Below are positions 1 through 64,000 of a DNA stretch of 64,000 nt, piece after piece. The notes under the pieces are model-generated. The model had not been told where the DNA came from, searched no databases, and saw only the letters and a list, made by a program, of their open reading frames with translations. Both the position numbers and the translations under genes were made by a program. The first letter of the stretch is position 1. Every line of letters starts with the position of its first letter. Location: positions 1-64,000 of the forward strand of contig JANJXX010000005.1 of assembly GCA_024720975.1 (NCBI GenBank), written 5' to 3'. The stretch comes from Thermoproteota archaeon. GTDB taxonomy: Archaea > Asgardarchaeota > Njordarchaeia > Njordarchaeales > Panguiarchaeaceae.

Positions 1-134
1 TTAAATTTGTCTCCATAGATTTCGCAAAGTCTTTCGAGAAGCTCTTTTATGGTTTTTCCATTGACGTTTACGGTCTCTTCTAGCTTTTCTGTTACGCTCC
101 TTACTTTTCCAAGATACCTAACTTTGACCTGCAT
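1..134 (-). CDS. MoaD/ThiS/SAMP ubiquitin-like sulfur carrier, 5' part (runs off window)
   Basis: Not in ORF track. Manual translation MQVKVRYLGKVRSVTEKLEETVNVNGKTIKELLERLCEIYGDKF is a typical beta-grasp MoaD/SAMP N-terminus; moaA lies nearby. Confidence 0.75.
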   Translation of the reverse strand, partial: MQVKVRYLGKVRSVTEKLEETVNVNGKTIKELLERLCEIYGDKF

Positions 135-201
135 CTTTCCTTCCTTTTTTAATGGATTTTTGCTAAGATATATAGCATTATCCATATATATGGTGTTTTC
201 A

Positions 202-1146
202 ATGGATGAACTAATTTACTATATAATTTCAGCAATTGGAGGCACAGTAGCAGGACTAATATACTACTTGGGAAGAAAGACAAAGGATCCAGTAGCAGCT
301 AAAGTCATCAGCATATTAACTGAACACTTCCTGGATGAGAAAATGTTTACAATAGAGCGAGTAAGCGAGTTATCAGGCTTACCAAGGGAAGTCGTTGAAA
401 GAGTTATTGTAGACCTTGAAAAGACCGGTGTAGTTATGCGAACAGGTAAGGGCTACTCTCTGGTAGATCCTCTAGTCTTTCTAACTCCAAGAGATTATAA
501 CAGGGCTTTAAGGTTAACTAAATCTGACAATATAATATACGGCGGGTACCAATTATTCTATGTAGCTTCTCCTATAGTAGTTCTCATATTATCACTAGTC
601 ATGATTATTCCCGTATCAATATTCGTCCTCACAGTCTTTAATTTCGAACCAGTAATTAGCATGTTAAATAATGTGACAGGTGGAAAGATAGATCCAATGT
701 TGTTCTCACTGCTAATCGTTGGAATTGGTATAATAGCCTTTGACTTAATTGACAACATCGTGAAAGCATTCAATAGGAGCAGATACATGGTAGTAGTAGG
801 ATTTCAATCAGGACTTCTATATGACCTGCACCCAGCTGATGAGCTATCCGGCAGAGTCACGCGCGGGGAAATAGAGCGCATTGATGTTGATATGAACATA
901 ATTCATAAGCTTAACAATTGGTTTGGTTCTACACCTGCTGGTGATGTACGAGTGTGGGTTCGTGGTAAGGATAAACCAATAGTCTTCAGGTCAATGCCAT
1001 ATCCGCGTGAGCTGTTTCTAGTCCTTCGGTCGATTCAGCTTGGCTCACTGCAGTGGAGGAAGAAATATGCGAGAGAGTTAGCCTTATGGCGTGGTAGGGT
1101 ATATCCATTTTTCCCAACAGAAAGGGGTCGCGGTAGGGGGAGGTGA
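202..1146 (+). CDS. Membrane protein with winged-helix domain, two TM helices and C-terminal bPH_2-like domain
   Basis: Start moved to ATG 202 (TGGTG upstream; avoids overlap with the MoaD-like gene). TIERVSELSGLPREVVERVIVDLEKTGVV is wHTH-like; IERIDV...GDVRV...FRSMPYP resembles bPH_2. Confidence 0.55.
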   Translation: MDELIYYIISAIGGTVAGLIYYLGRKTKDPVAAKVISILTEHFLDEKMFTIERVSELSGLPREVVERVIVDLEKTGVVMRTGKGYSLVDPLVFLTPRDYNRALRLTKSDNIIYGGYQLFYVASPIVVLILSLVMIIPVSIFVLTVFNFEPVISMLNNVTGGKIDPMLFSLLIVGIGIIAFDLIDNIVKAFNRSRYMVVVGFQSGLLYDLHPADELSGRVTRGEIERIDVDMNIIHKLNNWFGSTPAGDVRVWVRGKDKPIVFRSMPYPRELFLVLRSIQLGSLQWRKKYARELALWRGRVYPFFPTERGRGRGR

Positions 1147-1151
1147 GATAA

Positions 1152-1721
1152 TTGTCAAAGGAAGAGGCAATATTTGAACTTCGCGAGAGCTTAGAACATG
1201 CCTATAGGTTGACTCCACTTACGCAAATCGCGGTTTTTATATTGTTTGAACTAGCTTTAATTGCTGGGATATTGTATCTAAACGTCGGTCTTCCTGAAGC
1301 GTACATAGCTGGCATTCTCATAACAGCGCTATTATATCCAACAATAATAAAGATTAGAAACTTCGTCTCAGAACTTATTGCATTTGTACTGTTTGGTGCG
1401 GCCTTATCAGCAGTAGCATGCTACCTAATCAACAAATTCGTTCTGACAGGAGCTGGATTAAACGTACTGAACCTGTGGCTAGTTGTAGTATTTCTGCTAA
1501 TACTGGGAATACAAATGTTCCACTATACATACGAAAAAGCTAGGTCCGTAAAGACCAAGCCAATGATTATCGTTAACTCGATTCTTACGGTAATTTTCGC
1601 ATATGCTGTATGGAATATATTGACCGCTATCATCCAGGCGGGTTTAGCTATAATGATTCTGATAACTGCATTACTATCAATTGCGTATTTTATAGCAATA
1701 CTACCAGAAAAGCCTTTCTAA
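1152..1721 (+). CDS. Hypothetical multi-pass membrane protein
   Basis: About 6 hydrophobic segments; GGTGA SD upstream. Confidence 0.7.
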   Translation: MSKEEAIFELRESLEHAYRLTPLTQIAVFILFELALIAGILYLNVGLPEAYIAGILITALLYPTIIKIRNFVSELIAFVLFGAALSAVACYLINKFVLTGAGLNVLNLWLVVVFLLILGIQMFHYTYEKARSVKTKPMIIVNSILTVIFAYAVWNILTAIIQAGLAIMILITALLSIAYFIAILPEKPF

Positions 1722-1761
1722 AAATGTATCTTCCTTTAACTTTTTTGTTAGTGAACTCCTG

Positions 1762-2697
1762 ATGAAAATATATGATAGATTTGGACGTATTGTTAGTAGC
1801 ATCCGTATAATAGTCAATGTAGAATGTAATTACAACTGTATTTTCTGTCACTCAGAGGGATACTACCATTGTTCTAAAGATTCCCAGCAGATGCTAAGTG
1901 TCGAGGACATACAGAGAGTAGGTCTAGTTGCCCGTATGTTCGATATAGACTCTGTTAAAATCACTGGAGGAGAGCCGCTCCTACATCCAAGCATTGATAA
2001 GGTAATATCAACTCTAAATGATCTGGGCTTCAGGGATATATCACTAGTTACAAATGGGTCTCTTCTCGAAAAACTTGTGGAAAGACTAAAACAATCAGGC
2101 TTAGTCAGGATTAATGTTTCATTGGTCTCACTGAGAGAAAATCGATATGATGCTATTACCAGGACAAATAACATGCTGCCTAGGGTTCTCAGGGGCATAA
2201 AACTTGCTAAAGAGGTCGGACTTAAACCAGTTAAAATTAATGTGGTTGTCCTCCAGGGTTTAAATGACGATGAGATATTCGATTTCATAGAATTTGGAAG
2301 AAGCAACGAAGTCGTCGTTCAGTTTATTGAGTACCATTCCCCCCGCGTCGATGAGTCATTCAAAAAGTTTTATAAGCCTCTAGATGAGCTCCAGACTTTT
2401 TTAGAGTCTAATGCTGAGAAGATTATCACCACGCGGATGCATAACAGGTTACGATATGTAGTTGATGGCGCTGAGGTAGAACTTGTAAGGCCCATGTTCA
2501 ATGCAGCATTTTGCAATGGTTGCGCTAGGATTAGAGCAACTCCGACAGGGTGGAAGCCGTGCTTACTAAAGGATGACGTAATAATAGAATATCTAAGCGA
2601 GCTTAAAAGTGGGAACATGAGAGAACTCACTCGTAAGTTTGTAAAAGCTATTTATGCAAGACGTCCATTCTTTCAGAGGGTTCAGGAATATTCTTAA
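1762..2697 (+). CDS. moaA: GTP 3',8-cyclase (molybdopterin biosynthesis)
   Basis: DRFGR N-terminus, CNYNCIFC radical SAM motif, TGGEP, C-terminal CxxC...KPCL cluster motif. Confidence 0.9.
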   Translation: MKIYDRFGRIVSSIRIIVNVECNYNCIFCHSEGYYHCSKDSQQMLSVEDIQRVGLVARMFDIDSVKITGGEPLLHPSIDKVISTLNDLGFRDISLVTNGSLLEKLVERLKQSGLVRINVSLVSLRENRYDAITRTNNMLPRVLRGIKLAKEVGLKPVKINVVVLQGLNDDEIFDFIEFGRSNEVVVQFIEYHSPRVDESFKKFYKPLDELQTFLESNAEKIITTRMHNRLRYVVDGAEVELVRPMFNAAFCNGCARIRATPTGWKPCLLKDDVIIEYLSELKSGNMRELTRKFVKAIYARRPFFQRVQEYS

Positions 2698-2815
2698 TGG
2701 AGATAATCTAGTACTCTAAATTTGTTAACTGATTATTTTCATGTTGATCTATCACACTCAGTTCATTCATACTATATGGTGATAGCATTAAACTTACTGC
2801 CTTGAGGAGGAGAAG

Positions 2816-4066
2816 ATGCCTAGGGTTGATATGAGCGACTGGGACATAAATGACCCAGCTACTAGGCGCAAAATTGCCAGGATAGTTAACCTACTAAAAA
2901 GCAAGACCAGCTATGATGGGCACTCAACAACTCTAGTGAGTATATGGATAGCACCGGGCACACCAACTTCGGAGATAACATCATTGATAAACCAAGAACT
3001 TGCAACAGCCGCAAGAATAAAGTCCCGAATGACTAGGAAACACGTGCAGGCTGCTCTTAGAAGTATATCATCTAAATTTAAAGCATGGACGCAGATACCG
3101 CCCAATGGACTTTTGATCTTCTGTGGTTGGACACAACAATCGAATGATTTGGAATATTGGGAAATAATCCCTCCACTGCAAATCCAGAAAAAGCTATATA
3201 CCTGCGACTCAATATTCCGTGTTGAGGTTCTTGAAGAACTACTAAAAGTCAGGCAGACTTATGGTATCATCATTGTTGAGAGGGACGAATCGACAATAGG
3301 TATCCTTCAAGGGTCCGCAATTAAGGTACTTAAGCACATAGAGACACCCACTCATGGAAAACATCGAAAAGGTGGTCAAAGCGAAAAACGTTTTGAACGT
3401 CAAATAGAATCCGTATATGAGTATCACCTCAAAAAGACGGCAGATGAAGCTAACAAAGCGTTTCTCCCCATGCTGGATACACTTAATGGTATAATAGTTG
3501 CGGGTCCAGCTTTTTCAAAAGAAGATTTTGTCAAGCTTGGGGAACTTGATTATAGACTACACCAAAAGATAGTGGGACTAGTATCTGCCCAGTATCAAGA
3601 TCTCGAGGGACTAAGAGAGGCAGTAAATAACGCACTCGATATAATCAAGGAAACCGAGTATGCAAAACAAAAAAGAGCATATGATGAACTCATGGAAGCG
3701 ATGGGTAAGTATGCTGATAAAGTCGTTGTTGGGTTTCAAGAAACTTTAAGGGCTCTGAAGGAAGGTCGGCTTGAGAAAATTTATGTCGCAGAGGATCTAG
3801 ATAAAGCTATAATTAAGGTAAGGTGCGGAGATAAGGTTGAAAGATTTCTGCTAGTAGATAATATAGGAGATTTAGAGAAGGTAACTAAGGACGTTTGTAA
3901 AAATATAGGTGACCCGAGCGCGGAAGTTATAGATGAAAGTTTCATCAATTACATACTCGACGAGGCTTCGACTACCGCAACCCATGTAGTTATAATCTCA
4001 CAGGATGAATTACGCGGACAACTTAAATCAGGTCTTGGTGGTATTGCGGGAATCCTTAGGTTTTAG
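2816..4066 (+). CDS. prf1: Peptide chain release factor aRF1/eRF1
   Basis: GKHRKGGQS, YTCDSIF, RIKS (NIKS equivalent), C-terminal GGIAGILRF. Confidence 0.95.
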   Translation: MPRVDMSDWDINDPATRRKIARIVNLLKSKTSYDGHSTTLVSIWIAPGTPTSEITSLINQELATAARIKSRMTRKHVQAALRSISSKFKAWTQIPPNGLLIFCGWTQQSNDLEYWEIIPPLQIQKKLYTCDSIFRVEVLEELLKVRQTYGIIIVERDESTIGILQGSAIKVLKHIETPTHGKHRKGGQSEKRFERQIESVYEYHLKKTADEANKAFLPMLDTLNGIIVAGPAFSKEDFVKLGELDYRLHQKIVGLVSAQYQDLEGLREAVNNALDIIKETEYAKQKRAYDELMEAMGKYADKVVVGFQETLRALKEGRLEKIYVAEDLDKAIIKVRCGDKVERFLLVDNIGDLEKVTKDVCKNIGDPSAEVIDESFINYILDEASTTATHVVIISQDELRGQLKSGLGGIAGILRF

Positions 4067-4075
4067 GGATATTCC

Positions 4076-5647
4076 ATGCAAGTCGACAGCAAAATAAAGG
4101 AGATAATATATTCAATGACAAATGGTGAAAGAAAGCTTCTTAGGTTACTAGCTAAAAGCAACAAGAAAAGTCTGGATGTTAATAGTATAGTCAGTGAGTC
4201 GGGTCTCGCAGAGGCAGAAGTTAATCGAGTGGTTATGTGGTTAGAAAATAAAGGCATAGTTAAAAGAAAATCCATTGAGGTCAAAGTCTTTGTACCAACT
4301 AAAAAAGCCCTCTTATATGAGAAAGAGTTACTACCAGAAACTCGTCTGCTCAATATCTTGAAAACAGTAAAACGCATACCATTAAGCTCGATAGTCAACC
4401 ACGGATTTACCAGTGAAGAAGCTTCTGCAGCCGTAGGACTTCTATTGCGTATGGGACTTGCGAAAGTTCTCAAAGAAAAAGAAGAGAAATACCTAGTTTC
4501 CACACTGGAAGCTGAATCAGTCGCAAAGTTGGGCACGGAGGAGTGCCTGAGGAAACTATTAGCAGAGCGAGAGATCCCCGCAGAAGAGAGATCACCAGAG
4601 TTAGAATTGCTTGTTGATAGAGGTCTGGCAAAACTCGAAACGAGAACGATTTGGGTCATAGAAATAACAGATCTTGGTGATAAAATTCTGTCGCAGGGGA
4701 TACCTGAAATCGATTTTATTGAGCAGTTAACTCCAGAAGTAATAGCATCTAGAGCGTGGTATCAGCGACCGATTAGGTGGTACGACGTTGAAGCCTGGTC
4801 CCCTAAGATATGGGGTGGTCGGAAGAACCCGTTAAAAATATTGGCAGATAAAGTTAGAGAGATCTTCGTGTCAATGGGCTTTAAAGAAATGAGATCGCCA
4901 TGGGTAGACATGGAATTCTGGTGCTTTGACTCCATGTGGATTCCGCAAGACCACCCTGCGCGTGAAATGCAATCAACATATTGGCTGGCTCAACCAAAGG
5001 AAGGTAAATTACCAGATGAAGAATTAGTAAATGAGGTCAAGAAAGTCCAAGAAAACGGAGGCAATACTGGAAGTACAGGCTGGAGACTTCCCTGGGATGT
5101 AAAAATAGCGAAGAGATGTATTCTAAGAACACACACTACAGCGTCAACATTTAGAGTCTTAGGTTATCTTATAAAGACAGGAAAGATAAAACCTCCAGTA
5201 AAATTCTTTGCAATCGGCAGAGTATTCCGAAATGAAACAATTGACTGGAAACATCTGTGCGAATTTCATCAAATTGAGGGCTTTGTTATTGCTCCAAACT
5301 TAACTTTAAGGAGCTTGATGGGGTACATTAAAGAGTTCTATTCAAGAATGGGAATAAAGAAGATACGTTTCAAGCCCACGTATAATCCTTACACAGAGCC
5401 CAGCATGGAAATCTTCACTTGGCACGAAAAAACTGGACGTTGGGTGGAAATCGGTAATTCAGGGATGTTCAGGCCGGAAGCTCTAGCACCATATAACGTA
5501 AGATGGCCTACAATAGCATGGGGTCTTGCTCTAGAGAGGCTTGCAATGATCATATGGAATATAGAGGATATAAGAAAGCTACTTGGACACGGCGTAAACA
5601 TTGACTGGCTAAGATACTATAACTACCCAGCCATCGAATCAAAATAA
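4076..5647 (+). CDS. pheS: Phenylalanyl-tRNA synthetase alpha subunit
   Basis: PQDHPAREMQ, LRTHTT, GRVFRNE, EFHQIEG, PYTEPS, AWGLALERL. Confidence 0.96.
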   Translation: MQVDSKIKEIIYSMTNGERKLLRLLAKSNKKSLDVNSIVSESGLAEAEVNRVVMWLENKGIVKRKSIEVKVFVPTKKALLYEKELLPETRLLNILKTVKRIPLSSIVNHGFTSEEASAAVGLLLRMGLAKVLKEKEEKYLVSTLEAESVAKLGTEECLRKLLAEREIPAEERSPELELLVDRGLAKLETRTIWVIEITDLGDKILSQGIPEIDFIEQLTPEVIASRAWYQRPIRWYDVEAWSPKIWGGRKNPLKILADKVREIFVSMGFKEMRSPWVDMEFWCFDSMWIPQDHPAREMQSTYWLAQPKEGKLPDEELVNEVKKVQENGGNTGSTGWRLPWDVKIAKRCILRTHTTASTFRVLGYLIKTGKIKPPVKFFAIGRVFRNETIDWKHLCEFHQIEGFVIAPNLTLRSLMGYIKEFYSRMGIKKIRFKPTYNPYTEPSMEIFTWHEKTGRWVEIGNSGMFRPEALAPYNVRWPTIAWGLALERLAMIIWNIEDIRKLLGHGVNIDWLRYYNYPAIESK

Positions 5648-5806
5648 CAAGCAATTGAATCTCAGACTCCTTTTTATAATGGCAAGTGTAGATATTATAC
5701 TCGTAAGGATTTTATATAAAACTCGAAATTCGACCTTCAGAAAGCAAAATCTACAAAGCTAACACAGCATCTCCGTGTGTTGTACCGCATTTGTATGACA
5801 TAGGGG

Positions 5807-6370
5807 GTGATACACTTGACTCAAGTAACAATCACATGTCCTAAATGCAGGGCAAAAGATATCTTAAACCTAAGCTCGTTTATGTTGTGGGAACTACATA
5901 GCTCAGGATGTATAAATATTGCATTATATCACTCCGATCATGTGTTGTACGTTAACATGGATGGGTATAACGTGAGAAAAATTAGTGTCTGTGACCCCAC
6001 AAGCATTTTAGCTTATGGTTTGAATATGTATGTAGATGGTTATCTCATACTGAGACAACCCCTAATACCAATTGACAAGGACTTGATATTCGTAGACATG
6101 AATAAAAAAGTGGTAGATGCTCGCTTGATTCTAAATTATATGTATGCGGTCCTATTAACGCGTTATCTAAGGCTAAATGGAAGAACTATCCAGGACAGAG
6201 ACATTATAGATGTGCGTGGAGTTAATTTCGCAGTAGTAAGAAATAATGGAATGCTGCTTGCAAAAAGAGTTTCAGGGGACGAGGAAAAAGCGATTAACTT
6301 GCTTATTGATATGCAAAAAATTGTGGATTCAGTGCCAGTAAACCTGGAAGTTCTAAAACATATATACTAG
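5807..6370 (+). CDS. Hypothetical protein with N-terminal CxxC...HxxH putative Zn-binding domain
   Basis: CPKC...HSDHVLYVNMD motif. Confidence 0.6.
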   Translation: MIHLTQVTITCPKCRAKDILNLSSFMLWELHSSGCINIALYHSDHVLYVNMDGYNVRKISVCDPTSILAYGLNMYVDGYLILRQPLIPIDKDLIFVDMNKKVVDARLILNYMYAVLLTRYLRLNGRTIQDRDIIDVRGVNFAVVRNNGMLLAKRVSGDEEKAINLLIDMQKIVDSVPVNLEVLKHIY

Positions 6371-6421
6371 CAACAAAGAGTCTTGTTAGAATCCAACTTC
6401 TGTAAATTGTTGGTGATGTTA

Positions 6422-7669
6422 ATGCCTACTCCCTTAATGGGTGTGTTTGATATTAGCGTAGTCAAGCCTAATCGCCCAGTCATATGTCGATTAGACATAA
6501 ATAGTCCAATAAAAAAGCGCGAAGATAAGATATTGATCCTAGATCGCACGCGTCTTGAAAGTCATAAAGAAACGATAACAACACTAATAGAAAACGGCAA
6601 TAAAATAATCCTTCTTGCGCATCAAGGGAGACCAGGGGATGATGACTTTACGTCATTAAAATTTCATGCTGAAATGCTTGGGGAGATTCTAGGGCATGAG
6701 GTAAAATTTGTTGACGATATTATAGGCAAAAAGGCTTGCGAGGCAGTGGAAAAGTTAAAACACGGAGAGGTGTTGCTACTTGAAAATGTAAGATTTCTTG
6801 AGTTTGAACAGCAAGAGAAATCTCCAGAGGAGCACGCGAAATCTCCTCTTGTTCAAACTTTGGGAAAGTACGCTGATTTCTTCGTTCTTGACGGTTTTGC
6901 CGTCGCTCATAGATCCCACGCATCAGTTGTAGGTTTTGCTCCGGTTCTTCCGTCAGCCATGGGACTGCTTATGGAAAAGGAAATAAAAAGTCTCAGCATG
7001 GCAAGAGAAAATGCTAGAGAATATATCCTAATACTAGGAGGAGCAAAACTTCCAGATGCTCTGAAGTACATAAAGAAATTCCTGAAACTTGAGAGAACTA
7101 GCAAGATATTATTAACAGGTTTGATTGCCCTAGCTTTTCACATGGCGAAAGGATATAAAATTCCATCGAATACTGAGAAGTTAATCTTGGACCGACTAGG
7201 GGGCGAAAGTATCATCGAAATTAAGAAGTTAGCCAATAGCGAGAAGATAGTCCTGCCGATAGACTACGGGGTAGAAATTAATGGGGATAGGATAAACATA
7301 CCAGTCGATCAGCTGAGTACGATGAATGCACCTCCTAAGGATATAGGCCCAGAGACGATAAAATACTATCTCGACATAGTAGGAAGCGGACGAGTAATCC
7401 TTATGAAAGGACCCGCTGGTGTAATTGAAGACGAAAAGTTCGTCTGGGGTTCCGAGAACCTGTTACGAGAGTTATTTAAAATGAATAATTATGTCATTCT
7501 CCTTGGTGGACACTTAGTGAGTGTCTTAGATCGTGTTGGAGATTCAACAAAGCATAGAAGATACTTCATCAGCACAGGAGGAGGTGCATCAGTCGAATTC
7601 TTTATCGAGGGTACACTACCAGGCCTAGAGGCGCTTAAACTATCATATAAGATTTTTTCACAAAGATGA
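6422..7669 (+). CDS. pgk: Phosphoglycerate kinase
   Basis: RLDINSP, AHQGRPG, LLENVRF, AHRSHAS, DIGPET, STGGGA. Start placed after GGTGAT. Confidence 0.95.
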   Translation: MPTPLMGVFDISVVKPNRPVICRLDINSPIKKREDKILILDRTRLESHKETITTLIENGNKIILLAHQGRPGDDDFTSLKFHAEMLGEILGHEVKFVDDIIGKKACEAVEKLKHGEVLLLENVRFLEFEQQEKSPEEHAKSPLVQTLGKYADFFVLDGFAVAHRSHASVVGFAPVLPSAMGLLMEKEIKSLSMARENAREYILILGGAKLPDALKYIKKFLKLERTSKILLTGLIALAFHMAKGYKIPSNTEKLILDRLGGESIIEIKKLANSEKIVLPIDYGVEINGDRINIPVDQLSTMNAPPKDIGPETIKYYLDIVGSGRVILMKGPAGVIEDEKFVWGSENLLRELFKMNNYVILLGGHLVSVLDRVGDSTKHRRYFISTGGGASVEFFIEGTLPGLEALKLSYKIFSQR

Positions 7670-7793
7670 CAAAGTAGCAGCCTCATAATAAGACACTGAA
7701 CAGAGTTTCAGGTTAAACCAAAGGAACAACATATTTTAATAAATTTTGGACTCTTTTAGATAGCTATTGATGATTAATGGTTGGTGCACGCGC

Positions 7794-8285
7794 ATGTCCC
7801 TAAGCTTCATAGACCATGTTAGGTATGCTGAAGAAAATGAAGCGCAAGAACTCATAGAAGATTTTATCCGCAAAAACGAAGGCAACGTAGAGAAGGTAAA
7901 GTCAATGTTAATATCTCTACTGAGAAGCCCAGAAAGAAAAGTTAGAAGAGCAACTTTGATGGCGATAAAAAACACAAAATTCTCTGAAGTGGATTTAATA
8001 CATAAGTGTGCTACTCTAACTCGCGAGGATCCAGAAAATTCTATCCGAGCCGCTGCATATGAGACAGTTATGCACATACTACAAAATGCTAGTGCAGATA
8101 CAAAGAGGGAATTAGCAATTGCCGTTCTCAAACTTATCTCAGAGGGCAAAGCTACAATTGATGTAACAGATATTGTAAAAAGTATAGGCGAAAATTTCGC
8201 AAAGGAACTTCTTCAAGATACTACATTGGATGAAGAAATTAGAGATGTAATTAAATATGCCTTAGAGTACTTAGAACAGAAGTAG
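7794..8285 (+). CDS. HEAT-repeat-like protein
   Basis: SPERKVRRAT and DPENSIRAAA HEAT-like motifs. Confidence 0.6.
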   Translation: MSLSFIDHVRYAEENEAQELIEDFIRKNEGNVEKVKSMLISLLRSPERKVRRATLMAIKNTKFSEVDLIHKCATLTREDPENSIRAAAYETVMHILQNASADTKRELAIAVLKLISEGKATIDVTDIVKSIGENFAKELLQDTTLDEEIRDVIKYALEYLEQK

Positions 8286-8349
8286 CTTTCTCTCATCGGT
8301 CTAATTTTTAGAGATCTTTGTTAAATACCGTTGGGGAGGCTGCCATGTC

Positions 8350-9459
8350 TTGAAGCACAGTAAGGAACTACTGCTAGAATTTCTTAAAAAAGACCCATTC
8401 TCTCGGCTTAAAGCTGTAGCAAAGTTTGGCATCAAAGAGATCCTAAGGGCACTTAACTGGGCTGCTGCTGAGGAAATTCTAAACACATTTTATGAACTCG
8501 GTCTTGATAATACTCTAAAGACTCCCTGTTCCACAACGGAAGTTGCCTTAGAACATGCAATAGAGGATATAGAATTTTTGCATGAGTTCCTCTTGGCTCT
8601 AGTAAAAGTTGGTTTACTGGACGAGGCAGCGGGTAGATTTAAGCTAAGAACACTAGCTAGAAGACCTAAGAAACCAGAAATCGTGGATATCCTTATGAAA
8701 ACTCCAATGAAAGCGTTATTTGAGGTAATAAAACTCACCGGCGAGAATATCGTTGATGTTTTAATCACAGCAAAAAGAGAGCTAAAATGGCTCACTGACG
8801 CTGCAATTGCTTTCGAACCTCTCGAGTTCTCGCCTCAATTCGTCGCTCTTCGCATCAAAGCACTTGAGTTACTATACAAGATGCTGAAGGAAATAGCCAA
8901 AGTATGTGGTATTAATGAGTATCTAATACTCACAGTAGGCTTAGCATCAGGCTTCGGATTAGTTAATGTGGCGCAATTCTTTCGAGAATCAAAATGTAAG
9001 ATCATAGCATTAGACCCGTCAGAGAGAGAAGTCAAGCTTGCTATGGGGCTCCTAGAGGACTTCAAATTAGAAGGTGCCGTAAATGTAGAAACTTTTGATA
9101 TATCGAAAAATCTCAAAGAATCGTCATTGGTTGCGGAACTATTGAAGAAGTTTAGTGGATTCGATGCTGTAATCTCAATTGAACGCTGGCGTTTTTATGA
9201 TAGAATCATGAGATCTCAAATATTAGCAAATTTGGCCATCCATACGGCCCCCTACAGTTCGTTAGTTGATGTTGATCTTACAAGAGAGCAAGTCACGCTT
9301 TTAAACACAGTCTTGCACGCTATAGAAGGCTGGATAGGATTTCCTAATATTCATGAGAAGAGGGACATGTTTAGTTTAGTTTACCAAAAGATAAAAGAAC
9401 GCGCCAAAGGAATGATAGTAAGGGCGGATCTACCCCTCATAAAAGAAATATGGATGTAG
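8350..9459 (+). CDS. wHTH plus class I SAM methyltransferase-like protein (degenerate motif I)
   Basis: ILTVGLASGFG, IIALDPS, FDAVIS; O-methyltransferase-like N-terminal dimerisation/wHTH region. Confidence 0.55.
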   Translation: MKHSKELLLEFLKKDPFSRLKAVAKFGIKEILRALNWAAAEEILNTFYELGLDNTLKTPCSTTEVALEHAIEDIEFLHEFLLALVKVGLLDEAAGRFKLRTLARRPKKPEIVDILMKTPMKALFEVIKLTGENIVDVLITAKRELKWLTDAAIAFEPLEFSPQFVALRIKALELLYKMLKEIAKVCGINEYLILTVGLASGFGLVNVAQFFRESKCKIIALDPSEREVKLAMGLLEDFKLEGAVNVETFDISKNLKESSLVAELLKKFSGFDAVISIERWRFYDRIMRSQILANLAIHTAPYSSLVDVDLTREQVTLLNTVLHAIEGWIGFPNIHEKRDMFSLVYQKIKERAKGMIVRADLPLIKEIWM

Positions 9460-9470
9460 TGGGGATAAAG

Positions 9471-11162
9471 ATGAAAAAAAGCATGGTTGGATTTTTAATT
9501 CTACTAACAATGCTCGCATTACTGCTCACACTAGCATATAGTTTTGAATACGTTGGTGTAGCCAGGGTTTCATCTATAACAATTGAAAACGGCGGGACTT
9601 TAATCATAGCGGCTAAAGTATGGGAACCGGTTGGCACTAGGCTTGGAACTGTCGTTCTGATACACGGTGCTCTGGCCTCAAAAGAAATGCTTCATCCTCT
9701 AGCATCGGATCTAACGAGAGCCGGTTGGCGTGTGGTTTTATTCGATCAACCCGGACATGGAGGGACCACAGGAGGGTACTTTATAAGCTCAGGCGAGCTA
9801 GTCAACACGACGTTAGCATTAAAGAAAGTTCTCAATCAAACAACTGAGTATCGCAAAATGATAATTGATTATCTGCGACGAGAAACAGATTCGAATGAAA
9901 CCGTAATTTTTGGTGGGCATTCCCTAGGTGCTTTTCTAGCCATATTACTAGCTGTTGAAGCTCAAAATGAATTTAATGTTCTTGCAACAATTGCTATAGC
10001 CCCTCCATATTTTCCAGGTTTGGTAAATTCCTCAGTTCCAAGGAATCTTCTCATATGTCTTGGAGAACATGATGAGTTTATAAAATTTGATGCCGTTAGA
10101 ATGTATCTTGATCCCACAAACTCATCTGACATACGAGCGAATAGGATCTACGGATCTTTTGAAAATGGAACAGCCAGGATGATATTCGTATCTAAATTCT
10201 CGGACCACATCCTAGAGGTCTACGATCCGGCCATTATTTCGAGAGTTCTAGAGTGGATAGATAATGCTAGAGGCATCTCTGGTGTAAGATACGTGAATCT
10301 AGGAACTTTCATCGCCGCTCTTAAAGCAATAGCAGGCCTTACAGGCATAGCACTTGTATCGCTCATACCGCTTCCTATTGCTGAAAAACTGGGAATGATC
10401 TCCGGAGGAAAGCGATTTCCGATCGGAAAGCATGTAAAAGTTGTAATCATAGCTAGCATTATCGTGTGGCCTCTTCTAACAGTGGTATTGTTGATGTCGT
10501 TCCTAAGTGGAATAGTATACATCGCTGGAAGCATCGGATATATCGTGCCCATACTCGTTGGTGGATATCTATTCGTGGCAATAGTAGCTATAATATTCTC
10601 TTCGAGTGTTATTTCAAAGTCAAATATCAAAGATCACTTCAAAAAGGTTTTACTCTCATTGAAAAGCGATTTCTACCGAGGGACTTTCCTAGGAGTCATC
10701 GAAGGCATACTCTACGTTTTACTGCTACATTTAACTTATGGTTCAATTGCAATTCCAGTAATTCCGCAGACAGTAGGTCGTATGATTATAGCCATACCTA
10801 CAGCTTTCATGATATTCTGGTATTTCATATTCCATGAGTATTTTTACCGAGCGCAAATACAAGAAATTTTAGGAGGGAGAAGATTCTCAGCAGCGACTTT
10901 GTCCATATTAATATCACTGACTTCCAAAATTGTAGTAATAGTTGTGATAATCATCATGATGTACTTAATATACCCCGTGGCGACATTTACAATTATAATA
11001 GCCTTGTCAATGGTGTTGATAGCGCTTTTAACAGAGGGTCTCTCTGCCGCTAGTTACTATGCAACTCGTGAGATTTACCCCCATGCGCTAGCAAGTGCTA
11101 TAATCTGGGCATCTATTGCGACAGCAGCATTTCCAACGGCATGGCTTGCAGTTACTTTATAA
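9471..11162 (+). CDS. Exported alpha/beta hydrolase fused to C-terminal multi-TM domain
   Basis: Signal peptide, LIHG, FDQPGHG, GHSLG nucleophile elbow, DH; about 8 TM helices at the C-terminus. Confidence 0.8.
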   Translation: MKKSMVGFLILLTMLALLLTLAYSFEYVGVARVSSITIENGGTLIIAAKVWEPVGTRLGTVVLIHGALASKEMLHPLASDLTRAGWRVVLFDQPGHGGTTGGYFISSGELVNTTLALKKVLNQTTEYRKMIIDYLRRETDSNETVIFGGHSLGAFLAILLAVEAQNEFNVLATIAIAPPYFPGLVNSSVPRNLLICLGEHDEFIKFDAVRMYLDPTNSSDIRANRIYGSFENGTARMIFVSKFSDHILEVYDPAIISRVLEWIDNARGISGVRYVNLGTFIAALKAIAGLTGIALVSLIPLPIAEKLGMISGGKRFPIGKHVKVVIIASIIVWPLLTVVLLMSFLSGIVYIAGSIGYIVPILVGGYLFVAIVAIIFSSSVISKSNIKDHFKKVLLSLKSDFYRGTFLGVIEGILYVLLLHLTYGSIAIPVIPQTVGRMIIAIPTAFMIFWYFIFHEYFYRAQIQEILGGRRFSAATLSILISLTSKIVVIVVIIIMMYLIYPVATFTIIIALSMVLIALLTEGLSAASYYATREIYPHALASAIIWASIATAAFPTAWLAVTL

Positions 11163-11206
11163 TTAACAATAAACTCCTCTTTATGAGTTTTTGATTACAC
11201 TTAGAG

Positions 11207-11641
11207 GTGATTAACTTGATTCCAAAAGAACTTCTAGATGAATTAGCTGGAGCTTTTTATGAAAGAAAACTGTCCAGGCTCGAGAATGTAGAATTGGTTC
11301 TTTGGATATGTTGGCTGGATAGGACTTCTCTTAGAGAGCTTAGAATAATAAGCGCAGAAGAGGATTTTAAGGTCATTTGTGTTCATGGAGTTAAAGTTGT
11401 GATCGATGGAAAGGAATTTTTAGACGCGATGACTGCAATTGAACTAACCGAAAAATATTATGTGAGTTTAAATTCAGCGACAAAAGATGACTGGAAAATG
11501 TTTATTGAAAGAATAGTTGAAGAGGAGCACCCTCGCGTAATACCCGGCTACACTTTCAGAAAGCGTTTTGGTTTACCAGAATCGCTATCTTCCTTCGAGA
11601 TAAATGTACTAAGTATAGACCTCAGGGAAGAGAAGAAATGA
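11207..11641 (+). CDS. Hypothetical protein
   Basis: 144-aa ORF whose stop overlaps the next ATG (ATGA). Confidence 0.6.
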   Translation: MINLIPKELLDELAGAFYERKLSRLENVELVLWICWLDRTSLRELRIISAEEDFKVICVHGVKVVIDGKEFLDAMTAIELTEKYYVSLNSATKDDWKMFIERIVEEEHPRVIPGYTFRKRFGLPESLSSFEINVLSIDLREEKK

Positions 11642-12399
11642 CCAACATCTACATCGGAGTCTGTGCCTTCAAGAAGAAGTATTATAAAAGTGGCATAAAT
11701 TGCGTCGAAGTCCAACAAACCTTTTACAATATACCAATGGAAAAAACCTTGCAGAAGTGGAGAGAAGAAGCGCCTCCAGAATTCATTTTCAATGTGAAAG
11801 CCTTTCAGGGTTTAACACATGACATAAAATCTCCTACATGGAAGAGGTTTACTAAGAAACTAGATGAGCACCAAAAGAAACTGGTGGGTAATCTAAATCT
11901 CAATGAGCTTACTAAGGAATGGATTAACAAGCACATAAATTTCATGAGAATACTCAACGCACGAGTACTTTTGATTCAGACCCCAGCAAGCTTTAATCCT
12001 ACTAGTGAGAATATAAAGAAGGCTTTGAGATTTTTTGAGTATCTATCCGATAAGATTAAAGAGTCAAAGGCTGACTTCTGGATTGGTTGGGAGCCAAGAG
12101 GGGAGTGGATGAAAAATTTTCATAATTTGGATAATGTCTTCAGTAGTTTCAATAATATTACTCATGTGGTCGACATATTCTTTCATGAACCGATCACAGT
12201 GCGTAAGATCATGTACTTTCGGCTTCATGGAAAACCGTATCTAAACTATAGGTACAAATACTCCGACGAAGATTTCAAATTCCTGATTCAAAGGATAGAT
12301 AGTCTAAAAAAGACTTCAGATTCAATTTTCTTAATGTTTAATAATGTTTACATGGAGCAAGATGTCCTGAGATTTAAGAAATTTTTGGGTGTTAAATAA
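11638..12399 (+). CDS. DUF72 family protein
   Basis: VEVQQTFY, VKAFQGLTH, QTPASF, WEPRG, YFRLHG, FNN. Confidence 0.9.
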   Translation: MTNIYIGVCAFKKKYYKSGINCVEVQQTFYNIPMEKTLQKWREEAPPEFIFNVKAFQGLTHDIKSPTWKRFTKKLDEHQKKLVGNLNLNELTKEWINKHINFMRILNARVLLIQTPASFNPTSENIKKALRFFEYLSDKIKESKADFWIGWEPRGEWMKNFHNLDNVFSSFNNITHVVDIFFHEPITVRKIMYFRLHGKPYLNYRYKYSDEDFKFLIQRIDSLKKTSDSIFLMFNNVYMEQDVLRFKKFLGVK

Positions 12400-12973
12400 A
12401 TTGTTTGAGGGTGCACTATTCTCCTATGAAACCCATCCTAGAGATTTAACAGAGTCTGCGATATATCAAGTTGAAACGCTTCTCGGAAATCTCGCGAGTA
12501 TAATTCCTGATAGTGAAAAAGCTAAGCTTATTCCTAGACCCGGAGGGATAAATGGCTACATACTTCTGGACCTTCGCGAATGTTTGCAGAAACTTAATTT
12601 TGATGCAAGATTGGAAATTCGTGCGAAATTCATAGAATTCATCAAAAAAGCTTTTGATGAAGGAGCACTTCTTAGCATATTGAAGGTGCGAATTTTAGAT
12701 TTTATTGTTCCATTAGATCTCGAAAAAATAGTTGATGCTGCCAAATACTTGGCTCCCAAGATAAAAGGCACGTGGAAGCTTGAACCGAGAACGAGGAAGC
12801 TTATAGATAGGATGGAGCTTATAAAGAAAGTCGCGGAGGTAATCGATGAGCCCGTAGATCTCCAAAATCCTCGCTTCTCTCTTAACGTAGAAGTTCTCAG
12901 TAATGACCTTGTAGCAGTTTACCTTGTTGATAATACAAGAGAGCACGAAAGTATAATCAAACCTGGGTACTAG
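12389..12973 (+). CDS. THUMP domain protein
   Basis: C-terminal DRMELIKKVA...PVDLQNP...VEV. Confidence 0.7.
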   Translation: MLNKLFEGALFSYETHPRDLTESAIYQVETLLGNLASIIPDSEKAKLIPRPGGINGYILLDLRECLQKLNFDARLEIRAKFIEFIKKAFDEGALLSILKVRILDFIVPLDLEKIVDAAKYLAPKIKGTWKLEPRTRKLIDRMELIKKVAEVIDEPVDLQNPRFSLNVEVLSNDLVAVYLVDNTREHESIIKPGY

Positions 12974-13917
12974 ATCAAATACTTAAATAAAACTATAAGC
13001 GCCACGGCGGAAAGTATAGGAATTGGTAGAGCTGGTAAAGCCTCAGCCTCTAATTTGAATAACAAAACTTCAGTGATAACTACTCCTAATATTATCATGA
13101 TGCAAATAATGAGAGTCTCAAGTGGGCTGAGAACGGCAAATGAGTAGCCGACAGCAAAGCTATAGAAGAAAATGTCTCCCAAACCCATTGCGGAACCGAA
13201 TTTGGGTTCATACTCGGATTCTACTATGTCTTGACGCAAACTTTTAGCTAACTCTTTGAGTGGTCCTCTGAGAACACTATACAAGTCGTATAAGGCAAAA
13301 CCTAAGAGTAAAACTATGGGGGTTAGCTCGCCAAGGCTCCAACTAAGCCAGACGCCAACCCAACTTGCAGTGAGGACGAGAATGATATTTCTAAGTTGCA
13401 GAAGAGTTCCTCTCACGCAGGAAATTATGTATATCATAGTGGAAACTGCCGAGAGTGATACTGAGAGCATAATGAGATAGGTAATGGTTGCTTGATTGAA
13501 TTCCGAAAAGCCGGCTACGCTTGCAAGTGCATAAGCGCCCATCACAAAGCTCATGTTAAGCGTCATTATGAATATTATATATGACATTAAAACGACTAGG
13601 ATATTTCTCAGGAGAATTATTTTGCCGCGCTTTACTAAGAATACTAGTAGGAATGTGATTAAGACAACAATAAGGAGGAAGTAAAGCAGGTTCAAGACCG
13701 CTGCGAACGCTCCGAGCTCAGATTCTCCCACAGGTGCTGCGCTTTCACTTATTTCGAGCTGTAGAAAATACTTCAAGATGCTTGAGGTAAATATAGCAAA
13801 AGTCACTGATGATATAGTGAGTATACCCACAACCGTCAGAACTTTTTTCTGCTTTCGTTCAATCGGAAAGATAAGCATTGGAAGTGCTAATGAGAGCTTT
13901 TCGATATCACTGCTCAT
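12970..13917 (-). CDS. Presenilin-like GxGD intramembrane aspartyl protease
   Basis: LYDLYSV, MGLGD, PALP motifs; about 9 TM. Confidence 0.9.
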   Translation of the reverse strand: MSSDIEKLSLALPMLIFPIERKQKKVLTVVGILTISSVTFAIFTSSILKYFLQLEISESAAPVGESELGAFAAVLNLLYFLLIVVLITFLLVFLVKRGKIILLRNILVVLMSYIIFIMTLNMSFVMGAYALASVAGFSEFNQATITYLIMLSVSLSAVSTMIYIISCVRGTLLQLRNIILVLTASWVGVWLSWSLGELTPIVLLLGFALYDLYSVLRGPLKELAKSLRQDIVESEYEPKFGSAMGLGDIFFYSFAVGYSFAVLSPLETLIICIMIILGVVITEVLLFKLEAEALPALPIPILSAVALIVLFKYLI

Positions 13918-14214
13918 TGTTGTTCCCTATGATTACAAAGATAGTCTTAGACAATATGTTGTACTTAATTAATTAAGCCGGTCAGAAAATTTCAATTTTA
14001 TTCTTAGTTTTAGTTTAGTCTGCGGCACTTGGCAATCTATTTTAAGAGCTTCATTAAACCATGGGGCAATCTTTTAGGAACTCAAAGTTGCTCACATCCA
14101 AGTCAATATCAATAAACAGATAATTACAAATTTGCCTGTTCGATTTTCCGACAAACATACTTGATAATATTAAAAGGCATTAAACTTTTTCTAGTTTTAG
14201 AGCTGGTGACAATA

Positions 14215-14580
14215 ATGGATGAAAAAGTATGGGCTGAATTTCTATCAGCTCTAATGAGATATGCATCACAAATATTCTCAAGCATCGAGGAATTTAAGAA
14301 TGGAAAATTAACCGTTGAAGCCGAGGGTAAATCATCGATAAAAATAGCCATATGGAAAAATGCAAGGGGAGACTTAAGATTGCATTTCGAATTTCTTCCG
14401 ACTATGCACATAGAAAGTGCAATGAACGAGCAGAAGCAAGTTGAGGAAAAGGAACCAAAACCAGTTAGCGAGAGAAAATCTGAGATTCTTCCAATAACAA
14501 AAGAGAAGACCCCTACTGAAGTCTCGGAAGAGCTGAAAGATCTGGAGGAATTCTTTAGTAGAGTCGAAAGCACGGAATAG
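14215..14580 (+). CDS. Hypothetical protein with acidic low-complexity C-terminus
   Basis: ATG 14215 preceded by GGTGA. Confidence 0.6.
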   Translation: MDEKVWAEFLSALMRYASQIFSSIEEFKNGKLTVEAEGKSSIKIAIWKNARGDLRLHFEFLPTMHIESAMNEQKQVEEKEPKPVSERKSEILPITKEKTPTEVSEELKDLEEFFSRVESTE

Positions 14581-14617
14581 AGCAGTATTTTTAATTAATT
14601 TCTAGGATATCTTTTAT

Positions 14618-14977
14618 CTAGCTTCGCTCAGCTTGAGCTATGTACTCGTACAAGTATATGCCTGGCCCTGCAGATTCCAGCCTCCTCAAGAATCCTAGCC
14701 TTGTAAGTTCCTCAAGGAACTTTCTACATGTTGAGACTTTTACTTTAAACCTTTCAGCTAGATTGTTAGGAGAAACAACACGCGTTTTTTCTATGAAGTC
14801 AACCATGCTTTCTAGTGTCTTTTCATCCATAAATGTCGTACGAACTATTAGCTTCCACTCTTTAGCTTTTCCAAAACGAACCTTACGAACGAGTCCTTCT
14901 AGCCAGTCACCAGTTGATGCTTTCTTGAGGACTTTCCTTACAACCTTACCATATATAGGCAACTCCTTTTCACCCAA
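14618..14977 (-). CDS. rps25e: 30S ribosomal protein eS25
   Basis: Basic N-terminus and VSPNNLAERFKVKVSTCRKFLEEL wHTH, with IYLY at the end. Confidence 0.75.
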   Translation of the reverse strand: MGEKELPIYGKVVRKVLKKASTGDWLEGLVRKVRFGKAKEWKLIVRTTFMDEKTLESMVDFIEKTRVVSPNNLAERFKVKVSTCRKFLEELTRLGFLRRLESAGPGIYLYEYIAQAERS

Positions 14978-15037
14978 ATTAAGCTACTTGGAATATCTCG
15001 TTGAGTGATTGATAATATTAAATAAAAACAATAAGGT

Positions 15038-16180
15038 TTACTCTCGTCTCAGCTCTACGTGTCGGAAGCGTGAGACAGTTTCTTCGCTCCCGACGCACCT
15101 ATTAATTATCACTTCATTTATCGTTGAAACGCTTTCTACGATATCAATAAGTCTTGAGATTAACCGTGTTAAGTAGACTAGTAACTTTTTATCGGAGATT
15201 TTTTCGGCAAGCATTAAGCTAACATTTCGAAGTTCCTGCCTGAGTGTGGATGCATCATCTAAGTTATCACTGGCTCTAATCGGGTCCAAAGCATGCAAGG
15301 CATATATCGAGTGGCTAATTAAATCCTCACAGCGGTCTATTGCTTTCATGATGATATCAATAGCATCTTCTGGAATCTTGTCGAAATTTTGGGTTAGCTC
15401 CGTAAGATCCTGTGCGACCTCATAAGCATAATCTCCAGACAATTCAAGCGCCCTAATGATTGCACGATTTCCAATTATGTGACCAGGATTGCGGAATCCG
15501 AGATTAATGGCAAGTCCTCTGTTGACTTGCGAAGCGATGAGAATTCGCAAAGCCCATAGATAGTCCCTGTCAACGTCATTTTCCATCCTCTCAATATTTT
15601 TAAGCAGCTCTGGTTTGCCATTAATCGCTCTTTTGATATAGGCTATCATACTAAGGAGACTAGCTGAGAGTCGAATGATAAGATTTGTAAAGTCTGTTTC
15701 GAAATTTTGCTGAAATTCGAATTCAATAGCATCTGGATGTATTATATGTCGGGCACCTACAAACTTTTGGGAGATTTCTACTAGTCGTTTGAACTTAGGA
15801 TCCTTGGGATTGCCTGTTTTGAATATTGCTTTTTGAACCCCTTCCAAGTATGCGCCAACTAGTATTCGTTCTAGAATTCTTGGATTTTGTATGCTATCGG
15901 CATTAACCTCCAAAACTAGGGATATTCTAGGGGCTGTTTCGGTTGTCATTGGGTATAACGCCAGGGAACCGTCTTGGTTTGTTACTAGTAATACCTTGTC
16001 TCCTCTTCTAAGTCCCATCAACCGCAGCCAATCATGTGGAAGCGTTACAACATAACTGCTTTTTCCGAGTCTCAAAATCGAACGTAAGCTAGAGCTTCTT
16101 CGTACACGTTCCCCTGCATGTTCGCTAGACAATTTAATCACTATACTTAAACTGGTAATTATCGACATATATACATACAA
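15038..16180 (-). CDS. Phosphate uptake regulator (AbrB + PhoU domains)
   Basis: LGKSSYVVTLPHDW AbrB motif; ENDVDR and LELSGDYA PhoU repeats. True start probably slightly downstream. Confidence 0.85.
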   Translation of the reverse strand: MYVYMSIITSLSIVIKLSSEHAGERVRRSSSLRSILRLGKSSYVVTLPHDWLRLMGLRRGDKVLLVTNQDGSLALYPMTTETAPRISLVLEVNADSIQNPRILERILVGAYLEGVQKAIFKTGNPKDPKFKRLVEISQKFVGARHIIHPDAIEFEFQQNFETDFTNLIIRLSASLLSMIAYIKRAINGKPELLKNIERMENDVDRDYLWALRILIASQVNRGLAINLGFRNPGHIIGNRAIIRALELSGDYAYEVAQDLTELTQNFDKIPEDAIDIIMKAIDRCEDLISHSIYALHALDPIRASDNLDDASTLRQELRNVSLMLAEKISDKKLLVYLTRLISRLIDIVESVSTINEVIINRCVGSEETVSRFRHVELRRE

Positions 16181-16277
16181 ATAGTTTGCTTTAATATAAA
16201 TACCTCACAAGAATCTACGATTGCATGTGACTTTACCCTTATTAATGCATTTTTCTGAAGGTATTCCGGTGAGTTTA

Positions 16278-17300
16278 ATGGTCGCACGTGTATTCGTAAA
16301 TGGGTTTGGTACAATTGGTAAACGTGTAGCCATAGCAGTAATGAAGCAAGGGGATATGAAACTTCTTGGTGTGGGAAAGAGGACGCCGGACTTCAAAACC
16401 ATTATCGCGGAGAAGTTAAATATACCCATTTTCGTAGAGAACGAGGAACAGGAAAGAAAATTTGAAGAGTTAGGATTCAAGATTGCTGGTCAAGTAAATG
16501 AAGCCTTGGAAGAGGCCGATATTGTTGTTGATGCTTCTCCAGAGGGTATGGGAGAAAAGAATAAGGCAATATACCAACAGTATAATAAAAGGGCAATATT
16601 TCAAGGTGGAGAAAAGGCATCAATTGCAGAAGTTAGCTTTGTGGCTCAGGTCAACTACGAGAAAGCTCTCGGAAAGAAATACATAAGGGTAGTTTCATGT
16701 AATACAACTGCACTTGCACGCGTGATACATGCTCTTCGCAATTTAGCTGGAATCAAAAGGGTTAGAACCCTACTGATACGCAGAGCTGCTGATCCATGGG
16801 AAACGAAGAAAGGGCCTATAAATGCTATCGTACCAACATTTCAAATACCTAGTCATCACGCACCTGACGTAAAAACTGTCTTAGGTGAGTTAGATATATT
16901 ATCCATCGCAGTCGTAGTCCCAACAACATTAATGCATCTACACGTTCTAAATGTGGAATTCGAGGGAAATGTTAGCGAGGAGGATGTGTTAAATGCGATG
17001 GAGGAAGCCCCCCGAATTTTAGTTATTCCAGTTGATTTAGAGTTAGACTCCACGGCGAGCATTATAGAATTTGCTAGAGATCTGGGTCGACCAAGGAATG
17101 ACCTGTATGAGGTTGCAGTATTTGATAAAAGTGTGAAGGTGGCTAATGGAGAACTATGGATGAGCTATGCGGTCCATCAGGAGGCAATCGTTGTTCCTGA
17201 AAATATTGATGCTATTCGGTCAGCATTAAAATTGGCTATTTCGGCAGATGAGAGTATAAGGAAAACGGATGATAGTCTAGGTATATTAAGAAGGTTATAG
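16278..17300 (+). CDS. gap: Glyceraldehyde-3-phosphate dehydrogenase, archaeal type II
   Basis: NGFGTIGKRVA, VVSCNTT, SHHAPDV, HQEAIVVPENIDAIR. Confidence 0.96.
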   Translation: MVARVFVNGFGTIGKRVAIAVMKQGDMKLLGVGKRTPDFKTIIAEKLNIPIFVENEEQERKFEELGFKIAGQVNEALEEADIVVDASPEGMGEKNKAIYQQYNKRAIFQGGEKASIAEVSFVAQVNYEKALGKKYIRVVSCNTTALARVIHALRNLAGIKRVRTLLIRRAADPWETKKGPINAIVPTFQIPSHHAPDVKTVLGELDILSIAVVVPTTLMHLHVLNVEFEGNVSEEDVLNAMEEAPRILVIPVDLELDSTASIIEFARDLGRPRNDLYEVAVFDKSVKVANGELWMSYAVHQEAIVVPENIDAIRSALKLAISADESIRKTDDSLGILRRL

Positions 17301-17302
17301 AT

Positions 17303-17569
17303 ATGAGCAACATTATGAAGTTAGTGACACTTGGTTTTCTTCCACCAGACTTGAAATGGGAAGATATAGAGCTTACAATTTACTATAAGATTTGGGAGTA
17401 CTTTCGCGTAGTTTGCATACACGCTCAATACAGCCTGAATGATCTAAATAATATTCAATGTAAAAAAATTGAGAAGCGCTGCGATTTTGATGCGTGTCCT
17501 GTTGTTACCAGAGCACTTACGATGTACCAACAGGCACTAAAATATGCCGCAGTGGAAAGACGCGACTAG
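17303..17569 (+). CDS. Small Cys-rich hypothetical protein (possible Zn finger)
   Basis: CIH...C-x6-C-x4-CP. Confidence 0.6.
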   Translation: MSNIMKLVTLGFLPPDLKWEDIELTIYYKIWEYFRVVCIHAQYSLNDLNNIQCKKIEKRCDFDACPVVTRALTMYQQALKYAAVERRD

Positions 17570-17617
17570 ACTTTTTATCAATTATTCTTGCATAAATGTA
17601 GTCGATGGGATGTTCAA

Positions 17618-18253
17618 ATGACAAGAAGAACATGTACATTGATTATCATAACATTACTACTTACAGTCTATTCAGTGGTGCTGTTCGACGCACAGAGTTT
17701 AAGAACATCAACGATACATTCACAAATGGAACTTCACGCTGCAAGAGTTTTGAACGCAACTGTGGTTAGTCGTAATGAGGCCGTACAAATATACACGGTG
17801 ATAAATAACCCTGAGACATGGACGCTGCACAATATGACCGGGTATTTTATAATACGTCCCGCTGTTAAGCTCATAATTGTTGATGTCTTGAATATAACAA
17901 ATATCTCCACGACAAGATACGAGTTTGTGCTCGAGGAGTATGTTAATATAACATTTGAGATTGTATCCGTTAAACCACAAGAAAAGTTCATCCATTGGGT
18001 TATCGTGCGATTTGGAGCAGAAGGAATATATAACATAATTTCTGGTGAGATTAGCGGCGTAAGAACGAAGGGTGAGCTAAAGGAGGAGTTCACGCTTAGC
18101 GTCAACAATGCAAGTATAAAGGTTACAGGCCGTACAGAAAGGTATCCCCCTGAAGGTACTAAAGACGCAACTTTACTGGTGATATTATCGACGATATGTC
18201 TGCCCCTGGTACTTATTGGAAGTATTGGTAAAATCTCTAGGAGACACGGGTGA
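17618..18253 (+). CDS. Signal peptide + Ig-like domain + C-terminal TM anchor; TRAP-beta/BatD-like
   Basis: Type I membrane topology; pattern resembles TRAP-beta (see findings). Confidence 0.55.
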   Translation: MTRRTCTLIIITLLLTVYSVVLFDAQSLRTSTIHSQMELHAARVLNATVVSRNEAVQIYTVINNPETWTLHNMTGYFIIRPAVKLIIVDVLNITNISTTRYEFVLEEYVNITFEIVSVKPQEKFIHWVIVRFGAEGIYNIISGEISGVRTKGELKEEFTLSVNNASIKVTGRTERYPPEGTKDATLLVILSTICLPLVLIGSIGKISRRHG

Positions 18254-19227
18254 AACAAATGCGTGCGATAGTTACTGGGGGAGCTGGCTTCATAGGCTCG
18301 CACATAGTAGATGCTCTAATGCAAGACAAGCGTTTTGAAGAAGTTATAGTGATAGATAATTTATCCTCTGGAGCCTATGAGAACATTATGCATTGGGAGA
18401 ATGATGAGAGATTCCACTTTGCTAGAATGGATCTCACTAATATCGATGAAATTGCCGGAATTTTTAAGAATGTAGATGTGGTATTTCATTTCGCAGCTGA
18501 GTCAAGTGTCAAGATTGGCTCAGAATATCCAGAAAAAATGTGGCGCTGTAATGTTGTTGCAACATTCAACGTTCTAGAGGCAATGCGGCTAAATAATGTG
18601 AAGAATATAGTCTATGCATCATCATCAACTGTTTATGGCGATCAAGTGAAAATTCCGACTCCAGAAGAGGCTATATTGCAACCGATATCTATGTACGGGG
18701 CATCAAAATTAGCAGGGGAGGCACTAATTCTAGGATATGCAAATACCTTCAAAATGCGCGGTTTAATACTAAGGTATGCAAATATTACCGGTCCACGTAT
18801 GAGGCGAGGCGTTGTGTACGACTTCGTTGTTAAGTTGCTTAAAAATCCAAATGAGCTCGAGATTCTTGGGGATGGAACTCAAAGAAAAAGTTACCTACAT
18901 GTAAGTGATGCTGTAAGTGCAACAATGTTTCTCTTTGATAAGTTTCTTAATGCGAGTAGCCGCTTTGAGATATATAACGTTGGGAACATAGATTGGATAA
19001 CCGTAAAGGAGATAGCCGATATCGTATCAGAAGTCCTTGGAGTTCATCCTGAGTATAAGTTCACTGGTGGCGTTGAAAGCGGAAGAGGTTGGATTGGTGA
19101 TGTAAAACTAATGTTACTAGATATATCGAAACTCAGAAGTAAGGGCTGGCAGCCAACTATGAATTCTCACGAAGCAGTAAGGCAGAGTGCCAAAGAGGTA
19201 TACAAGGAAGTAAAGGACAAGATTTAG
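18250..19227 (+). CDS. NAD-dependent epimerase/dehydratase (GalE-like)
   Basis: TGGAGFIGSH, ASSSTVYG, YGASK, LRYAN. Confidence 0.92.
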   Translation: MKQMRAIVTGGAGFIGSHIVDALMQDKRFEEVIVIDNLSSGAYENIMHWENDERFHFARMDLTNIDEIAGIFKNVDVVFHFAAESSVKIGSEYPEKMWRCNVVATFNVLEAMRLNNVKNIVYASSSTVYGDQVKIPTPEEAILQPISMYGASKLAGEALILGYANTFKMRGLILRYANITGPRMRRGVVYDFVVKLLKNPNELEILGDGTQRKSYLHVSDAVSATMFLFDKFLNASSRFEIYNVGNIDWITVKEIADIVSEVLGVHPEYKFTGGVESGRGWIGDVKLMLLDISKLRSKGWQPTMNSHEAVRQSAKEVYKEVKDKI

Positions 19228-19985
19228 ATAAGGCCTAGGATTTTAAGGTACTCAATACTCTTATCTAAAGCATTTTCATCTCTGGGTTCTATCGTAATGT
19301 ACAGCTCATTCAGACTTATACCATTCTCCTCAAGTTTTGAGAATACATGCCCCCAATCAATTAGGCCAGATCCTACGGCCAAATGTTCATCACTTCCAGG
19401 GCGAGTTTCATGTACGTGCAGCTCCTTAATGTAACTCGAGAGCTTAGAGATCCATGTCTCTAATGGAACATTTGAGTATGCTATTGCGTGACCAACATCA
19501 AGCGTGAATCCAAATAAGTCGCTTTGTAGCATTCTAAAAACCTTGTGAAAGATTTCAGGGTCTCGTTCGTATGCATTTTCAAGGTAGATTTTTATCTTCT
19601 GCTGCAACAGTTCCTCAAGAACCTCGACGGAGTTCTCTATCCAAGCCTTCTTAAAGTATTTATGCATATTTTCAACGTAATTAAGATGAACCACGACATA
19701 AGTAGCCCTTATGTCAGATGCCAGCTTTATGGTCTCGAGAAGCCGCATCTTTGTAACTTGTCTTATTGCCGGATCTAACGAACCCAGGAGCATGTCATGA
19801 GGGGGCGCGTGAACAGCCACGTCAATTTTTTCTCTAAAATCTTTGATAAGCTTAACGGTGTTAGAGTTTAATTCCATAAGCCTGTTTGCCGTTAGACCTA
19901 ACAAGCAGTTTAATCCTCTGTCCTTAGAAATGGAAAGTTGTTTTTCTACTGGATATTGGAATAGGTGTACATATGGTGTTTTCAA
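19224..19985 (-). CDS. Sugar phosphate isomerase/AP endonuclease family 2 TIM barrel
   Basis: VHAP, LEN, LDVGHA, LHVHE, DEHL, TIE. Confidence 0.85.
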   Translation of the reverse strand: MKTPYVHLFQYPVEKQLSISKDRGLNCLLGLTANRLMELNSNTVKLIKDFREKIDVAVHAPPHDMLLGSLDPAIRQVTKMRLLETIKLASDIRATYVVVHLNYVENMHKYFKKAWIENSVEVLEELLQQKIKIYLENAYERDPEIFHKVFRMLQSDLFGFTLDVGHAIAYSNVPLETWISKLSSYIKELHVHETRPGSDEHLAVGSGLIDWGHVFSKLEENGISLNELYITIEPRDENALDKSIEYLKILGLI

Positions 19986-20437
19986 GAAATCTCACCAATA
20001 GTTACAATACTGTATTTTAAGTTAAGCTCACGTAAAATTTTCTCGATATCCCTCACATTGCTAATCACAAACAGGTGGCTTTCGCAATTACAATCTGATG
20101 ATCCAAATCCCTCTACGAATTCTATACCTCTTGTAATCAGAGCCCTAGCTATTTTGCACTCCAACTTTTGGTTAGACACTATAAAATATACGGCCTTTAC
20201 TCTAGCGTGCTGTAAAAGATAGTCGATATGCCAGAAGATTTTCTTCTTGTTGTGCAGGTGTCTAGAAATTCTTGCGCGGAGTCCACTTTTACCAAGAGCT
20301 GATCCTACATAAAGGTAGTTACTATTGTTGAAAAAAACATTACCTAGACATCCCACCCGTAGAGTCATTGGGTGTGATACTTCTAACAACAGTAAATAAG
20401 TACCTGGCTTTTTAGGGATGTGCACAAGGCCGCCCAA
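19982..20437 (-). CDS. DUF123 / GIY-YIG (Uri) family endonuclease
   Basis: GTYLL, YVGSA, RISRH, WHIDYL, GFGSSDCNCESHL. Confidence 0.88.
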   Translation of the reverse strand: MGGLVHIPKKPGTYLLLLEVSHPMTLRVGCLGNVFFNNSNYLYVGSALGKSGLRARISRHLHNKKKIFWHIDYLLQHARVKAVYFIVSNQKLECKIARALITRGIEFVEGFGSSDCNCESHLFVISNVRDIEKILRELNLKYSIVTIGEIS

Positions 20438-20472
20438 ATCACGTATAGAGGAATTTTTTAGAGGCCGAGGAT

Positions 20473-21414
20473 TCAGAGTTTTTCACTGGTTAACACTGAT
20501 GCAAAAACGGCTTTAGTGGTATGAAGTCTGTTTTCTGCCTGGTCGAACACTATACTGTGCTTAGATTCAAATAAGTCATCACTTACTTCCTCCCCGCGAT
20601 GTCTCGGTAGGCAATGCATGAACTTAAAGTCAGGATGAGCAACCTTTACAAGCTCAAAGTTAACTTGGTATGGCCTAAATACTTTCAATCGTTGCTCTTT
20701 TTCTGCCTCTTGGCCCATCGAAACCCAGACATCAGTGTAGATCACATTAGCGTCTCGAAGTCCCTCCTTTGGATCGTCTGTGATTAGGAACTTAGCATTA
20801 TGTTCCTTAGCTAATCGGTCTAGAATCTCTTTGAACTCTTTCTTTGGCCAATATTCCTTAGGACCCACTAGCCTCATTTCCATACCTAACTTTAACACTC
20901 CTATGGACAGGCTACGCGCCACATTATTATTCACATCACCTACAAAGGCGATAATTAAGTTAGAAAAGTCGCCGAAATGCTCTTTTATGGTCATCAGATC
21001 AGCAAGTCCTTGAAGCGGATGCTCCAAATCACTAAGGGCATTAATAACAGGCGCTTTAGCGTACTTTGCTAGAGTCTCTAGTGTACTGTGGGAGTAAACC
21101 CTAGCGGCTATGATATCCACGTATCGGTCAAGTACACGGGCAAAATCCTCCAAAGGTTCACCACGAGCAAGTTGCGTTGTCCCCGCCTCTATGTACATAG
21201 GAGCTATGCCCAGATGATGGCAGGCAACCTCCATTGATACCCTCGTTCTAGTTGATGGTTTCTCGAATATCAGAGCAGCAGTCTTGCCTCGAATCCTAGT
21301 GAGTTTTTTGGTATTTACCTTTCCTCGTTTGAACCTGATCGCAAGATCGATTAGATAAGTAATTTCTTGCGGAGAGAAATCTGTAAGTGCTAAGAAATCC
21401 CTCCCAGTAATCAT
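20473..21414 (-). CDS. argF: Ornithine carbamoyltransferase
   Basis: STRTR, HPLQ, DVWVSMGQE, HCLP, QAENR. Confidence 0.95.
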   Translation of the reverse strand: MITGRDFLALTDFSPQEITYLIDLAIRFKRGKVNTKKLTRIRGKTAALIFEKPSTRTRVSMEVACHHLGIAPMYIEAGTTQLARGEPLEDFARVLDRYVDIIAARVYSHSTLETLAKYAKAPVINALSDLEHPLQGLADLMTIKEHFGDFSNLIIAFVGDVNNNVARSLSIGVLKLGMEMRLVGPKEYWPKKEFKEILDRLAKEHNAKFLITDDPKEGLRDANVIYTDVWVSMGQEAEKEQRLKVFRPYQVNFELVKVAHPDFKFMHCLPRHRGEEVSDDLFESKHSIVFDQAENRLHTTKAVFASVLTSEKL

Positions 21415-21480
21415 AGACTTTCACCAGATATTGCATCAACAAAGCTTCCTTTTTTATAGCAACTAAATGTATAAGGTTAT

Positions 21481-21846
21481 ATGTCTTTTGAAAATTTTTA
21501 TGAAGTAGCTAATAAGGCGAAAAGCATGCTCATAGAACTACTTAAAATTGATCAGTTTCTGACAAAACTCAAAAGAACTCACCCTAGCAATCACAAAGAG
21601 CGAGCGCCTATAATTAAGCAGATGACAACAGTAGTAGATAATTGGATAAGTCGAAATAATTTAGATTCCGAGGAAAACCTCTTTGCACTAGCACAGGCGC
21701 TGGAATATATAGATCAGCACGACCGGTATGCATATGAAGAAATGAGACAAATAACTAAATATCCAAAGATCTATGAGAGAGCAATTAATTATATGAAATG
21801 GGCGCAGTTACACAAAAGACTTGGTGGCAAACTACCTGTAGAGTGA
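21481..21846 (+). CDS. Hypothetical protein
   Basis: 121-aa ORF divergent from argF, first gene of a co-oriented run. Confidence 0.6.
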   Translation: MSFENFYEVANKAKSMLIELLKIDQFLTKLKRTHPSNHKERAPIIKQMTTVVDNWISRNNLDSEENLFALAQALEYIDQHDRYAYEEMRQITKYPKIYERAINYMKWAQLHKRLGGKLPVE

Positions 21847-21852
21847 CAGATC

Positions 21853-22875
21853 ATGAGCAGTGAGCTTGAGTACTATGGCTTTCGAGATCTTGTAAACTTG
21901 CGAGATAAATTAGCGACCCTAGAAGTGCTTGAAAATGCCATCAAGAGCAATAGATACGATAGAACCTCATTGCAAAAATATTTTGGCTTAGCAGAAAGTC
22001 ACATAGAATTCATATTCTCTCTTTTTCCAGAACTTAAAACGAATCAAAAACCTCCACATAACAAACTTTTAGAGACATATAGACAGTACAAAGCCGAGTA
22101 TCGACGCATCCAAGCAAAGATGCTCCAGGGAATGGAACTTTGGATCTTTCCAAAGTTTCGGTCGCTAGTCGGAGCCGTTTGTAAGGGAATGTTTGAAGGG
22201 CGCCCCATCAGTGACATTATAGATAGCTTAGTTGTAATACTGGTTCCCTCCATCGAGAATAATATACTGCTTCTTCACATGTTTAGTGGCGAGAAATGCG
22301 TGGGAATATTTGGTTTGGGCAGTTATATAGTTAAATTTACCCCGGAGGTAGCAAAGGAGCCGACGATATTCTTACTGCCTATTGATGCTATTATCATGGA
22401 CCTGAACTTTTATGAGCTCGCTCTAAACAGTCCCAAGAAACTGTCTATCCCGAAATACAGCGACTTTGTAAGGGAGCACGTAATAAGAGTACCACTGGCA
22501 CAAGTGGCCGAAAGTGACTTTGTCCTGAGACTATTCGCTCCAGTAATGCGTGATATATCGGAATATCTACTAAGTTACCTTAAAGTGATAGGAAGTCTTC
22601 CAAAAGGCCAAACACTCGATGACGTACAAATTCTTAGCGCCTGGCGAGGTGCTATGAACAAGATACTGGTGACTCGAGAAAAGTTTGATAGGATCTTAGA
22701 AGAAGTCAAGAAAGGCATTCCAGGACTGATGGGTTATGAGGGCATACTAGATAAACTCGATGAGTTACCACTCGTTAAAGCTGAATTTGCCCATATAAGC
22801 TCAAAGTGGATTGCGTGGGCTAGATTTGTGGTTGCAGGATATGATTTAATAGAATCGTTGGCTAAGCTTAGGTGA
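21853..22875 (+). CDS. Hypothetical protein
   Basis: 340-aa ORF, no motif recognised. Confidence 0.7.
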   Translation: MSSELEYYGFRDLVNLRDKLATLEVLENAIKSNRYDRTSLQKYFGLAESHIEFIFSLFPELKTNQKPPHNKLLETYRQYKAEYRRIQAKMLQGMELWIFPKFRSLVGAVCKGMFEGRPISDIIDSLVVILVPSIENNILLLHMFSGEKCVGIFGLGSYIVKFTPEVAKEPTIFLLPIDAIIMDLNFYELALNSPKKLSIPKYSDFVREHVIRVPLAQVAESDFVLRLFAPVMRDISEYLLSYLKVIGSLPKGQTLDDVQILSAWRGAMNKILVTREKFDRILEEVKKGIPGLMGYEGILDKLDELPLVKAEFAHISSKWIAWARFVVAGYDLIESLAKLR

Positions 22876-22880
22876 GTTAT

Positions 22881-23030
22881 GTGAGTCTGAAGTTAAAGTC
22901 TGCTAGATTGATCCTTTTTCTAATTGGAACTATTTGTCTAGCCGTAGCAATCTATGTAGGACAAGCAGAAGTTGTAAAGGAGTTATTATCGCAATTCTTA
23001 AAGGAGGAGCTAGCTGGCTATGTGTCCTAG
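22881..23030 (+). CDS. Small single-TM protein upstream of 4Fe-4S membrane protein
   Basis: Below ORF-track cutoff: GTG-start MSLKLKSARLILFLIGTICLAVAIYVGQAEVVKELLSQFLKEELAGYVS, GGTGAG SD, fills the gap exactly. Confidence 0.65.
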   Translation: MSLKLKSARLILFLIGTICLAVAIYVGQAEVVKELLSQFLKEELAGYVS

Positions 23031-23033
23031 TAG

Positions 23034-23939
23034 GTGTTGCTAATGGCGGAATCTAAAAAGAGAATTCTCGAACGATATTGTGCTACAATAGCACGTAAGT
23101 TTACGCAAATACTAGTATTCATAGTGATCTTTGGTGGTATATTTGGTTTTGCAGCTACAAGTATTGTTCTTCCAATAAGGGTAGGTCTAAGTAATCCGTA
23201 CGTCATTATAGCCGATGCTTGGATGCTCATGGAAATTATGCTCACTAGAGCTATAGTGCCTCTACTGGCGTTAGCAAGCATAGCGCTATTCTCACTATTC
23301 ATCGGGCGAGCTGCATGTGGCTGGCTGTGTCCCTTTGGGTTAATCAATGACGTCATTGGTGCCATAGGTAAAAGGAAAAAACTATCTCCTAATGTGGTAT
23401 TATCCCTCTGGAAATTTGCCCTATTTCTAGCTGGACTGTTTATCTTTATAGATGTGTCAATTTACTATAATGAAGTCATCAATCGAAGCATTAAGGGATA
23501 TTTTGGCGCATTTTATGGCGCGCCTTCGACGTTTATAGACCCCGTAACTCCGATGTTCTCACTATTATTTTGGATGACGTACAATGATAAATGGCCATCA
23601 AACATGAGCGGTTGGTTTAGTTTACCGGCGGAATTCTACTGGAGAATCTTCATTATGATCGCGGTGATAATAGCTTGCTATTACTTCCCGCGCCTCTACT
23701 GTAAAGCATTATGCCCACTTGGTGCAGTGATGGGCCTAGCTTCTCAGTACTCACTCTCATTCCTGAGCATAAGTAAAGGACTATGCAACGAATGCAAACT
23801 ATGTGAGCGTGTTTGTCCTATGGATGTACCAATATTAGACTTTCTAGAGAGTGGTGAAATTAGACATCCCCAGTGCATATTATGTCTTAAGTGCGTTGAA
23901 GCTTGTCCAAAAAGAGCTCTAACACTGAAATTCGGGTGA
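23034..23939 (+). CDS. NapH/MauN-like membrane polyferredoxin
   Basis: GRAACGWLCPFG, RLYCKALCPLG, two CxxCxxCxxxCP motifs. Confidence 0.9.
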   Translation: MLLMAESKKRILERYCATIARKFTQILVFIVIFGGIFGFAATSIVLPIRVGLSNPYVIIADAWMLMEIMLTRAIVPLLALASIALFSLFIGRAACGWLCPFGLINDVIGAIGKRKKLSPNVVLSLWKFALFLAGLFIFIDVSIYYNEVINRSIKGYFGAFYGAPSTFIDPVTPMFSLLFWMTYNDKWPSNMSGWFSLPAEFYWRIFIMIAVIIACYYFPRLYCKALCPLGAVMGLASQYSLSFLSISKGLCNECKLCERVCPMDVPILDFLESGEIRHPQCILCLKCVEACPKRALTLKFG

Positions 23940-23967
23940 TTTCCCTAGAGATTCAGAGGGTTCCATC

Positions 23968-24330
23968 ATGTTACAAAATCAAGAAAAGACTTCCGATAAT
24001 GAAACTCTGAAGCCAGCTTCAGAATTGATTAAGGAAATCTTAGCCGAGGTCGCTAAAAAGGACCCAAGCATAAAGCTCATAGCAGTTGTTGATGATAGCG
24101 GCCTCGTCGTTGGCGCATATCCAATGAGAGGAGATCAAATAGAAATCATTGAGAACATAGGCGGTGTGATCTCCGAAGTTTATAGGTGTGCGTTAGAAAC
24201 TTTGAAAGATAAATCAGTAGAGTTCGCAGAAAAAGTGAGTGCGATTGTAATCGGACTTGGAAAACATAAAGTAGAGTTTCACAAACACATGAATTATGCT
24301 GTTATCATCTTTAAATCCATAATGGAATAG
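23968..24330 (+). CDS. Roadblock/LAMTOR-like domain protein
   Basis: IKLIAVVDDSGLVVGA strand-turn motif followed by helix and beta-meander. Confidence 0.6.
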   Translation: MLQNQEKTSDNETLKPASELIKEILAEVAKKDPSIKLIAVVDDSGLVVGAYPMRGDQIEIIENIGGVISEVYRCALETLKDKSVEFAEKVSAIVIGLGKHKVEFHKHMNYAVIIFKSIME

Positions 24331-24357
24331 AGCATAGGAAGTATATGGTGGCTTGAT

Positions 24358-24759
24358 ATGGATATACCAATGCTTCCAATAGGATCAGAGCTCTCCAGAA
24401 AGTATATAGTAACGTCTGAGCATACAGCAAAATTCCTGGGTTCAGGAGACGTGGAGGTACTATCAACGCCCTCAATGATAGCCTTCATGGAAAATACTGC
24501 GCGGGAAATCTCACAGATGTATCTTCCAGAAAACTTAACTACGGTCGGGATTAAAGTAGACGTAAGACATCTTAATCCAGCACCAAAGGGTGCCGAAATT
24601 ACTGTCTCTGCTAAACTAATACAACAAGATCGAAGAAAGCTAGTGTTCGAAGTTAAAGCATTCTGGAAAGATGAATTAATTGGAGAAGGATTACACGAAA
24701 GGTTTATAGTCGATAGGGATAAATTCCTTTCTAAGATTAAGGACAAACTCAGTAGGTGA
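24358..24759 (+). CDS. Hotdog-fold thioesterase (FlK-like)
   Basis: GSG..VLSTPSMIAFME, TTVG, HLNPAP, GLHERF. Confidence 0.9.
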   Translation: MDIPMLPIGSELSRKYIVTSEHTAKFLGSGDVEVLSTPSMIAFMENTAREISQMYLPENLTTVGIKVDVRHLNPAPKGAEITVSAKLIQQDRRKLVFEVKAFWKDELIGEGLHERFIVDRDKFLSKIKDKLSR

Positions 24760-24763
24760 TCCC

Positions 24764-25201
24764 ATGCTTATAGTGCTAACTAAGGAGGTTATAAGTAGGA
24801 TCCAGCTAGGTGCCGAAAGAGCAGTAGAATTTCTCAAAAAGTATAGTACACAAGTAGGTGAAATTGCAAAAAATTTGGAGTTCTCTTACGCATATTTATA
24901 CTGCCTCTTAGTACTTTCGCAAGCGATACTAACCATGGCCAACTATCTAATCGTAAAACTGGGCTTAAAGATACCCAGAAGCTTCCGAGAAGCGCTGGAG
25001 ATCTTAATTGATGAGGATGTAATCCCGAAGGACTTTGAGCCTCAGGCGAAAGCAATTATTGAAATCAGAGATATGATATTGCATTACTGGAATGAAAGCG
25101 CGCATGATGTTATTTATAGCATAACTAAGGATTTTTCATCTATTGAAGAAATATACAATCTCGTGAAGAATCAAGTCAATAAGGTACTTGAGAAAGAGTA
25201 G
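24764..25201 (+). CDS. HEPN/DUF86 (HepT-like) protein, stand-alone
   Basis: PRSFREALEILIDEDVI and RDMILH (RxxxxH). Confidence 0.75.
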   Translation: MLIVLTKEVISRIQLGAERAVEFLKKYSTQVGEIAKNLEFSYAYLYCLLVLSQAILTMANYLIVKLGLKIPRSFREALEILIDEDVIPKDFEPQAKAIIEIRDMILHYWNESAHDVIYSITKDFSSIEEIYNLVKNQVNKVLEKE

Positions 25202-25209
25202 CTTGCAGC

Positions 25210-25920
25210 TTGCGTGAGTTTGTGACAGACGTAATAAATGATGTGATTGAGTTAATTGAGAGTAAGAAGAGAATTTTGATATGCTCAGAGCCTAACATTG
25301 CTACATACATTACTCTGAAAGCTCTAAAAGAAAAACCGGATGTGGATAGCAAAGCTATAATATTCAAATTCTCAGGTTGGACGAAACCTAAAGCCTTAGA
25401 AAATATCATAATGCTTTGTAACAGGTTCAAAGTTGACTACTACATCTTTGAGGCAGAAGATATTGTAGCATTGATTCTTCACAGACTCAAACCATATGTA
25501 AAGTCAGGCACAATGCTCCTAAATGCTTGCAGATATGCTGTCAGGAGTTTGATCCTAATGGAGTTTGCATTAATCGACGATAGAGTACCCATAATAGCCA
25601 AGAGTCTAACAGATTTAGTAGTTAATCCAGAACCGAGGTTCGACAGTTTGAGCTATCCGTTAGTGCGGTACACTGACACATTTCTTGCGAGTCAATTAGA
25701 CGATGAGAATGTTGTGAGAGACCTCTCCAAGAAAGCCTGTGAGTTAGGAGAATTTGAGTACCTAGAAGTAGATAGGAGACTCAATAATCTTAAAAGCAGG
25801 ATTTTAGCATGCAAACACGGAGAACTTTTTGTTCAACCTAAAAATCTAGATGAGTTATTAGATAGGAATATCTGTGTTTTAAAACACCTAGGGTGGAATC
25901 TTTGGAAATATACACAATAA
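25210..25920 (+). CDS. Hypothetical, possibly degenerate NadE/PP-loop-like protein
   Basis: Weak resemblance to the NAD synthetase layout; no SGGxDS motif. Confidence 0.35.
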   Translation: MREFVTDVINDVIELIESKKRILICSEPNIATYITLKALKEKPDVDSKAIIFKFSGWTKPKALENIIMLCNRFKVDYYIFEAEDIVALILHRLKPYVKSGTMLLNACRYAVRSLILMEFALIDDRVPIIAKSLTDLVVNPEPRFDSLSYPLVRYTDTFLASQLDDENVVRDLSKKACELGEFEYLEVDRRLNNLKSRILACKHGELFVQPKNLDELLDRNICVLKHLGWNLWKYTQ

Positions 25921-26510
25921 AGACTGGGATCCTGAGAACGAATACGTATGTCGTTGTCTCAAAGGGGGAAGCAGTTATTTTGGATCCTGGAGGTGAAGTT
26001 AATAAAATCCTAGAGCTAGCAAAAAATCTTAGGGTACGAAGCATAATAGCAACCCACGGTCACTTTGATCATGTGTTGGGTGTACCAGATCTTAAGAGAA
26101 CAACAGGCGCAGAATTTCTCATTCATGCGGATGATCAAGACATACTAGAAGCCTCCTGGAACTTATATGGTTCAGGTGAGGTACCCAAGCCAGATAGATA
26201 CCTACAAGAGGGTGATATTATAAGGTTCGGTGATGCTGAGCTTCGCATTTTGCACACGCCGGGGCATACTCCAGGAAGCATTAGCCTTTTTGATGTTAGT
26301 GCTGGGGTTATATTTACTGGTGATACACTCTTTCGCGGAGCAATTGGCAGAACAGATTTTCTTGGAGGCGATCCAAAGAAAATCCTGGAGTCTGTTAAGA
26401 GAATTTTGGAATTTCCAGAAAGCTTTAAAGTTTATCCTGGACACGGTCAATTAACAACAATTCATGATGAGCGTAAAAACCTCAGCTCGCTTCTTAAGAT
26501 GACTTTTTAA
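25893..26510 (+). CDS. MBL-fold hydrolase (glyoxalase II-like)
   Basis: THGHFDH, HTPGHTPGS, TGDTLF, PGHG. Confidence 0.92.
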   Translation: MESLEIYTIKTGILRTNTYVVVSKGEAVILDPGGEVNKILELAKNLRVRSIIATHGHFDHVLGVPDLKRTTGAEFLIHADDQDILEASWNLYGSGEVPKPDRYLQEGDIIRFGDAELRILHTPGHTPGSISLFDVSAGVIFTGDTLFRGAIGRTDFLGGDPKKILESVKRILEFPESFKVYPGHGQLTTIHDERKNLSSLLKMTF

Positions 26511-26578
26511 TTTTGACAAATCAGGTAGCAATTTCTTCAAGACACATAAATTGCCAGCAGTATTCCTGGTGTGAATTT

Positions 26579-26986
26579 TTGCATGAATGGGCACTTGCAG
26601 AATCTATCATTATGGCTGTCGTTGATTTGGCTAAGCGCGAAAATGCTAAAGAAATCCTCGAGGTAGAACTTTTAGTTGGAGAACTTCAGACACTAAACAT
26701 TGAGGTACTTGAATTTGCTCTAAATGAACTGAAAAGGGGAACAATGGCTGAGAACGCAAAAATAAAGTTCTCCAAGCAGTTTCCTAGATTTAAGTGTATT
26801 GCATGCGGAAATGTATGGGAGATAAGAAATTTAGAGAATATTCTCTCGAGAGATGAAATAGAGTCTATACACTTTATCCCAGAGCTCAGCCATGTCTTTA
26901 TAAAATGTCCCAGATGCGGCAGTAATGATTTTCAAGTGACTGAAGGTAGAGGCATAATACTCAAGGGGGTGGTTCTGAAAAAATGA
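26579..26986 (+). CDS. hypA: Hydrogenase nickel incorporation protein HypA
   Basis: TTG start gives MHEWALA; CIAC...CPRCGS...GRG. Confidence 0.92.
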   Translation: MHEWALAESIIMAVVDLAKRENAKEILEVELLVGELQTLNIEVLEFALNELKRGTMAENAKIKFSKQFPRFKCIACGNVWEIRNLENILSRDEIESIHFIPELSHVFIKCPRCGSNDFQVTEGRGIILKGVVLKK

Positions 26987-27723
26987 TGCCCGACATCAGA
27001 TTATACAGACTAAAAAAGACTATGGACAAAGTAAAAAATATAATAAGTGTCGCTTCTGGAAAAGGTGGCGTTGGTAAGACAACAATTTCCACTGTATTAA
27101 GCCTAATTCTAAGTGAGAGAGGATATATCACCGGGCTCCTTGACTTAGATTTTCATGGCCCGTCCTGCCATACTATCCTAGGAATAGACAAAATGGAATA
27201 CGAAGAAGAAAAGGGAATAAATCCGTACAAGGCAGCGGAAAATTTATACTTTGCATCAATATACCCATTTGTTAAGAATGGCTACGTACCACTTCGGGGA
27301 ATGGAGCTTTCAAATGCACTTATAGAATTTCTATCAATCCTCAACTGGAAAGAGCTGGATTGCCTTATAATTGATATGCCACCTGGGATGGGAGACGTAC
27401 TTTTAGATTTTATACGTCTTGTCCCCTCTCCGAAGTTTTTGATAGTTGCAACGAACTCTGCACTTGTGATCCAGACCGTTAGAAGACTTATAAAGTTTAT
27501 GATTGAAGGCAATTTCAATATACTTGGAATTGTAGCCAACATGATAAGAAACGACGACGCGCTCGTAAGGGAATTAGCAAAGGAATTCTCCATCAAATTC
27601 TTAGGTAGCGTTCCTTTTGATCAATACTTCGAGAAAGTCTTAGGCAATATGCAGGAAATTCTCAGAACAAATCTCGCAGCAGCTCTTAGTGATATTGTAG
27701 AGCAATACATTAAGTTAAAATGA
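26983..27723 (+). CDS. Mrp/NBP35 family ATPase
   Basis: SGKGGVGKT, DLDFHGPS, IDMPPG; coupled to hypA. Confidence 0.9.
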   Translation: MMPDIRLYRLKKTMDKVKNIISVASGKGGVGKTTISTVLSLILSERGYITGLLDLDFHGPSCHTILGIDKMEYEEEKGINPYKAAENLYFASIYPFVKNGYVPLRGMELSNALIEFLSILNWKELDCLIIDMPPGMGDVLLDFIRLVPSPKFLIVATNSALVIQTVRRLIKFMIEGNFNILGIVANMIRNDDALVRELAKEFSIKFLGSVPFDQYFEKVLGNMQEILRTNLAAALSDIVEQYIKLK

Positions 27724-27800
27724 CACAGCTTTGACTCTTCATTATGCTTAGTATTATTTTCAGAGTTCATAATCGCGTGAAATTCAATAGATGACATTTC

Positions 27801-28943
27801 ATGAGAAGAGTAAGTACTTTCGAATTAAGACTTCATGAAGGTAAAGCACCACCTTGGTTAATAACTAGAATGGAAAAGGTTGCTAAACCTATTCTGGAGC
27901 TCCTAGTTATTAACTTTGGAACCACTGAACTGTTGAGGCGTCTTGCGGATCCCCTGTGGTTTCAAGCACTAAGTTATGTATTAGGGTATGATTGGGATTC
28001 TTCTGGAGTAACCACAGTAACAATTGGAGTACTAAAGGGAATTTGTACACCAGACTTGGGCCTAATGATAGCAGGCGGGAAAGGCAGGAGAAGCCTTAGA
28101 ACTCCAGAGGAAATAGTAAAAATAGCCCAGACATTTGGTTTCTCTGAGAGCAAAACGGCCTCATTGATACGCGCCTCGCGTCTAGCTGCGAAGGTAGACA
28201 ACGCTGTTCTCCAAGATGAGCATAAACTTTACCATCACGCAATGCTAATAGATAAGAACGGCAATTGGGCCGTAATACAGCAAGGCATGTGTCCCGCTAG
28301 AAAAACCGCTAGGAGGTATCATTGGACTTCACTATCTCTGAAAAGCTTTGTCATCGATCCCCACGAAATTATAGGAGACGTACGACTTCCTATAGTTTTA
28401 AACATGGCCTCTAGTGAATCAATCAATGCTCAAAAAGTATCCCTCGACCTCGTGAAGGATGGCATTGAAAGTTTAAAGAAGGACTACAGCAAGCTTATGA
28501 GGTTAGCTAAACGCTTGGCACCACTAGACAAGTTCCTGACGAATACGCCAGACAACATTAGCCTTCCAGGTGAGTTAAGGATAAAGCTAATACCAATGCG
28601 TTTAAATTGGGAAGCTCTCAATAAGGCTTACGAAATACAACCAAGCAGTTATGAGGAGTTAGTAGAGATAAAGGGTCTCGGACCTGGAACTATCAGAGCT
28701 TTAGCTCTTATTGCGGAACTTATATATGATGCCAAGGTTTGTTGGAAAGACCCAATACGTTATACATTCGCTCATGGTGGAAAGGATGGAGTGCCCTACC
28801 AAGTTAATGTGAAGCGCATGGAAGAAGTTGCTGAATTCCTGGAGAGCATAATTGAGGACCTGAGTATCGGAAAGAGGGAGAAGTTGGAGATGCTCAATAG
28901 ACTCTCAAGGCTTGTTCCTAGAGACGCTAGTAAGTCAGTCTAA
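27801..28943 (+). CDS. DUF763 family protein
   Basis: LHEGKAPPWL, DWDSSG, SRLAAKVD, QQGM, AHGGKDG. Confidence 0.9.
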   Translation: MRRVSTFELRLHEGKAPPWLITRMEKVAKPILELLVINFGTTELLRRLADPLWFQALSYVLGYDWDSSGVTTVTIGVLKGICTPDLGLMIAGGKGRRSLRTPEEIVKIAQTFGFSESKTASLIRASRLAAKVDNAVLQDEHKLYHHAMLIDKNGNWAVIQQGMCPARKTARRYHWTSLSLKSFVIDPHEIIGDVRLPIVLNMASSESINAQKVSLDLVKDGIESLKKDYSKLMRLAKRLAPLDKFLTNTPDNISLPGELRIKLIPMRLNWEALNKAYEIQPSSYEELVEIKGLGPGTIRALALIAELIYDAKVCWKDPIRYTFAHGGKDGVPYQVNVKRMEEVAEFLESIIEDLSIGKREKLEMLNRLSRLVPRDASKSV

Positions 28944-29020
28944 AAAGAAACATGTTTCTTTTAGTAGATAATTCATACGTATTATTTAGTTTAGCTACTT
29001 GAGCTATTCGCGGATTAGTC

Positions 29021-29674
29021 TTGGTGAGTTATTTGAGCTTCATACCAACGACAGTAGGTAAAAAAGTCTATTCAAGTGACGGAGTACTTCTAGGTGAGGT
29101 TACTCGCGTTTATATGTCCGAATTTGGTGTACACATGGCAGAGATAAAGACAGCTTTCGAGGAATTTCCTAAGCTCGAAGTTGTGGTTACGCAACTCAGA
29201 CCAACAAAGGTAAAACTAGGAGCAGTAGAAGAGGACGCATACGTACTTAGAGAGCTTCCCATCAAGTTACAAATGTTAATAATCGAAAAACTCGGACTAG
29301 AGAAAGCTAGGGCGCCTGTCCTGCCTAAACCAGTAGGTCCATATTCTCTGTACACGCGAGCCGGAAACTTTCTCTTCGTCTCTGGTCAGTTACCTGTTGA
29401 TCCCGTATCAGGTTTCATCGTTAGCGGGGGAATAAAAGAACAAACAGCCCAATGTCTGGAGAATATCAAAGCTATACTAGAGATGGCGGGATACACTCTG
29501 AGCAATGTTGTTATGGTGTTTGTATACCTAACGGACCTATCAAAGTTTAACGAATTTAATGAAGTATACGCTTCGTACTTTTCTTCAATAAAGCCTGCAC
29601 GTGTGACCGTCGGCGTATCTCATCTTCCTCAGAATGCACTTGTGGAAATTTCAGTTATAGCGTATAAAGAGTAA
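29021..29674 (+). CDS. PRC-barrel-like domain fused to RidA/YjgF enamine deaminase
   Basis: [16 protein letters not shown] (PRC); PVGPYS, FVSGQLP, PARVTV, LVEI (RidA). Confidence 0.8.
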
Positions 29675-29684
29675 GGGAGATAGC

Positions 29685-30164
29685 TTGGAAAAGAATGAGA
29701 GTCTAAAAGTTAAAAAGATAGAACAGGGCACGGTAATAGACCACATCCCTAAGGGACGTAGTTTAATAGTTCTGAAGATCCTGGGAATCACGGGAAATGA
29801 GGAAAATACAATTGCTGTCCTTATCAATGTGGAATCCCAAAAGCTGGGTCGTAAGGATATAGTCAAAATCGAGAATAGAGAATTAACAGAAGATGAAGTT
29901 AATTTGATAGCACTCGTAGCACCAACAGCTACAATAAACATAATAAGGGAATGCCGAGTCATAAAGAAATATAAAGTCGCATTGCCTAGTGTGATAAGAC
30001 GCATTCTAAGCTGCACAAATCCAACTTGTATAACAAACGCAGAAAAAAATGTGGAGACAGTATTCGAGGTATTAAGCACTGATCCAGTCAAACTGCGTTG
30101 TACCTATTGTTGGTCATACCTGACGCTTAGTGATATATTATCGCAGCTAGTGGAAGCTCGATGA
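29685..30164 (+). CDS. pyrI: Aspartate carbamoyltransferase regulatory chain
   Basis: GTVIDHI, KDIVKIE, CTNPTCIT, CTYC. Confidence 0.95.
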   Translation: MEKNESLKVKKIEQGTVIDHIPKGRSLIVLKILGITGNEENTIAVLINVESQKLGRKDIVKIENRELTEDEVNLIALVAPTATINIIRECRVIKKYKVALPSVIRRILSCTNPTCITNAEKNVETVFEVLSTDPVKLRCTYCWSYLTLSDILSQLVEAR

Positions 30165-30997
30165 AAATAAAGTTCCTAGCAGCGGACTCCCTTGGAGTTC
30201 GATCAATGGCGACCTTTGTTGAAACCTCTGACACTACCATATTAATCGACCCTGCTGCAGCACTTGGTCCAAGAAGATATGGTCTGCCCCCGCACAAACT
30301 GGAAAAGGAGGCTTTAGAATACTCCTGGCAGAAAATCTCTGAAGCATCTGAGGAGTCTGAAGTTATAATAGTGACACATTACCACTATGATCATCATAGT
30401 CGTAAAAGGAACGTTGAAATCTACAAAAACAAATTGCTACTGATAAAAGACCCTAACTCATTCATAAACAGAAGTCAACGATGGCGTGCTTATGCATTTC
30501 TAGAAAGCATCAAAGAACTGCCGAGCGAGATAGCTATTGCAGATGGCAAAGAATTATTTATTGGAAACACACAGGTGGTTTTCAGTAGACCCGTCTTCCA
30601 TGGAGAACCTAAAAGTAAATTGGGCTTCGTTCTTGAGGTTTTCATTTCTGACTCAAATAAAAGTTTTATATTTTCATCAGACGTTGAGGGTTTGCTTGAT
30701 GAATCTCAGATAGATTTCATATTGAGGATGAAAGCAGATATAGTGTATCTCGATGGACCCCCAACATACCTAGGAAGTAAAAAGATGGATCAGCTATTGC
30801 ATATCAGCCAGACTAATATAGAACGAGTAGTTAGGCTGGTAAGGCCGCAGTTTCTCATTATAGATCATCATCTCACTCGCGACTTAAACTTTAAAGCATA
30901 CTTTGAAGGTTTTAATAATTTCATCACAGCAGCAGAATTTATGGGCCAGAACCCCAATCTTCTCGAAGCGAGGCGAAAAGAACTATGGAACGAATGA
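30161..30997 (+). CDS. UPF0282-like MBL-fold hydrolase
   Basis: DSLGVRSMAT, THYHYDH, SSDV, DHHLTRD. Confidence 0.88.
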   Translation: MKIKFLAADSLGVRSMATFVETSDTTILIDPAAALGPRRYGLPPHKLEKEALEYSWQKISEASEESEVIIVTHYHYDHHSRKRNVEIYKNKLLLIKDPNSFINRSQRWRAYAFLESIKELPSEIAIADGKELFIGNTQVVFSRPVFHGEPKSKLGFVLEVFISDSNKSFIFSSDVEGLLDESQIDFILRMKADIVYLDGPPTYLGSKKMDQLLHISQTNIERVVRLVRPQFLIIDHHLTRDLNFKAYFEGFNNFITAAEFMGQNPNLLEARRKELWNE

Positions 30998-31566
30998 CTA
31001 TCGAGTTCGGTCATCATTCAATGAATCTAGTATTCAAAGCAAAGCAGATAAACTTGAAAATATATCTTCCAAGACTCCACCACCGCGCAATTAGGGAATT
31101 CAAAGTCCTCCAGATTCTGCATAACCATGGCTTATGTGTTCCGCGTCCGATGAAATTAATGAATGCCTCAAATTGCTCAATATTGATTAGAGAATACGTA
31201 GAAGGAATGGCGTTTCATGAGGCACTAGATAAACTTGACGCAGAATCTTTGAGGAAAGTATTAACAAGCTTAATAGAACAGATTCACATGATAGAAAATC
31301 TTGGGATATACATACCAGAGTTTACATCACTATCAAAAAATGTCGTAGTCAACAGGGACAAGCCATACATAATTGACCTAGAGAGAGCATTGTTTAGGAA
31401 AAAACCAATAGTCACACAATTACTCGGCTTGATAATTAAACTCTCCAAGAACCCGAAATTGTATAGAAAGCTCTCTCAAATTATCAAGTTAGAAGAAATA
31501 AAATCTGCGGCTAAGGTTTATAGGGAAACAAATGACATCAAAGCTATCCGGAATATATTCGTTTGA
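30985..31566 (+). CDS. RIO/Bud32-like kinase-domain protein, N-terminally short
   Basis: RE...L..L...VPRP, IREYVEG, KNVVV, IIDLE; no Gly-rich loop and no HxD. Confidence 0.6.
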   Translation: MERMTIEFGHHSMNLVFKAKQINLKIYLPRLHHRAIREFKVLQILHNHGLCVPRPMKLMNASNCSILIREYVEGMAFHEALDKLDAESLRKVLTSLIEQIHMIENLGIYIPEFTSLSKNVVVNRDKPYIIDLERALFRKKPIVTQLLGLIIKLSKNPKLYRKLSQIIKLEEIKSAAKVYRETNDIKAIRNIFV

Positions 31567-31964
31567 TTATTGATCCACCTCGTGCGTTTAACAACACAGT
31601 TCCACTTGGAGTTTTCTTAGAACTTTAAGGATGGGCCATTGGAGGTTTTTCTGTGAATCAGAAAATAAACACTATCGTTGTGATGTTATAGTTCCGTTCG
31701 CACACGATCCTTTGCTTTGAGGCAGTTATGTCTTTCTATCCTTTCGCTTGGTATTACGAGTAAGCACGCATTACGTCTCTTTTGGTGTTTTGCACGCTAG
31801 AGTAAGAAGTTACGATGTGTTTGACTTATGGAAGCATCAACATGAATTAATACCCCGAATATTTCATATGTATCAGCTTTCTCTTATATTTACCCTTATT
31901 TAACTTTTATTAGGGGAATTAGCAAATAATATTGTCCCGCTAATTGCTAAAGCAGGTTTTTTGA

Positions 31965-32468
31965 ATGGTCGAAAGTTTAGATTATTACATAAACCTACGT
32001 CAAAAAGTTTTATCTAAGCTAAGGGAAAGACTGAGTGAAATGGAGTCGCTATTAGAGAACGCAACACTTATCCTAGGAAAAGCAATGATTCATCCAGTCG
32101 ACTTAACCGTTGTAGAGAGCATTGTAAGACTCCTAGATTTTAAGTATAGAGCTCTGTTCTTTGATCTTGAATTCATGGATGTAATAGCCGTAGACGGAGA
32201 GCTTTGGTTCGATATTAAAGTGAGCATTATAGAGAAACTTAATCCAATGATGGAAGAAATGAGTCGCACGTTTTCGCGGTTATCAGCATTATTATCAGTT
32301 CCAGAAGTTTTTCCTGACAATATTCCGCACGGGACAGTAACAGAACTTAAGGAAAAACTTAGGGAGCTTCTTGGAGACATGCTTAAAACTGTTAGAGGTT
32401 TCAAAACGTATACTCCTAAAATGCTTCCCGAAGATAAAATCAAGAGAAGGATAGAAGATTTTAGATAA
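31965..32468 (+). CDS. Hypothetical helical protein
   Basis: 167-aa ORF. Confidence 0.6.
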   Translation: MVESLDYYINLRQKVLSKLRERLSEMESLLENATLILGKAMIHPVDLTVVESIVRLLDFKYRALFFDLEFMDVIAVDGELWFDIKVSIIEKLNPMMEEMSRTFSRLSALLSVPEVFPDNIPHGTVTELKEKLRELLGDMLKTVRGFKTYTPKMLPEDKIKRRIEDFR

Positions 32469-32512
32469 GTCTCCCCTTATTTTATATTGCATCTCACCTC
32501 CAAGTGTGTTGA

Positions 32513-33610
32513 TTGTCTGACGTTATAATTGTGGGCGGAGGCTTCGCCGGAAACTTCTTGGCGTATAAGCTAGCAGATAAAGGCATTAGCGTGAAAGTTT
32601 TTGAGGAGCATAGAACTATAGGGTATCCATCCCACTGCAGTGGATTAGTTAGTAGAAAAGGTCTAAGTAGATTAGGGATACTTCAGGAAATATTAAGCAG
32701 AGGTATGGTATTATCAGCGCATAGATGTCTGCGAATTCGAGCTTATAATAAGTCTAGGATAATTCAGCTCAGCGGTGATGAGCTTTTTGTTATTGATAGA
32801 CCCTCTCTCGACAGACTCCTATTCGAAAAAGCAGTGAATCGCGGGGCAGAGTATTACTTGGGAGAAAAGGTAAGCGCGATAGAAAAGGATGGCTGCATTA
32901 AAATTCGCACAAAGCACTACAGATCTAAAATTGTCGTTGATGCAGAGGGAGCTGCAAAAAAACTCGCACGTGGATTTGTATCTAGACTTACAGAGACAAT
33001 ACCAGCCCTTCAGATAGATGTAAGTGCTCGATCTAATAAAAAGACAGATGGTATTATAGATATTTACTTTAATACTCCTGATTTTTTCTCGTGGATTATA
33101 CCCATCGGGGATAACGTCTTTAGACTAGGCGTTGCCAGTAGATGGATCAATGATAAATACAAATTCCTAAGCGATCTGGCGAAGGTCAAACTAGGTTCAT
33201 TCAAGGTAATCAACATTTTTGGTGGTCTCGTAAATACCGGTGGACCATTGGATAAATTCGTCTTTGGCAAAGTCGCGCTTGTAGGTGACGCGGCGGGCCA
33301 GACAAAACCAACGACAGCTGGCGGAATTGTATGGAGTGGAATTTCGGCATGTCTCCTTGCAAAAGTGATAGAATTAAATATTAGCGGATATGTAAACATG
33401 TCCGCCTATGAGAGGCTCTGGGAAAAACTGTTCGGTTCTCATGTTTTGTTAATGTCAATGATCCGCAAAATCCTATATCTTGGCAATCCTCAAACGAAGT
33501 TGAACTTCCTACTATCGTTGCTTCCAAGCGTAATTACTGTGAGTTTTGATTATGATTTTCAATTCGATTTAATTCAAAAATTAACTATGTACTCTAGGAA
33601 AAATCACTAG
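32513..33610 (+). CDS. Geranylgeranyl reductase family FAD oxidoreductase
   Basis: VGGGFAG, HCSG, IDR..LD, DAEG, FSWIIP, VGDAAGQTKPTTAGGI. Confidence 0.88.
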   Translation: MSDVIIVGGGFAGNFLAYKLADKGISVKVFEEHRTIGYPSHCSGLVSRKGLSRLGILQEILSRGMVLSAHRCLRIRAYNKSRIIQLSGDELFVIDRPSLDRLLFEKAVNRGAEYYLGEKVSAIEKDGCIKIRTKHYRSKIVVDAEGAAKKLARGFVSRLTETIPALQIDVSARSNKKTDGIIDIYFNTPDFFSWIIPIGDNVFRLGVASRWINDKYKFLSDLAKVKLGSFKVINIFGGLVNTGGPLDKFVFGKVALVGDAAGQTKPTTAGGIVWSGISACLLAKVIELNISGYVNMSAYERLWEKLFGSHVLLMSMIRKILYLGNPQTKLNFLLSLLPSVITVSFDYDFQFDLIQKLTMYSRKNH

Positions 33611-33658
33611 TGATGAAAAGAGGGTCATCCGACTGTAATGACGAAAACACTTATCTGA
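33610..33658 (+). ncRNA. Box C/D sRNA (predicted guide for 23S rRNA helix 69)
   Basis: C box GTGATGA 33610-16, guide AAAGAGGGTCAT, D' CCGA 33629-32, C' ATGACGA 33638-44, guide AAACACTTAT, D CTGA 33655-58. Canonical ~50-nt archaeal layout. Confidence 0.85.
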
Positions 33659-33752
33659 AGGATATAAATTTCTCATATACAAAGTTTTATGCAGGTAGTG
33701 GTAGTTACCCGCCCAAGTGCAGGTTCAGGAACGCAAACCACGGGGAATTATC

Positions 33753-34352
33753 ATGAAGGTACTTCAGAGTTGTATTGAAATAAAGATAGCTGTGATTGGA
33801 GATGAAGCCGTAGGTAAGACCGCAATTACGCGTAGATATCTTGGAGAGCCATTCACTGATTATAAGCCAACTTTAGCTGCAGACCTATACTTGAAGCGTA
33901 CTTCATACAATGTTGAACCTTTCGGGCGATGTGACATTATGTGGATTATAGTTGACATGTCGGGACGGCAGATATTTGAGTTTATTAGACAACAATACTA
34001 TAGGGGTGCCAAAGCAGCAATTGTGGTTTTCGATGTTTCACAACCAGAGACATTCAAATCCATTCCAAGATGGATAAAAGAATTTTGGAAGTATAGTGGT
34101 GGCATGAATCCTTTTATAATCATCGGTAACAAAATAGATCTTAGAGAGACAACGAATTGCATCCCCTATGAATACGGAGCTAATTATGCTAAGGAGCTCT
34201 CTAGAGTAGCTGGGATGCCGATAACTTATGTTGAAACTTCAGCAAGGAATGGAATTAATATTGAAAAAGCATTTGAACTATTGGCGAATACTATAATTAC
34301 CTCCCTAATCATGAAGCAAGAGAGCAGAGAGGTAGGAAAATTGCATGAGTGA
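33753..34352 (+). CDS. Ras-superfamily (Rab-like) small GTPase
   Basis: GDEAVGKT, YKPT, DMSG, YYRGA, GNKID, ETSA. Confidence 0.9.
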   Translation: MKVLQSCIEIKIAVIGDEAVGKTAITRRYLGEPFTDYKPTLAADLYLKRTSYNVEPFGRCDIMWIIVDMSGRQIFEFIRQQYYRGAKAAIVVFDVSQPETFKSIPRWIKEFWKYSGGMNPFIIIGNKIDLRETTNCIPYEYGANYAKELSRVAGMPITYVETSARNGINIEKAFELLANTIITSLIMKQESREVGKLHE

Positions 34353-35514
34353 GATTATCCTAGGAAGGCTCTCCGGTGAAGTGACCCTCAAATCTCGTGG
34401 AGTAATAAGGAGTTGGCTTAACCTTCTTGTCAAGCAAATAGAAAGAAGACTCCAGAGAAAGAACCTAAAAGCAAGCATTCAAATTCTAGAATTGCGTGTA
34501 ATTGTAGAGCCAAAAGAAGATTCTAATATTGAACTAATAGCCGATAGTGTTGCAAAGACTTTCGGTATAAAAGAAGTAATCATTGCTAAGAAAGTACCCT
34601 TAAACATTGATGATATAATTAGCGCATCAAGAGAAGTTGTGTCGAATTTCTCTGGGACATTCGCTGTCAGGACACACAGAGCCTACAAAGGATTTCCTGT
34701 AACAAGCATTGAGCTCAACAAAATTATTGGCGAGGTCTTGGTGAGAGAGAATAAAAATCTTAAGGTAGACCTCAAAAATCCAGATTTGGAACTGAGGATA
34801 GAAATACGGAAAGATGGCGCATATGTTTATAGAAAGAAAAAAGAGGGGCCCGGCGGTTTGCCGTATAGTGTTTCAGGAAGAGGCATAGCACTAATATCAG
34901 GTGGCATCGACTCATCAGTAGCTGCCTGGTTGGCGATGAAGAGAGGCATGAAGATAATCGCACTTCATGCTGATATGGGGGAGTATTACTCTGATCGTGC
35001 GAGAAACAGAGCTAGGGCTGTATTAAAGTGGCTGGCTGACTGGGTGCCATCAGGTAAATTAAAAGCATATATAGTTCGTGTAGCAAAACTACATGAAAGG
35101 GTAAAGTTGCCCTCAGACGAGTTTAGGTGTGTCTTCTGTAAAATGCTGCTAGTAAAGCTAGCAGAGTTGGTAGCTAAAAAAGAATCTGCTCATGCGATCA
35201 TAACTGGAGAAAGCCTGTCACAAGTAGCCTCGCAAACACCACAAAACATCAAAATTATAAACCTTGTGACGAGTTACCCGATATTGCGGCCCTTGATATT
35301 TATGGATAAGTCAGAGATTGATAGCATAGCTCAAAAAATTGGTCTGTACAATATTGTAAGTATTGATGTGGGCAGCTGTCTCCTTTTACCTCGCAGACCA
35401 GCTTTAAAAACCGACGATAGGTTTGCAACTAGGTTAATTGAGATCTTGTACTCATTACCACTCGAGGAGACTTTAGAAAGAGATGCTGTGGTTGAATTTA
35501 TAAGTTCGGCATGA
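34345..35514 (+). CDS. thiI: tRNA 4-thiouridine synthase ThiI
   Basis: GEVTLKS, THUMP, GPGGLP, SGGIDS, TGESLSQVASQT, RPL. Confidence 0.92.
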   Translation: MSEIILGRLSGEVTLKSRGVIRSWLNLLVKQIERRLQRKNLKASIQILELRVIVEPKEDSNIELIADSVAKTFGIKEVIIAKKVPLNIDDIISASREVVSNFSGTFAVRTHRAYKGFPVTSIELNKIIGEVLVRENKNLKVDLKNPDLELRIEIRKDGAYVYRKKKEGPGGLPYSVSGRGIALISGGIDSSVAAWLAMKRGMKIIALHADMGEYYSDRARNRARAVLKWLADWVPSGKLKAYIVRVAKLHERVKLPSDEFRCVFCKMLLVKLAELVAKKESAHAIITGESLSQVASQTPQNIKIINLVTSYPILRPLIFMDKSEIDSIAQKIGLYNIVSIDVGSCLLLPRRPALKTDDRFATRLIEILYSLPLEETLERDAVVEFISSA

Positions 35515-35719
35515 TATGGAGTATATACTCAGCGATTTATTGTGTATTGGCAATTTCTTGCTATGTGCATAACGATTAACACGAACAAATAACAGCCACA
35601 AAAGTCAATATGATGTGAATACTAAAGGTTATAGATGGAGTTTAGCAAGTGCAAAACTTTTTAAGGTAAATACAGGGTATATATTTATATGGAATAAAGT
35701 TAATTCAGGTCTGGTGGAT

Positions 35720-36751
35720 ATGGCGCTGCAGCATGCAAAAAAGAATACAGAGAAAAATACTATGCACCTAGTGACAATGAGTGACATGGATATGGATGCC
35801 CTTGAAAGCAATTTTATGCCAAAATACGGCGTCTGTCAATACTGTAATGTGCCTCTGGAATATGATAATGAAAGGGATGAAGTTCGTTGCCCGGAGTGTG
35901 GACGCGTTTATGATAGCTTCATAGAACCTTATGCTGAGCTTGAATTTCCAAGAACGGAAGGGGAAGAAGAAGTCTCTCAGATGCACAGAAAGATAAGTTT
36001 GGCCGATAGATATTCAATAGAAAGTGAGATTCGAAGAAAACACTTAAAGGAAGCTAGTGACATTCTTCGTAAAGCAGCTGAAATGCTAGGCTTGTCGGCT
36101 AGTAGTGCAATTGTTAGGACTGCTCAAGAATCTTTTGCTAAATATACTAAGATGCAAAAAACTAGAAGTGACAGTTTGGAAATAACGGCATATGCTGCGT
36201 TATTAGCTACAGCTAGAGATTTGGGATATGCGATCACTGAGGAGACCCTGCTTACAGTCCTTGGAAAGAATGATCCTCAAGAGATAAAAAAGCTTGCTAA
36301 GCAAATAAGATCTAAGAGACGTGAAATAACTAATGTGCTAAAGTTGAGAACGTCGCTCGTAGAAGACTTAGATCAGCCTCTTAAGCTTCTTGAAATATAT
36401 AGGGAGAGGTTCAAAAGTGTACCTATTTTAAGCGAGCACGTTGAGGCCATAACTCAGAAAGTTTATGATCTATGGAACAAGGCAAAAAACGACCTAATGA
36501 AACTAAATAAAATTCCAAAGAGTATAATAACGTCGCTAACGTATGTTGCGGCCTTGCTGGTATTGCCACCGGAAAAGAGAGTTCGCATAAGGCAATTTGA
36601 CATTACTGAAGTATTCCAGACGACACCAATAACAATAAGGGATGTACTGCCTATAATTCTTAAATACCTAACCCCCGAAGAGCGTCAAATATTGAAAGTT
36701 TGCATGAGGAGGGGAAGAAAGACATCAAAGTTAGTTAATAAAGATAAGTAA
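35720..36751 (+). CDS. Divergent transcription initiation factor IIB-like protein
   Basis: CQYC...CPECG Zn ribbon, two cyclin-like repeats, terminal Q..I...F.TT.ITIR HTH. Start uncertain. Confidence 0.7.
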   Translation: MALQHAKKNTEKNTMHLVTMSDMDMDALESNFMPKYGVCQYCNVPLEYDNERDEVRCPECGRVYDSFIEPYAELEFPRTEGEEEVSQMHRKISLADRYSIESEIRRKHLKEASDILRKAAEMLGLSASSAIVRTAQESFAKYTKMQKTRSDSLEITAYAALLATARDLGYAITEETLLTVLGKNDPQEIKKLAKQIRSKRREITNVLKLRTSLVEDLDQPLKLLEIYRERFKSVPILSEHVEAITQKVYDLWNKAKNDLMKLNKIPKSIITSLTYVAALLVLPPEKRVRIRQFDITEVFQTTPITIRDVLPIILKYLTPEERQILKVCMRRGRKTSKLVNKDK

Positions 36752-36972
36752 ATCAAGTTAATAAACAGCTCACATCTATTTCTTTGATGCATCTCGAAAC
36801 CGAAATAAGTTTGAGTATCAACATACCTTTGAAAGTCGTTAAACAGCGTTTTCAACTCAATTTCTAGCAGATTCTAAAATAATTAGACAAACGCTGAAAC
36901 GGATCCTAATTTGACATTTTCATAGCAATGGAAAGCATACTACGGGCTCTTAGGCTCTTTTGCAAATGAAAA

Positions 36973-38310
36973 TCAGAGGATATATGTTTCAGTCCAATTA
37001 AAGTTGTTAACAAAGTTCATTAGATCGCTCTCTATATACTTAAAGTTCTCCTCAACGCCGTACAAAACAATCATTCCGGTTAAGTCGTATTCCTCTATAT
37101 TCGTGACAAACACATAGCACAGTAATTTAAGTTCCACACGGGGACCGAAGTCTGAAATCGTCCTCATAGTTGAGTTTAAATTAAGATACATTCTCGCAGT
37201 TTGTGAAGCTTGATACTTTCCTACCTTATATAGGGTCACAGTGGGTTCGAAGTGTCTGATACCCTGCATTATTAGCCATGCTAGAAATTGCAGACTTATT
37301 ATCTCCTGTAGAAGAGTCAGATCACAATCGCCTGTCTTTAAATCTATTATTTTCTTCGCACTGCGGATTAGATATAAGTTGATGCCTGCTTGGTACCAAT
37401 AACTGTCCTCATATATATGTTGAGTAGGATATGTTATGAAAACTGTCCCGGAAACGCCTAGTGGCGACCATACGTAAGACATGCGCATTTCATGTATGCT
37501 CCAGTCGCCCGGCAGGAAGTTCTTGATACATTCATGAACTTTTCTCTCGGGAGACAACATGTAAAATCCTCCAACAAGCGCAATTGGCGCAACGATTATC
37601 AGTAGAAGAGCCAGCCCGAATGCTTGTCTCTTATAGTTAATCTTTCCCTTCACAGAAGAAAGCACAGTTTCGAGATCTAGCGCGAGCCATACTATGCCGT
37701 ATAGAATTAGCGGTCCGGCGCTATCTATTATCATCAGGTATATTGTTGTTTTCACAAGCTCCAGCATAGTTCCAGAGAAGACATCTACAAACAATGTAGA
37801 ATATAGCGTTAGATCTATGATAACCAATGCCGGAGGAGCTACTAATAGCATAATTGCACCCAAGGTTTGTGGTGGTATTCTGACCTGAGTGAAAACCGGC
37901 AGAAAACTTATTGCTAGAAGAAACAATCCAAATCCAGTTAACGAAATGCCGGCAATTTTTATCCCCAATTCCGGTGAAGACAATAGAAAAACGCCCGAGC
38001 TCAGGAATAATACTGGGATAAGTATGTGTCGGGGACCAAGTTTTTCTAATCTACCTTGAATGAGGCTGAAGGCGACTCCAAGGAAAAGTGAGTATATTAT
38101 GTATGATGGCACCTTCCACGCCAATAAGGGATCATGAAGAAGTGTAGCCATCACAAGAGGCGTTAAAGTTGCAATTATCGCTGTATCAAGAATTGGGACA
38201 AGGCTAGCTGCGAAAACTATGCCTACCTTATCTAGAACAGTGTAACCGAAACTTTCACCTACCAGGCCAAGTATTGAATTCATCAAAACAAAGCACAAGA
38301 TTATCAACAA
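36973..38310 (-). CDS. Multi-pass membrane protein with C-terminal soluble domain (N-terminus weakly ECF S-component-like)
   Basis: About 8 TM followed by a ~190-aa hydrophilic domain. Confidence 0.6.
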   Translation of the reverse strand: MLIILCFVLMNSILGLVGESFGYTVLDKVGIVFAASLVPILDTAIIATLTPLVMATLLHDPLLAWKVPSYIIYSLFLGVAFSLIQGRLEKLGPRHILIPVLFLSSGVFLLSSPELGIKIAGISLTGFGLFLLAISFLPVFTQVRIPPQTLGAIMLLVAPPALVIIDLTLYSTLFVDVFSGTMLELVKTTIYLMIIDSAGPLILYGIVWLALDLETVLSSVKGKINYKRQAFGLALLLIIVAPIALVGGFYMLSPERKVHECIKNFLPGDWSIHEMRMSYVWSPLGVSGTVFITYPTQHIYEDSYWYQAGINLYLIRSAKKIIDLKTGDCDLTLLQEIISLQFLAWLIMQGIRHFEPTVTLYKVGKYQASQTARMYLNLNSTMRTISDFGPRVELKLLCYVFVTNIEEYDLTGMIVLYGVEENFKYIESDLMNFVNNFNWTETYIL

Positions 38311-38595
38311 TTTACGCAGATACCTTATCAGTTATGACACCTAGCTAATCAAACTACGCCTCTCAATGGTTCGAAAAGCTTGAAAAACCCAAACCATAAA
38401 ATTGACAAAAATTCGTCAAATATCCTTAAGTACACAGTAATAAAGCTTTTTTAGACACAAGTAGCATTTATCTAGATAGATCTCGATTCAAAGTGATTCG
38501 ATGAGCCGGTAATTTCCAAATGGTTGAGACTTCTATCGCGGGTTCCCCATAGCCATATATAGATTCTTTGCGCTTTTGTCTAAGTAGGTAACATG

Positions 38596-38920
38596 TTGGA
38601 CTGTTTTCTTTGTGAACTTTTTAAGCTATTTTAGCTACTACAGATACATAGAAACAAAAGAGAAACCAGTGAGCATAAAGATTTTTATACCTTAATTCTA
38701 TATGAACTGATATTAGGCTCTCGCCTCAATGACGGCGTGGTGGTCATCAGAGGCGGGAGGATACACCTGTCTCTCGAGGCGGGCTTAGTGGTGCCCGTCG
38801 ATGTAGCTCCCGATGACCCTGCGACAAATGAGCAGGTGCTGAGGGAGAAGCCCGTGTCGAGTATATCTATGATATTTAAAATACCTAAACAAACCCAAAT
38901 AAGCGACACGGACAACCACT
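38596..38920 (+). mobile_element. Non-autonomous tnpB-derived mini-element copy 1 (promoter + tnpB 5' remnant + putative omegaRNA)
   Basis: Shares the left segment GACTG...TTTTTAAGCT...TAC..GAA and a ~200-nt right segment (CGCCTCAATGACGG...CAACCACT) with two other copies. Confidence 0.75.
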
Positions 38921-39024
38921 TAATGATGATTTTATATTTGTCTTAAGCTACTGCAATATCATAGTTGATTTCCTAATGTATTATTGTTGGAATAGAGTAT
39001 CGACTGAGTCCCGTGGTGAAATTA

Positions 39025-39711
39025 ATGAGCGAACAGAAAGGGGAAGAATCCAAAATGTCAGAAGAATCGCAAGTCGAGGCGGAAGCTGAGAAGATCCTCA
39101 AAGAACTTGAAGCTGGCGAGATTAAGCTTTTTGATAGATGGAGTTGGAAAAACATAGTTGTAAGGGATCCGGGTCTTGTAACGTATATATCTTTAAAACC
39201 TATGTATGTTCCTCATAGCTTTGGTAGGCACGAAAAAACGCGTTTTGCGAAGGCGAAAGTTAATATAGTTGAGAGATTGATAAATAGATTAATGACACCG
39301 GGCAGAGAAAAGGGTCAACCTAAGACCGGCAGGTTTACTGGTAAAAAACTTCATGCCATGAAAATTGTAGAGGCAGCATTTGAAATAATAGAAAAATTGA
39401 CAAAGGAGAATCCTATACAGGTATTCGTGAGAGCAGTGGAAAATGTTGCTCCGAGAGAGGACTATACATCTTTCAGAGTTGCAGGAATTATCAAGAAATT
39501 TGCAGTTGATATAAGTCCGCAGAGAAGGGTAGATTTAGCTCTTAAATTCATAGTATTAGGTGCTAGGCAACGTGCATGGAGATCACCAATTAGTATAGCC
39601 GAAGCCCTTGCAGAGGAGATAATTGAAGCAGCAAAGGGTCCAGATAATGTAAACTCAATAGCCGTAAGCAAAAAGATAGAATTAGAAAGGATAGCAGAAG
39701 CCGCCAGATGA
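39025..39711 (+). CDS. rps7: 30S ribosomal protein uS7
   Basis: KLFDRW, PHSFGRH, IVERLIN, NPIQV, PRED, VDISPQRRVD, ERIAEAAR. Confidence 0.96.
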   Translation: MSEQKGEESKMSEESQVEAEAEKILKELEAGEIKLFDRWSWKNIVVRDPGLVTYISLKPMYVPHSFGRHEKTRFAKAKVNIVERLINRLMTPGREKGQPKTGRFTGKKLHAMKIVEAAFEIIEKLTKENPIQVFVRAVENVAPREDYTSFRVAGIIKKFAVDISPQRRVDLALKFIVLGARQRAWRSPISIAEALAEEIIEAAKGPDNVNSIAVSKKIELERIAEAAR

Positions 39712-39713
39712 TA

Positions 39714-40466
39714 CTATTCCACAGTTTTCAAAAATTCTTCTATTGCTTCTATCGTTTGCTTAAGCATAGCTGAGAATAGTCTTTCCCCCTTTTCCCTTGA
39801 TGCTCTACTAGGATAGCCCAGCGCACCAGTATCGGTAAATTCTATTGTTCTCCAGGGATATATAGCTCTGCTCTTGCTTCGAAAATCGAGATGTTTACCC
39901 AAATGACGGAGCTTTGGATCGATAACCTTGTTAAGACGTACTAGATTAGGTTCTTCGAATAGCATTATGGATGTTTCAAATTCACAAGCATGTCCCCATA
40001 CATCGCTCTCAAGAATTTCTTTTACTGTGTCGTTAATTAGTTCCCAAGGATTAATAAGGAGAGCATTGATCTTATATTCAAATTTCAATTTCCTAACAGC
40101 TTCTGAAAGTGCATTAGTATTACCCCCATGTCCATTTATAATTATTATGGCTCGAACGCCATGCTTTGCTAAACTATTTGCAATTTCACAAACGAGTCTG
40201 ATAAGAGTCTCAGAGGAAATTGTTATTGTTCCTGGAAAATCCATGTGATGCTCAGAGACACCATAATACACCGGAGGAAGAACAAGTATAGAACCACCAA
40301 AATTCTTGGCTACTTCCAGGGAGAATTTGTATGCACTTATTGTATCAGTTATTAAGGGCAAATGATATGCGTGTTGTTCCGTGCTTCCGATGGGTAAGAT
40401 AGCGGCTCTTAATCTGGGAATAGCATTCTTGATTTCGTCCCAACTACAGAATCCCCATTCATGCAT
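39714..40466 (-). CDS. Creatininase/MftE family amidohydrolase
   Basis: PIGSTEQH..HLP..TD, NGHGGN, HACEFETS. Confidence 0.9.
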   Translation of the reverse strand: MHEWGFCSWDEIKNAIPRLRAAILPIGSTEQHAYHLPLITDTISAYKFSLEVAKNFGGSILVLPPVYYGVSEHHMDFPGTITISSETLIRLVCEIANSLAKHGVRAIIIINGHGGNTNALSEAVRKLKFEYKINALLINPWELINDTVKEILESDVWGHACEFETSIMLFEEPNLVRLNKVIDPKLRHLGKHLDFRSKSRAIYPWRTIEFTDTGALGYPSRASREKGERLFSAMLKQTIEAIEEFLKTVE

Positions 40467-40627
40467 ATAAAATCCCTAGCACTAATTGCAGAATAGTTAG
40501 TCTCAAAATAAGATCCAGTAGAGTTTCTTTCAACTGAGAACAGAATTCAGCACTTAATTGCTCGTATTTTAAAAAGGTTATTTGGACTTAACAACCTAGC
40601 AAATATACCATTGAACGGTGAAAAACA

Positions 40628-40945
40628 ATGGCCGGAACAGAAGCTCCCACAATATATGTTGGAAAGAAGCCCATCGTTAGGTATCTAATGGCCGCGATTT
40701 CAATCCTATTGAATGAAAAGCCCGAAAAGCTCCGCATTAGTGCACGCGGGCGCATGATAAGCAAGGCTGTCGATGTAGCAGAAATGCTCAAAACACGCTA
40801 TTTGCCTGGGATAGTTGATATAGATGCGATAAAAACTGGTACAGAAGAACTTCAAGATCCCAACCAACCCGGTAGAGTTAACAGAGTCTCAACAATAGAA
40901 ATCACCCTAAGAAGAACCGGCGAAATAGGAATTTCTAGAAGATAA
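40628..40945 (+). CDS. albA: DNA/RNA-binding protein Alba
   Basis: IYVGKKP, ARGRMISKAVDVAE, VSTIEI. Confidence 0.93.
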   Translation: MAGTEAPTIYVGKKPIVRYLMAAISILLNEKPEKLRISARGRMISKAVDVAEMLKTRYLPGIVDIDAIKTGTEELQDPNQPGRVNRVSTIEITLRRTGEIGISRR

Positions 40946-41335
40946 AAACTAGCTTCTGTGCAGTCAGCCACTCTTTTTTCATTCCTCATTTATCAGACTA
41001 TTATATTAATTTCTGCTGCCTTCATCTATCGAACTAGGATGACGACCCAATCCTAGTAATCTAACAATAGTAATACGTCTAGAACCCTTAACTTTAGATT
41101 AACCACTCTCTAATGTGGGTATACTCCACTTCTCCGGCTATTGGTCGTTATTCCGGATGATATCCTACAGTTCATATCCTAATAGGAACCCAGCCAGCGC
41201 AAAGAAACTTTACCAGGCCGTGCCATAAGCTTTTATAATCATAGCCTTCCAGAGAGCGTAGTACCCTTGAAAAATCTCCAGCCTTTGGGTTAAAGCAAGG
41301 TATATATGCCTATAACTTAAGATAAAAAGTAACAA

Positions 41336-41661
41336 GACTGTGTCTTCCGTAAAAGTTTTTAAGCTGTTTTAGCTACTATAGGTACTTGGAATCAGATTCA
41401 AGTGCAAGAAATGCGGATTCGAGTTTAACTCACACTACGTAGCTTGCCTAAACCTCTTCTCTCGCCTCAATGACGGCGTGGTAGCCATCAGAGGCGGGAG
41501 GATATATGCATACCTCGAGGCGGGCTTAGTGGTGCCCGTCGATGTAGCTCCCGATGACCCTGCGATAGATGAGCAGGTGGCGAGGGAGAAGCCCGTGTCG
41601 ATAATACCCAAGATAATCAAAACACCTGAACAAACCCAAATAAGCGACACGGGCAACCACT
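41336..41661 (+). mobile_element. Non-autonomous tnpB-derived mini-element copy 2 (retains Zn-finger/RuvC-III remnant)
   Basis: From 41394 reads RFKCKKCGFEFNSHYVACLNLFSRLNDG, a TnpB-type C-terminus. Shares promoter and tail with copies 1 and 3; abuts the rps12 stop codon. Confidence 0.8.
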
Positions 41662-42102
41662 CTATCTCTTCTCTTTCTTCTTGCGGCCAGATACAAGCTC
41701 ATATAGGGATATTCCATTAACCTTAATTACACGGTATTTTACACCGGGAATATCGCCAAACGAGCGTCCACGAACTCCTCCTATGGGTTGAATTAGAACC
41801 TCATCATGCTCATCAATCATTAAAAGTCCACCGTCATAAGGTACAAAGGCAGTTACAATTTTCCCATTTTTCTTTAATTTTACCTTCACACACTTTCTAA
41901 GAGCGCCTGTTGGTTTTCGTGCCTCGACTCCAACTTTTTTGAGGACAATCCCTAACGCCTGCGGAGCTCCCTCAAGTGGATCAAACTTCTTCTTGAATCT
42001 TAGGACTCTCCTCTTATAATCGAGGTCAGCCCATCGTGCTTTACTCCTCTTTTTCCTCAGTATCCTTACTGCAAACTCTCCCCTTGGTGATTTCGTTACC
42101 AT
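41662..42102 (-). CDS. rps12: 30S ribosomal protein uS12
   Basis: [30 protein letters not shown]. Start set at ATG 42102 after GAGGAAGGAG. Confidence 0.95.
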
Positions 42103-42360
42103 TTCTCCTTCCTCATTCTTATACATGCTTGCTAGGTAGTACACTATCATTTCAGGCTTTTTAAGGTAAGTCATTGCTTCACCTGGTTTGAATATGACCT
42201 ATCAGCTATAGAGCTCAAGTAGATGGCTTAGTTTAAAGAACTTTAAAGTCGTGGTTACCTAAGATACCTTTCCTGCATTGAAGTAAGTCAGAAGAAGATA
42301 CCCTACTCTAGCTCACTCAATAATCAAGTTTCTCGGCAACCGCTAAGTCTACAAGTCTAA

Positions 42361-42420
42361 CTTAAAATTTCAAAATTCTTAGCAAAATTTCTTAAAAATT
42401 TCAAAAATTTCTTTTAAAAA
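42361..42420. repeat. Phased AAAATTTC repeats upstream of secreted protease gene
   Basis: Five imperfect AAAATT(T)C units at roughly 10-bp spacing. Confidence 0.6.
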
Positions 42421-42480
42421 AGCTTTTTCAACTATACTGTATCAGAATATTATTCCTGATAACTTCCCCAAGGCGATTCC

Positions 42481-44115
42481 ATGAAAGCGAAGGCAATAGC
42501 AATCCTAAGTTTCCTTCTAGTAGCCGCCCTTACTGCAATAAGTGTAAGCACAGTCTACGCAAAAAGCTATAATAAAACGCTTCCCGATTTCTCTGATTTC
42601 CTAGAGTCTAGAGACGTGGCTGCTATAATTTACGAATTTGTAGGATCCCTCAGTGCTGGCAAGGAAACTCCCCAATACAGCTTCTCCGTCGACTCTACAG
42701 TTACTAAAATAGAAGTAACCCTCAATATGCCAAGTGGTACTGACTTTGACTTGTCCGTCTGGGATCCCCAAGGCAGGCGTACTGGAGGCTGGACTTCGAC
42801 GGATAAGTCTGTAAAAACTCAGATTCCAAATTCGAAATATTCAGGAGACTCAGCGAATCCTGAGTGGGTCACTGTAAGTCCTCCTGCAAGTACAGGTACT
42901 TGGAAGACTAGTTGTTATGCGTACTCAGGTTCTGGCAACTTCAAGATCACAGTAAAACTGTACGTCACGTCAACAAGCCAGTATAAGTACATATTCTCGG
43001 GCTCAGTTAGCAGTGGCAAGGATAGCACGCAACACTCATTTAGTGTTCCATCTACAGCGACCAAAGTTGAAGTAACCCTTAATATGCCAAGTGGTACTGA
43101 CTTTGACCTATCAGTTTGGGATGCTCAAAACAGGCGTACTGGAGGCTGGACTTCGACGGATAAGTCTGTGAAAAATCAAATTCCAAACGCGCAGTACTCA
43201 GGATACTCAGCGAATCCCGAGAAGATTACCGTAAGCCCTATAGACTCCACGTCAGTTGGTACTTGGAAGACCAGTTGCTATGCATACTCAGGTTCTGGAA
43301 CATACACAATAACAGCCGTGGTCACTCTGTCTACTAGCAACGGTGGTGGAAGTAGTGGAGGCAGTAATGGAGGTAGCAGTGGAAGTGGCGATGGTGTAGT
43401 TAGAAAGTGGGCTGTGATAGTTGGTATATCTGACTATAAGGCAATCTCAGACTTGTCATACTGTGATGAGGATGCAACGGATTGGTATAACTTCTTAACA
43501 GGAAAACTCGGCTGGCCCTCCTCGAACATCAAAGTTTATGGAGATGGCAGTAGTAGCAGTTATTATCCAAAGTATGATGGTAAGGCGACGGAGTATAACG
43601 TCAAGCAGGCATTGAACTGGCTCGTAACAACGGCTGATGCCGATGATATAATCGCATTCATATCATCCGGACACGGAAGTGGAGACGGTAAAGGAAACTC
43701 ATACCTCTGCATGTGGGACAGTGGAGCTGGCGAGAACGGTCAAGATGGAAATCTCTGGGATTACGAGCTAGCAGCAATACTCAAGAATGCAATTGCCGCT
43801 AAAATATTCGTATTCCTGGACCATTGCTACTCCGGTGGATTTGGAAACGACTTAATGAGCATGCCCAATAGTGCTAGAGTATACCTGACGACAACATGTA
43901 CTGAAAAAGGATATGGATATGATGATCCAAATCACAAAAACGGTGCATGGACATATTACTTCCTAGAGTACTCATGGATAGGAAAATATGGAGGATCCCC
44001 AGACGTAGCTCTAGAAGATGTATACGCATACGCTAAAAGTGCATACCCATACAGTGGAGGCGACGCACCACAGCAATTCGATGGAAACCCCAACAGTCCA
44101 TTCTACCTCAAATAG
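42481..44115 (+). CDS. Secreted caspase-family (clan CD, C14-like) protease with two PPC-like domains
   Basis: Signal peptide; two repeats with TDFDL/GTW; G/S linker; KWAVIVGISDY, SGHG, FLDHCYSG His-Cys dyad. Confidence 0.8.
   Translation: MKAKAIAILSFLLVAALTAISVSTVYAKSYNKTLPDFSDFLESRDVAAIIYEFVGSLSAGKETPQYSFSVDSTVTKIEVTLNMPSGTDFDLSVWDPQGRRTGGWTSTDKSVKTQIPNSKYSGDSANPEWVTVSPPASTGTWKTSCYAYSGSGNFKITVKLYVTSTSQYKYIFSGSVSSGKDSTQHSFSVPSTATKVEVTLNMPSGTDFDLSVWDAQNRRTGGWTSTDKSVKNQIPNAQYSGYSANPEKITVSPIDSTSVGTWKTSCYAYSGSGTYTITAVVTLSTSNGGGSSGGSNGGSSGSGDGVVRKWAVIVGISDYKAISDLSYCDEDATDWYNFLTGKLGWPSSNIKVYGDGSSSSYYPKYDGKATEYNVKQALNWLVTTADADDIIAFISSGHGSGDGKGNSYLCMWDSGAGENGQDGNLWDYELAAILKNAIAAKIFVFLDHCYSGGFGNDLMSMPNSARVYLTTTCTEKGYGYDDPNHKNGAWTYYFLEYSWIGKYGGSPDVALEDVYAYAKSAYPYSGGDAPQQFDGNPNSPFYLK
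42630..43330 (+). repeat. Intragenic tandem domain duplication (357-bp offset)
   Basis: GAAGTAACCCT(C/T)AATATGCCAAGTGGTACTGACTTTGAC at 42712 and 43069, plus further identical blocks. Boundaries approximate. Confidence 0.85.
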
Positions 44116-44395
44116 TATTTGATCCTTTCCTACATTCCTTTTTCTAGTCCTTTCTCCCCTCTGATTAAGTTTGTATCAGGAGTGCACTTACAAGGCTGCC
44201 TTCTCGGGTTTAGAAGTTTCTCAATCACTCATTACTGTTAATTGACTTAGCGCAGACTTATATCATGAGAATCGGAAGATTTGCAAAAATATTTCAAGAC
44301 TTAATTGCATTTGGAGAAAGGCTATAATGAAGTACCTTGGGTCTTCAATATAAGTGGATCAGTCCTTTACAAGAGACTTGTCGTCCGGGTTTAAT

Positions 44396-44797
44396 TTATC
44401 GCCTATGCTGTGTGGAGAATTTGTATGGTAGTAATCTAGAGAGTTCTAGTATTACAGGTTCTCCTTCCTCTGAGCAAATAATCACCTCAAAATTGTCGTC
44501 AACGAACTCACTCATGACCTGTCTACAGGCACCGCATGGGGATGGGTTGATGTCAGGTGAATATATGAGAATTCGGTAGAATTTCTTTGCCCCCTCTGAG
44601 ATGGCTTTAAAAAATGCTACCCTTTCAGCACATACGGTCAGTCCATATGATGCATTTTCTATATTGACTCCAACAAAGTAGCCTTTGTCTGTTTCAAGCA
44701 CAGCGGAAACTCTTATTCTAGAGTAGGGGGCGTATGAGTTCTGAATGTATTGTTTTGCAATTTCTAAAAATCTCTCAATAAAGAGTTCTCTAGCCAT
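44396..44797 (-). CDS. cdd: Cytidine deaminase
   Basis: SYAPYS, GVNIENASY, CAERVA, SPCGACRQ. Confidence 0.95.
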   Translation of the reverse strand: MARELFIERFLEIAKQYIQNSYAPYSRIRVSAVLETDKGYFVGVNIENASYGLTVCAERVAFFKAISEGAKKFYRILIYSPDINPSPCGACRQVMSEFVDDNFEVIICSEEGEPVILELSRLLPYKFSTQHRR

Positions 44798-45147
44798 CGG
44801 ATAACACCTTAGGTCTACTTTGATCATGAGAATGAATTTTTGTAAGGTCCTAGGAGGCGTATAAATCACTATTTTTGATTATTAGTCGTCACTTAATTTG
44901 AAATTGCGGGTAGCTTAACTTAGCTTCTCTCTAAAAGGTAAACGACTTTAAGCTAGGGCAAGCGAATGAGTATTAAAAACGTACTAATAATGACTAGCCG
45001 TTAAGTAAGTCAGATATCGTTAGAAGTCTTTAAAAAGTGAGAATGAGTAAATCTACTATATCGTGCTAATTGAATATGATATCCGATTATCTTCCTCAAC
45101 TCTAGCTTATAGGTATAGTCTACTTAATCTTCCACAGGAGGAGAGCT

Positions 45148-45543
45148 TTGAGTAGTGATATTCACGATAAGCTGCACGAAATTGCCAACTCATACGATAT
45201 AATATCACTCTACAGAATGGAAAAAGACGGGGAAGTCTTGCTCTATGTATTGACTTACGATGAGCTAAACTATGAGAAAAAGAAAGAGATCGAAAAAAGT
45301 TTAATCAGCTTATTTGAACCTACTAAATGCACTGTACTTTTTGTCTCAGATCTTCCTCCTCAGCATCTTAAACAAATGGTCGAGGGGTCAGAAATAATTT
45401 TCGTTCGTGACAAAAACTTGAGTGACTCAATACTAGCTGGAATACTTACTCTGAGTCTCGACTTTCAATACCTTGCAAACGAGGGAATGAGCCTAATACT
45501 GAGGAGAAAAATAGCTGAAGCTCTAACCTCACGCGGTGAATAG
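45148..45543 (+). CDS. Degenerate MNT (MntA-like) nucleotidyltransferase-fold protein
   Basis: Size and position upstream of HEPN; LFVSDLPP...IIFVRD...DFQ pattern; lacks GS and DxD. Confidence 0.5.
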   Translation: MSSDIHDKLHEIANSYDIISLYRMEKDGEVLLYVLTYDELNYEKKKEIEKSLISLFEPTKCTVLFVSDLPPQHLKQMVEGSEIIFVRDKNLSDSILAGILTLSLDFQYLANEGMSLILRRKIAEALTSRGE

Positions 45544-45970
45544 GATGTTAGAGAGTTTATCGAGCGACCCGCTAAAGAGAGCATGCAAGATCATTGATTG
45601 TGCTCTTGAAACTCTTAAAAAAGTTCTAGGAAAGAGTGATAGCGAGGTGCTTTCATCAGAGCTTGAAACTTATGCGCTTAAGGGCTCGGCATTGTCTCTT
45701 GTTCAAGGTTTTTTAGATCTTGCGAACTATCTATCCGCGATTAAAGAGTATCATCCACTGAACTACAGTGATATGATCTTGTACCTGATTCAGAATGATA
45801 TTGTTGATAAGGAATACGAGAAGCTTGCAATAAAATTGGTAGATTTAAGGAATAAGCTCTTATTTGTGAATAGTGGCGAATCCGTAGGGGATCTTCTCAA
45901 TTTCCTCCGCGAAAATCTTAAGCGAATAGAAGAATTGTGCAACTCCCTGATTAGAGCATGTCTCTCGTGA
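45536..45970 (+). CDS. Degenerate HEPN/DUF86 (HepT-like) protein
   Basis: VQGFLDLANYL, PLNYSDMI, LRNKLLF (His of RxxxxH replaced). Confidence 0.65.
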   Translation: MNRMLESLSSDPLKRACKIIDCALETLKKVLGKSDSEVLSSELETYALKGSALSLVQGFLDLANYLSAIKEYHPLNYSDMILYLIQNDIVDKEYEKLAIKLVDLRNKLLFVNSGESVGDLLNFLRENLKRIEELCNSLIRACLS

Positions 45971-45976
45971 AAGCGG

Positions 45977-46261
45977 TTGACTACTATGTCAAGAGGTAAA
46001 AAGGCAAGAATATGGGAGCGCCCACTTAGAATTGCTATTTTGGAAATTCTGGAGAGAAAGGGGGGTAGAATAACGGAGAAGGAACTCACGGATAAACTTA
46101 AGGAAATGTATACATCCATCTCAGAACATGAGATAAATGCTGAGTTAATGCATTTAGAATTAAACAGGCTAATCTATGTTGACTCATCTACGCCAACGAA
46201 TAAAGTAATAGAGCTTCTCACAGAAAAGAAATGGTTCAAAGCTATAGGGGGAACGGAGTGA
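45977..46261 (+). CDS. Small winged-helix protein
   Basis: AILEIL....G.ITEKEL...L...INAELMHLE....IYV. Confidence 0.6.
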   Translation: MTTMSRGKKARIWERPLRIAILEILERKGGRITEKELTDKLKEMYTSISEHEINAELMHLELNRLIYVDSSTPTNKVIELLTEKKWFKAIGGTE

Positions 46262-47268
46262 TTCCACGCAAATTACCTCTAGGGAAAGTGCCTATAGATG
46301 TTCTTAAAAGGCTACTAGAACTAGCGCCACTAAGCGAAGATGTGATCGTAGGACCAGGTATTGGAATAGATGCGGCGATCATGAGATCAGAAGACGATTA
46401 TATTATAGCTGCCTGTGATCCAATAACAGGTGCATCAAAAGAAATTGGCTGGCTATCGGTCCATGTAAACGCAAACGACATATACGCGAGTGCCGGAAAA
46501 CCTAGGTGGTACGTAGCAACTCTCCTTTTTCCCAAAGACTCAACAGAGGAGCAAATAGTAGCAATCATGCGGGGCATAAGAGAAGGTTTAGAAGAAACAG
46601 GCGCATCGCTTGTCGCTGGGCATACAGAGCTTACTAACAGAGTTACCGAAGCCATTGTTGTAGGAACAATGATAGGAAGTCCATTTATTCCGGGCAAGTA
46701 TATTTCAAATAGGAGTGCGAAAGTGGGGGATGCGATAATAATGACCAAAGGTGCTGGAATAGAGGGTACATGGATTCTACTGGAAGAAAGGGGTAGCGAA
46801 CTAGAACTACCCGCAAGAATCCTGAGTAAAATACCAGAACTTAAGAAAATGGTAAGTATCAGAAAGGACGTTCAAGCTCTCCTTAGAATAGGTATAAATA
46901 ATATTCATGCGATGCACGACGCCACTGAGGGAGGGGTCCTAGGAGCCATATATGAAGTATCGGAGGCGTCCAGGGTAGGCTTCGAAATTTATGAGGAGAG
47001 CATTATTGTTAGAGAAGAGACTCAAATACTGTCTGAGATTCTGGGCATAGACCCCCTTAAGTTGATATCATCTGGCACGCTTCTAGCTACCGTCGATAAG
47101 GACTATGCAGAGGATGCCATAAAAGTGCTTAAAAAGGAAGGCATAGATTCATCAGTAATAGGGTATATAAGGGAGAGCGACAGGATATTAGTTAAGAAGG
47201 CTGGTGAAAGACTGCGCATTTCATCGCCACCCACAGATGAACTTTGGAGAATAATTGGAAGCTGTTAA
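46258..47268 (+). CDS. AIR synthase / HypE-like family protein
   Basis: GPGIGIDAA, DPITG, NANDI, AGHTE, MHDATEGG, DELW. Confidence 0.88.
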   Translation: MIPRKLPLGKVPIDVLKRLLELAPLSEDVIVGPGIGIDAAIMRSEDDYIIAACDPITGASKEIGWLSVHVNANDIYASAGKPRWYVATLLFPKDSTEEQIVAIMRGIREGLEETGASLVAGHTELTNRVTEAIVVGTMIGSPFIPGKYISNRSAKVGDAIIMTKGAGIEGTWILLEERGSELELPARILSKIPELKKMVSIRKDVQALLRIGINNIHAMHDATEGGVLGAIYEVSEASRVGFEIYEESIIVREETQILSEILGIDPLKLISSGTLLATVDKDYAEDAIKVLKKEGIDSSVIGYIRESDRILVKKAGERLRISSPPTDELWRIIGSC

Positions 47269-48512
47269 AATTGGTTGCGATAATCGGCTTAGCAACACGT
47301 CTTCAGATAGATTCTGTTGAGAACCAATACGAATACATCAAGCAGAACTTAGCAGACTCATATGATGAAGACTTTGGTATTTTAACGAATGAAGCTTCAC
47401 TACGAAAACTCATCACGAGACTAAAGAATCACAACATTATAATATCAGTTGTGCTCACTGGTGGAACTAAAAAGCTGATAGTCAACCTGGGAAAGCTAAG
47501 GAAGCCTATGATTCTAGTATCAAATGACAAACAAAATGCACTTTCATCATCTTTGCATGCACTCTATATCCTTAGAGATCACAACAAAAAAATTCTACAC
47601 ATACAAGGCGACCTGAAGACGGTACCGTGGAATTCGGTAAGAAAAGTTATCTCAGGAATAAATGGACTATTATCAAACCCGGCAAGAAATATAGTACTTA
47701 TCGGCGTTTCTAGCAACTTTCTAGAGGAGGAAAAATATAACCTACATTCATTAAAAGATAAATTTGGCTTGTCCGTAAAAACGGTGTCTCTTAGGAAGTT
47801 TCTTAAGCAGTTAACGAAAGCTGAACCCGATGAAGGCGCTATATCAAAGATGTTAAAAATTCTAGAAAAAACGAAGACGGATGATATCTGCGAGAAGATA
47901 GCTAAAATTCACGCCGTTAGCAAACTGTTAATGAAGGGATCCATTGCTGGGGGAATCAGATGTTTTCCAATAATTTCAAAAGTTGGAGTAACTCCCTGCT
48001 TTGTTGTCTCTGATTTTCTTGATGAAGGAAAAATTTTCGGATGTGAAGCAGATTTAGCGGCTATAATATCAATGCTTCTAGCTAAGTACATAACCGGGGA
48101 GATACCATTTGTAGCAAATCCGATAACTCTAGAAAAAACTGGTAGACTAACTTTGGCTCATTGTACGGCCGCAACAAAGCTTTTTTCATCGGATGCGAAG
48201 TTATCCGAACATTTCGAATCAAAGAAAGGATATGCTGTGGAGGGAAGTTTTAGAGAGAACTCAACAATAACGCTTTTGAAAGTAGATCCCGGGTTTTCAA
48301 AACTCCTTTTGATCAGAGGACAAATTCTCGTCGGAAAGCGATTTTCCAACGAATTTTGTAGGAATCAAGTTGTAGTAGGCTTCGAGAAAGAGCCACTAAG
48401 AATACTTTCCGGAGAGTTTGCGCACCATTTGATAATGATATATGGGGATCATACAACCGAACTTAAATACGCGGCAGAACTATTAGGACTTGAACTCGTG
48501 AATTATTACTAA
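47244..48512 (+). CDS. L-fucose/L-arabinose isomerase-like family protein
   Basis: TGGT, RCF, TPC, GCEAD, AHCT, HFES, CRNQ, HH...YGD. Confidence 0.75.
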   Translation: MENNWKLLKLVAIIGLATRLQIDSVENQYEYIKQNLADSYDEDFGILTNEASLRKLITRLKNHNIIISVVLTGGTKKLIVNLGKLRKPMILVSNDKQNALSSSLHALYILRDHNKKILHIQGDLKTVPWNSVRKVISGINGLLSNPARNIVLIGVSSNFLEEEKYNLHSLKDKFGLSVKTVSLRKFLKQLTKAEPDEGAISKMLKILEKTKTDDICEKIAKIHAVSKLLMKGSIAGGIRCFPIISKVGVTPCFVVSDFLDEGKIFGCEADLAAIISMLLAKYITGEIPFVANPITLEKTGRLTLAHCTAATKLFSSDAKLSEHFESKKGYAVEGSFRENSTITLLKVDPGFSKLLLIRGQILVGKRFSNEFCRNQVVVGFEKEPLRILSGEFAHHLIMIYGDHTTELKYAAELLGLELVNYY

Positions 48513-48621
48513 CCACCTTCTTAGTTACTTAGAATAATTCTCGTCATGATTAAGAAATCAGTGGTAAGAGTTCCAAAAAAGTGGGAGAGTATTATTTTAG
48601 ATGCCAAGTGGTGTGGCTTCA

Positions 48622-48661
48622 ATGACCCCGAGGAGGATTGTAGTTGCCTCCTCGGGGCCAT
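48622..48661 (-). terminator. GC-rich hairpin immediately after the speD stop
   Basis: Perfect 11-bp arms CCCCGAGGAGG/CCTCCTCGGGG, extending to 15 bp with a G-U pair on the minus strand. Terminator role is inferred. Confidence 0.55.
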
Positions 48662-49020
48662 CAAGCACGTTGCTTTTCTGTGTGGGGCTCCCCCCGCATA
48701 AGAGTAATACTGAAATATTTTTCAGGCTTTAGCGATTCGATGATTAGCTGAGAGGCTTTGTGCGGGTCTATACCCCGACAAGTAAAGACGTCAACTGCAG
48801 CATAACAGAATTCAGGCCATGTATGTATTGAGAGATGCGACTCAGCTATAGCCACTATGCCCGTTACGCCTTGCGGATTAAACTTGTGAAAGTGATATGC
48901 AAGCACAGTACCGCCAGCCTCTTTACTGGCCCTTAAAAATAACTCTTCCAGAAACTCTTTGTCATTTAATAACTTCGGATCTACCCCATGTAGTTCTATA
49001 ATTATGTGTTTTCCCAGCAT
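48661..49020 (-). CDS. speD: Pyruvoyl-dependent S-adenosylmethionine decarboxylase proenzyme (SpeD/SpeH family)
   Basis: LGKH, FNPQGVT, AESHLSIHTWPE, DVFTC. Arginine-decarboxylase paralogue not excluded. Confidence 0.85.
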   Translation of the reverse strand: MLGKHIIIELHGVDPKLLNDKEFLEELFLRASKEAGGTVLAYHFHKFNPQGVTGIVAIAESHLSIHTWPEFCYAAVDVFTCRGIDPHKASQLIIESLKPEKYFSITLMRGEPHTEKQRA

Positions 49021-49193
49021 CTTCCACCGCCGGTGGATATATGCTTAGAGTTATTAGAGATATATTTAACTTAAAAAAGTGTAATTGCGTTACTCGTCTC
49101 GAAATTCATGCAACACAATAATTGTTTCTATATTGCTTAAAGAATCTTCTGTTGTTTAACCTAGGAAAAAAAGAATTACTGAGGTAATGCACA

Positions 49194-50282
49194 ATGACTA
49201 GGGAAAAAGCCTATGATTTGTTGCTTGAGATCGCTAAAAATGCAGAGAAAAAAACAGGTATTCCCGCATATCCTCGCTCAGTTTTAAATGTTATGTCAGC
49301 AGCAGCACTTTCTAACAATGTCTTTTGGGTGGCTAGATACTCTCGGGAAGCCTTCAATCTTCTTATCGAAATTCTCAAGGAATTAGAAAAAAGAAACCTG
49401 GTAAATCTGCAGGCTGGTGTTGAACTTACAGAAGAGGGGAAGAAGCTTCTACAAGATGTTGGGTACGAGATCAAGTTTAGAATCTGTGACCATTGCAAAG
49501 GACGAACTATACTGTTTGACGAGATCTTGGATAAAGACGTTGTGAGAGAATTTATTAAGATACAAGAAAATAGACCCCCAGCAATCCAGGAATTTGATCA
49601 GGGTTTTGTTACTTCAGAGACAACCCTTGCAAGAGTAGCGTACATGTACTACAGAGGGGACTTAAGAAATAGAGACATAATAATACTAGGAGATGATGAC
49701 TTACTTTCGATAGCTGTGGGGCTCACAAATTTAGCGAATAGGATCGTTGTAATAGACATAGATAAAAGGTTAACTGAATTCATACAAAGAGTGTCTAACG
49801 AATATGGACTTCGCATAGAGGTTTATACAGAGGATTTGAGACGCCCGCTACCCGAGGATCTCTGCCGAAAGTTTGATGTATTTCAGACAGATCCGCTAGA
49901 AAGCTTGAATGGATTTAAAGTTTTTGTAGGCCGTGGAATCGCTGCACTTAGAGGGGAAAGATGCGCTGGCTACTTTTATCTCACATTAGTTGATGCTTCG
50001 ATAGACAAATGGAGAGAAATTCAAAGGCTTTTGTTGACAGAGTTCAATGTAGTCATCACTGATATAATACCTGACTTCTCAGAATACGTGAACTGGAATT
50101 TGTATTTCGAGGAAATGCAAGCATGGAAAATCCTTCCAGAATCCCTAAGGCAAATACCAAGAGATGGCTGGTATGTTTCAACGCTCTTCAGAATCGAGAC
50201 TCTTCGAGGCTCGCGGGGATTATTCGAGACCATATCTTCGGAGGAAAACATATATTATGATAAAGAGTTAGCATCAGCATGA
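49194..50282 (+). CDS. bpsA: Branched-chain polyamine synthase (DUF43)
   Basis: RPPA...FDQG, LGDDDL, DID.R, DLRRPLP, TDP, F..RG; divergent from speD. Confidence 0.88.
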   Translation: MTREKAYDLLLEIAKNAEKKTGIPAYPRSVLNVMSAAALSNNVFWVARYSREAFNLLIEILKELEKRNLVNLQAGVELTEEGKKLLQDVGYEIKFRICDHCKGRTILFDEILDKDVVREFIKIQENRPPAIQEFDQGFVTSETTLARVAYMYYRGDLRNRDIIILGDDDLLSIAVGLTNLANRIVVIDIDKRLTEFIQRVSNEYGLRIEVYTEDLRRPLPEDLCRKFDVFQTDPLESLNGFKVFVGRGIAALRGERCAGYFYLTLVDASIDKWREIQRLLLTEFNVVITDIIPDFSEYVNWNLYFEEMQAWKILPESLRQIPRDGWYVSTLFRIETLRGSRGLFETISSEENIYYDKELASA

Positions 50283-51706
50283 CAAAACAATTTCTCCCAG
50301 CTAGATCTTGCATAAATACATCCAGGATCCGGTGCCAAGAAATCTCCAAAATAGTTGTAAGCTCTAGCACGGCATCCTCCACACACGTATTTATATTGGC
50401 ATTGTCCGCATTCACCCTTAAGTAAATCTCGATTGCGAAGCGACTCCAGAACCTTATTTTCTCTCCAGAGCTTTTCGAAATCATCCTCGAGGATATTGCC
50501 GATTTTCTTTCTAAGGAAAACGCAGGGATAGATATCACCATTGGGTTCTAGTGCCAAATAGACACGCCCCGCACCGCAACCTCCTATTAATTCTAGCATG
50601 CTACCAAAACGCTTAGATTGTTCCCTAATTGTGTAGAAGTGGCCGGCTATAAACGGTTTTTCTGAGAATTCCAATCCTATCTCATAGGCGACCGCGGCAT
50701 ATTGTGGGGCTGTTGAAGCGGCAGAGAAACCATTATAAAGAGCGTTAGCTAGTATTTTCAAGACCTCCCAGCGTTCCTCGGGACTCAGATCCCATTCTAC
50801 AATATCTCGCCCCCTACCGACTGGGACGTAGTTGTATGCCATGAACATGTCAACTTTGAGCTCATTCTTGGCAAATTCAAGCATACGCTGGATTTCTTTG
50901 TGGTTCCTCTTTGTAATCGTCATGGAGACTTCGACAATAATGTTATGCTTCTTGAGGTTTTTTATGCCCCTAACAGCTTTTTCCCAGGCTCCAGGTACGC
51001 CTCTAAATTCATCATGGAATTGACTACTAGGCGAATCTAGACTAACTTGAGCAAAGATTAAACCACTTTTAGCGAGCTTCTCAGCGATTTCATCTGTTAT
51101 TAAAGTAGCATTCGTAGCCATGGCCAGATACATGTCATAATCATGGGCTCTTTTTAGAACTTCCCAGAAACCTGAGCCAAGTATAGGTTCGCCACCTGAA
51201 AGAGCAAGCATAGCTACGCCAGAATCTGCAAGCGTGTCAAGAGCTCTCAATTTTTCCTCGACGCTCATTTCTGGTAATTCTATGCCTGCTGATGCATAAC
51301 AATGCTTGCATTTTAAGTTACATCGGAAAGTGAAATCCCAGACTATCAGTAATGGAGCACCAGAGGAAAAAGGAACGCGCACGCCAAATATTTTGAAACC
51401 CTTAAGTAGGCTAGCTATGATTTTTCTTGCATAAGGCAACTTGAGCATGTTGAGAAATTCATTCTTATCGACATCAAATTCTTTAATCAACCTGTCCATG
51501 TAGTACCTGAAAAATGGGTAAACAACATAAGCCACTAAAGATTCTCTAACATCCTCACCACAATACATAGCGAGAAGGTATTCAATATAAGTTCTCTTTT
51601 TACCGCTCTTTCGGAGTAAGAATGACAGCGCTAGCTCTGAAAGCCGCGACTCGGCTAGTCGCTTTAAATTCATAATAACTTTTTTTGCATCCGTAGTAGT
51701 ACTCAT
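50255..51706 (-). CDS. Radical SAM/SPASM domain protein
   Basis: CNLKCKHC, SGGEP, GCGAG, DIYPC, CGQC...CGGCRARA...DPGC. Confidence 0.92.
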   Translation of the reverse strand: MSTTTDAKKVIMNLKRLAESRLSELALSFLLRKSGKKRTYIEYLLAMYCGEDVRESLVAYVVYPFFRYYMDRLIKEFDVDKNEFLNMLKLPYARKIIASLLKGFKIFGVRVPFSSGAPLLIVWDFTFRCNLKCKHCYASAGIELPEMSVEEKLRALDTLADSGVAMLALSGGEPILGSGFWEVLKRAHDYDMYLAMATNATLITDEIAEKLAKSGLIFAQVSLDSPSSQFHDEFRGVPGAWEKAVRGIKNLKKHNIIVEVSMTITKRNHKEIQRMLEFAKNELKVDMFMAYNYVPVGRGRDIVEWDLSPEERWEVLKILANALYNGFSAASTAPQYAAVAYEIGLEFSEKPFIAGHFYTIREQSKRFGSMLELIGGCGAGRVYLALEPNGDIYPCVFLRKKIGNILEDDFEKLWRENKVLESLRNRDLLKGECGQCQYKYVCGGCRARAYNYFGDFLAPDPGCIYARSSWEKLFCHADANSLS

Positions 51707-51781
51707 TTGAGATTCAGTACACGAAAATGCATTCAAAATAGTCACCTTAAGTAATCATTAAGATTTATTCATTACTATATA

Positions 51782-51801
51782 TCATTAACTAAAGTTAATG
51801 A
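51782..51801. promoter_or_regulatory. Perfect inverted repeat, candidate operator upstream of radical SAM gene
   Basis: TCATTAACT-AA-AGTTAATGA (9-bp arms). Confidence 0.45.
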
Positions 51802-51925
51802 CATTATTGAAGAAACTAAGTGAGCATTATAGTAGTCCTGGTCCGAAGAAAATGACTGCTATCTCTAATGGCATCGTAATTAGCGAGCAAGACGGGAGAT
51901 TAATGCTTAGGGAAATAAAAACGAC

Positions 51926-53608
51926 TTAGCCAACGGATTTGAAGCGCCATTTACTATAAGCCCGACGCGCGCTTATTATTGCATGTGCATTAAGGCTCAT
52001 CCAATACATCCCAGATTCTTCGAAGAGCTTTGCTGCTTTCTTAAGCAGTTTAATCGCTAGTTTTTCCCTCTCGTCAATGATTTTGTTGGAGATTTCGTTG
52101 AGAAATGATGCGTAAACGGGAGCGCTTCTGGGGAGTAAAAGTTTTTCAGCAGTCTTTACGGTTTCTAGAAGTAGGTATTCCTGGTGATTTTGAACAGATC
52201 CTAAAGCTACTGCGAATAGTATCTCACCAAGTTCATTTGCTCGAAGTTTTGCATGCTCTAGATTGTTCAATATGTACCGAATGCCGTCAGTAAATTTTTT
52301 CTTCGAAAGATATTTGACAGCAATAATTAGGTAAAGTGGATCACTTAAACCGATCAGTCTTTCTATAGCTTTAGAGATGTCGTTCTCGCTGTCTGAGACT
52401 ATGATTGTAATGAGTGATTCTAATCCAATCTTGTGTCTGGCTTCATTAATCAACTCTGAAGTGCTACTGAAAATTTCAGTGAGCTCACGAAACTTCTCAT
52501 TGCTAGTTGCTACTTGAAAGAGCTCATTCCAAATCTCTAGGTGCTGAAGGCCGCTTATTTTGTTCTCTTTATTGAACGTTCTGATAGCATTTACCAGTAA
52601 AGTCTTAAGCCCAAGTCGCAAGGCAGCCGCGGCATATGCTTTAAAAACTCTTAGCGTACATGGTTGATCTTCAACCTCATAGCAAATGTTTATGGCCAAG
52701 TCTAGGTATGCTTGGCTACTTGATGCATCTTTGCTAAGCAAGTTTATTGCGTATTTTAGTGCAAGCTCTATTAATCCATTTCTTGCGCCTAGGTTATATA
52801 ACTTGCTGATGATCAAATTCATGATTCCTATGGATTCGATATCACACTTCTCGAGTGCAACGGCTAATATTTTAGCAAGCATGTCAGCTTGATCCTTGGT
52901 TTCGACTTTACCCAGCGCCTTCGCAATCAATTCTGGAAAAAATCCAGGAATGCATTCAACTTCGTTTATATACTCCCAGAGAGTAATTAAGAAGTTACTG
53001 AGATCATTATTGACTAAATCAAGAAATTTCTTGTTAGTTTCCTCATTCGGTAGGTACGAAAGAGCAATTCCTAGTAAACTAAAATACAGTCTAGGATCAA
53101 TAACTCTTATCTTATTGATGAAGTCGAAGCAAAGTGCATTGTTTCCTCTTTTAAGTAGCACTCGGATTAGATTTCTCGATAATAGTCTATCCTCAAAATC
53201 TGAGAATCCCCGCGATAGCAGTAGGTCAAAAACTTCGGTAGCATTCGGATTGACGAGAAATAGCTCTCTAAAATATATAACTTTGGCTTGATCAAAAGCG
53301 CTAGCATCGAATAGAGATAATAGTTCCCCGAGTTTCTCTAGATACTTCCCACTAGGAACAATTCTCTTGATAAGGTACTCAAAAATTGTAAGTGCCGCTT
53401 GTTGCATCGAAGCCTTAAGAAAAGATACTATCGCTAAACGACCATATTGTAGCATAGACTCAAGGGTGTTAGAAAGATAGAGTAACTCCCTGTAGAATTT
53501 AGCAACAGCAAACCAAATAATTCTAGATTCATATCCGATCTCAGGCAATATTGGCTCGTTTTCCAATTGTCTTAGTATGCTCCTAGCTAATTTATAATCC
53601 TTAAGCAT
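51926..53608 (-). CDS. Alpha-helical solenoid (TPR/SNAP-like) hypothetical protein
   Basis: Leu/Ala-rich amphipathic helices throughout; AIKLLKKAAKLFEESG. Confidence 0.6.
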   Translation of the reverse strand: MLKDYKLARSILRQLENEPILPEIGYESRIIWFAVAKFYRELLYLSNTLESMLQYGRLAIVSFLKASMQQAALTIFEYLIKRIVPSGKYLEKLGELLSLFDASAFDQAKVIYFRELFLVNPNATEVFDLLLSRGFSDFEDRLLSRNLIRVLLKRGNNALCFDFINKIRVIDPRLYFSLLGIALSYLPNEETNKKFLDLVNNDLSNFLITLWEYINEVECIPGFFPELIAKALGKVETKDQADMLAKILAVALEKCDIESIGIMNLIISKLYNLGARNGLIELALKYAINLLSKDASSSQAYLDLAINICYEVEDQPCTLRVFKAYAAAALRLGLKTLLVNAIRTFNKENKISGLQHLEIWNELFQVATSNEKFRELTEIFSSTSELINEARHKIGLESLITIIVSDSENDISKAIERLIGLSDPLYLIIAVKYLSKKKFTDGIRYILNNLEHAKLRANELGEILFAVALGSVQNHQEYLLLETVKTAEKLLLPRSAPVYASFLNEISNKIIDEREKLAIKLLKKAAKLFEESGMYWMSLNAHAIISARRAYSKWRFKSVG

Positions 53609-53632
53609 TTAGTAAAACCAGCTAACACCATC

Positions 53633-53903
53633 AGTGGTTGCCCGTGTTTTTTTGTTCAGGTTTGCCTAGGTGTTTTGGATAACATGAATACTATTAACAC
53701 GGGCTTCTTCCCCAGTACCTGCTTACCTATCGCGGGTCATAGAGGTACATCGACGGGCACCAACGAGCCCGCCTCGGGGGATAGACATATCCTTCTGCTC
53801 CCCCTGGTGGCTACTCTACCGTCATTGAGGCGGGACACTTTTTGATTCCAAGTACCTATGGTAGTTAAAATAGCTTAAAAACTTTACAGAGAAAACAGTC
53901 CAA
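53633..53903 (-). mobile_element. Non-autonomous tnpB-derived mini-element copy 3 (shortest)
   Basis: Reverse complement: TTGGACTG...TTTTTAAGCT...GGTACTTGGAATC joined almost directly to CCCGCCTCAATGACGG...AACACGGGCAACCACT. Confidence 0.75.
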
Positions 53904-53978
53904 GAGATTTGATGACATAAAAGCGCAGTAGTTGGAGCTTCCTAATAGCATATTGAAGAAGGATTACTGGAGTATATG

Positions 53979-54809
53979 TCAGGTACTCATGGCAATTAGC
54001 AGCTCGCGAGCAATGGCTGCTGCTAGGGTCGCTGTTGTACTTCTGAGTTCCCCTCCTGTCAGCTCTACAATATCGGCGAACTTAGGCCTTAAGTATTTTA
54101 AGTATCGTAGCAGCAAGTTAGGAGGCAGACCGAAGGGCTCCGGTGTACCAACATCTGGGGCATAAGCGGGGTCGAAAACGTCCAGGTCTAGGGAGATGTA
54201 ATCAGCTTTTTTGAAAATGTCCTTAAGTACTGCTTCATTTTCAAGTATGTCATATGTCGAGTATGCCTCAACACCAAATTCCTCCAGTGCTTTTAACTCT
54301 TCGGGGATACCAGTCCTGTAACCTAAGAGCACTACTCTGTCATAACCAAGGAGCTCACCAGCTCGCCTTAATGTGCATCCGTGCGAATACTTCAGTTCTT
54401 GATATGTATCTTCAAAATCTGGATCAGCATCAATATGCACATACATTTTAACTTGATTGTGCAAGTGCTGGAGTGTCATAATTGTTATAGAGTGATCTCC
54501 TCCAAGAAATAGGTATTTCTTTGCACCTATCGTTCCAAGTGCTTCACGAACCTTTTGCATTGTTTCTAAAAATCCGCCATGAATCACCTCAACATCTCCC
54601 CAGTCTGATATTGGAAACTCGCTGACGCTCCTCTTGAAAAACAAACTAAATTCATTTAGCGTTTTAGATGCTAACCTTATGAGTAGGGGGCCATGTCGAC
54701 TTCCAACGAAAGCAGATTGGGTACTATCAAATGGTATGCCAAGCACTGCTATGTCTAGGTTTTTTGCAGCGGGCAAACCAAAAAGGGTTACATGGTTCAA
54801 GATAGGCAT
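53979..54809 (-). CDS. Agmatinase/ureohydrolase family protein
   Basis: GIPFD, GP..IR, GGDHSIT, DADPD, SHG, DLDVFDP..AP..GTPEP.G. Confidence 0.85.
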   Translation of the reverse strand: MPILNHVTLFGLPAAKNLDIAVLGIPFDSTQSAFVGSRHGPLLIRLASKTLNEFSLFFKRSVSEFPISDWGDVEVIHGGFLETMQKVREALGTIGAKKYLFLGGDHSITIMTLQHLHNQVKMYVHIDADPDFEDTYQELKYSHGCTLRRAGELLGYDRVVLLGYRTGIPEELKALEEFGVEAYSTYDILENEAVLKDIFKKADYISLDLDVFDPAYAPDVGTPEPFGLPPNLLLRYLKYLRPKFADIVELTGGELRSTTATLAAAIARELLIAMST

Positions 54810-54923
54810 TTTTGATTACCTCCTTTATGCATAGCGGGCATATTTGACTTAAATGATAATACTTAACTACTTAACTTTGTAATTCTAAGATTAGCGAGCT
54901 TAATGACTGGAGGCATTATGATC

Positions 54924-55907
54924 CTAAACACGCGAATTAGAAAAGAAATTCTCTAGACGTATTCTTTCAGCCGTCCTGCTCCTCAATTCTATCCTGCTTG
55001 GAATTAAGTGTGTTCCATCACACGATGGTGCTCTAAAGTACTTCGGTGTGGTTAAATTCTCTCGGCAGGTTGCATATGTAAGTTTAAGTTTGTTTGCTTC
55101 ATCCACAACGGGCCATAAAATTCTCCTCCTTAATTGAATGGGAGCATAAGCATAACCCAACTTTATCTTCCCTCCCGGATAATAAAGTTTCATCCATTTG
55201 GCTTTCAGCTCTGGAAAGGCATTTACCATTCTAGCAAAGTTATCTGGTCGTGCTTTATATGTTGATGTTACTACATGCTTTGCTCCAATGCTTGCCACTT
55301 CCCTCACAAGCTCTCTCAAACTATTTTCATCGTCATTTAGGTACGGTATTACTGGATCCACCCTCACAGAAAATGGGACATTATGATCCTTAAGGATCTC
55401 CAGCGCCTTTAAGCGATTACTAGGCGGGGGTGCGTTCGGCTCTAGTCTTCTTGCCAAACTATCATCCAGTGTAGTAATAGTAACACTTACAGCAACGTTA
55501 TATCGAGAAAGCAAATCAATGTCCCTCAAAAGCGCATCACTTTTCGTCGTTATCTGAACACGCAGGCCCGCTGGAAGTAAGAGCTCAAGAACAGCTCTGG
55601 TTATGCCTAGAATCCTTTCCTCCGGTGGATATGGATCAGAGCTAAGACTCATATCTACAGGAAATCTAGGATCAATATACTTAAGATCTCTCCGGAGTCT
55701 ATGATTGAGATATTGTTTCGGTTTGCTCTCTCTAGATCTAATGTAGGCAGTAGTATAGCAGTAGAGACAACGGTGCGAGCAGCCCGTGTAAGGATTTATA
55801 GTATACTTACGAGGACATGTACATAATGGGCTTCGCCAAGGATCAAAAGAGGTTAATACAGTGCCCAATAGAACCACTTCACACCTCTGGATTAGAAAAC
55901 ATATCAA
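54924..55907 (-). CDS. Radical SAM protein (SplB-like archaeal family)
   Basis: FDPW...CTCP.K...NPYTGCSHRCLYCY, SSDPYPPE, TTKS, RVDP. True start probably about 12 codons downstream. Confidence 0.85.
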   Translation of the reverse strand: MICFLIQRCEVVLLGTVLTSFDPWRSPLCTCPRKYTINPYTGCSHRCLYCYTTAYIRSRESKPKQYLNHRLRRDLKYIDPRFPVDMSLSSDPYPPEERILGITRAVLELLLPAGLRVQITTKSDALLRDIDLLSRYNVAVSVTITTLDDSLARRLEPNAPPPSNRLKALEILKDHNVPFSVRVDPVIPYLNDDENSLRELVREVASIGAKHVVTSTYKARPDNFARMVNAFPELKAKWMKLYYPGGKIKLGYAYAPIQLRRRILWPVVDEANKLKLTYATCRENLTTPKYFRAPSCDGTHLIPSRIELRSRTAERIRLENFFSNSRV

Positions 55908-56193
55908 TCAGTGTTTTACGCATATAGAATGCCACTTTTGCAGATTCTTCACTCAAAGAACAGGCACAGGCACTGCAATTGGAACATTTGTACCAACCGC
56001 ATTTGGGACAAAGATTACTCTCTGTACCATCAAATTTTGTGCCGCACACAAAACAGAAGAATTTAGGCTTAATGAAGTAGCTGAGAGCATTTTCGATTAT
56101 TTTAGACAGGGACAAACCTAGACTTGCGGCCTTTTCTTTCGCGCTTTTGAGTATTTCATCAGATATAGTAACAGTTAATTTTCTCTTTGCCAT
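55879..56193 (-). CDS. Ribbon-helix-helix (CopG-like) + Zn-ribbon protein
   Basis: KLTVTI...A...GLSLSKII; CFVCG, CPKCG, CSNC, CAC. Confidence 0.75.
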   Translation of the reverse strand: MAKRKLTVTISDEILKSAKEKAASLGLSLSKIIENALSYFIKPKFFCFVCGTKFDGTESNLCPKCGWYKCSNCSACACSLSEESAKVAFYMRKTLIDMFSNPEV

Positions 56194-56330
56194 ATAAGTG
56201 ACTCCTTCACAAACTGGCAATACGCTGCTCTCTACCTACTACACTATAATGTAACTGATAAACATTTTGCTTAGTATTTATATACGCCTAATGACTACTC
56301 TAAAAAACGGCTTCATACGTACAAATACGT

Positions 56331-56900
56331 ATGGTGGAGTCCATGGACAACTATGAGAAAATCTCACCAATATTGGTCGGCATAACTGCGGCACTATATG
56401 CAGCGATAACCATTGCCATAGCGCCCTTTGCATACGGACCCATACAGGTTAGAATCTCAGACGCAATGCTTGTCTTGCCCTTCCACAGGAAGTTCGGGAA
56501 GTCGGCAGTCTTGGGCCTTGCTGCAGGAGGATTTTTGGGAAACATAGCCTCACCATATTTGCCTTGGGACTTAATCACGGGCTTCGCGCTCAACTTAGTG
56601 GTAGGTTGGATAATGTATACACTGGGATACCATGCTAACAAGAGGTTTAAGATAAACGGAAGAACTAGGTTAACACTTGCATGCCTTGGAACAATAATAG
56701 GGTCCACTATAATTGCGTTAGTTGTTGGGTTTATGATAGTTTTAGTAGAACTACAAATAATCGATACAGTGTCATGGATGAGTATATCCCTGTTAATTTT
56801 CATAGGCGAGCTAATTGCACTTGCGGTTGGTGGTCTAATATTGTTGAGTGCTTTAGAGCGGGCATTGCCACCAAGTACTCAGGCTGCAAGTTCGATATAA
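56331..56900 (+). CDS. QueT-family ECF S component
   Basis: AALYAAIT...PFAYGPIQVRISD, G...G..LGN..SP....D, GE. Confidence 0.85.
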   Translation: MVESMDNYEKISPILVGITAALYAAITIAIAPFAYGPIQVRISDAMLVLPFHRKFGKSAVLGLAAGGFLGNIASPYLPWDLITGFALNLVVGWIMYTLGYHANKRFKINGRTRLTLACLGTIIGSTIIALVVGFMIVLVELQIIDTVSWMSISLLIFIGELIALAVGGLILLSALERALPPSTQAASSI

Positions 56901-56931
56901 ATTACTGAATTTTCCTTTTTTGGTGCTGTAA

Positions 56932-57654
56932 TTGATTTCTCTAGAAGCCAGAAACTTGACTGTAACGCTTAACGGACGCGCAGTATTGAGGGACATAAAT
57001 TTGGGGTTTCAAGGGCCAGGATTATATTTTGTGCTCGGACAAAATGGTTCTGGAAAATCGACACTTCTTAGAAGCTTAGCTGGTTTGATACCCTTCGAAG
57101 GCGAAGTGTTATTGAATGGTATAGATATCAGAAAATATAGCAGAAAAGAGCTATCAAAAGCAATAGGATACGTCTGGCAGAATCCTCTCTATGGGTTCTT
57201 CGAATCAACAGTAGAGCGGGAGATAAAATTTATACTTAGGAATTTAGATTTGGAGCAAACGAACAGATTCGAGGAAGTAATCAAGCATTTTGGAGTTGGA
57301 AATTTTCTCAAGAGATCGCCATTTTCCCTTTCAGGTGGTGAAGCAAAAAGAGTATGCATGTGTAGCGTCCTAGTCGCGGACCAGCAAGTATATCTCCTAG
57401 ACGAACCCGAAGGTGAACTTGATTATCAAGGTCTTGAAAAACTCATTGATTTTGTTAAATCTGAAAGCAAGAGAAAACTCATAATAATCGCAACCCATAA
57501 CGCACTCCTATCATATAAAATGAGAGACACTACAGAGCGAATATTCATAATTTACAACGGAGAGATAATCAATAGCATAAAGCCAGAAGATCTTCTAAGC
57601 AACAACTCTCTCGTAAAAGTGGGAATAGTACCCATTCAATGGTGGCTAAGTTGA
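56932..57654 (+). CDS. ECF-type ABC ATPase
   Basis: GQNGSGKST, QNP, TVEREI, PFSLSGGE, LDEP, ATH. Confidence 0.88.
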   Translation: MISLEARNLTVTLNGRAVLRDINLGFQGPGLYFVLGQNGSGKSTLLRSLAGLIPFEGEVLLNGIDIRKYSRKELSKAIGYVWQNPLYGFFESTVEREIKFILRNLDLEQTNRFEEVIKHFGVGNFLKRSPFSLSGGEAKRVCMCSVLVADQQVYLLDEPEGELDYQGLEKLIDFVKSESKRKLIIIATHNALLSYKMRDTTERIFIIYNGEIINSIKPEDLLSNNSLVKVGIVPIQWWLS

Positions 57655-58286
57655 ACTTGCTGAAGTTTATTGAGCTTCAGCAGAAAGAGACGCCACTTCA
57701 TAAGATATCGATTCAAGTGAAGATATCATTGATACTTGCCCCGCCAATATTGGTTTCTTTACTTCGCATTGAACCACCGCTCTCATATGTGATATATCTA
57801 ACTCTTATACTGTCGCTTGAAGTTTCTATAGCGTTGGGGCTTAAGGCACCTAGATATCCTCTTGACATATTTGCTGCATTCGCTCTCCTCTTTGTCCTTG
57901 GGGGCATAGTATACAGCTTAAGAGGCAAGAGCATTATAAGCTTCTTTGCAGAGAGAAAATTTTGGTTTATCACACTGCTCTATATCGCATACTCGTTAGC
58001 ATTTATTCTATCAACAACGAGTGTAGAACAACTTGAGATACTTCTTTCCAAAATCAAACTACCCAAGCGATGGATAATAGCAACAATCATAGCTTACAAC
58101 CTTATACCAGCAATGTACAACGAGGCCCGGCAGGTGCTAATGCACCAAGCAGCAAGGGGACTCCAACTGTCTAAGAATCCCTTCATCAGGCTCAGGCAAT
58201 TAGTAGCCCTGTATATACCAATGATCTTTGTCTCCCTCCTACGCGGGGAATACCTGGAACAATCACTAAGGGCAAGAGGGTACTAA
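57639..58286 (+). CDS. ECF transmembrane component EcfT
   Basis: TPLHK, STT, QAARG and LRARG motifs. Confidence 0.85.
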   Translation: MVAKLNLLKFIELQQKETPLHKISIQVKISLILAPPILVSLLRIEPPLSYVIYLTLILSLEVSIALGLKAPRYPLDIFAAFALLFVLGGIVYSLRGKSIISFFAERKFWFITLLYIAYSLAFILSTTSVEQLEILLSKIKLPKRWIIATIIAYNLIPAMYNEARQVLMHQAARGLQLSKNPFIRLRQLVALYIPMIFVSLLRGEYLEQSLRARGY

Positions 58287-58439
58287 TTGCTAGTCAAAAA
58301 TTTGCTTTGCAAGCTGCTCATTTTTTTAGCTTTGAAGGAGCTTTTTATAGGATAGCGTATAAAAGTTATTTACATGGTGAGATCCTTTATATCACATATT
58401 TTTCTATTTTCTCTCCGGTTGACTATCTGGAGATCTACC

Positions 58440-59876
58440 ATGTCTATCAAGAAAATGATGAGTATAGAAGAAGTTGATGAAGTGCTTTCTCTCCAAGAAA
58501 AAACCTCCAAAAAGCTAGCGTACGTAGTGCTAGTGGCCATCGGATACTTTTGGGCAGTAGGCTTTGGTTTGCCAATAATGCTTTACCAACCGGGACTAAG
58601 CTACTTACTGAGTTTGTTATCAAGTATCCTCGGTGGGCTAGCAGGGTACATGCCCATAATCGTTACTGCAATTGCTATCGTATTCCTGTTAATGTTTGCT
58701 GCAGCAATTATTTTCCTCAAGCTCATAGCGAAGTTTGCTAAGGAATTCCTAATGGCAGTACACATTATGGGCAGCATGTTTATATTAATCCTTGGGCTCA
58801 TGTGCTTTGCAGCACCGTACGCAGAAGTGTGGGTTATTGGCGCATTATATATAGGGTTGGGTGTGCTAGCACTAATATCTTCCATTATGCAAAGGAGACG
58901 CATAATTCTCGTTGGAAGATTAATTGAAGTTTCAGGAAGGGCAGTTTATGATGAGAAAGGTACAATATTGGCGGTGTTAGTCAAATCATTATTGATATTC
59001 TTAACATCGATAGCATTCATTATAACGGAAGTGCTCACAGTATTTTTTGCAATCGAAGTGTTTCAGGGATATGAATATGGGTCCTACATAGTAGTCGCGA
59101 TTGCGAACATAACAGCGATTTTTTATTCGTGGGCAATAACATTTATAGATGTATTCTTCTCAGCGGTGATAGTTAGGATTATACATGATTGGTATAGATC
59201 ACCAGAGTTGGACGTCGCTAGTTTCTCAAAAGGATTATCAAAAGCCTGGGAGGTTTCGGGAACCATCGCGAAATATTCTCTTCTAATGGCAATACTGTAC
59301 TTTGTTGTTCGTAGGGCTCGAAGGGAAGCACAAGATAGAAAAATTGGTTTTGCAGCAAAGTCAGTAGCTTTAGCAGCTGGAATCTCTGTCGCAATGCTTG
59401 AATTCTTGGGATTCTACTTAATACCAGCCGCGGTTATCAGAAGAGCAGGTTTTAAAAAATCCCTTAAGGATTCTATTGACAAGTTAAGGGGTCTCTTTAT
59501 AGAGACCTTAATAGGGATGTACGGATTTGGCTTCACTCTTGCTATGTGTGCCTTCATAGCAGCTCTACTAATGGGCGGAATAGGCTGGATAATTGGTGTC
59601 GCGATATTTACTCCGCTACTTGGGCTAACTGAGGAAACAATTCGGGTCGGAATAATCACTGGAGTTGCATTCCTACTATTGACTCCAATACCCATAGCAT
59701 TTGCCACATCTGCGGTCTCTGTTGCATTTAAGACAATAATGTACGAGTATGGTCTCGATATAGAGTTCGCTATCCGAGGCATGTATCTCCCGTCAAGGTT
59801 ACCAGAAGATGTGAGAAAGATCTTTAATGAAACACTGGCCAGAAAAGGTCTGCAAATCCCGCAGATGATTGCCTAG
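58440..59876 (+). CDS. CTL/SLC44 (choline transporter-like) family membrane protein, putative
   Basis: About 10 TM; RRRI, DWY, SGTIAKYSLLMAI, GFKKS, KTIMYEYGLD match the CTL motif order. Confidence 0.6.
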   Translation: MSIKKMMSIEEVDEVLSLQEKTSKKLAYVVLVAIGYFWAVGFGLPIMLYQPGLSYLLSLLSSILGGLAGYMPIIVTAIAIVFLLMFAAAIIFLKLIAKFAKEFLMAVHIMGSMFILILGLMCFAAPYAEVWVIGALYIGLGVLALISSIMQRRRIILVGRLIEVSGRAVYDEKGTILAVLVKSLLIFLTSIAFIITEVLTVFFAIEVFQGYEYGSYIVVAIANITAIFYSWAITFIDVFFSAVIVRIIHDWYRSPELDVASFSKGLSKAWEVSGTIAKYSLLMAILYFVVRRARREAQDRKIGFAAKSVALAAGISVAMLEFLGFYLIPAAVIRRAGFKKSLKDSIDKLRGLFIETLIGMYGFGFTLAMCAFIAALLMGGIGWIIGVAIFTPLLGLTEETIRVGIITGVAFLLLTPIPIAFATSAVSVAFKTIMYEYGLDIEFAIRGMYLPSRLPEDVRKIFNETLARKGLQIPQMIA

Positions 59877-59945
59877 TTTCCTAAAGTCTTTTCAGCTTTT
59901 GTATTTTTTAACTTTTTTTGTTCTTATTCCTCTTGGTGCAATAAG

Positions 59946-60422
59946 TTGTCTGCCTTAAAAGAGGCATCTAAAGCAACTCTCGCTGTATTTTTAGCAATAA
60001 TAATAGGCTTGCTCATACAAAAGGCAATGACAGACCCAAGTCACTTCCACAATATGCTACTAGATCCAAAACAGATAATCGATTATATCTTCAGTAGTTT
60101 ACTTAGTCCAGTGGGTAGTATTTCTCCATTTGTGATTCTGTTAGCAGTATTTGCCCTCATGGTATCTTCGTTTAGTTCGCTGCAGAAATTAGGAGTGGCT
60201 CCAACAGTTAGCATGGAGAAAGCGCCAAAGAAAAAAGTCAGAGAGGAAAAAGCCGAGGCAGCCCCTAAAGTCCCTGAAGTGAGGGAGCCGACTCCAACAG
60301 GTCCTACCGAACCGTGTCCAATCTGTGGTAAGCCAAAACCCATGGGAAGAGCAATTTGCAAGGAATGTGAAGAAAAACTCAAAGCAGGTCCAGAAGCTTT
60401 TTCAAAACCATCTGAGGGATAG
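59946..60422 (+). CDS. Two-TM protein with C-terminal Zn ribbon
   Basis: Two hydrophobic helices, Pro/Lys/Glu linker, CPICG...CKEC. Confidence 0.7.
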   Translation: MSALKEASKATLAVFLAIIIGLLIQKAMTDPSHFHNMLLDPKQIIDYIFSSLLSPVGSISPFVILLAVFALMVSSFSSLQKLGVAPTVSMEKAPKKKVREEKAEAAPKVPEVREPTPTGPTEPCPICGKPKPMGRAICKECEEKLKAGPEAFSKPSEG

Positions 60423-60552
60423 CATCACGCTAGATGCCGCTTTAGCATTATTAAAAGCGTTTTTTGATCCTAACTTTTGAGCAATTTGATGTAGCGAGTT
60501 ATTAAAATGTAATTGCAGCTGCATATTATCCTTTTTAGACTGGTGATCATCC

Positions 60553-61263
60553 ATGTCTAGCGATTATTTGATAAAGTTGGAGAATGTAACGAAGGAATTT
60601 AGCGGTAAAAAAGGTCGTGTAAAAGCTCTAGAGGACATAAATCTTGAGATTAAACGCGGAGAGTTTGTCGTTATTGTTGGTCCAAGTGGTGCAGGAAAGA
60701 CAACTTTGCTAAATATAATGGCTGGTATGGACAGGCCGACAAAGGGGCGAGTTATATTCTCTGGGAGAGATTATGGCGATCTGGACGAAGAAGAACTCGC
60801 TAAATTAAGGAGGGAGAAGTTTGGTTTCATATTTCAGTTCTTTAACCTTATAGATTCACTAACAGTAGTTGAGAATGTCATTGCACCGGCTTTGCCCTCT
60901 GACTTACCAATACGCGAAATAAGTGCAAGAGCTGAGGAGCTCCTAGCAGGAATGAAACTATTATCAAAGAAATATAGATTTCCAAAAGAGCTTTCAGCGG
61001 GTGAACAACAGAGAGTTGCCATCGCTAGGGCTATGATAACTAAGCCTGAAGTTCTCTTTTGTGATGAGCCTACTGCACAGTTAGATGAGGAAATGACCGA
61101 AAAAGTACTTAATGACCTAATAGAAATAAACCGAGCTGGTACTACAGTAATCCTCGCGACGGCCTCAGAAACGGTAGCAAATAAATTGCGGCGCTCTGGA
61201 GCAAGAACGATACACATTGAATATGGGAAGATAACAAGTACTGAGACCCCGCGAAGGAGTTAG
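60553..61263 (+). CDS. LolD/MacB-type ABC ATPase (switch His absent)
   Basis: GPSGAGKT, FIFQFFNL, LSAGEQQRVAIARA, DEPT; ATA in place of ATH. Confidence 0.88.
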   Translation: MSSDYLIKLENVTKEFSGKKGRVKALEDINLEIKRGEFVVIVGPSGAGKTTLLNIMAGMDRPTKGRVIFSGRDYGDLDEEELAKLRREKFGFIFQFFNLIDSLTVVENVIAPALPSDLPIREISARAEELLAGMKLLSKKYRFPKELSAGEQQRVAIARAMITKPEVLFCDEPTAQLDEEMTEKVLNDLIEINRAGTTVILATASETVANKLRRSGARTIHIEYGKITSTETPRRS

Positions 61264-61283
61264 CTCTTCTCTTAAATCATTTT

Positions 61284-62015
61284 TTAGTTTCCAAGCATTT
61301 TCTTGAACACAATAGGAGACACGACTATGTACCCTAGAATCGCAGATAACAACAACCAGAGAATGTTCTGCAATGGATCAAGCGATAGTGAGATCATGGG
61401 ATAAACTCCGAAGCAGAGGATTCCAATAATAACAGACACCAAAACTGATTTAATTCCAGCGCGCGTTTTAGTACTAGGAAAGCTTATGCTTGATATCATT
61501 AAGAATGCAGCCGCCAGCATCAGTGCTAGTGCTACTGCGGGACTTAAGGGATATATGCAATTAATTATGAGTCCTCCGAATAATGCAGCTCCAGTTATTG
61601 CCAATCCTTCAAAATATTCCTTAGAGCCGAATAAATTAAACCTCGCTAGTCTAAGTGCACCAAATGAAGCAAAAATAGCTCCTATTACTATTGCATATGG
61701 GGTCAACTGAGGATTTTTGTCAACGGTAATTCGTACTAGTAGAAATGCTGGTGCGACGCCGAAGGACACCTCATCGCAAAGTGAATCCAGTTCCCTACCA
61801 AAGTCACTAGCAGCGCCAAGTTTTCTTGCGATGAATCCGTCTGCGCCATCGAATATGATAGCCAATGTAATGAATAAAAAGCTAGTTAGGTAGTCACCGA
61901 CGGATGCAAAGTATATCGCTATAAAACCTGAGACAACATTAGATAGCGTGAATATGTTAGGTATTGTAAAGAAAAATTTCATACCGCCTTTTCTAATGGT
62001 AACGCCCATTTTCAA
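61284..62015 (-). CDS. pssA: CDP-alcohol phosphatidyltransferase, phosphatidyl/archaetidylserine synthase type
   Basis: PNIFTLSN, DGADGFIAR...FGRELDSLCDEVSFGVAPA, LRLARFN, FEGL. Confidence 0.88.
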   Translation of the reverse strand: MKMGVTIRKGGMKFFFTIPNIFTLSNVVSGFIAIYFASVGDYLTSFLFITLAIIFDGADGFIARKLGAASDFGRELDSLCDEVSFGVAPAFLLVRITVDKNPQLTPYAIVIGAIFASFGALRLARFNLFGSKEYFEGLAITGAALFGGLIINCIYPLSPAVALALMLAAAFLMISSISFPSTKTRAGIKSVLVSVIIGILCFGVYPMISLSLDPLQNILWLLLSAILGYIVVSPIVFKKMLGN

Positions 62016-62122
62016 CGAACCAGAATCGACACTATGGTGTTAAAGTTCTAAAAGCTCCGAAAATCGCTAAAAACACCGCTGATATAAATGAAAAATGATA
62101 TAAAAACACTTGGTGTCTATAG

Positions 62123-64000
62123 ATGAATAAAAAGCTCTACACATTTCTAATACCTCTACTTACTCTTTACATGGTAATTTTTGCAACGGTGCATGAAGCA
62201 GAATTTAGCAACCAATGTTGTAGTCCTATAAGTACAATCCTCCATTCCAATGAAAATCAAACAAAGAATATGATTAAAATCACACTTTTTGTAGCACCGG
62301 ATTCATCTTATGAAGTTCTTAAGAGGCTCTTCGAGATGGCGAATACCTCAGTAGATATCATAGCGTATGAAATGTGGAGCGAGAACATACTAGACTTGAT
62401 AAATAAATCAGCCCGGCGAGGTGTAGAAGTTAGGGTTCTACTCGAAAAAGATCCGTATGGAGGAAGCGAATGGAATTTGAATATGTCTGCAATGCTGTAT
62501 AAGCTGAAGCTAGAGGGACTTCCAATTGAAGTGAAACTAGAAAACAATGCAACTAGGTATCTTCACGCTAAAGCTCTTATTGTGGATAGCTCAGTAGTAC
62601 TAATTACCAGCGAAAATTTTCTACCAACAGCATTTCCTCCGAATCTTACGAATATAGCTTTGCAACCATATCGCACTGTCTCTAGGGGTTGGGGCGTCGT
62701 AATTTTCGACGCAAACTTCGCTGCAGAGTGCAAAAAAGTATTTGATAATTTGTATGTTAATGAGTCAATTTACTATGATCCAAGTATGGGAGCAGGAGAG
62801 AAACCTACCATAACCGGGTATATGTCGTTTTCTCCTGTTTTTGAGGCCAAGGAAGTTCATGTGAATAATGTTAAATTTGTTTTGTCTCCATCGAATTCTA
62901 TAACTTTGATGAAGGAAGCCCTTAATCTCGCTAAAAATATGGTTCTTATCGAGCAGATGTACATTATTGAAAGCGATCAAAGTGTATCAGATTTAATAAA
63001 TATACTCGACCAAAAAGTCGACGAAGGTACGACAGTGCAAATAATTCTAGAGGACAACCCGCCTGGAAATTATAACAGCACCGCGCAAAGTCTAATCCAA
63101 CGGGGGTTTCATGTAGTTCCAGCGTTCTACTACGAACCCAAGTTATTTTTGCATAATAAGGGAATACTAATTGATGACAGGTACGCGTTAGTGGGATCAA
63201 TTAACTGGTCGGGCTCAGCATTACTCAAAAATATTGAGTTCGCTGCATTAATAGATGGTACTGAGGCAGCTCTATACTTTAAGAAAGTTTTTGAGTGGGA
63301 TTGGAACAAAAGCTCTAGTGAGCCATTTGACACAGACTCTGATGGGCTTCCAAATTGTTATGAACGCGATAATGGTTTAAATCCCTACGAAGTTGATAGT
63401 GACTCCGATGGTCTAACTGATTATGATGAAGTGTTTAAATATGGCACAGATCCTAAAACTTCGGATGCAGTAACCGCAACAATAGAAAACTATACCAACG
63501 TAAGTGTTGTACCAAGTAAGAGTATTGTCATAAAATGGTCGCTCAAAAATAGGCATCATGTGTCTGAAGTATTAATCTGCGTTAATGGAACAGAAGTTCA
63601 GCGACTAGATCCTGATAAAACAAATGCAACTATTGAACTTAATGATAGGGCTTGGTCAATGGTAGAAGTTATACCAAAAGTTACAATACCCGTTAAAGTA
63701 TTCCCATCGAGGGTAATTATCTACGTAGACTCTCAGCCTCCAGCTCTGGAGATACTATCCCCGCAGAACAATACTAGTGTAAAGAACAGAAACGTGTACA
63801 TAAGACTCATTGTAATAGACGATACATCGGTAACGCTCACAATATATTTAAATAGCACTCAAGTTTACAAGAAGTCGATACAAACAAACATCACTGTGGA
63901 TATACAAATTCATTTAGACTACGGCTTAAACTTAATAACTATTGTTGCGCGTGATGCTGCTGGTAATGAAGCAGAGAAACTTCTCTATATCTACACCACA
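62123..64000 (+). CDS. Exported phospholipase D family protein with TSP3-like repeats and Ig-like domains (runs off window)
   Basis: Not in ORF track. Manual translation: signal peptide, HAKALIVD and HNKGILIDD...GSINWS HKD motifs, DTDSDGLP/DSDSDGLTD..E...GTDP repeats, DSQPPALEILSP Ig-like start. Confidence 0.85.
   Translation, partial: MNKKLYTFLIPLLTLYMVIFATVHEAEFSNQCCSPISTILHSNENQTKNMIKITLFVAPDSSYEVLKRLFEMANTSVDIIAYEMWSENILDLINKSARRGVEVRVLLEKDPYGGSEWNLNMSAMLYKLKLEGLPIEVKLENNATRYLHAKALIVDSSVVLITSENFLPTAFPPNLTNIALQPYRTVSRGWGVVIFDANFAAECKKVFDNLYVNESIYYDPSMGAGEKPTITGYMSFSPVFEAKEVHVNNVKFVLSPSNSITLMKEALNLAKNMVLIEQMYIIESDQSVSDLINILDQKVDEGTTVQIILEDNPPGNYNSTAQSLIQRGFHVVPAFYYEPKLFLHNKGILIDDRYALVGSINWSGSALLKNIEFAALIDGTEAALYFKKVFEWDWNKSSSEPFDTDSDGLPNCYERDNGLNPYEVDSDSDGLTDYDEVFKYGTDPKTSDAVTATIENYTNVSVVPSKSIVIKWSLKNRHHVSEVLICVNGTEVQRLDPDKTNATIELNDRAWSMVEVIPKVTIPVKVFPSRVIIYVDSQPPALEILSPQNNTSVKNRNVYIRLIVIDDTSVTLTIYLNSTQVYKKSIQTNITVDIQIHLDYGLNLITIVARDAAGNEAEKLLYIYTT

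Follow-up and report, generated by a model that had tools for sequence, protein, structure and literature searches.

Three short elements in the 64,000-nt stretch of DNA analyzed here (the window) are protein-less, non-autonomous derivatives of an archaeal IS607-family element, and each keeps both ends of the autonomous element. On balance, they probably work as guide-RNA mini-elements. Since their RNA would be loaded by a resident TnpB and they would have been moved by TnpA, they can be regarded as hitch-hikers on both proteins. Palindrome-associated transposable elements (PATEs) frequently encode omegaRNAs for which TnpB must be supplied in trans (Meers et al., PMC10055086). As such protein-less omegaRNA elements are already described for IS605, the present family would be their archaeal IS607 version, with a hitch-hiker design known from elsewhere turning up in a new transposon family and a new host, a hot-spring archaeon.

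The window copies and their parent element

All three copies run from GACTGT to CAACCAC and lie in unrelated flanks (Table 1). They share a left end of ~60 nt with TTTTTAAG and a core of ~200 nt ending in CAACCAC, which matches between the copies at E values of 1e-24 to 1e-68. A previous sequence-only reading had reported three dispersed copies with this layout, and the covariance model scores bear it out. Its right boundary, CAACCACT, is one base too long, although within its own tolerance: in 14/14 and 29/29 aligned copies, homology ends abruptly past CAACCAC, and the next base is T, C, or A. Similarly, the flanks upstream of GACTGT are unrelated in 20 copies. A TATA-like box, the putative promoter, is conserved at this position in 14 of the 16 left ends and, in full-length elements, precedes the start codon of tnpA by ~50 nt. 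Each cassette thus keeps, as had been proposed, a left end with this putative promoter and an omegaRNA-like 3' segment.

Table 1. Features of the three mini-elements in the window
Feature	Position	Strand	Remarks
Copy 1 mini-element, 321 nt	38599..38919	+	Comprises the left end, a remnant of the tnpA start, a short spacer without assignment, the omegaRNA core, and the right end
TATA-like box TTTTTAAG of copy 1, putative left-end promoter	38618..38625	+	Site conserved among left ends
tnpA-start remnant of copy 1	38669..38695	+	GTG and 7 codons, then stop; aligns with the 5' end of full-length tnpA
omegaRNA-like scaffold of copy 1	38720..38919	+	Covariance model R1, 223 bits; 36/37 model pairs intact
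Predicted guide of copy 1, starts TTAATGATG	38920..38939	+	Predicted from the sharp right-end boundary
Copy 2 mini-element, 325 nt	41336..41660	+	Lacks the reference interval between 56 and 1750
TATA-like box TTTTTAAG of copy 2	41356..41363	+	
TnpB C-terminal remnant of copy 2, residues 360-436	41394..41624	+	tblastn 92% identity, E 2e-40
omegaRNA-like scaffold of copy 2	41461..41660	+	R1, 244 bits; 37/37 pairs intact
Predicted guide of copy 2, starts TCTATCTC	41661..41680	+	Predicted
Copy 3 mini-element, 267 nt	53634..53900	-	Left end fused to scaffold at tnpA start (GTGTCC/CGCCTC, slash at the fusion point)
TATA-like box TTTTTAAG of copy 3	53874..53881	-	
omegaRNA-like scaffold of copy 3	53634..53834	-	R1, 180 bits; 34/36 pairs intact
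Predicted guide of copy 3, starts TGATGGTG	53614..53633	-	Predicted

The parent had been taken for a tnpB-only element. It does encode TnpB, but it is an IS607-family element of 2,018 bp in which tnpA, encoding a MerR-type HTH and a serine recombinase, precedes tnpB, and it is complete in a related Desulfurococcaceae MAG. There (L049), tnpA (2397-3044) and tnpB (3001-4311) overlap inside the same GACTGT...CAACCAC ends. The TnpA is a small serine recombinase of 215 aa with an N-terminal MerR-like HTH (HTH_17+Resolvase; PF00239, 95 bits; PF12728, 54 bits), and the TnpB has 436 aa.

As the sequence-only reading held, no full tnpB or tnpA lies within the window, where the copies keep only the start region of tnpA. 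The host genome (1.36 Mb, 81% complete) carries one copy with an intact tnpB and a truncated tnpA, located on another contig, as well as about nine deletion derivatives. This resident full-length copy (C26:51902-53484) encodes a 437-aa TnpB (NF040570, 105 bits; PF07282), and its tnpA remnant keeps the HTH only. Copy 2 is 96-98% identical to it; the middle of copy 2, rightly read as the leftover of an ORF, spans the second zinc-finger half, the RuvC-III motif with His, and the tail of TnpB, overlapping the scaffold. The N-terminus noticed in copy 1 ('VSIKIFIP') is also real, but it represents the tnpA 5' leader and first ~8 codons rather than tnpB. In another derivative (C11), the TnpA N-terminus (HTH and YARVSS) is fused to the TnpB tail.

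It is barely credible that the mini-elements encode a small protein, namely, the C-terminal tail of TnpB translated from the tnpA start codon. The copy-3 type does join the tnpA start GTG-TCC in frame to TnpB tail codons (R-L-N-D-G...). However, copy 3 loses this frame after 33 codons, the L083/G019 types lack a start codon for it, and the tnpA frame of copy 1 stops after 8 codons. Moreover, there is no plus-strand ORF of at least 70 aa in copy 1 or copy 3, and the TnpB tail is predicted to be disordered.

A conserved RNA fold at the right end

In the resident C26 copy, 32 nt separate the stop codon of tnpB from the right-end boundary, and the core consists of codons ~380-437 plus these 32 nt. 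As had been anticipated, the scaffold thus shares sequence with the 3' end of tnpB and finishes at the right end. Across 52 distinct copies, it folds into 37 pairs in six helices with compensatory changes. In an alignment fitted to the model, with most of the signal coming from full-length elements, 93.7% of cells are paired as against 38-47% with the partners slid, 22 of the 37 pairs vary on both sides, and 0/500 shuffles reach the observed values. In particular, two adjacent pairs in helix 5 occur as four or five standard pair types (UA/AU/GC/CG/GU and GC/CG/AU/UA/GU). Additionally, the GUGGU loop of a hairpin is complementary to the ACCAC 3' tail in 46/47 copies, both being invariant and free of covariation; such loop-to-3'-end pairing is described for TnpB omegaRNAs (10.1101/2023.11.20.567912). 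The scaffold of copy 3 is the most diverged in the window, with indels and UUGGU in the putative pseudoknot loop. No Rfam family matches the scaffold, and its sequence family is specific to thermophilic archaea. Because of the overlap with the tnpB 3' end, the sharp stop at the right end, and the six-helix fold with compensatory changes, the ~200-nt core behaves as an omegaRNA scaffold. Furthermore, helices 5-6 encode TnpB residues 401-437, whose predicted disorder would fit constraint on the RNA rather than on the protein.

The same ~200 nt might instead be kept as double-stranded DNA, with multiple right-end binding motifs for the serine recombinase. IS607 ends bear short inverted motifs for TnpA, and here the left end contains the motif CYGTGTC (GACTGTGTC), of which the right-end region has two inverted copies (GCCCGTGTCG ... 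CGACACGGGC). Nevertheless, compensatory changes in six helices are not required of double-stranded DNA sites, and mini types without the first 50-70 nt of the core are still found at three or more loci. For TnpA to excise a bacterial (Clostridium) IS607 element, 40 bp at the left end and 60 bp at the right end are sufficient, so the ~200 nt kept here is more than is required in cis. A role purely as a DNA site is therefore improbable.

Deletion architectures, spread, and persistence

We mapped the deletions on the 2,018-bp element as reference. At least five deletion architectures in two sequence subfamilies were found; none has lost the left-end promoter region, and the scaffold is retained over at least 150 nt in all of them. 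Many of the 3' breakpoints group closely at 1816-1824, on the 5' border of the core; a minority of copies, however, have breakpoints inside the core, at about 1870-1875. The junctions often show microhomologies of 2-3 nt (TCC, CA). Internal deletions, many of them at such sites, removed both genes from the parent, leaving the left end (a presumed TATA/BRE promoter and the tnpA leader) and the 3' ~200 nt, which in the parent is at once coding region for the TnpB tail and omegaRNA-like scaffold.

The three different deletions described in the sequence-only reading are indeed internal deletions of a tnpB-bearing element, but they are not private to their sites. Copy 1 shares its architecture with C8:2575-2261, to which it is 87% identical over the whole length, and is 100% identical to metagenome contig L085. 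The architecture of copy 3 recurs at C24:36394-36658 (78% identity), and comparable ones occur in another genome (G019) and in metagenome contigs. Similarly, two ~99% identical copies occupy two loci in G019 (G019a/b), and another mini type is found at three (L088, L109, and L112). As several deletion types are thus present at more than one locus, the mini-elements spread after deletion, in line with the MITE-like behavior suggested earlier; past mobilization in trans by a TnpA serine recombinase would account for this. In the core tree, the copy-3 type and the L083/G019 type fall in different clades, which suggests that deletion arose recurrently.

Only one dinucleotide, AC, is invariant at both junctions (G[AC]TGT ... 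CC[AC]N), and L085 and the host contigs C5 and C25 have only GAC(T) in common at a left-junction rearrangement. The target motif may be about TRGAC, with crossover at AC. Empty sites had been proposed as a check; a search for the elements yielded no clean one.

Present-day mobility is doubtful because no intact cognate TnpA serine recombinase able to move the mini-elements in trans was found in the host MAG (81% complete), whose TnpA homologues are truncated or catalytically altered. Furthermore, G019 (95% complete) contains four mini-elements, although the closest TnpB homologue there reaches only 39% identity and the TnpA homologues are broken; mini-elements can therefore persist without a cognate partner. 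These observations could also be explained if the copies were dead relics, that is, ordinary IS607 deletion derivatives that transposed in the past and now drift neutrally with no guide RNA in use, their promoter-scaffold layout being a by-product of deletions tolerated for mobility or of the junction microhomology. The copies are 4-27% divergent, those at C24 (28/36 pairs kept), C23a, C23b, and C28 are degraded, and some are truncated inside the core. In the pair formed by copy 1 and the C8 copy, the spacer (83%) is as well conserved as the core (87%). Against this, independent architectures in both subfamilies converge on promoter plus at least 150 nt of scaffold, above the 60-bp cis requirement of the Clostridium element; copies at 79-86% identity still hold 34-36 of 37 pairs; and the genome still contains an intact tnpB encoding 437 aa. 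We consider the relic explanation rather unlikely, though it deserves to be taken seriously.

TnpB, predicted guides, and known systems

For the guide-RNA mini-elements that we favor, each copy would be a compact guide-RNA gene in which the left-end promoter starts transcription ~10-130 nt before the scaffold, and the transcript reads into the right flank to acquire a locus-specific guide. In the RNA-seq runs that were found, no reads of the organism cover these loci. The single resident TnpB (C26) could serve this set in trans, as the earlier suggestion of dispersed guide-RNA genes implies. It would load the mini RNA and, after excision, attack the vacated site, composed of the left-flank motif and the right flank; subsequent recombination would restore the mini-element. 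The likeliest use is the known homing logic of TnpB.

This TnpB family, a putative nuclease, is missing the canonical RuvC-III Asp. The corresponding position, which aligns to the catalytic Asp of Cas12f, is H in 9/41 and Q in 32/41 relatives, and H373 in the resident protein. D199 and E290 are invariant, and the family does not have the three acidic RuvC residues (D-E-D) at canonical positions. It fits the published 'rearranged RuvC-III' class (PMC10691335), whose D-to-H members are described as probably active; a rearranged site could be completed by D386, a nearly invariant residue directly following the RuvC-III helix.

With His or Gln replacing the RuvC-III Asp in 41/41 members, the family may be nuclease-dead, and the mini-elements would then be dispersed guide genes for a TldR-like RNA-guided DNA binder that binds or regulates adjoining or other sites. 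The location of two predicted guides agrees with this: that of copy 3 precedes by 25 nt the ATG of a 560-aa ORF read in the same direction, and that of copy 2 overlaps with the convergent rpS12 (41662-42174, minus strand) at its 3' end, including the stop codon. Such a function is nonetheless very improbable. The TnpB family is transposase-linked and is mobile in many lineages of archaea, whereas TldR genes are domesticated and fixed, and both D386 and the probable activity of the D-to-H class speak against a nuclease-dead protein. Moreover, the bases before the guide at the resident locus are the right end (CCAC) rather than the left-flank motif, and no second genomic target was found for the predicted guides at 0-1 mismatch.

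Compared with known systems, the parent resembles the IS607 elements of H. pylori and the Clostridium botulinum IS607 IStron in its MerR-type HTH and Resolvase TnpA overlapping TnpB, in an omegaRNA region extending from the tnpB 3' end to the right end, in short ends without long inverted repeats, and, plausibly, in a dinucleotide common to both junctions (probably AC here, GG there). It differs in its hyperthermophilic archaeal host, a putative archaeal TATA promoter in the left end, and a TnpB whose RuvC-III Asp is replaced by His or Gln and whose tail has 57 aa; the window copies, in addition, are without both genes. The mini-elements also recall the MITEs of Sulfolobus and other archaea, which likewise derive from insertion sequences by internal deletion, are short and non-coding, and are dispersed through intergenic DNA. 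Classical MITEs, however, retain nothing but terminal inverted repeats, for a DDE transposase, and have no guide-RNA scaffold.

With the PATE-like IS200/IS605 elements of Geobacillus stearothermophilus and C. difficile (Meers et al. 2023, PMC10055086; Zedaveinyte et al. 2023), they share the absence of proteins, both ends, an omegaRNA, and, presumably, the supply of TnpA and TnpB in trans. However, PATEs belong with the Y1 transposase and single-strand 'peel-and-paste' transposition and are defined by palindromic hairpin ends, whereas the present mini-elements derive from a serine-recombinase (double-strand) IS607 element without such hairpin ends and place a putative left-end promoter directly before the scaffold. 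As in the TnpB omegaRNA/reRNA of ISDra2 and the archaeal sotRNAs of IS1341-type tnpB, a structured sense RNA is predicted over the tnpB 3' end, stopping at the element boundary, with a predicted flank-derived guide and loop-to-3'-end complementarity; the present, putative scaffold differs in having no Rfam match and in belonging to a sequence family specific to thermophilic archaea. Finally, this TnpB and TldR/nuclease-dead TnpB both deviate from the canonical catalytic residues, and guide genes could in either case act on host sites. In contrast, TldR genes are immobile and have a fixed target, while the protein here is still inside a mobile element, and the predicted guides match their own flanks only.

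Window copies and their parent element

The three dispersed stretches described by the sequence-only reading were all found by alignment, from which their exact limits were read (table below). They share a left segment that begins with GACTGT and carries TTTTTAAG about 20 nt in, middles of unequal length, and a common ~200-nt segment from CGCCTCAATGACGG to CAACCAC, here called the core. The core of copy 1 matched ten places in its own genome (E 1e-99 to 7e-8; 1.36-Mb assembly in 29 contigs, 81% complete, 40% G+C), and this repetition is not due to chance. The window corresponds to C25:1-64000 of this assembly. The earlier interpretation was largely right, with four corrections, one of which is that the right boundary is one base shorter than claimed.

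Copy 1 lies immediately upstream of the ribosomal protein S7 gene (39013-39711, +), and the end of copy 2 is one base from the stop codon of the S12 gene (41662-42174, -). These two genes are convergent, with a creatininase-family gene and an Alba gene between them. The elements were ruled out as the cause of the rpS12/rpS7 inversion, since a congener (G004) shows an identical convergent layout without them. The ~155 nt upstream of copy 1 (38440-38595) have no counterpart in the orthologous intergenic region of the congener G003, and a 544-aa ORF with a caspase (Peptidase_C14) domain lies at 42481-44115 (+).

On contig C26 of the same genome, the left segment and core are 1.58 kb apart (C26:51902-53484) and enclose a 51-aa HTH_17/MerR-like ORF and a 437-aa ORF whose score against NF040570, a curated family of RNA-guided TnpB proteins, exceeds the cut-off (105 bits) and which also hits PF07282. 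No second tnpB was found in the assembly. A 598-bp derivative on contig C11 encodes the HTH and the first ~36 Resolvase residues, including YARVSS, fused to the TnpB tail. The complete parent, 2,018 bp from GACTGT to CAACCAC, is present at locus L049 of a Desulfurococcaceae MAG, where a 215-aa TnpA with HTH_17 and Resolvase domains (95 bits) is overlapped by a 436-aa TnpB. A search for a Y1 transposase found none. Based on the HTH of C26, the Resolvase remnant of C11 and the complete TnpA and TnpB of L049, the family is IS607, with a serine recombinase, and neither the tnpB-only element first proposed nor IS200/IS605. Likewise, the remnant in copy 1, first taken for a TnpB N-terminus, comes from tnpA. 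Close relatives of the element occur in hot-spring Desulfurococcaceae and Ignisphaera MAGs. A suitable annotation for these repeats is IS607-derived non-coding elements, rather than novel RNAs.

The core as a probable omegaRNA scaffold

The tnpB of C26 stops 32 nt before the right-end boundary, and the core comprises its last ~57 codons plus these 32 nt, which is where the omegaRNA of a TnpB should lie. Folded individually, the copies form good structures (z = -3.7 for copy 1). A covariance model built from 21 copies (201 positions, 37 pairs) yielded 53 matches in the loci examined, among them the diverged subfamily and relatives in further genomes; its alignment was used in place of an RNAalifold analysis of the mixed-subfamily alignment, in which two helices were lost by misalignment. 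In the model alignment, which is fitted to the model and consists of related sequences, 93.7% of cells are paired, versus 38-47% with partners slid by 1-3 columns; both sides change in 22 of the 37 pairs (110 cells), and none of 500 shuffles reached the observed values. In particular, two adjacent pairs of helix 5 each occur as four or five standard types (UA/AU/GC/CG/GU and GC/CG/AU/UA/GU). Copies 1, 2 and 3 keep 36/37, 37/37 and 34/36 model pairs, respectively. Moreover, the 3' tail, ACCAC, has its complement in a GUGGU hairpin loop in 46/47 copies; both sides are invariant, and covariation is uninformative here. Pairing of a loop with the 3' end has been described as universal for TnpB guide RNAs (10.1101/2023.11.20.567912).

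Residues 401-437 of TnpB, encoded by helices 5-6, are predicted to be disordered in a structural model with an overall pLDDT of 79.7, which fits a constraint acting on that DNA at the RNA level. No Rfam family reached its gathering threshold in the window, and the full-length locus gave no relevant family at E up to 1. A weak, sub-threshold match to the archaeal HgcC RNA lies at C26:50934-51046 (L011 35-147, -; 24.9 bits against a gathering score of 50). The alternative that the core persists as DNA needed in cis was weighed against what is reported of the family: IS607 moves as double-stranded DNA, and a studied member requires only 60 bp of its right end. Therefore, the pairing constraints and the retention of ~200 nt are better explained by an RNA.

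Deletion forms, left end and insertion sites

A pattern scan of metagenome contigs gave 36 further loci, while viral contigs scanned with the core pattern gave no match. Deletions were mapped by BLAST against the 2,018-bp reference and by direct reading.

Window copies (window coordinates) and deletion forms (coordinates of the 2,018-bp reference); C, contigs or copies of the same genome; G, other genomes; L, loci or metagenome contigs examined
Feature	Extent or junction	Strand	Setting or occurrence
Copy 1	38599-38919	+	Intergenic; limits from alignment
Copy 2	41336-41660	+	Intergenic; limits from alignment
Copy 3	53900-53634	-	Intergenic; limits from alignment
Full length	1-2018		L049, L081, L089, L090
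tnpA catalytic domain lost	220 joined to 658		C26, L048
C11 type	368 joined to 1796		C11, L102
Copy 2 form	56 joined to 1750		Window
Copy-3 architecture	tnpA start GTGTCC (or variant) joined directly to CGCCTC, ~1817		Copy 3, C24, four G019 copies, L083, L096
Copy-1 type	Left end, ~8 tnpA codons, ~30-nt spacer, core		Copy 1, C8
Diverged-subfamily mini	Different left end; ~45 nt of 5' core lost internally		L088, L109, L112
Truncated inside core	Breakpoint near 1870-1875		C28, L097, L110, C23b

The earlier proposal of different deletions holds in that several forms exist; these are not private to the window copies, and deletion types are common to other loci. The 5' edge of the core, at 1816-1824, is where many of the 3' breakpoints fall, and junctions show microhomology of 2-3 nt (TCC, CA). 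In a core tree with short branches and some weak supports, copy 3 and C24 cluster (support 96/84) with a partial element from a different lineage, and L083 and two minis of the genome G019 (G019a/b) fall within the main full-length clade. Because these two sets sit apart, the arrangement in which the left end abuts the core probably arose more than once. The possibility that the protein-less mini-elements (minis) encode a small protein was ruled out by their broken frames. The natural deletions form a truncation series, useful for engineering a thermostable TnpB, that marks a minimal left end of about 55-65 nt with a TATA box and a minimal retained scaffold of about 150-200 nt.

Of 16 left ends, 14 carry TTTTTAAG ~20 nt inside the element, after an A-rich stretch. 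In full-length elements the tnpA start, with its ribosome-binding site of GAGGT type, follows ~50 nt downstream of TTTTTAAG, which from this position is likely the tnpA-tnpB promoter. Four hot-spring metatranscriptome runs, compared with 36500-56400 of the window, yielded two contigs on an unrelated gene and none on the copies, a result that speaks neither for nor against transcription. The distance from TTTTTAAG to the scaffold is ~40 nt in copy 3 and ~100 nt in copies 1 and 2.

Single deletion forms recur at separate loci: copy 1 and C8 are 87% identical over 320 nt, copy 3 and C24 78%, and G019a and G019b ~99%, each pair at two loci, while the diverged-subfamily mini occupies three. Flanks diverge directly outside GACTGT and CAACCAC. 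The base before GACTGT is a purine in 20/20 distinct insertions, and the one preceding it is T in 14/20; the base after CAACCAC is variable. Since AC is the sole invariant dinucleotide common to both junctions, we infer an AC crossover with a left-flank motif of about TRGAC, parallel to the GG core within the TGGG motif of a Clostridium IS607 element. In metagenome contig L085, from another assembly, copy 1 and its right flank are joined on the left, exactly at the element boundary, to sequence of contig C5 (C5:4762), which reads CATAGAC|TAGACTG, a TAGAC site, at the join. This single case, possibly a mis-join, is only suggestive of a left-junction rearrangement using that site. The family was searched for in congeners and is absent; no exact vacant site for copy 1 or copy 2 was readable there, intergenic DNA being only ~70% alike.

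In metagenome contig L100, one mini lies directly beside a putative tRNA-gene 3' end in its right flank (GGGCCCGCCGGGATTTGAACCC). At C23:5219-7347 (L012 1020-3148, -), a left-end-like piece on one side and, on the other, the final ~85 nt of core and right end bracket genes for an N6/N4 DNA methylase (PF01555) and a BsaWI-type restriction endonuclease (PF18643), so that a restriction-modification pair appears to lie between element ends. A homologue of this methylase is ~1.2 kb from an element right end in L086.

Present-day status and comparison with known systems

The resident TnpB (C26:52139-53449) retains the RuvC-I Asp (D199) and RuvC-II Glu (E290), and the residue aligned to the catalytic RuvC-III Asp of Cas12f is His. 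Among 41 relatives (alignment A8), this position is His in 9, Gln in 32 and Asp in none, and D386, 13 residues after the His, is nearly invariant. A survey of TnpB diversity describes branches with a RuvC-III Asp-to-His change, some archaeal and serine-recombinase-associated, that are presumed active (PMC10691335). The activity of the resident TnpB is the main uncertainty in the mechanism by which the minis would work. TnpB relatives 85-90% identical occur in MAGs labelled Desulfurococcaceae, Zestosphaera, Ignisphaera, Acidilobaceae, Thermofilaceae, Thermosphaera, Bathyarchaeia and Nanopusillaceae; this sequence distribution indicates that the family has spread laterally and widely among hot-spring archaea.

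No intact cognate TnpA was found in the 81%-complete genome, only truncated remnants and one 186-aa homologue. The latter, an HTH_17 + Resolvase ORF 28 kb past the window (C25:92225-92785, +), has YARII in place of YARVS, with loss of the nucleophile Ser, and may be a domesticated or inactive IS607 TnpA. It is convergent with a lone left-end-like piece (C25:93232-93183, -). Several copies of the element are in decay. Furthermore, G019, a 95%-complete genome of another family, contains four minis (contigs C1 and C3; loci L020, L025, L028 and L031), and there all TnpA homologues are broken and no TnpB exceeds 39% identity. Two of these minis have unrelated tnpB-like genes no more than ~1 kb away. 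Predicted guides matched their own genome without mismatch only at their own flanks, as expected of homing guides and not of exapted regulators; matches with 1-3 mismatches were chance-like, in AT-rich DNA and without an upstream GAC.

Weighing the lack of an intact TnpA, the decay, the situation in G019 and the self-only guides, we consider the minis to be, more likely than not, functional or recently functional guide-RNA hitch-hikers, and it is rather unlikely that they are relics. It is a distinctly long shot that selection for guide-only parasites lies behind the independent, repeated reduction of IS607 to promoter plus scaffold. Such parasites would be minimal genes that persist by supplying guides to a TnpB encoded elsewhere, perhaps one whose active site is rewired to His/Gln, and could last longer and be more numerous than the protein-coding parent, as in G019. 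If the rewired TnpB were a binder and not a cutter, the minis would be a natural dispersed set of regulatory guide genes. The system is suited to asking if a RuvC-III His or Gln leaves TnpB active, and if TnpB homing is exploited in trans by non-autonomous elements.

Minimal protein-less IS605 elements, termed PATE-like, have been described by Meers et al., who state that they often encode omegaRNAs requiring the TnpB of other elements in trans (PMC10055086); in C. difficile, a PATE with IStron ends has been shown. PATEs are bacterial and belong to IS605, whereas the minis belong to serine-recombinase IS607, and no description of IS607-derived or archaeal minis that retain an omegaRNA was found in the searchable papers. 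The concept is therefore already known, and what is new is the family and the host, an architecture in which the promoter abuts the scaffold, and a TnpB partner with His or Gln; the design of an omegaRNA without its nuclease is extended to the IS607 family and to hyperthermophilic archaea. The minis are not a new kind of system, but they offer a neat set of natural truncations and a system in which guides acting in trans can be tested.

Follow-up and report, generated by a model that had tools for sequence, protein, structure and literature searches.

The window, that is, the whole stretch of DNA analyzed here, comprises 64,000 nucleotides on contig C25 of a 1.36-Mb hot-spring MAG that is 81% complete. 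It contains three copies of a repeat, at positions 38596–38920 (plus strand), 41336–41661 (plus strand) and 53633–53903 (minus strand), termed copies 1, 2 and 3. Each copy consists of a left segment of about 60 nt, a middle of variable length and a conserved tail of about 200 nt that ends in ...GGGCAACCAC. The left end is common to nine copies in the genome. The features of the window copies are as follows.

38599–38662, plus strand: left end of copy 1
38716–38919, plus strand: scaffold of copy 1 (predicted omega RNA), 180 bits, with one C.A mismatch in helix P5 (GGAC)
41336–41394, plus strand: left end (LE) of copy 2; first letters GACTGT, holds a TATA-like TTTTTAAG
41395–41458, plus strand: remnant of the TnpB zinc-ribbon/RuvC-III region in copy 2 (KCKKCGFEFNSHYVACLNLF), 95% identity to the full-length tnpB of contig C26
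41459–41660, plus strand: scaffold of copy 2 (predicted omega RNA), 196 bits with covariance model R1; included in alignments A3 and A4
41661–41680, plus strand: predicted guide of copy 2, flanking DNA; deduced from omega RNA architecture, its own locus being the sole match in the genome
53842–53900, minus strand: left end of copy 3
53634–53838, minus strand: scaffold of copy 3, degraded (predicted omega RNA), 120 bits with covariance model R1

The score of the copy 2 tail is the highest that R1 gives among the copies of the genome. The right end of this copy adjoins the stop codon (41662–41664) of rps12, the gene for ribosomal protein S12 (41662–42174, minus strand). A different type of repeat is present further on in the window, at 42694–43315, where an open reading frame of 544 amino acids (42481–44115) contains internal repeats in direct orientation, 189 nt and 58 nt long and about 360 nt apart; they represent the duplication of a domain in a secreted protein.

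The tail is found nine times in the genome, but only one copy, at C26:51902–53483, is full length. It displays, in order, a left segment, a gene encoding a 52 aa HTH protein (PF12728) and a gene encoding a 437 aa protein of the TnpB/Cas12f family (tnpB, L009:1738–3051), which matches Pfam PF07282 at 8e-15 and solved Cas12f/TnpB structures at about 1e-10. The tnpB frame continues through the tail, which provides its last ~58 codons; the tail is thus formed by the last ~165 nt of the tnpB frame together with ~40 nt past the stop codon. Relatives in public genomes and metagenomes nearly all carry a tnpA encoding a MerR-HTH and a serine recombinase about 600 nt upstream of tnpB. A further copy of about 600 bp (C11:200427–201028; L163:1390–1830, minus strand) shows a 146 aa fusion open reading frame, in which an internal deletion joins the tnpA HTH and catalytic-serine motif directly to the TnpB tail. 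The upstream serine-recombinase tnpA of the relatives and this fusion place the element family in the IS607 type. The full element is a left end, tnpA (MerR-type HTH plus serine recombinase), tnpB and a right end, and the 52 aa HTH protein on C26 is the product of a truncated tnpA. Truncated remnants, i.e. this HTH and the HTH plus catalytic-serine fragment on C11, are all that the genome bin has of the tnpA of this family. A Y1 (IS200-type) transposase was not found in the genome (81% complete).

The RuvC domain of the TnpB family has an invariant D199 and E290, and its third position, which aligns to the D of Cas12f NADYNAARNI, is occupied by H373 (clade A) or Gln (clade B). The canonical D-E-D triad is therefore absent, its third acidic residue having been replaced, and the canonical nuclease activity of this TnpB is for that reason not assured. 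Conserved replacements of the RuvC-III Asp by His are known, including in archaeal and serine-recombinase-linked branches, and have been read as active variants (PMC10691335).

Three other proteins should be mentioned. P0077, a homologue of 537 aa, has a listed PIN domain (PF01850) ahead of the TnpB zinc-ribbon, and this may represent a fusion or a gene-calling artefact. In P0112, another homologue, TnpB carries an in-frame N-terminal extension that is HTH-like. Outside the window, C25:92224–92784 (L162:1312–1872) encodes a second IS607-like TnpA (186 aa), a distant one with ~30% identity, near a left-end-like sequence on the opposite strand (C25:93180–93233).

The secondary structure of the tail was analyzed with two alignments. 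A3 (MAFFT) contains 84 tails, of which 7 belong to this genome and the remaining 77 to further genomes and metagenomes; their TnpB identities range from 90% to ~48%. A4 contains 102 matches realigned with R1. RNAalifold on A3 recovered most helices unaided, and the final structure, which was completed by hand, has six helices: P1 (A3 columns 3–12/35–50), P1b (15–21/28–34), P2 (84–90/99–105), P4 (113–117/152–156), P5 (159–167/228–236), and P3, nested in P4. Their positions in copy 2 are shown below.

41459–41468 with 41491–41500, plus strand: P1; column pairs 10–37 and 11–36 switch between C-G and U-A in 31 and 24 sequences
41471–41477 with 41484–41490, plus strand: P1b hairpin, within P1; 12 double changes at pair 21–28
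41519–41540, plus strand: P2 hairpin, GGCGGGC/GCCCGTC; all 7 of 7 pairs compensatory, 98% of cells paired
41548–41552 with 41584–41588, plus strand: P4; pair 114–155 is U-A in 57 sequences and C-G in 15
41559–41563 with 41573–41577, plus strand: P3 hairpin, within P4; mean z of -2.2
41591–41600 with 41645–41654, plus strand: P5, long terminal hairpin; 7 of 9 pairs compensatory
41655–41660, plus strand: invariant AACCAC at the scaffold 3′ end, also the right boundary of the transposon

Standard pairs occupy 91.3% of cells in A3 and 92.3% in A4. In a control in which the 3′ partners were slid by 1–3 columns, 39%–50% (A3) and 39%–49% (A4) of cells are paired. Compensatory change is displayed by 27 of the 44 pairs in A3 and by 31 of 44 in A4, and none of 500 shuffles of either alignment matched the observed values. 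Covariation across the family lies far outside the controls, and the observation of the first-pass annotation, made on the window copies, holds.

The helices vary in form. The closing pair of P1b may be C-G, U-A or A-U. In 45 sequences P2 reads GGCGGGC/GCCCGTC, in 35 others GACCGCC/GGCGGTC, around an invariant loop that contains GUGGU (41529–41533). P3 is found as CCUGC/GCAGG, AACCACC/GGUGGUU, AGUGC/GCACU and AACCAUC/GAUGGUU, among others; its register differs between two clades, and a hairpin is formed in both. P5 shows a C-G to U-A change in 20 sequences and rarer changes in its inner pairs, e.g. GCCCAUG/CAUGGGC and GCCUGUG/CACAGGC. Its loop is variable and contains the tnpB stop codon in full-length copies. 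P5 is the 3′ stem that had been proposed from the window copies, GCCCGTGTCG with CGACACGGGC in copy 2 and GCCCGTGTT with AACACGGGC in copy 3; the change from C-G to U-A is a true compensation, and the loop is divergent as described.

By mutual information the strongest pairs are the helix pairs, with those of P2 at the top; no extra or pseudoknotted pairs beyond the helices were detected, and the leftover signal follows the split between clades A and B. The proposal by the first-pass annotation that an invariant GACGG pairs with a downstream CCGTC as a pseudoknot is not supported by the family data. The two motifs do occur and are complementary to each other, but CCGTC forms the 3′ strand of P2 and changes in concert with the P2 5′ strand: about 35 sequences have CGGTC instead, with a compensating change of GGCGGGC to GACCGCC, and GACGG, which lies largely in P1b, stays fixed. 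A different pseudoknot is possible, between the invariant GUGGU of the P2 loop and the invariant 3′ ACCAC beside the guide, a candidate in which both sides are unvarying.

Indels break the reading frame of copy 3, as had been noted earlier, but the accompanying statement that it keeps the pairings is correct only for P1b, P2 and P5; there are mismatches and indels in P1 and P4. The 5′ stem proposed earlier is P1: CTCGCCTC does pair with GAGGCGGG (41491–41498) in copies 1 and 2, one of the pairs being U.G, but in copy 3 the partner strand is disrupted (GGGGGAGCAGAAG). The CCCGCCTC of copy 3 has only a second GAGGCGGG to pair with, and in the family this one belongs to a different helix, as its 5′ strand. 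The damage to P1 and P4, with a score of 120 bits as against 196 for copy 2, indicates that copy 3 is decaying and has not kept all of its pairings. In folding against shuffled sequences copy 2 gives z = -3.3 and copy 3 z = -1.6, the latter not markedly better than the shuffles.

The three window copies are gene-less, non-autonomous deletion derivatives of the full element. The mini-copies in this genome form two subfamilies with distinct middles, and three further variants are present on hot-spring metagenome contigs. At least five distinct deletion junctions join the left end to the tail, with re-entry within a few nucleotides of the P1 start (window positions 41459–41467); a copy in G019, a genome of another family, has the same join near the P1 start. 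One abundant metagenome joint re-enters at 41522, past P1, with the intervening letters unread. The summed contig depth in four hot-spring metagenome runs is 390–790 over 40970–41503, a bin with the left end and the beginning of the tail, 159–278 in the next bin (to 42037), and 14–40 in the flanking genome. The element family is far commoner in the community than this organism.

Matches to the scaffold model were found in 7 of 151 sampled genomes of the phylum and in 4 of 52 genera. A search of four congeneric genomes with the tail DNA gave no match, and the covariance model found one weak tail copy in a congener (G001). The element is mobile and horizontally spread, and its distribution is patchy.

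The right boundary is sharply defined. At 72 distinct loci the conserved sequence runs to GGGCAACCAC and no further, and base composition over the 12 positions beyond it is that of the background. At the left end the relatives start with GACT(G/A)T; in the flank, position -1 is a purine (A 47, G 22 of 71) and position -2 a weak W. The conserved GAC, here counted as the start of the element, may by comparison with known systems belong to the TAM, and only in that case would the left-flank motif be a stronger one. AC (GAC on the left, the scaffold end CCAC on the right) is a possible core dinucleotide.

In TnpB guide RNAs the defining layout is a scaffold that runs over the 3′ end of tnpB to the transposon boundary and is followed by the guide (PMC8612924; PMC10640517; PMC11061315). 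The comparison with TnpB RNAs suggested by the first-pass annotation fits, in that the tail covers the 3′ end of tnpB and stops precisely where the transposon does. Since a structured scaffold overlaps the tnpB 3′ end, stops at the right boundary and has locus-specific sequence next to it, the tail is very probably the scaffold of an omega RNA (reRNA), the guide RNA of TnpB from an IS607-type insertion sequence. Direct observations are the base-paired structure, its overlap with coding sequence, the sharpness of the boundary and the connection with tnpB and tnpA. By analogy with characterized systems, the stop at GGGCAACCAC would be the junction between scaffold and guide.

A mechanism may be proposed along the same lines. 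Transcription through the boundary would make the next ~16–20 nt of flanking DNA the guide, and the scaffold would be bound by TnpB. After excision, the TnpB complex would recognize the rejoined empty site by the motif adjacent to the left end and by the match to the guide, and cut it; recombination would then restore the element. In the window copies the ~60-nt left end with its TATA-like box could drive transcription of the scaffold, and each copy would bear a guide of its own and rely on TnpA and TnpB in trans. As the right end of copy 2 abuts the minus-strand rps12 stop codon, its predicted guide would be antisense to the last rps12 codons.

The predicted guides match only their own loci in the genome, and no second-site target with two or fewer mismatches beside GAC was found for the nine of them. 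No empty site was bridged by contigs of the four hot-spring runs over 38300–54300, where deletion variants and a high repeat depth were found instead. Orthologous loci yielded no usable empty site either; the rps12 loci of relatives have another downstream neighbor. In the congener G004, the sequence downstream of rps12 and the neighbor differ.

The structure might instead act in cis on the tnpB mRNA or on transcripts of the element, with a role in stability, termination or translation control, and not be a guide RNA; a TnpB with an altered RuvC would then not be RNA-guided in the usual manner. The His or Gln in place of the third RuvC aspartate is in accordance with this, as is the absence of any described RNA family that matches: Rfam gave no match at gathering score in the window and only noise at E-values up to 10 over 41300–41760, and neither RAGATH-18 nor any other Rfam covariance model matched. 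A search for RNA-seq runs with this sequence returned none. We nonetheless regard this explanation as unlikely. The structure stops exactly at the transposon boundary in the 72 loci, and it is kept whole in gene-less mini-copies, which have no tnpB mRNA to regulate. Its size of ~200 nt and its position fit those of characterized omega RNAs (PMC8612924, PMC11061315), and the conserved RuvC-III replacements are taken to be those of active variants (PMC10691335).

The altered catalytic site also bears on a variant of the guide RNA interpretation. The gene-less cassettes, each with a left-end promoter and a full scaffold, could be free-standing guide-RNA genes for a His/Gln TnpB that does something other than homing cleavage, e.g. 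RNA-guided binding or nicking that affects neighboring genes. If this is true, selection on the cassettes would partly be for regulation at the level of the host and not for transposon maintenance. This is decidedly unlikely in our estimation.

A further question is whether the helices form in RNA or in single-stranded DNA. Conservation of the right end could serve the transposase and not TnpB, either through helices in single-stranded DNA or as a recombinase-binding architecture for transposition; whatever the transposase needs must stay in the mini-copies, and covariation alone does not separate RNA from single-stranded DNA. In P1, P1b, P2 and P4 together, however, G.U pairs number 139 and A.C pairs 46, and this excess assigns the structure to the sense strand of tnpB. 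P5 is an exception, without a G.U excess (15 G.U as against 30 A.C). The transposase of the family is a serine recombinase, and the IS607 TnpA works on double-stranded DNA by way of a circular double-stranded intermediate (PMC10690162). An enzyme that cuts and rejoins double-stranded DNA provides no role in transposition for a 200-nt single-strand fold, and no Y1 HUH transposase was found. The left end of the mini-copies is only ~60 nt long and has no comparable structure, and six helices over 200 nt far exceed known end requirements. A function for the transposase is thus very improbable; the reading of the tail as an omega RNA accommodates the sense-strand assignment.

The variability at codon positions was determined as column entropy in 68 intact genes, for the 200 codons before the tail and for the tail. 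Before the tail the values at positions 1/2/3 are 0.55/0.42/1.20 bits, a normal coding pattern, and in the tail they are 0.74/0.60/0.73 bits. The loss of codon periodicity falls in the 20-codon bin that starts at the first tail codon. Double changes that preserve stems alter amino acids, in P2 Gly and Pro each to Ala and in P1b Ala to Thr or Ser, and AlphaFold gives residues 372–437 a pLDDT below 50 (shallow alignment). The lost periodicity, the residue changes and the low pLDDT together point to nucleotide pairing as the dominant constraint; protein constraint on the tail is weak at most. That what is conserved is just the C-terminal end of TnpB (~55 residues), with incidental stems, can hardly be right: the frame is open across the tail in 68 of 76 homologues, the peptide motifs VAIRGGR, VVPVDVAP and REKPV recur, and second positions in the tail are slightly less variable than third positions, but periodicity vanishes exactly where the tail begins, paired substitutions change the amino acids, the C-terminal residues are predicted with low confidence, and frame-broken mini-copies retain most helices. 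The first-pass annotation had placed the constraint on nucleic-acid structure and not on protein, and had named beforehand conservation by codon position as the observation that speaks against this; the disappearance of the third-position excess at the first tail codon, together with covariation in six helices, favors structure.

As an omega RNA scaffold, the tail adds to the predicted guide RNAs a covariation-supported family that is missing from Rfam and that belongs to an archaeal, thermophilic clade of IS607-type TnpB with an unusual catalytic site. It also provides a natural example of one stretch of DNA that passes from constraint at the protein level to constraint at the RNA level while still in frame. 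The retention of the whole scaffold by independent mini-elements suggests that the persistence of a non-autonomous copy depends on a guide RNA in cis. With model R1 and so sharp a boundary, elements of this type and their guides can be annotated automatically in hot-spring archaea, and the scaffold with its TnpB is a candidate compact thermostable RNA-guided system. A scaffold of this kind is expected for such elements, and current understanding is not overturned.

Three groups of known systems may be compared. The omega RNAs of IS200/IS605 TnpB (ISDra2, Karvelis 2021, PMC8612924; SisTnpB1 of Sulfolobus islandicus, PMC10640517) are alike in that the scaffold is at the tnpB 3′ end and overlaps the frame, has several helices and about 150–200 nt, and ends at the right transposon boundary with the flank as guide, which is predicted here. 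They differ in the partner transposase, Y1 in those elements and a serine recombinase here, and show no sequence or Rfam similarity to the present scaffold. SisTnpB1 needs D335 (PMC10640517), whereas the TnpB described here has His or Gln at the RuvC-III Asp, and an AT-rich five-base TAM is not visible here.

The IS607-family TnpB systems (CboIStron, PMC10690162; ISFba1, PMC11061315) likewise have a serine-recombinase TnpA with a MerR-type HTH upstream of tnpB and a guide RNA, here predicted, at the right end. In CboIStron the scaffold ends in the same bases as the TAM (PMC10690162); the CCAC end and the R-GAC left junction of the present element would fit an AC core of this type. The reRNA of ISFba1 is derived from RAGATH-18 and lies wholly outside the coding sequence (PMC11061315), whereas the scaffold here overlaps ~165 nt of the open reading frame and has no RAGATH-18 match. 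There is also no group I intron here, and the hosts are archaeal hyperthermophiles. The TnpB branches in which Altae-Tran et al. (2023, PMC10691335) describe a rearranged RuvC-III site share the replacement of the third catalytic Asp by a conserved His; here it is His in clade A and Gln in clade B, a likeness by residue and not by placement in a tree.

The mini-copies resemble non-autonomous derivatives of insertion sequences (MITE- or PATE-like elements) in that they are short, gene-less and multi-copy and have kept both ends. They differ from these in having no terminal inverted repeats and in the asymmetry of what is kept: about 60 nt on the left side, and on the right side the whole ~200-nt scaffold.
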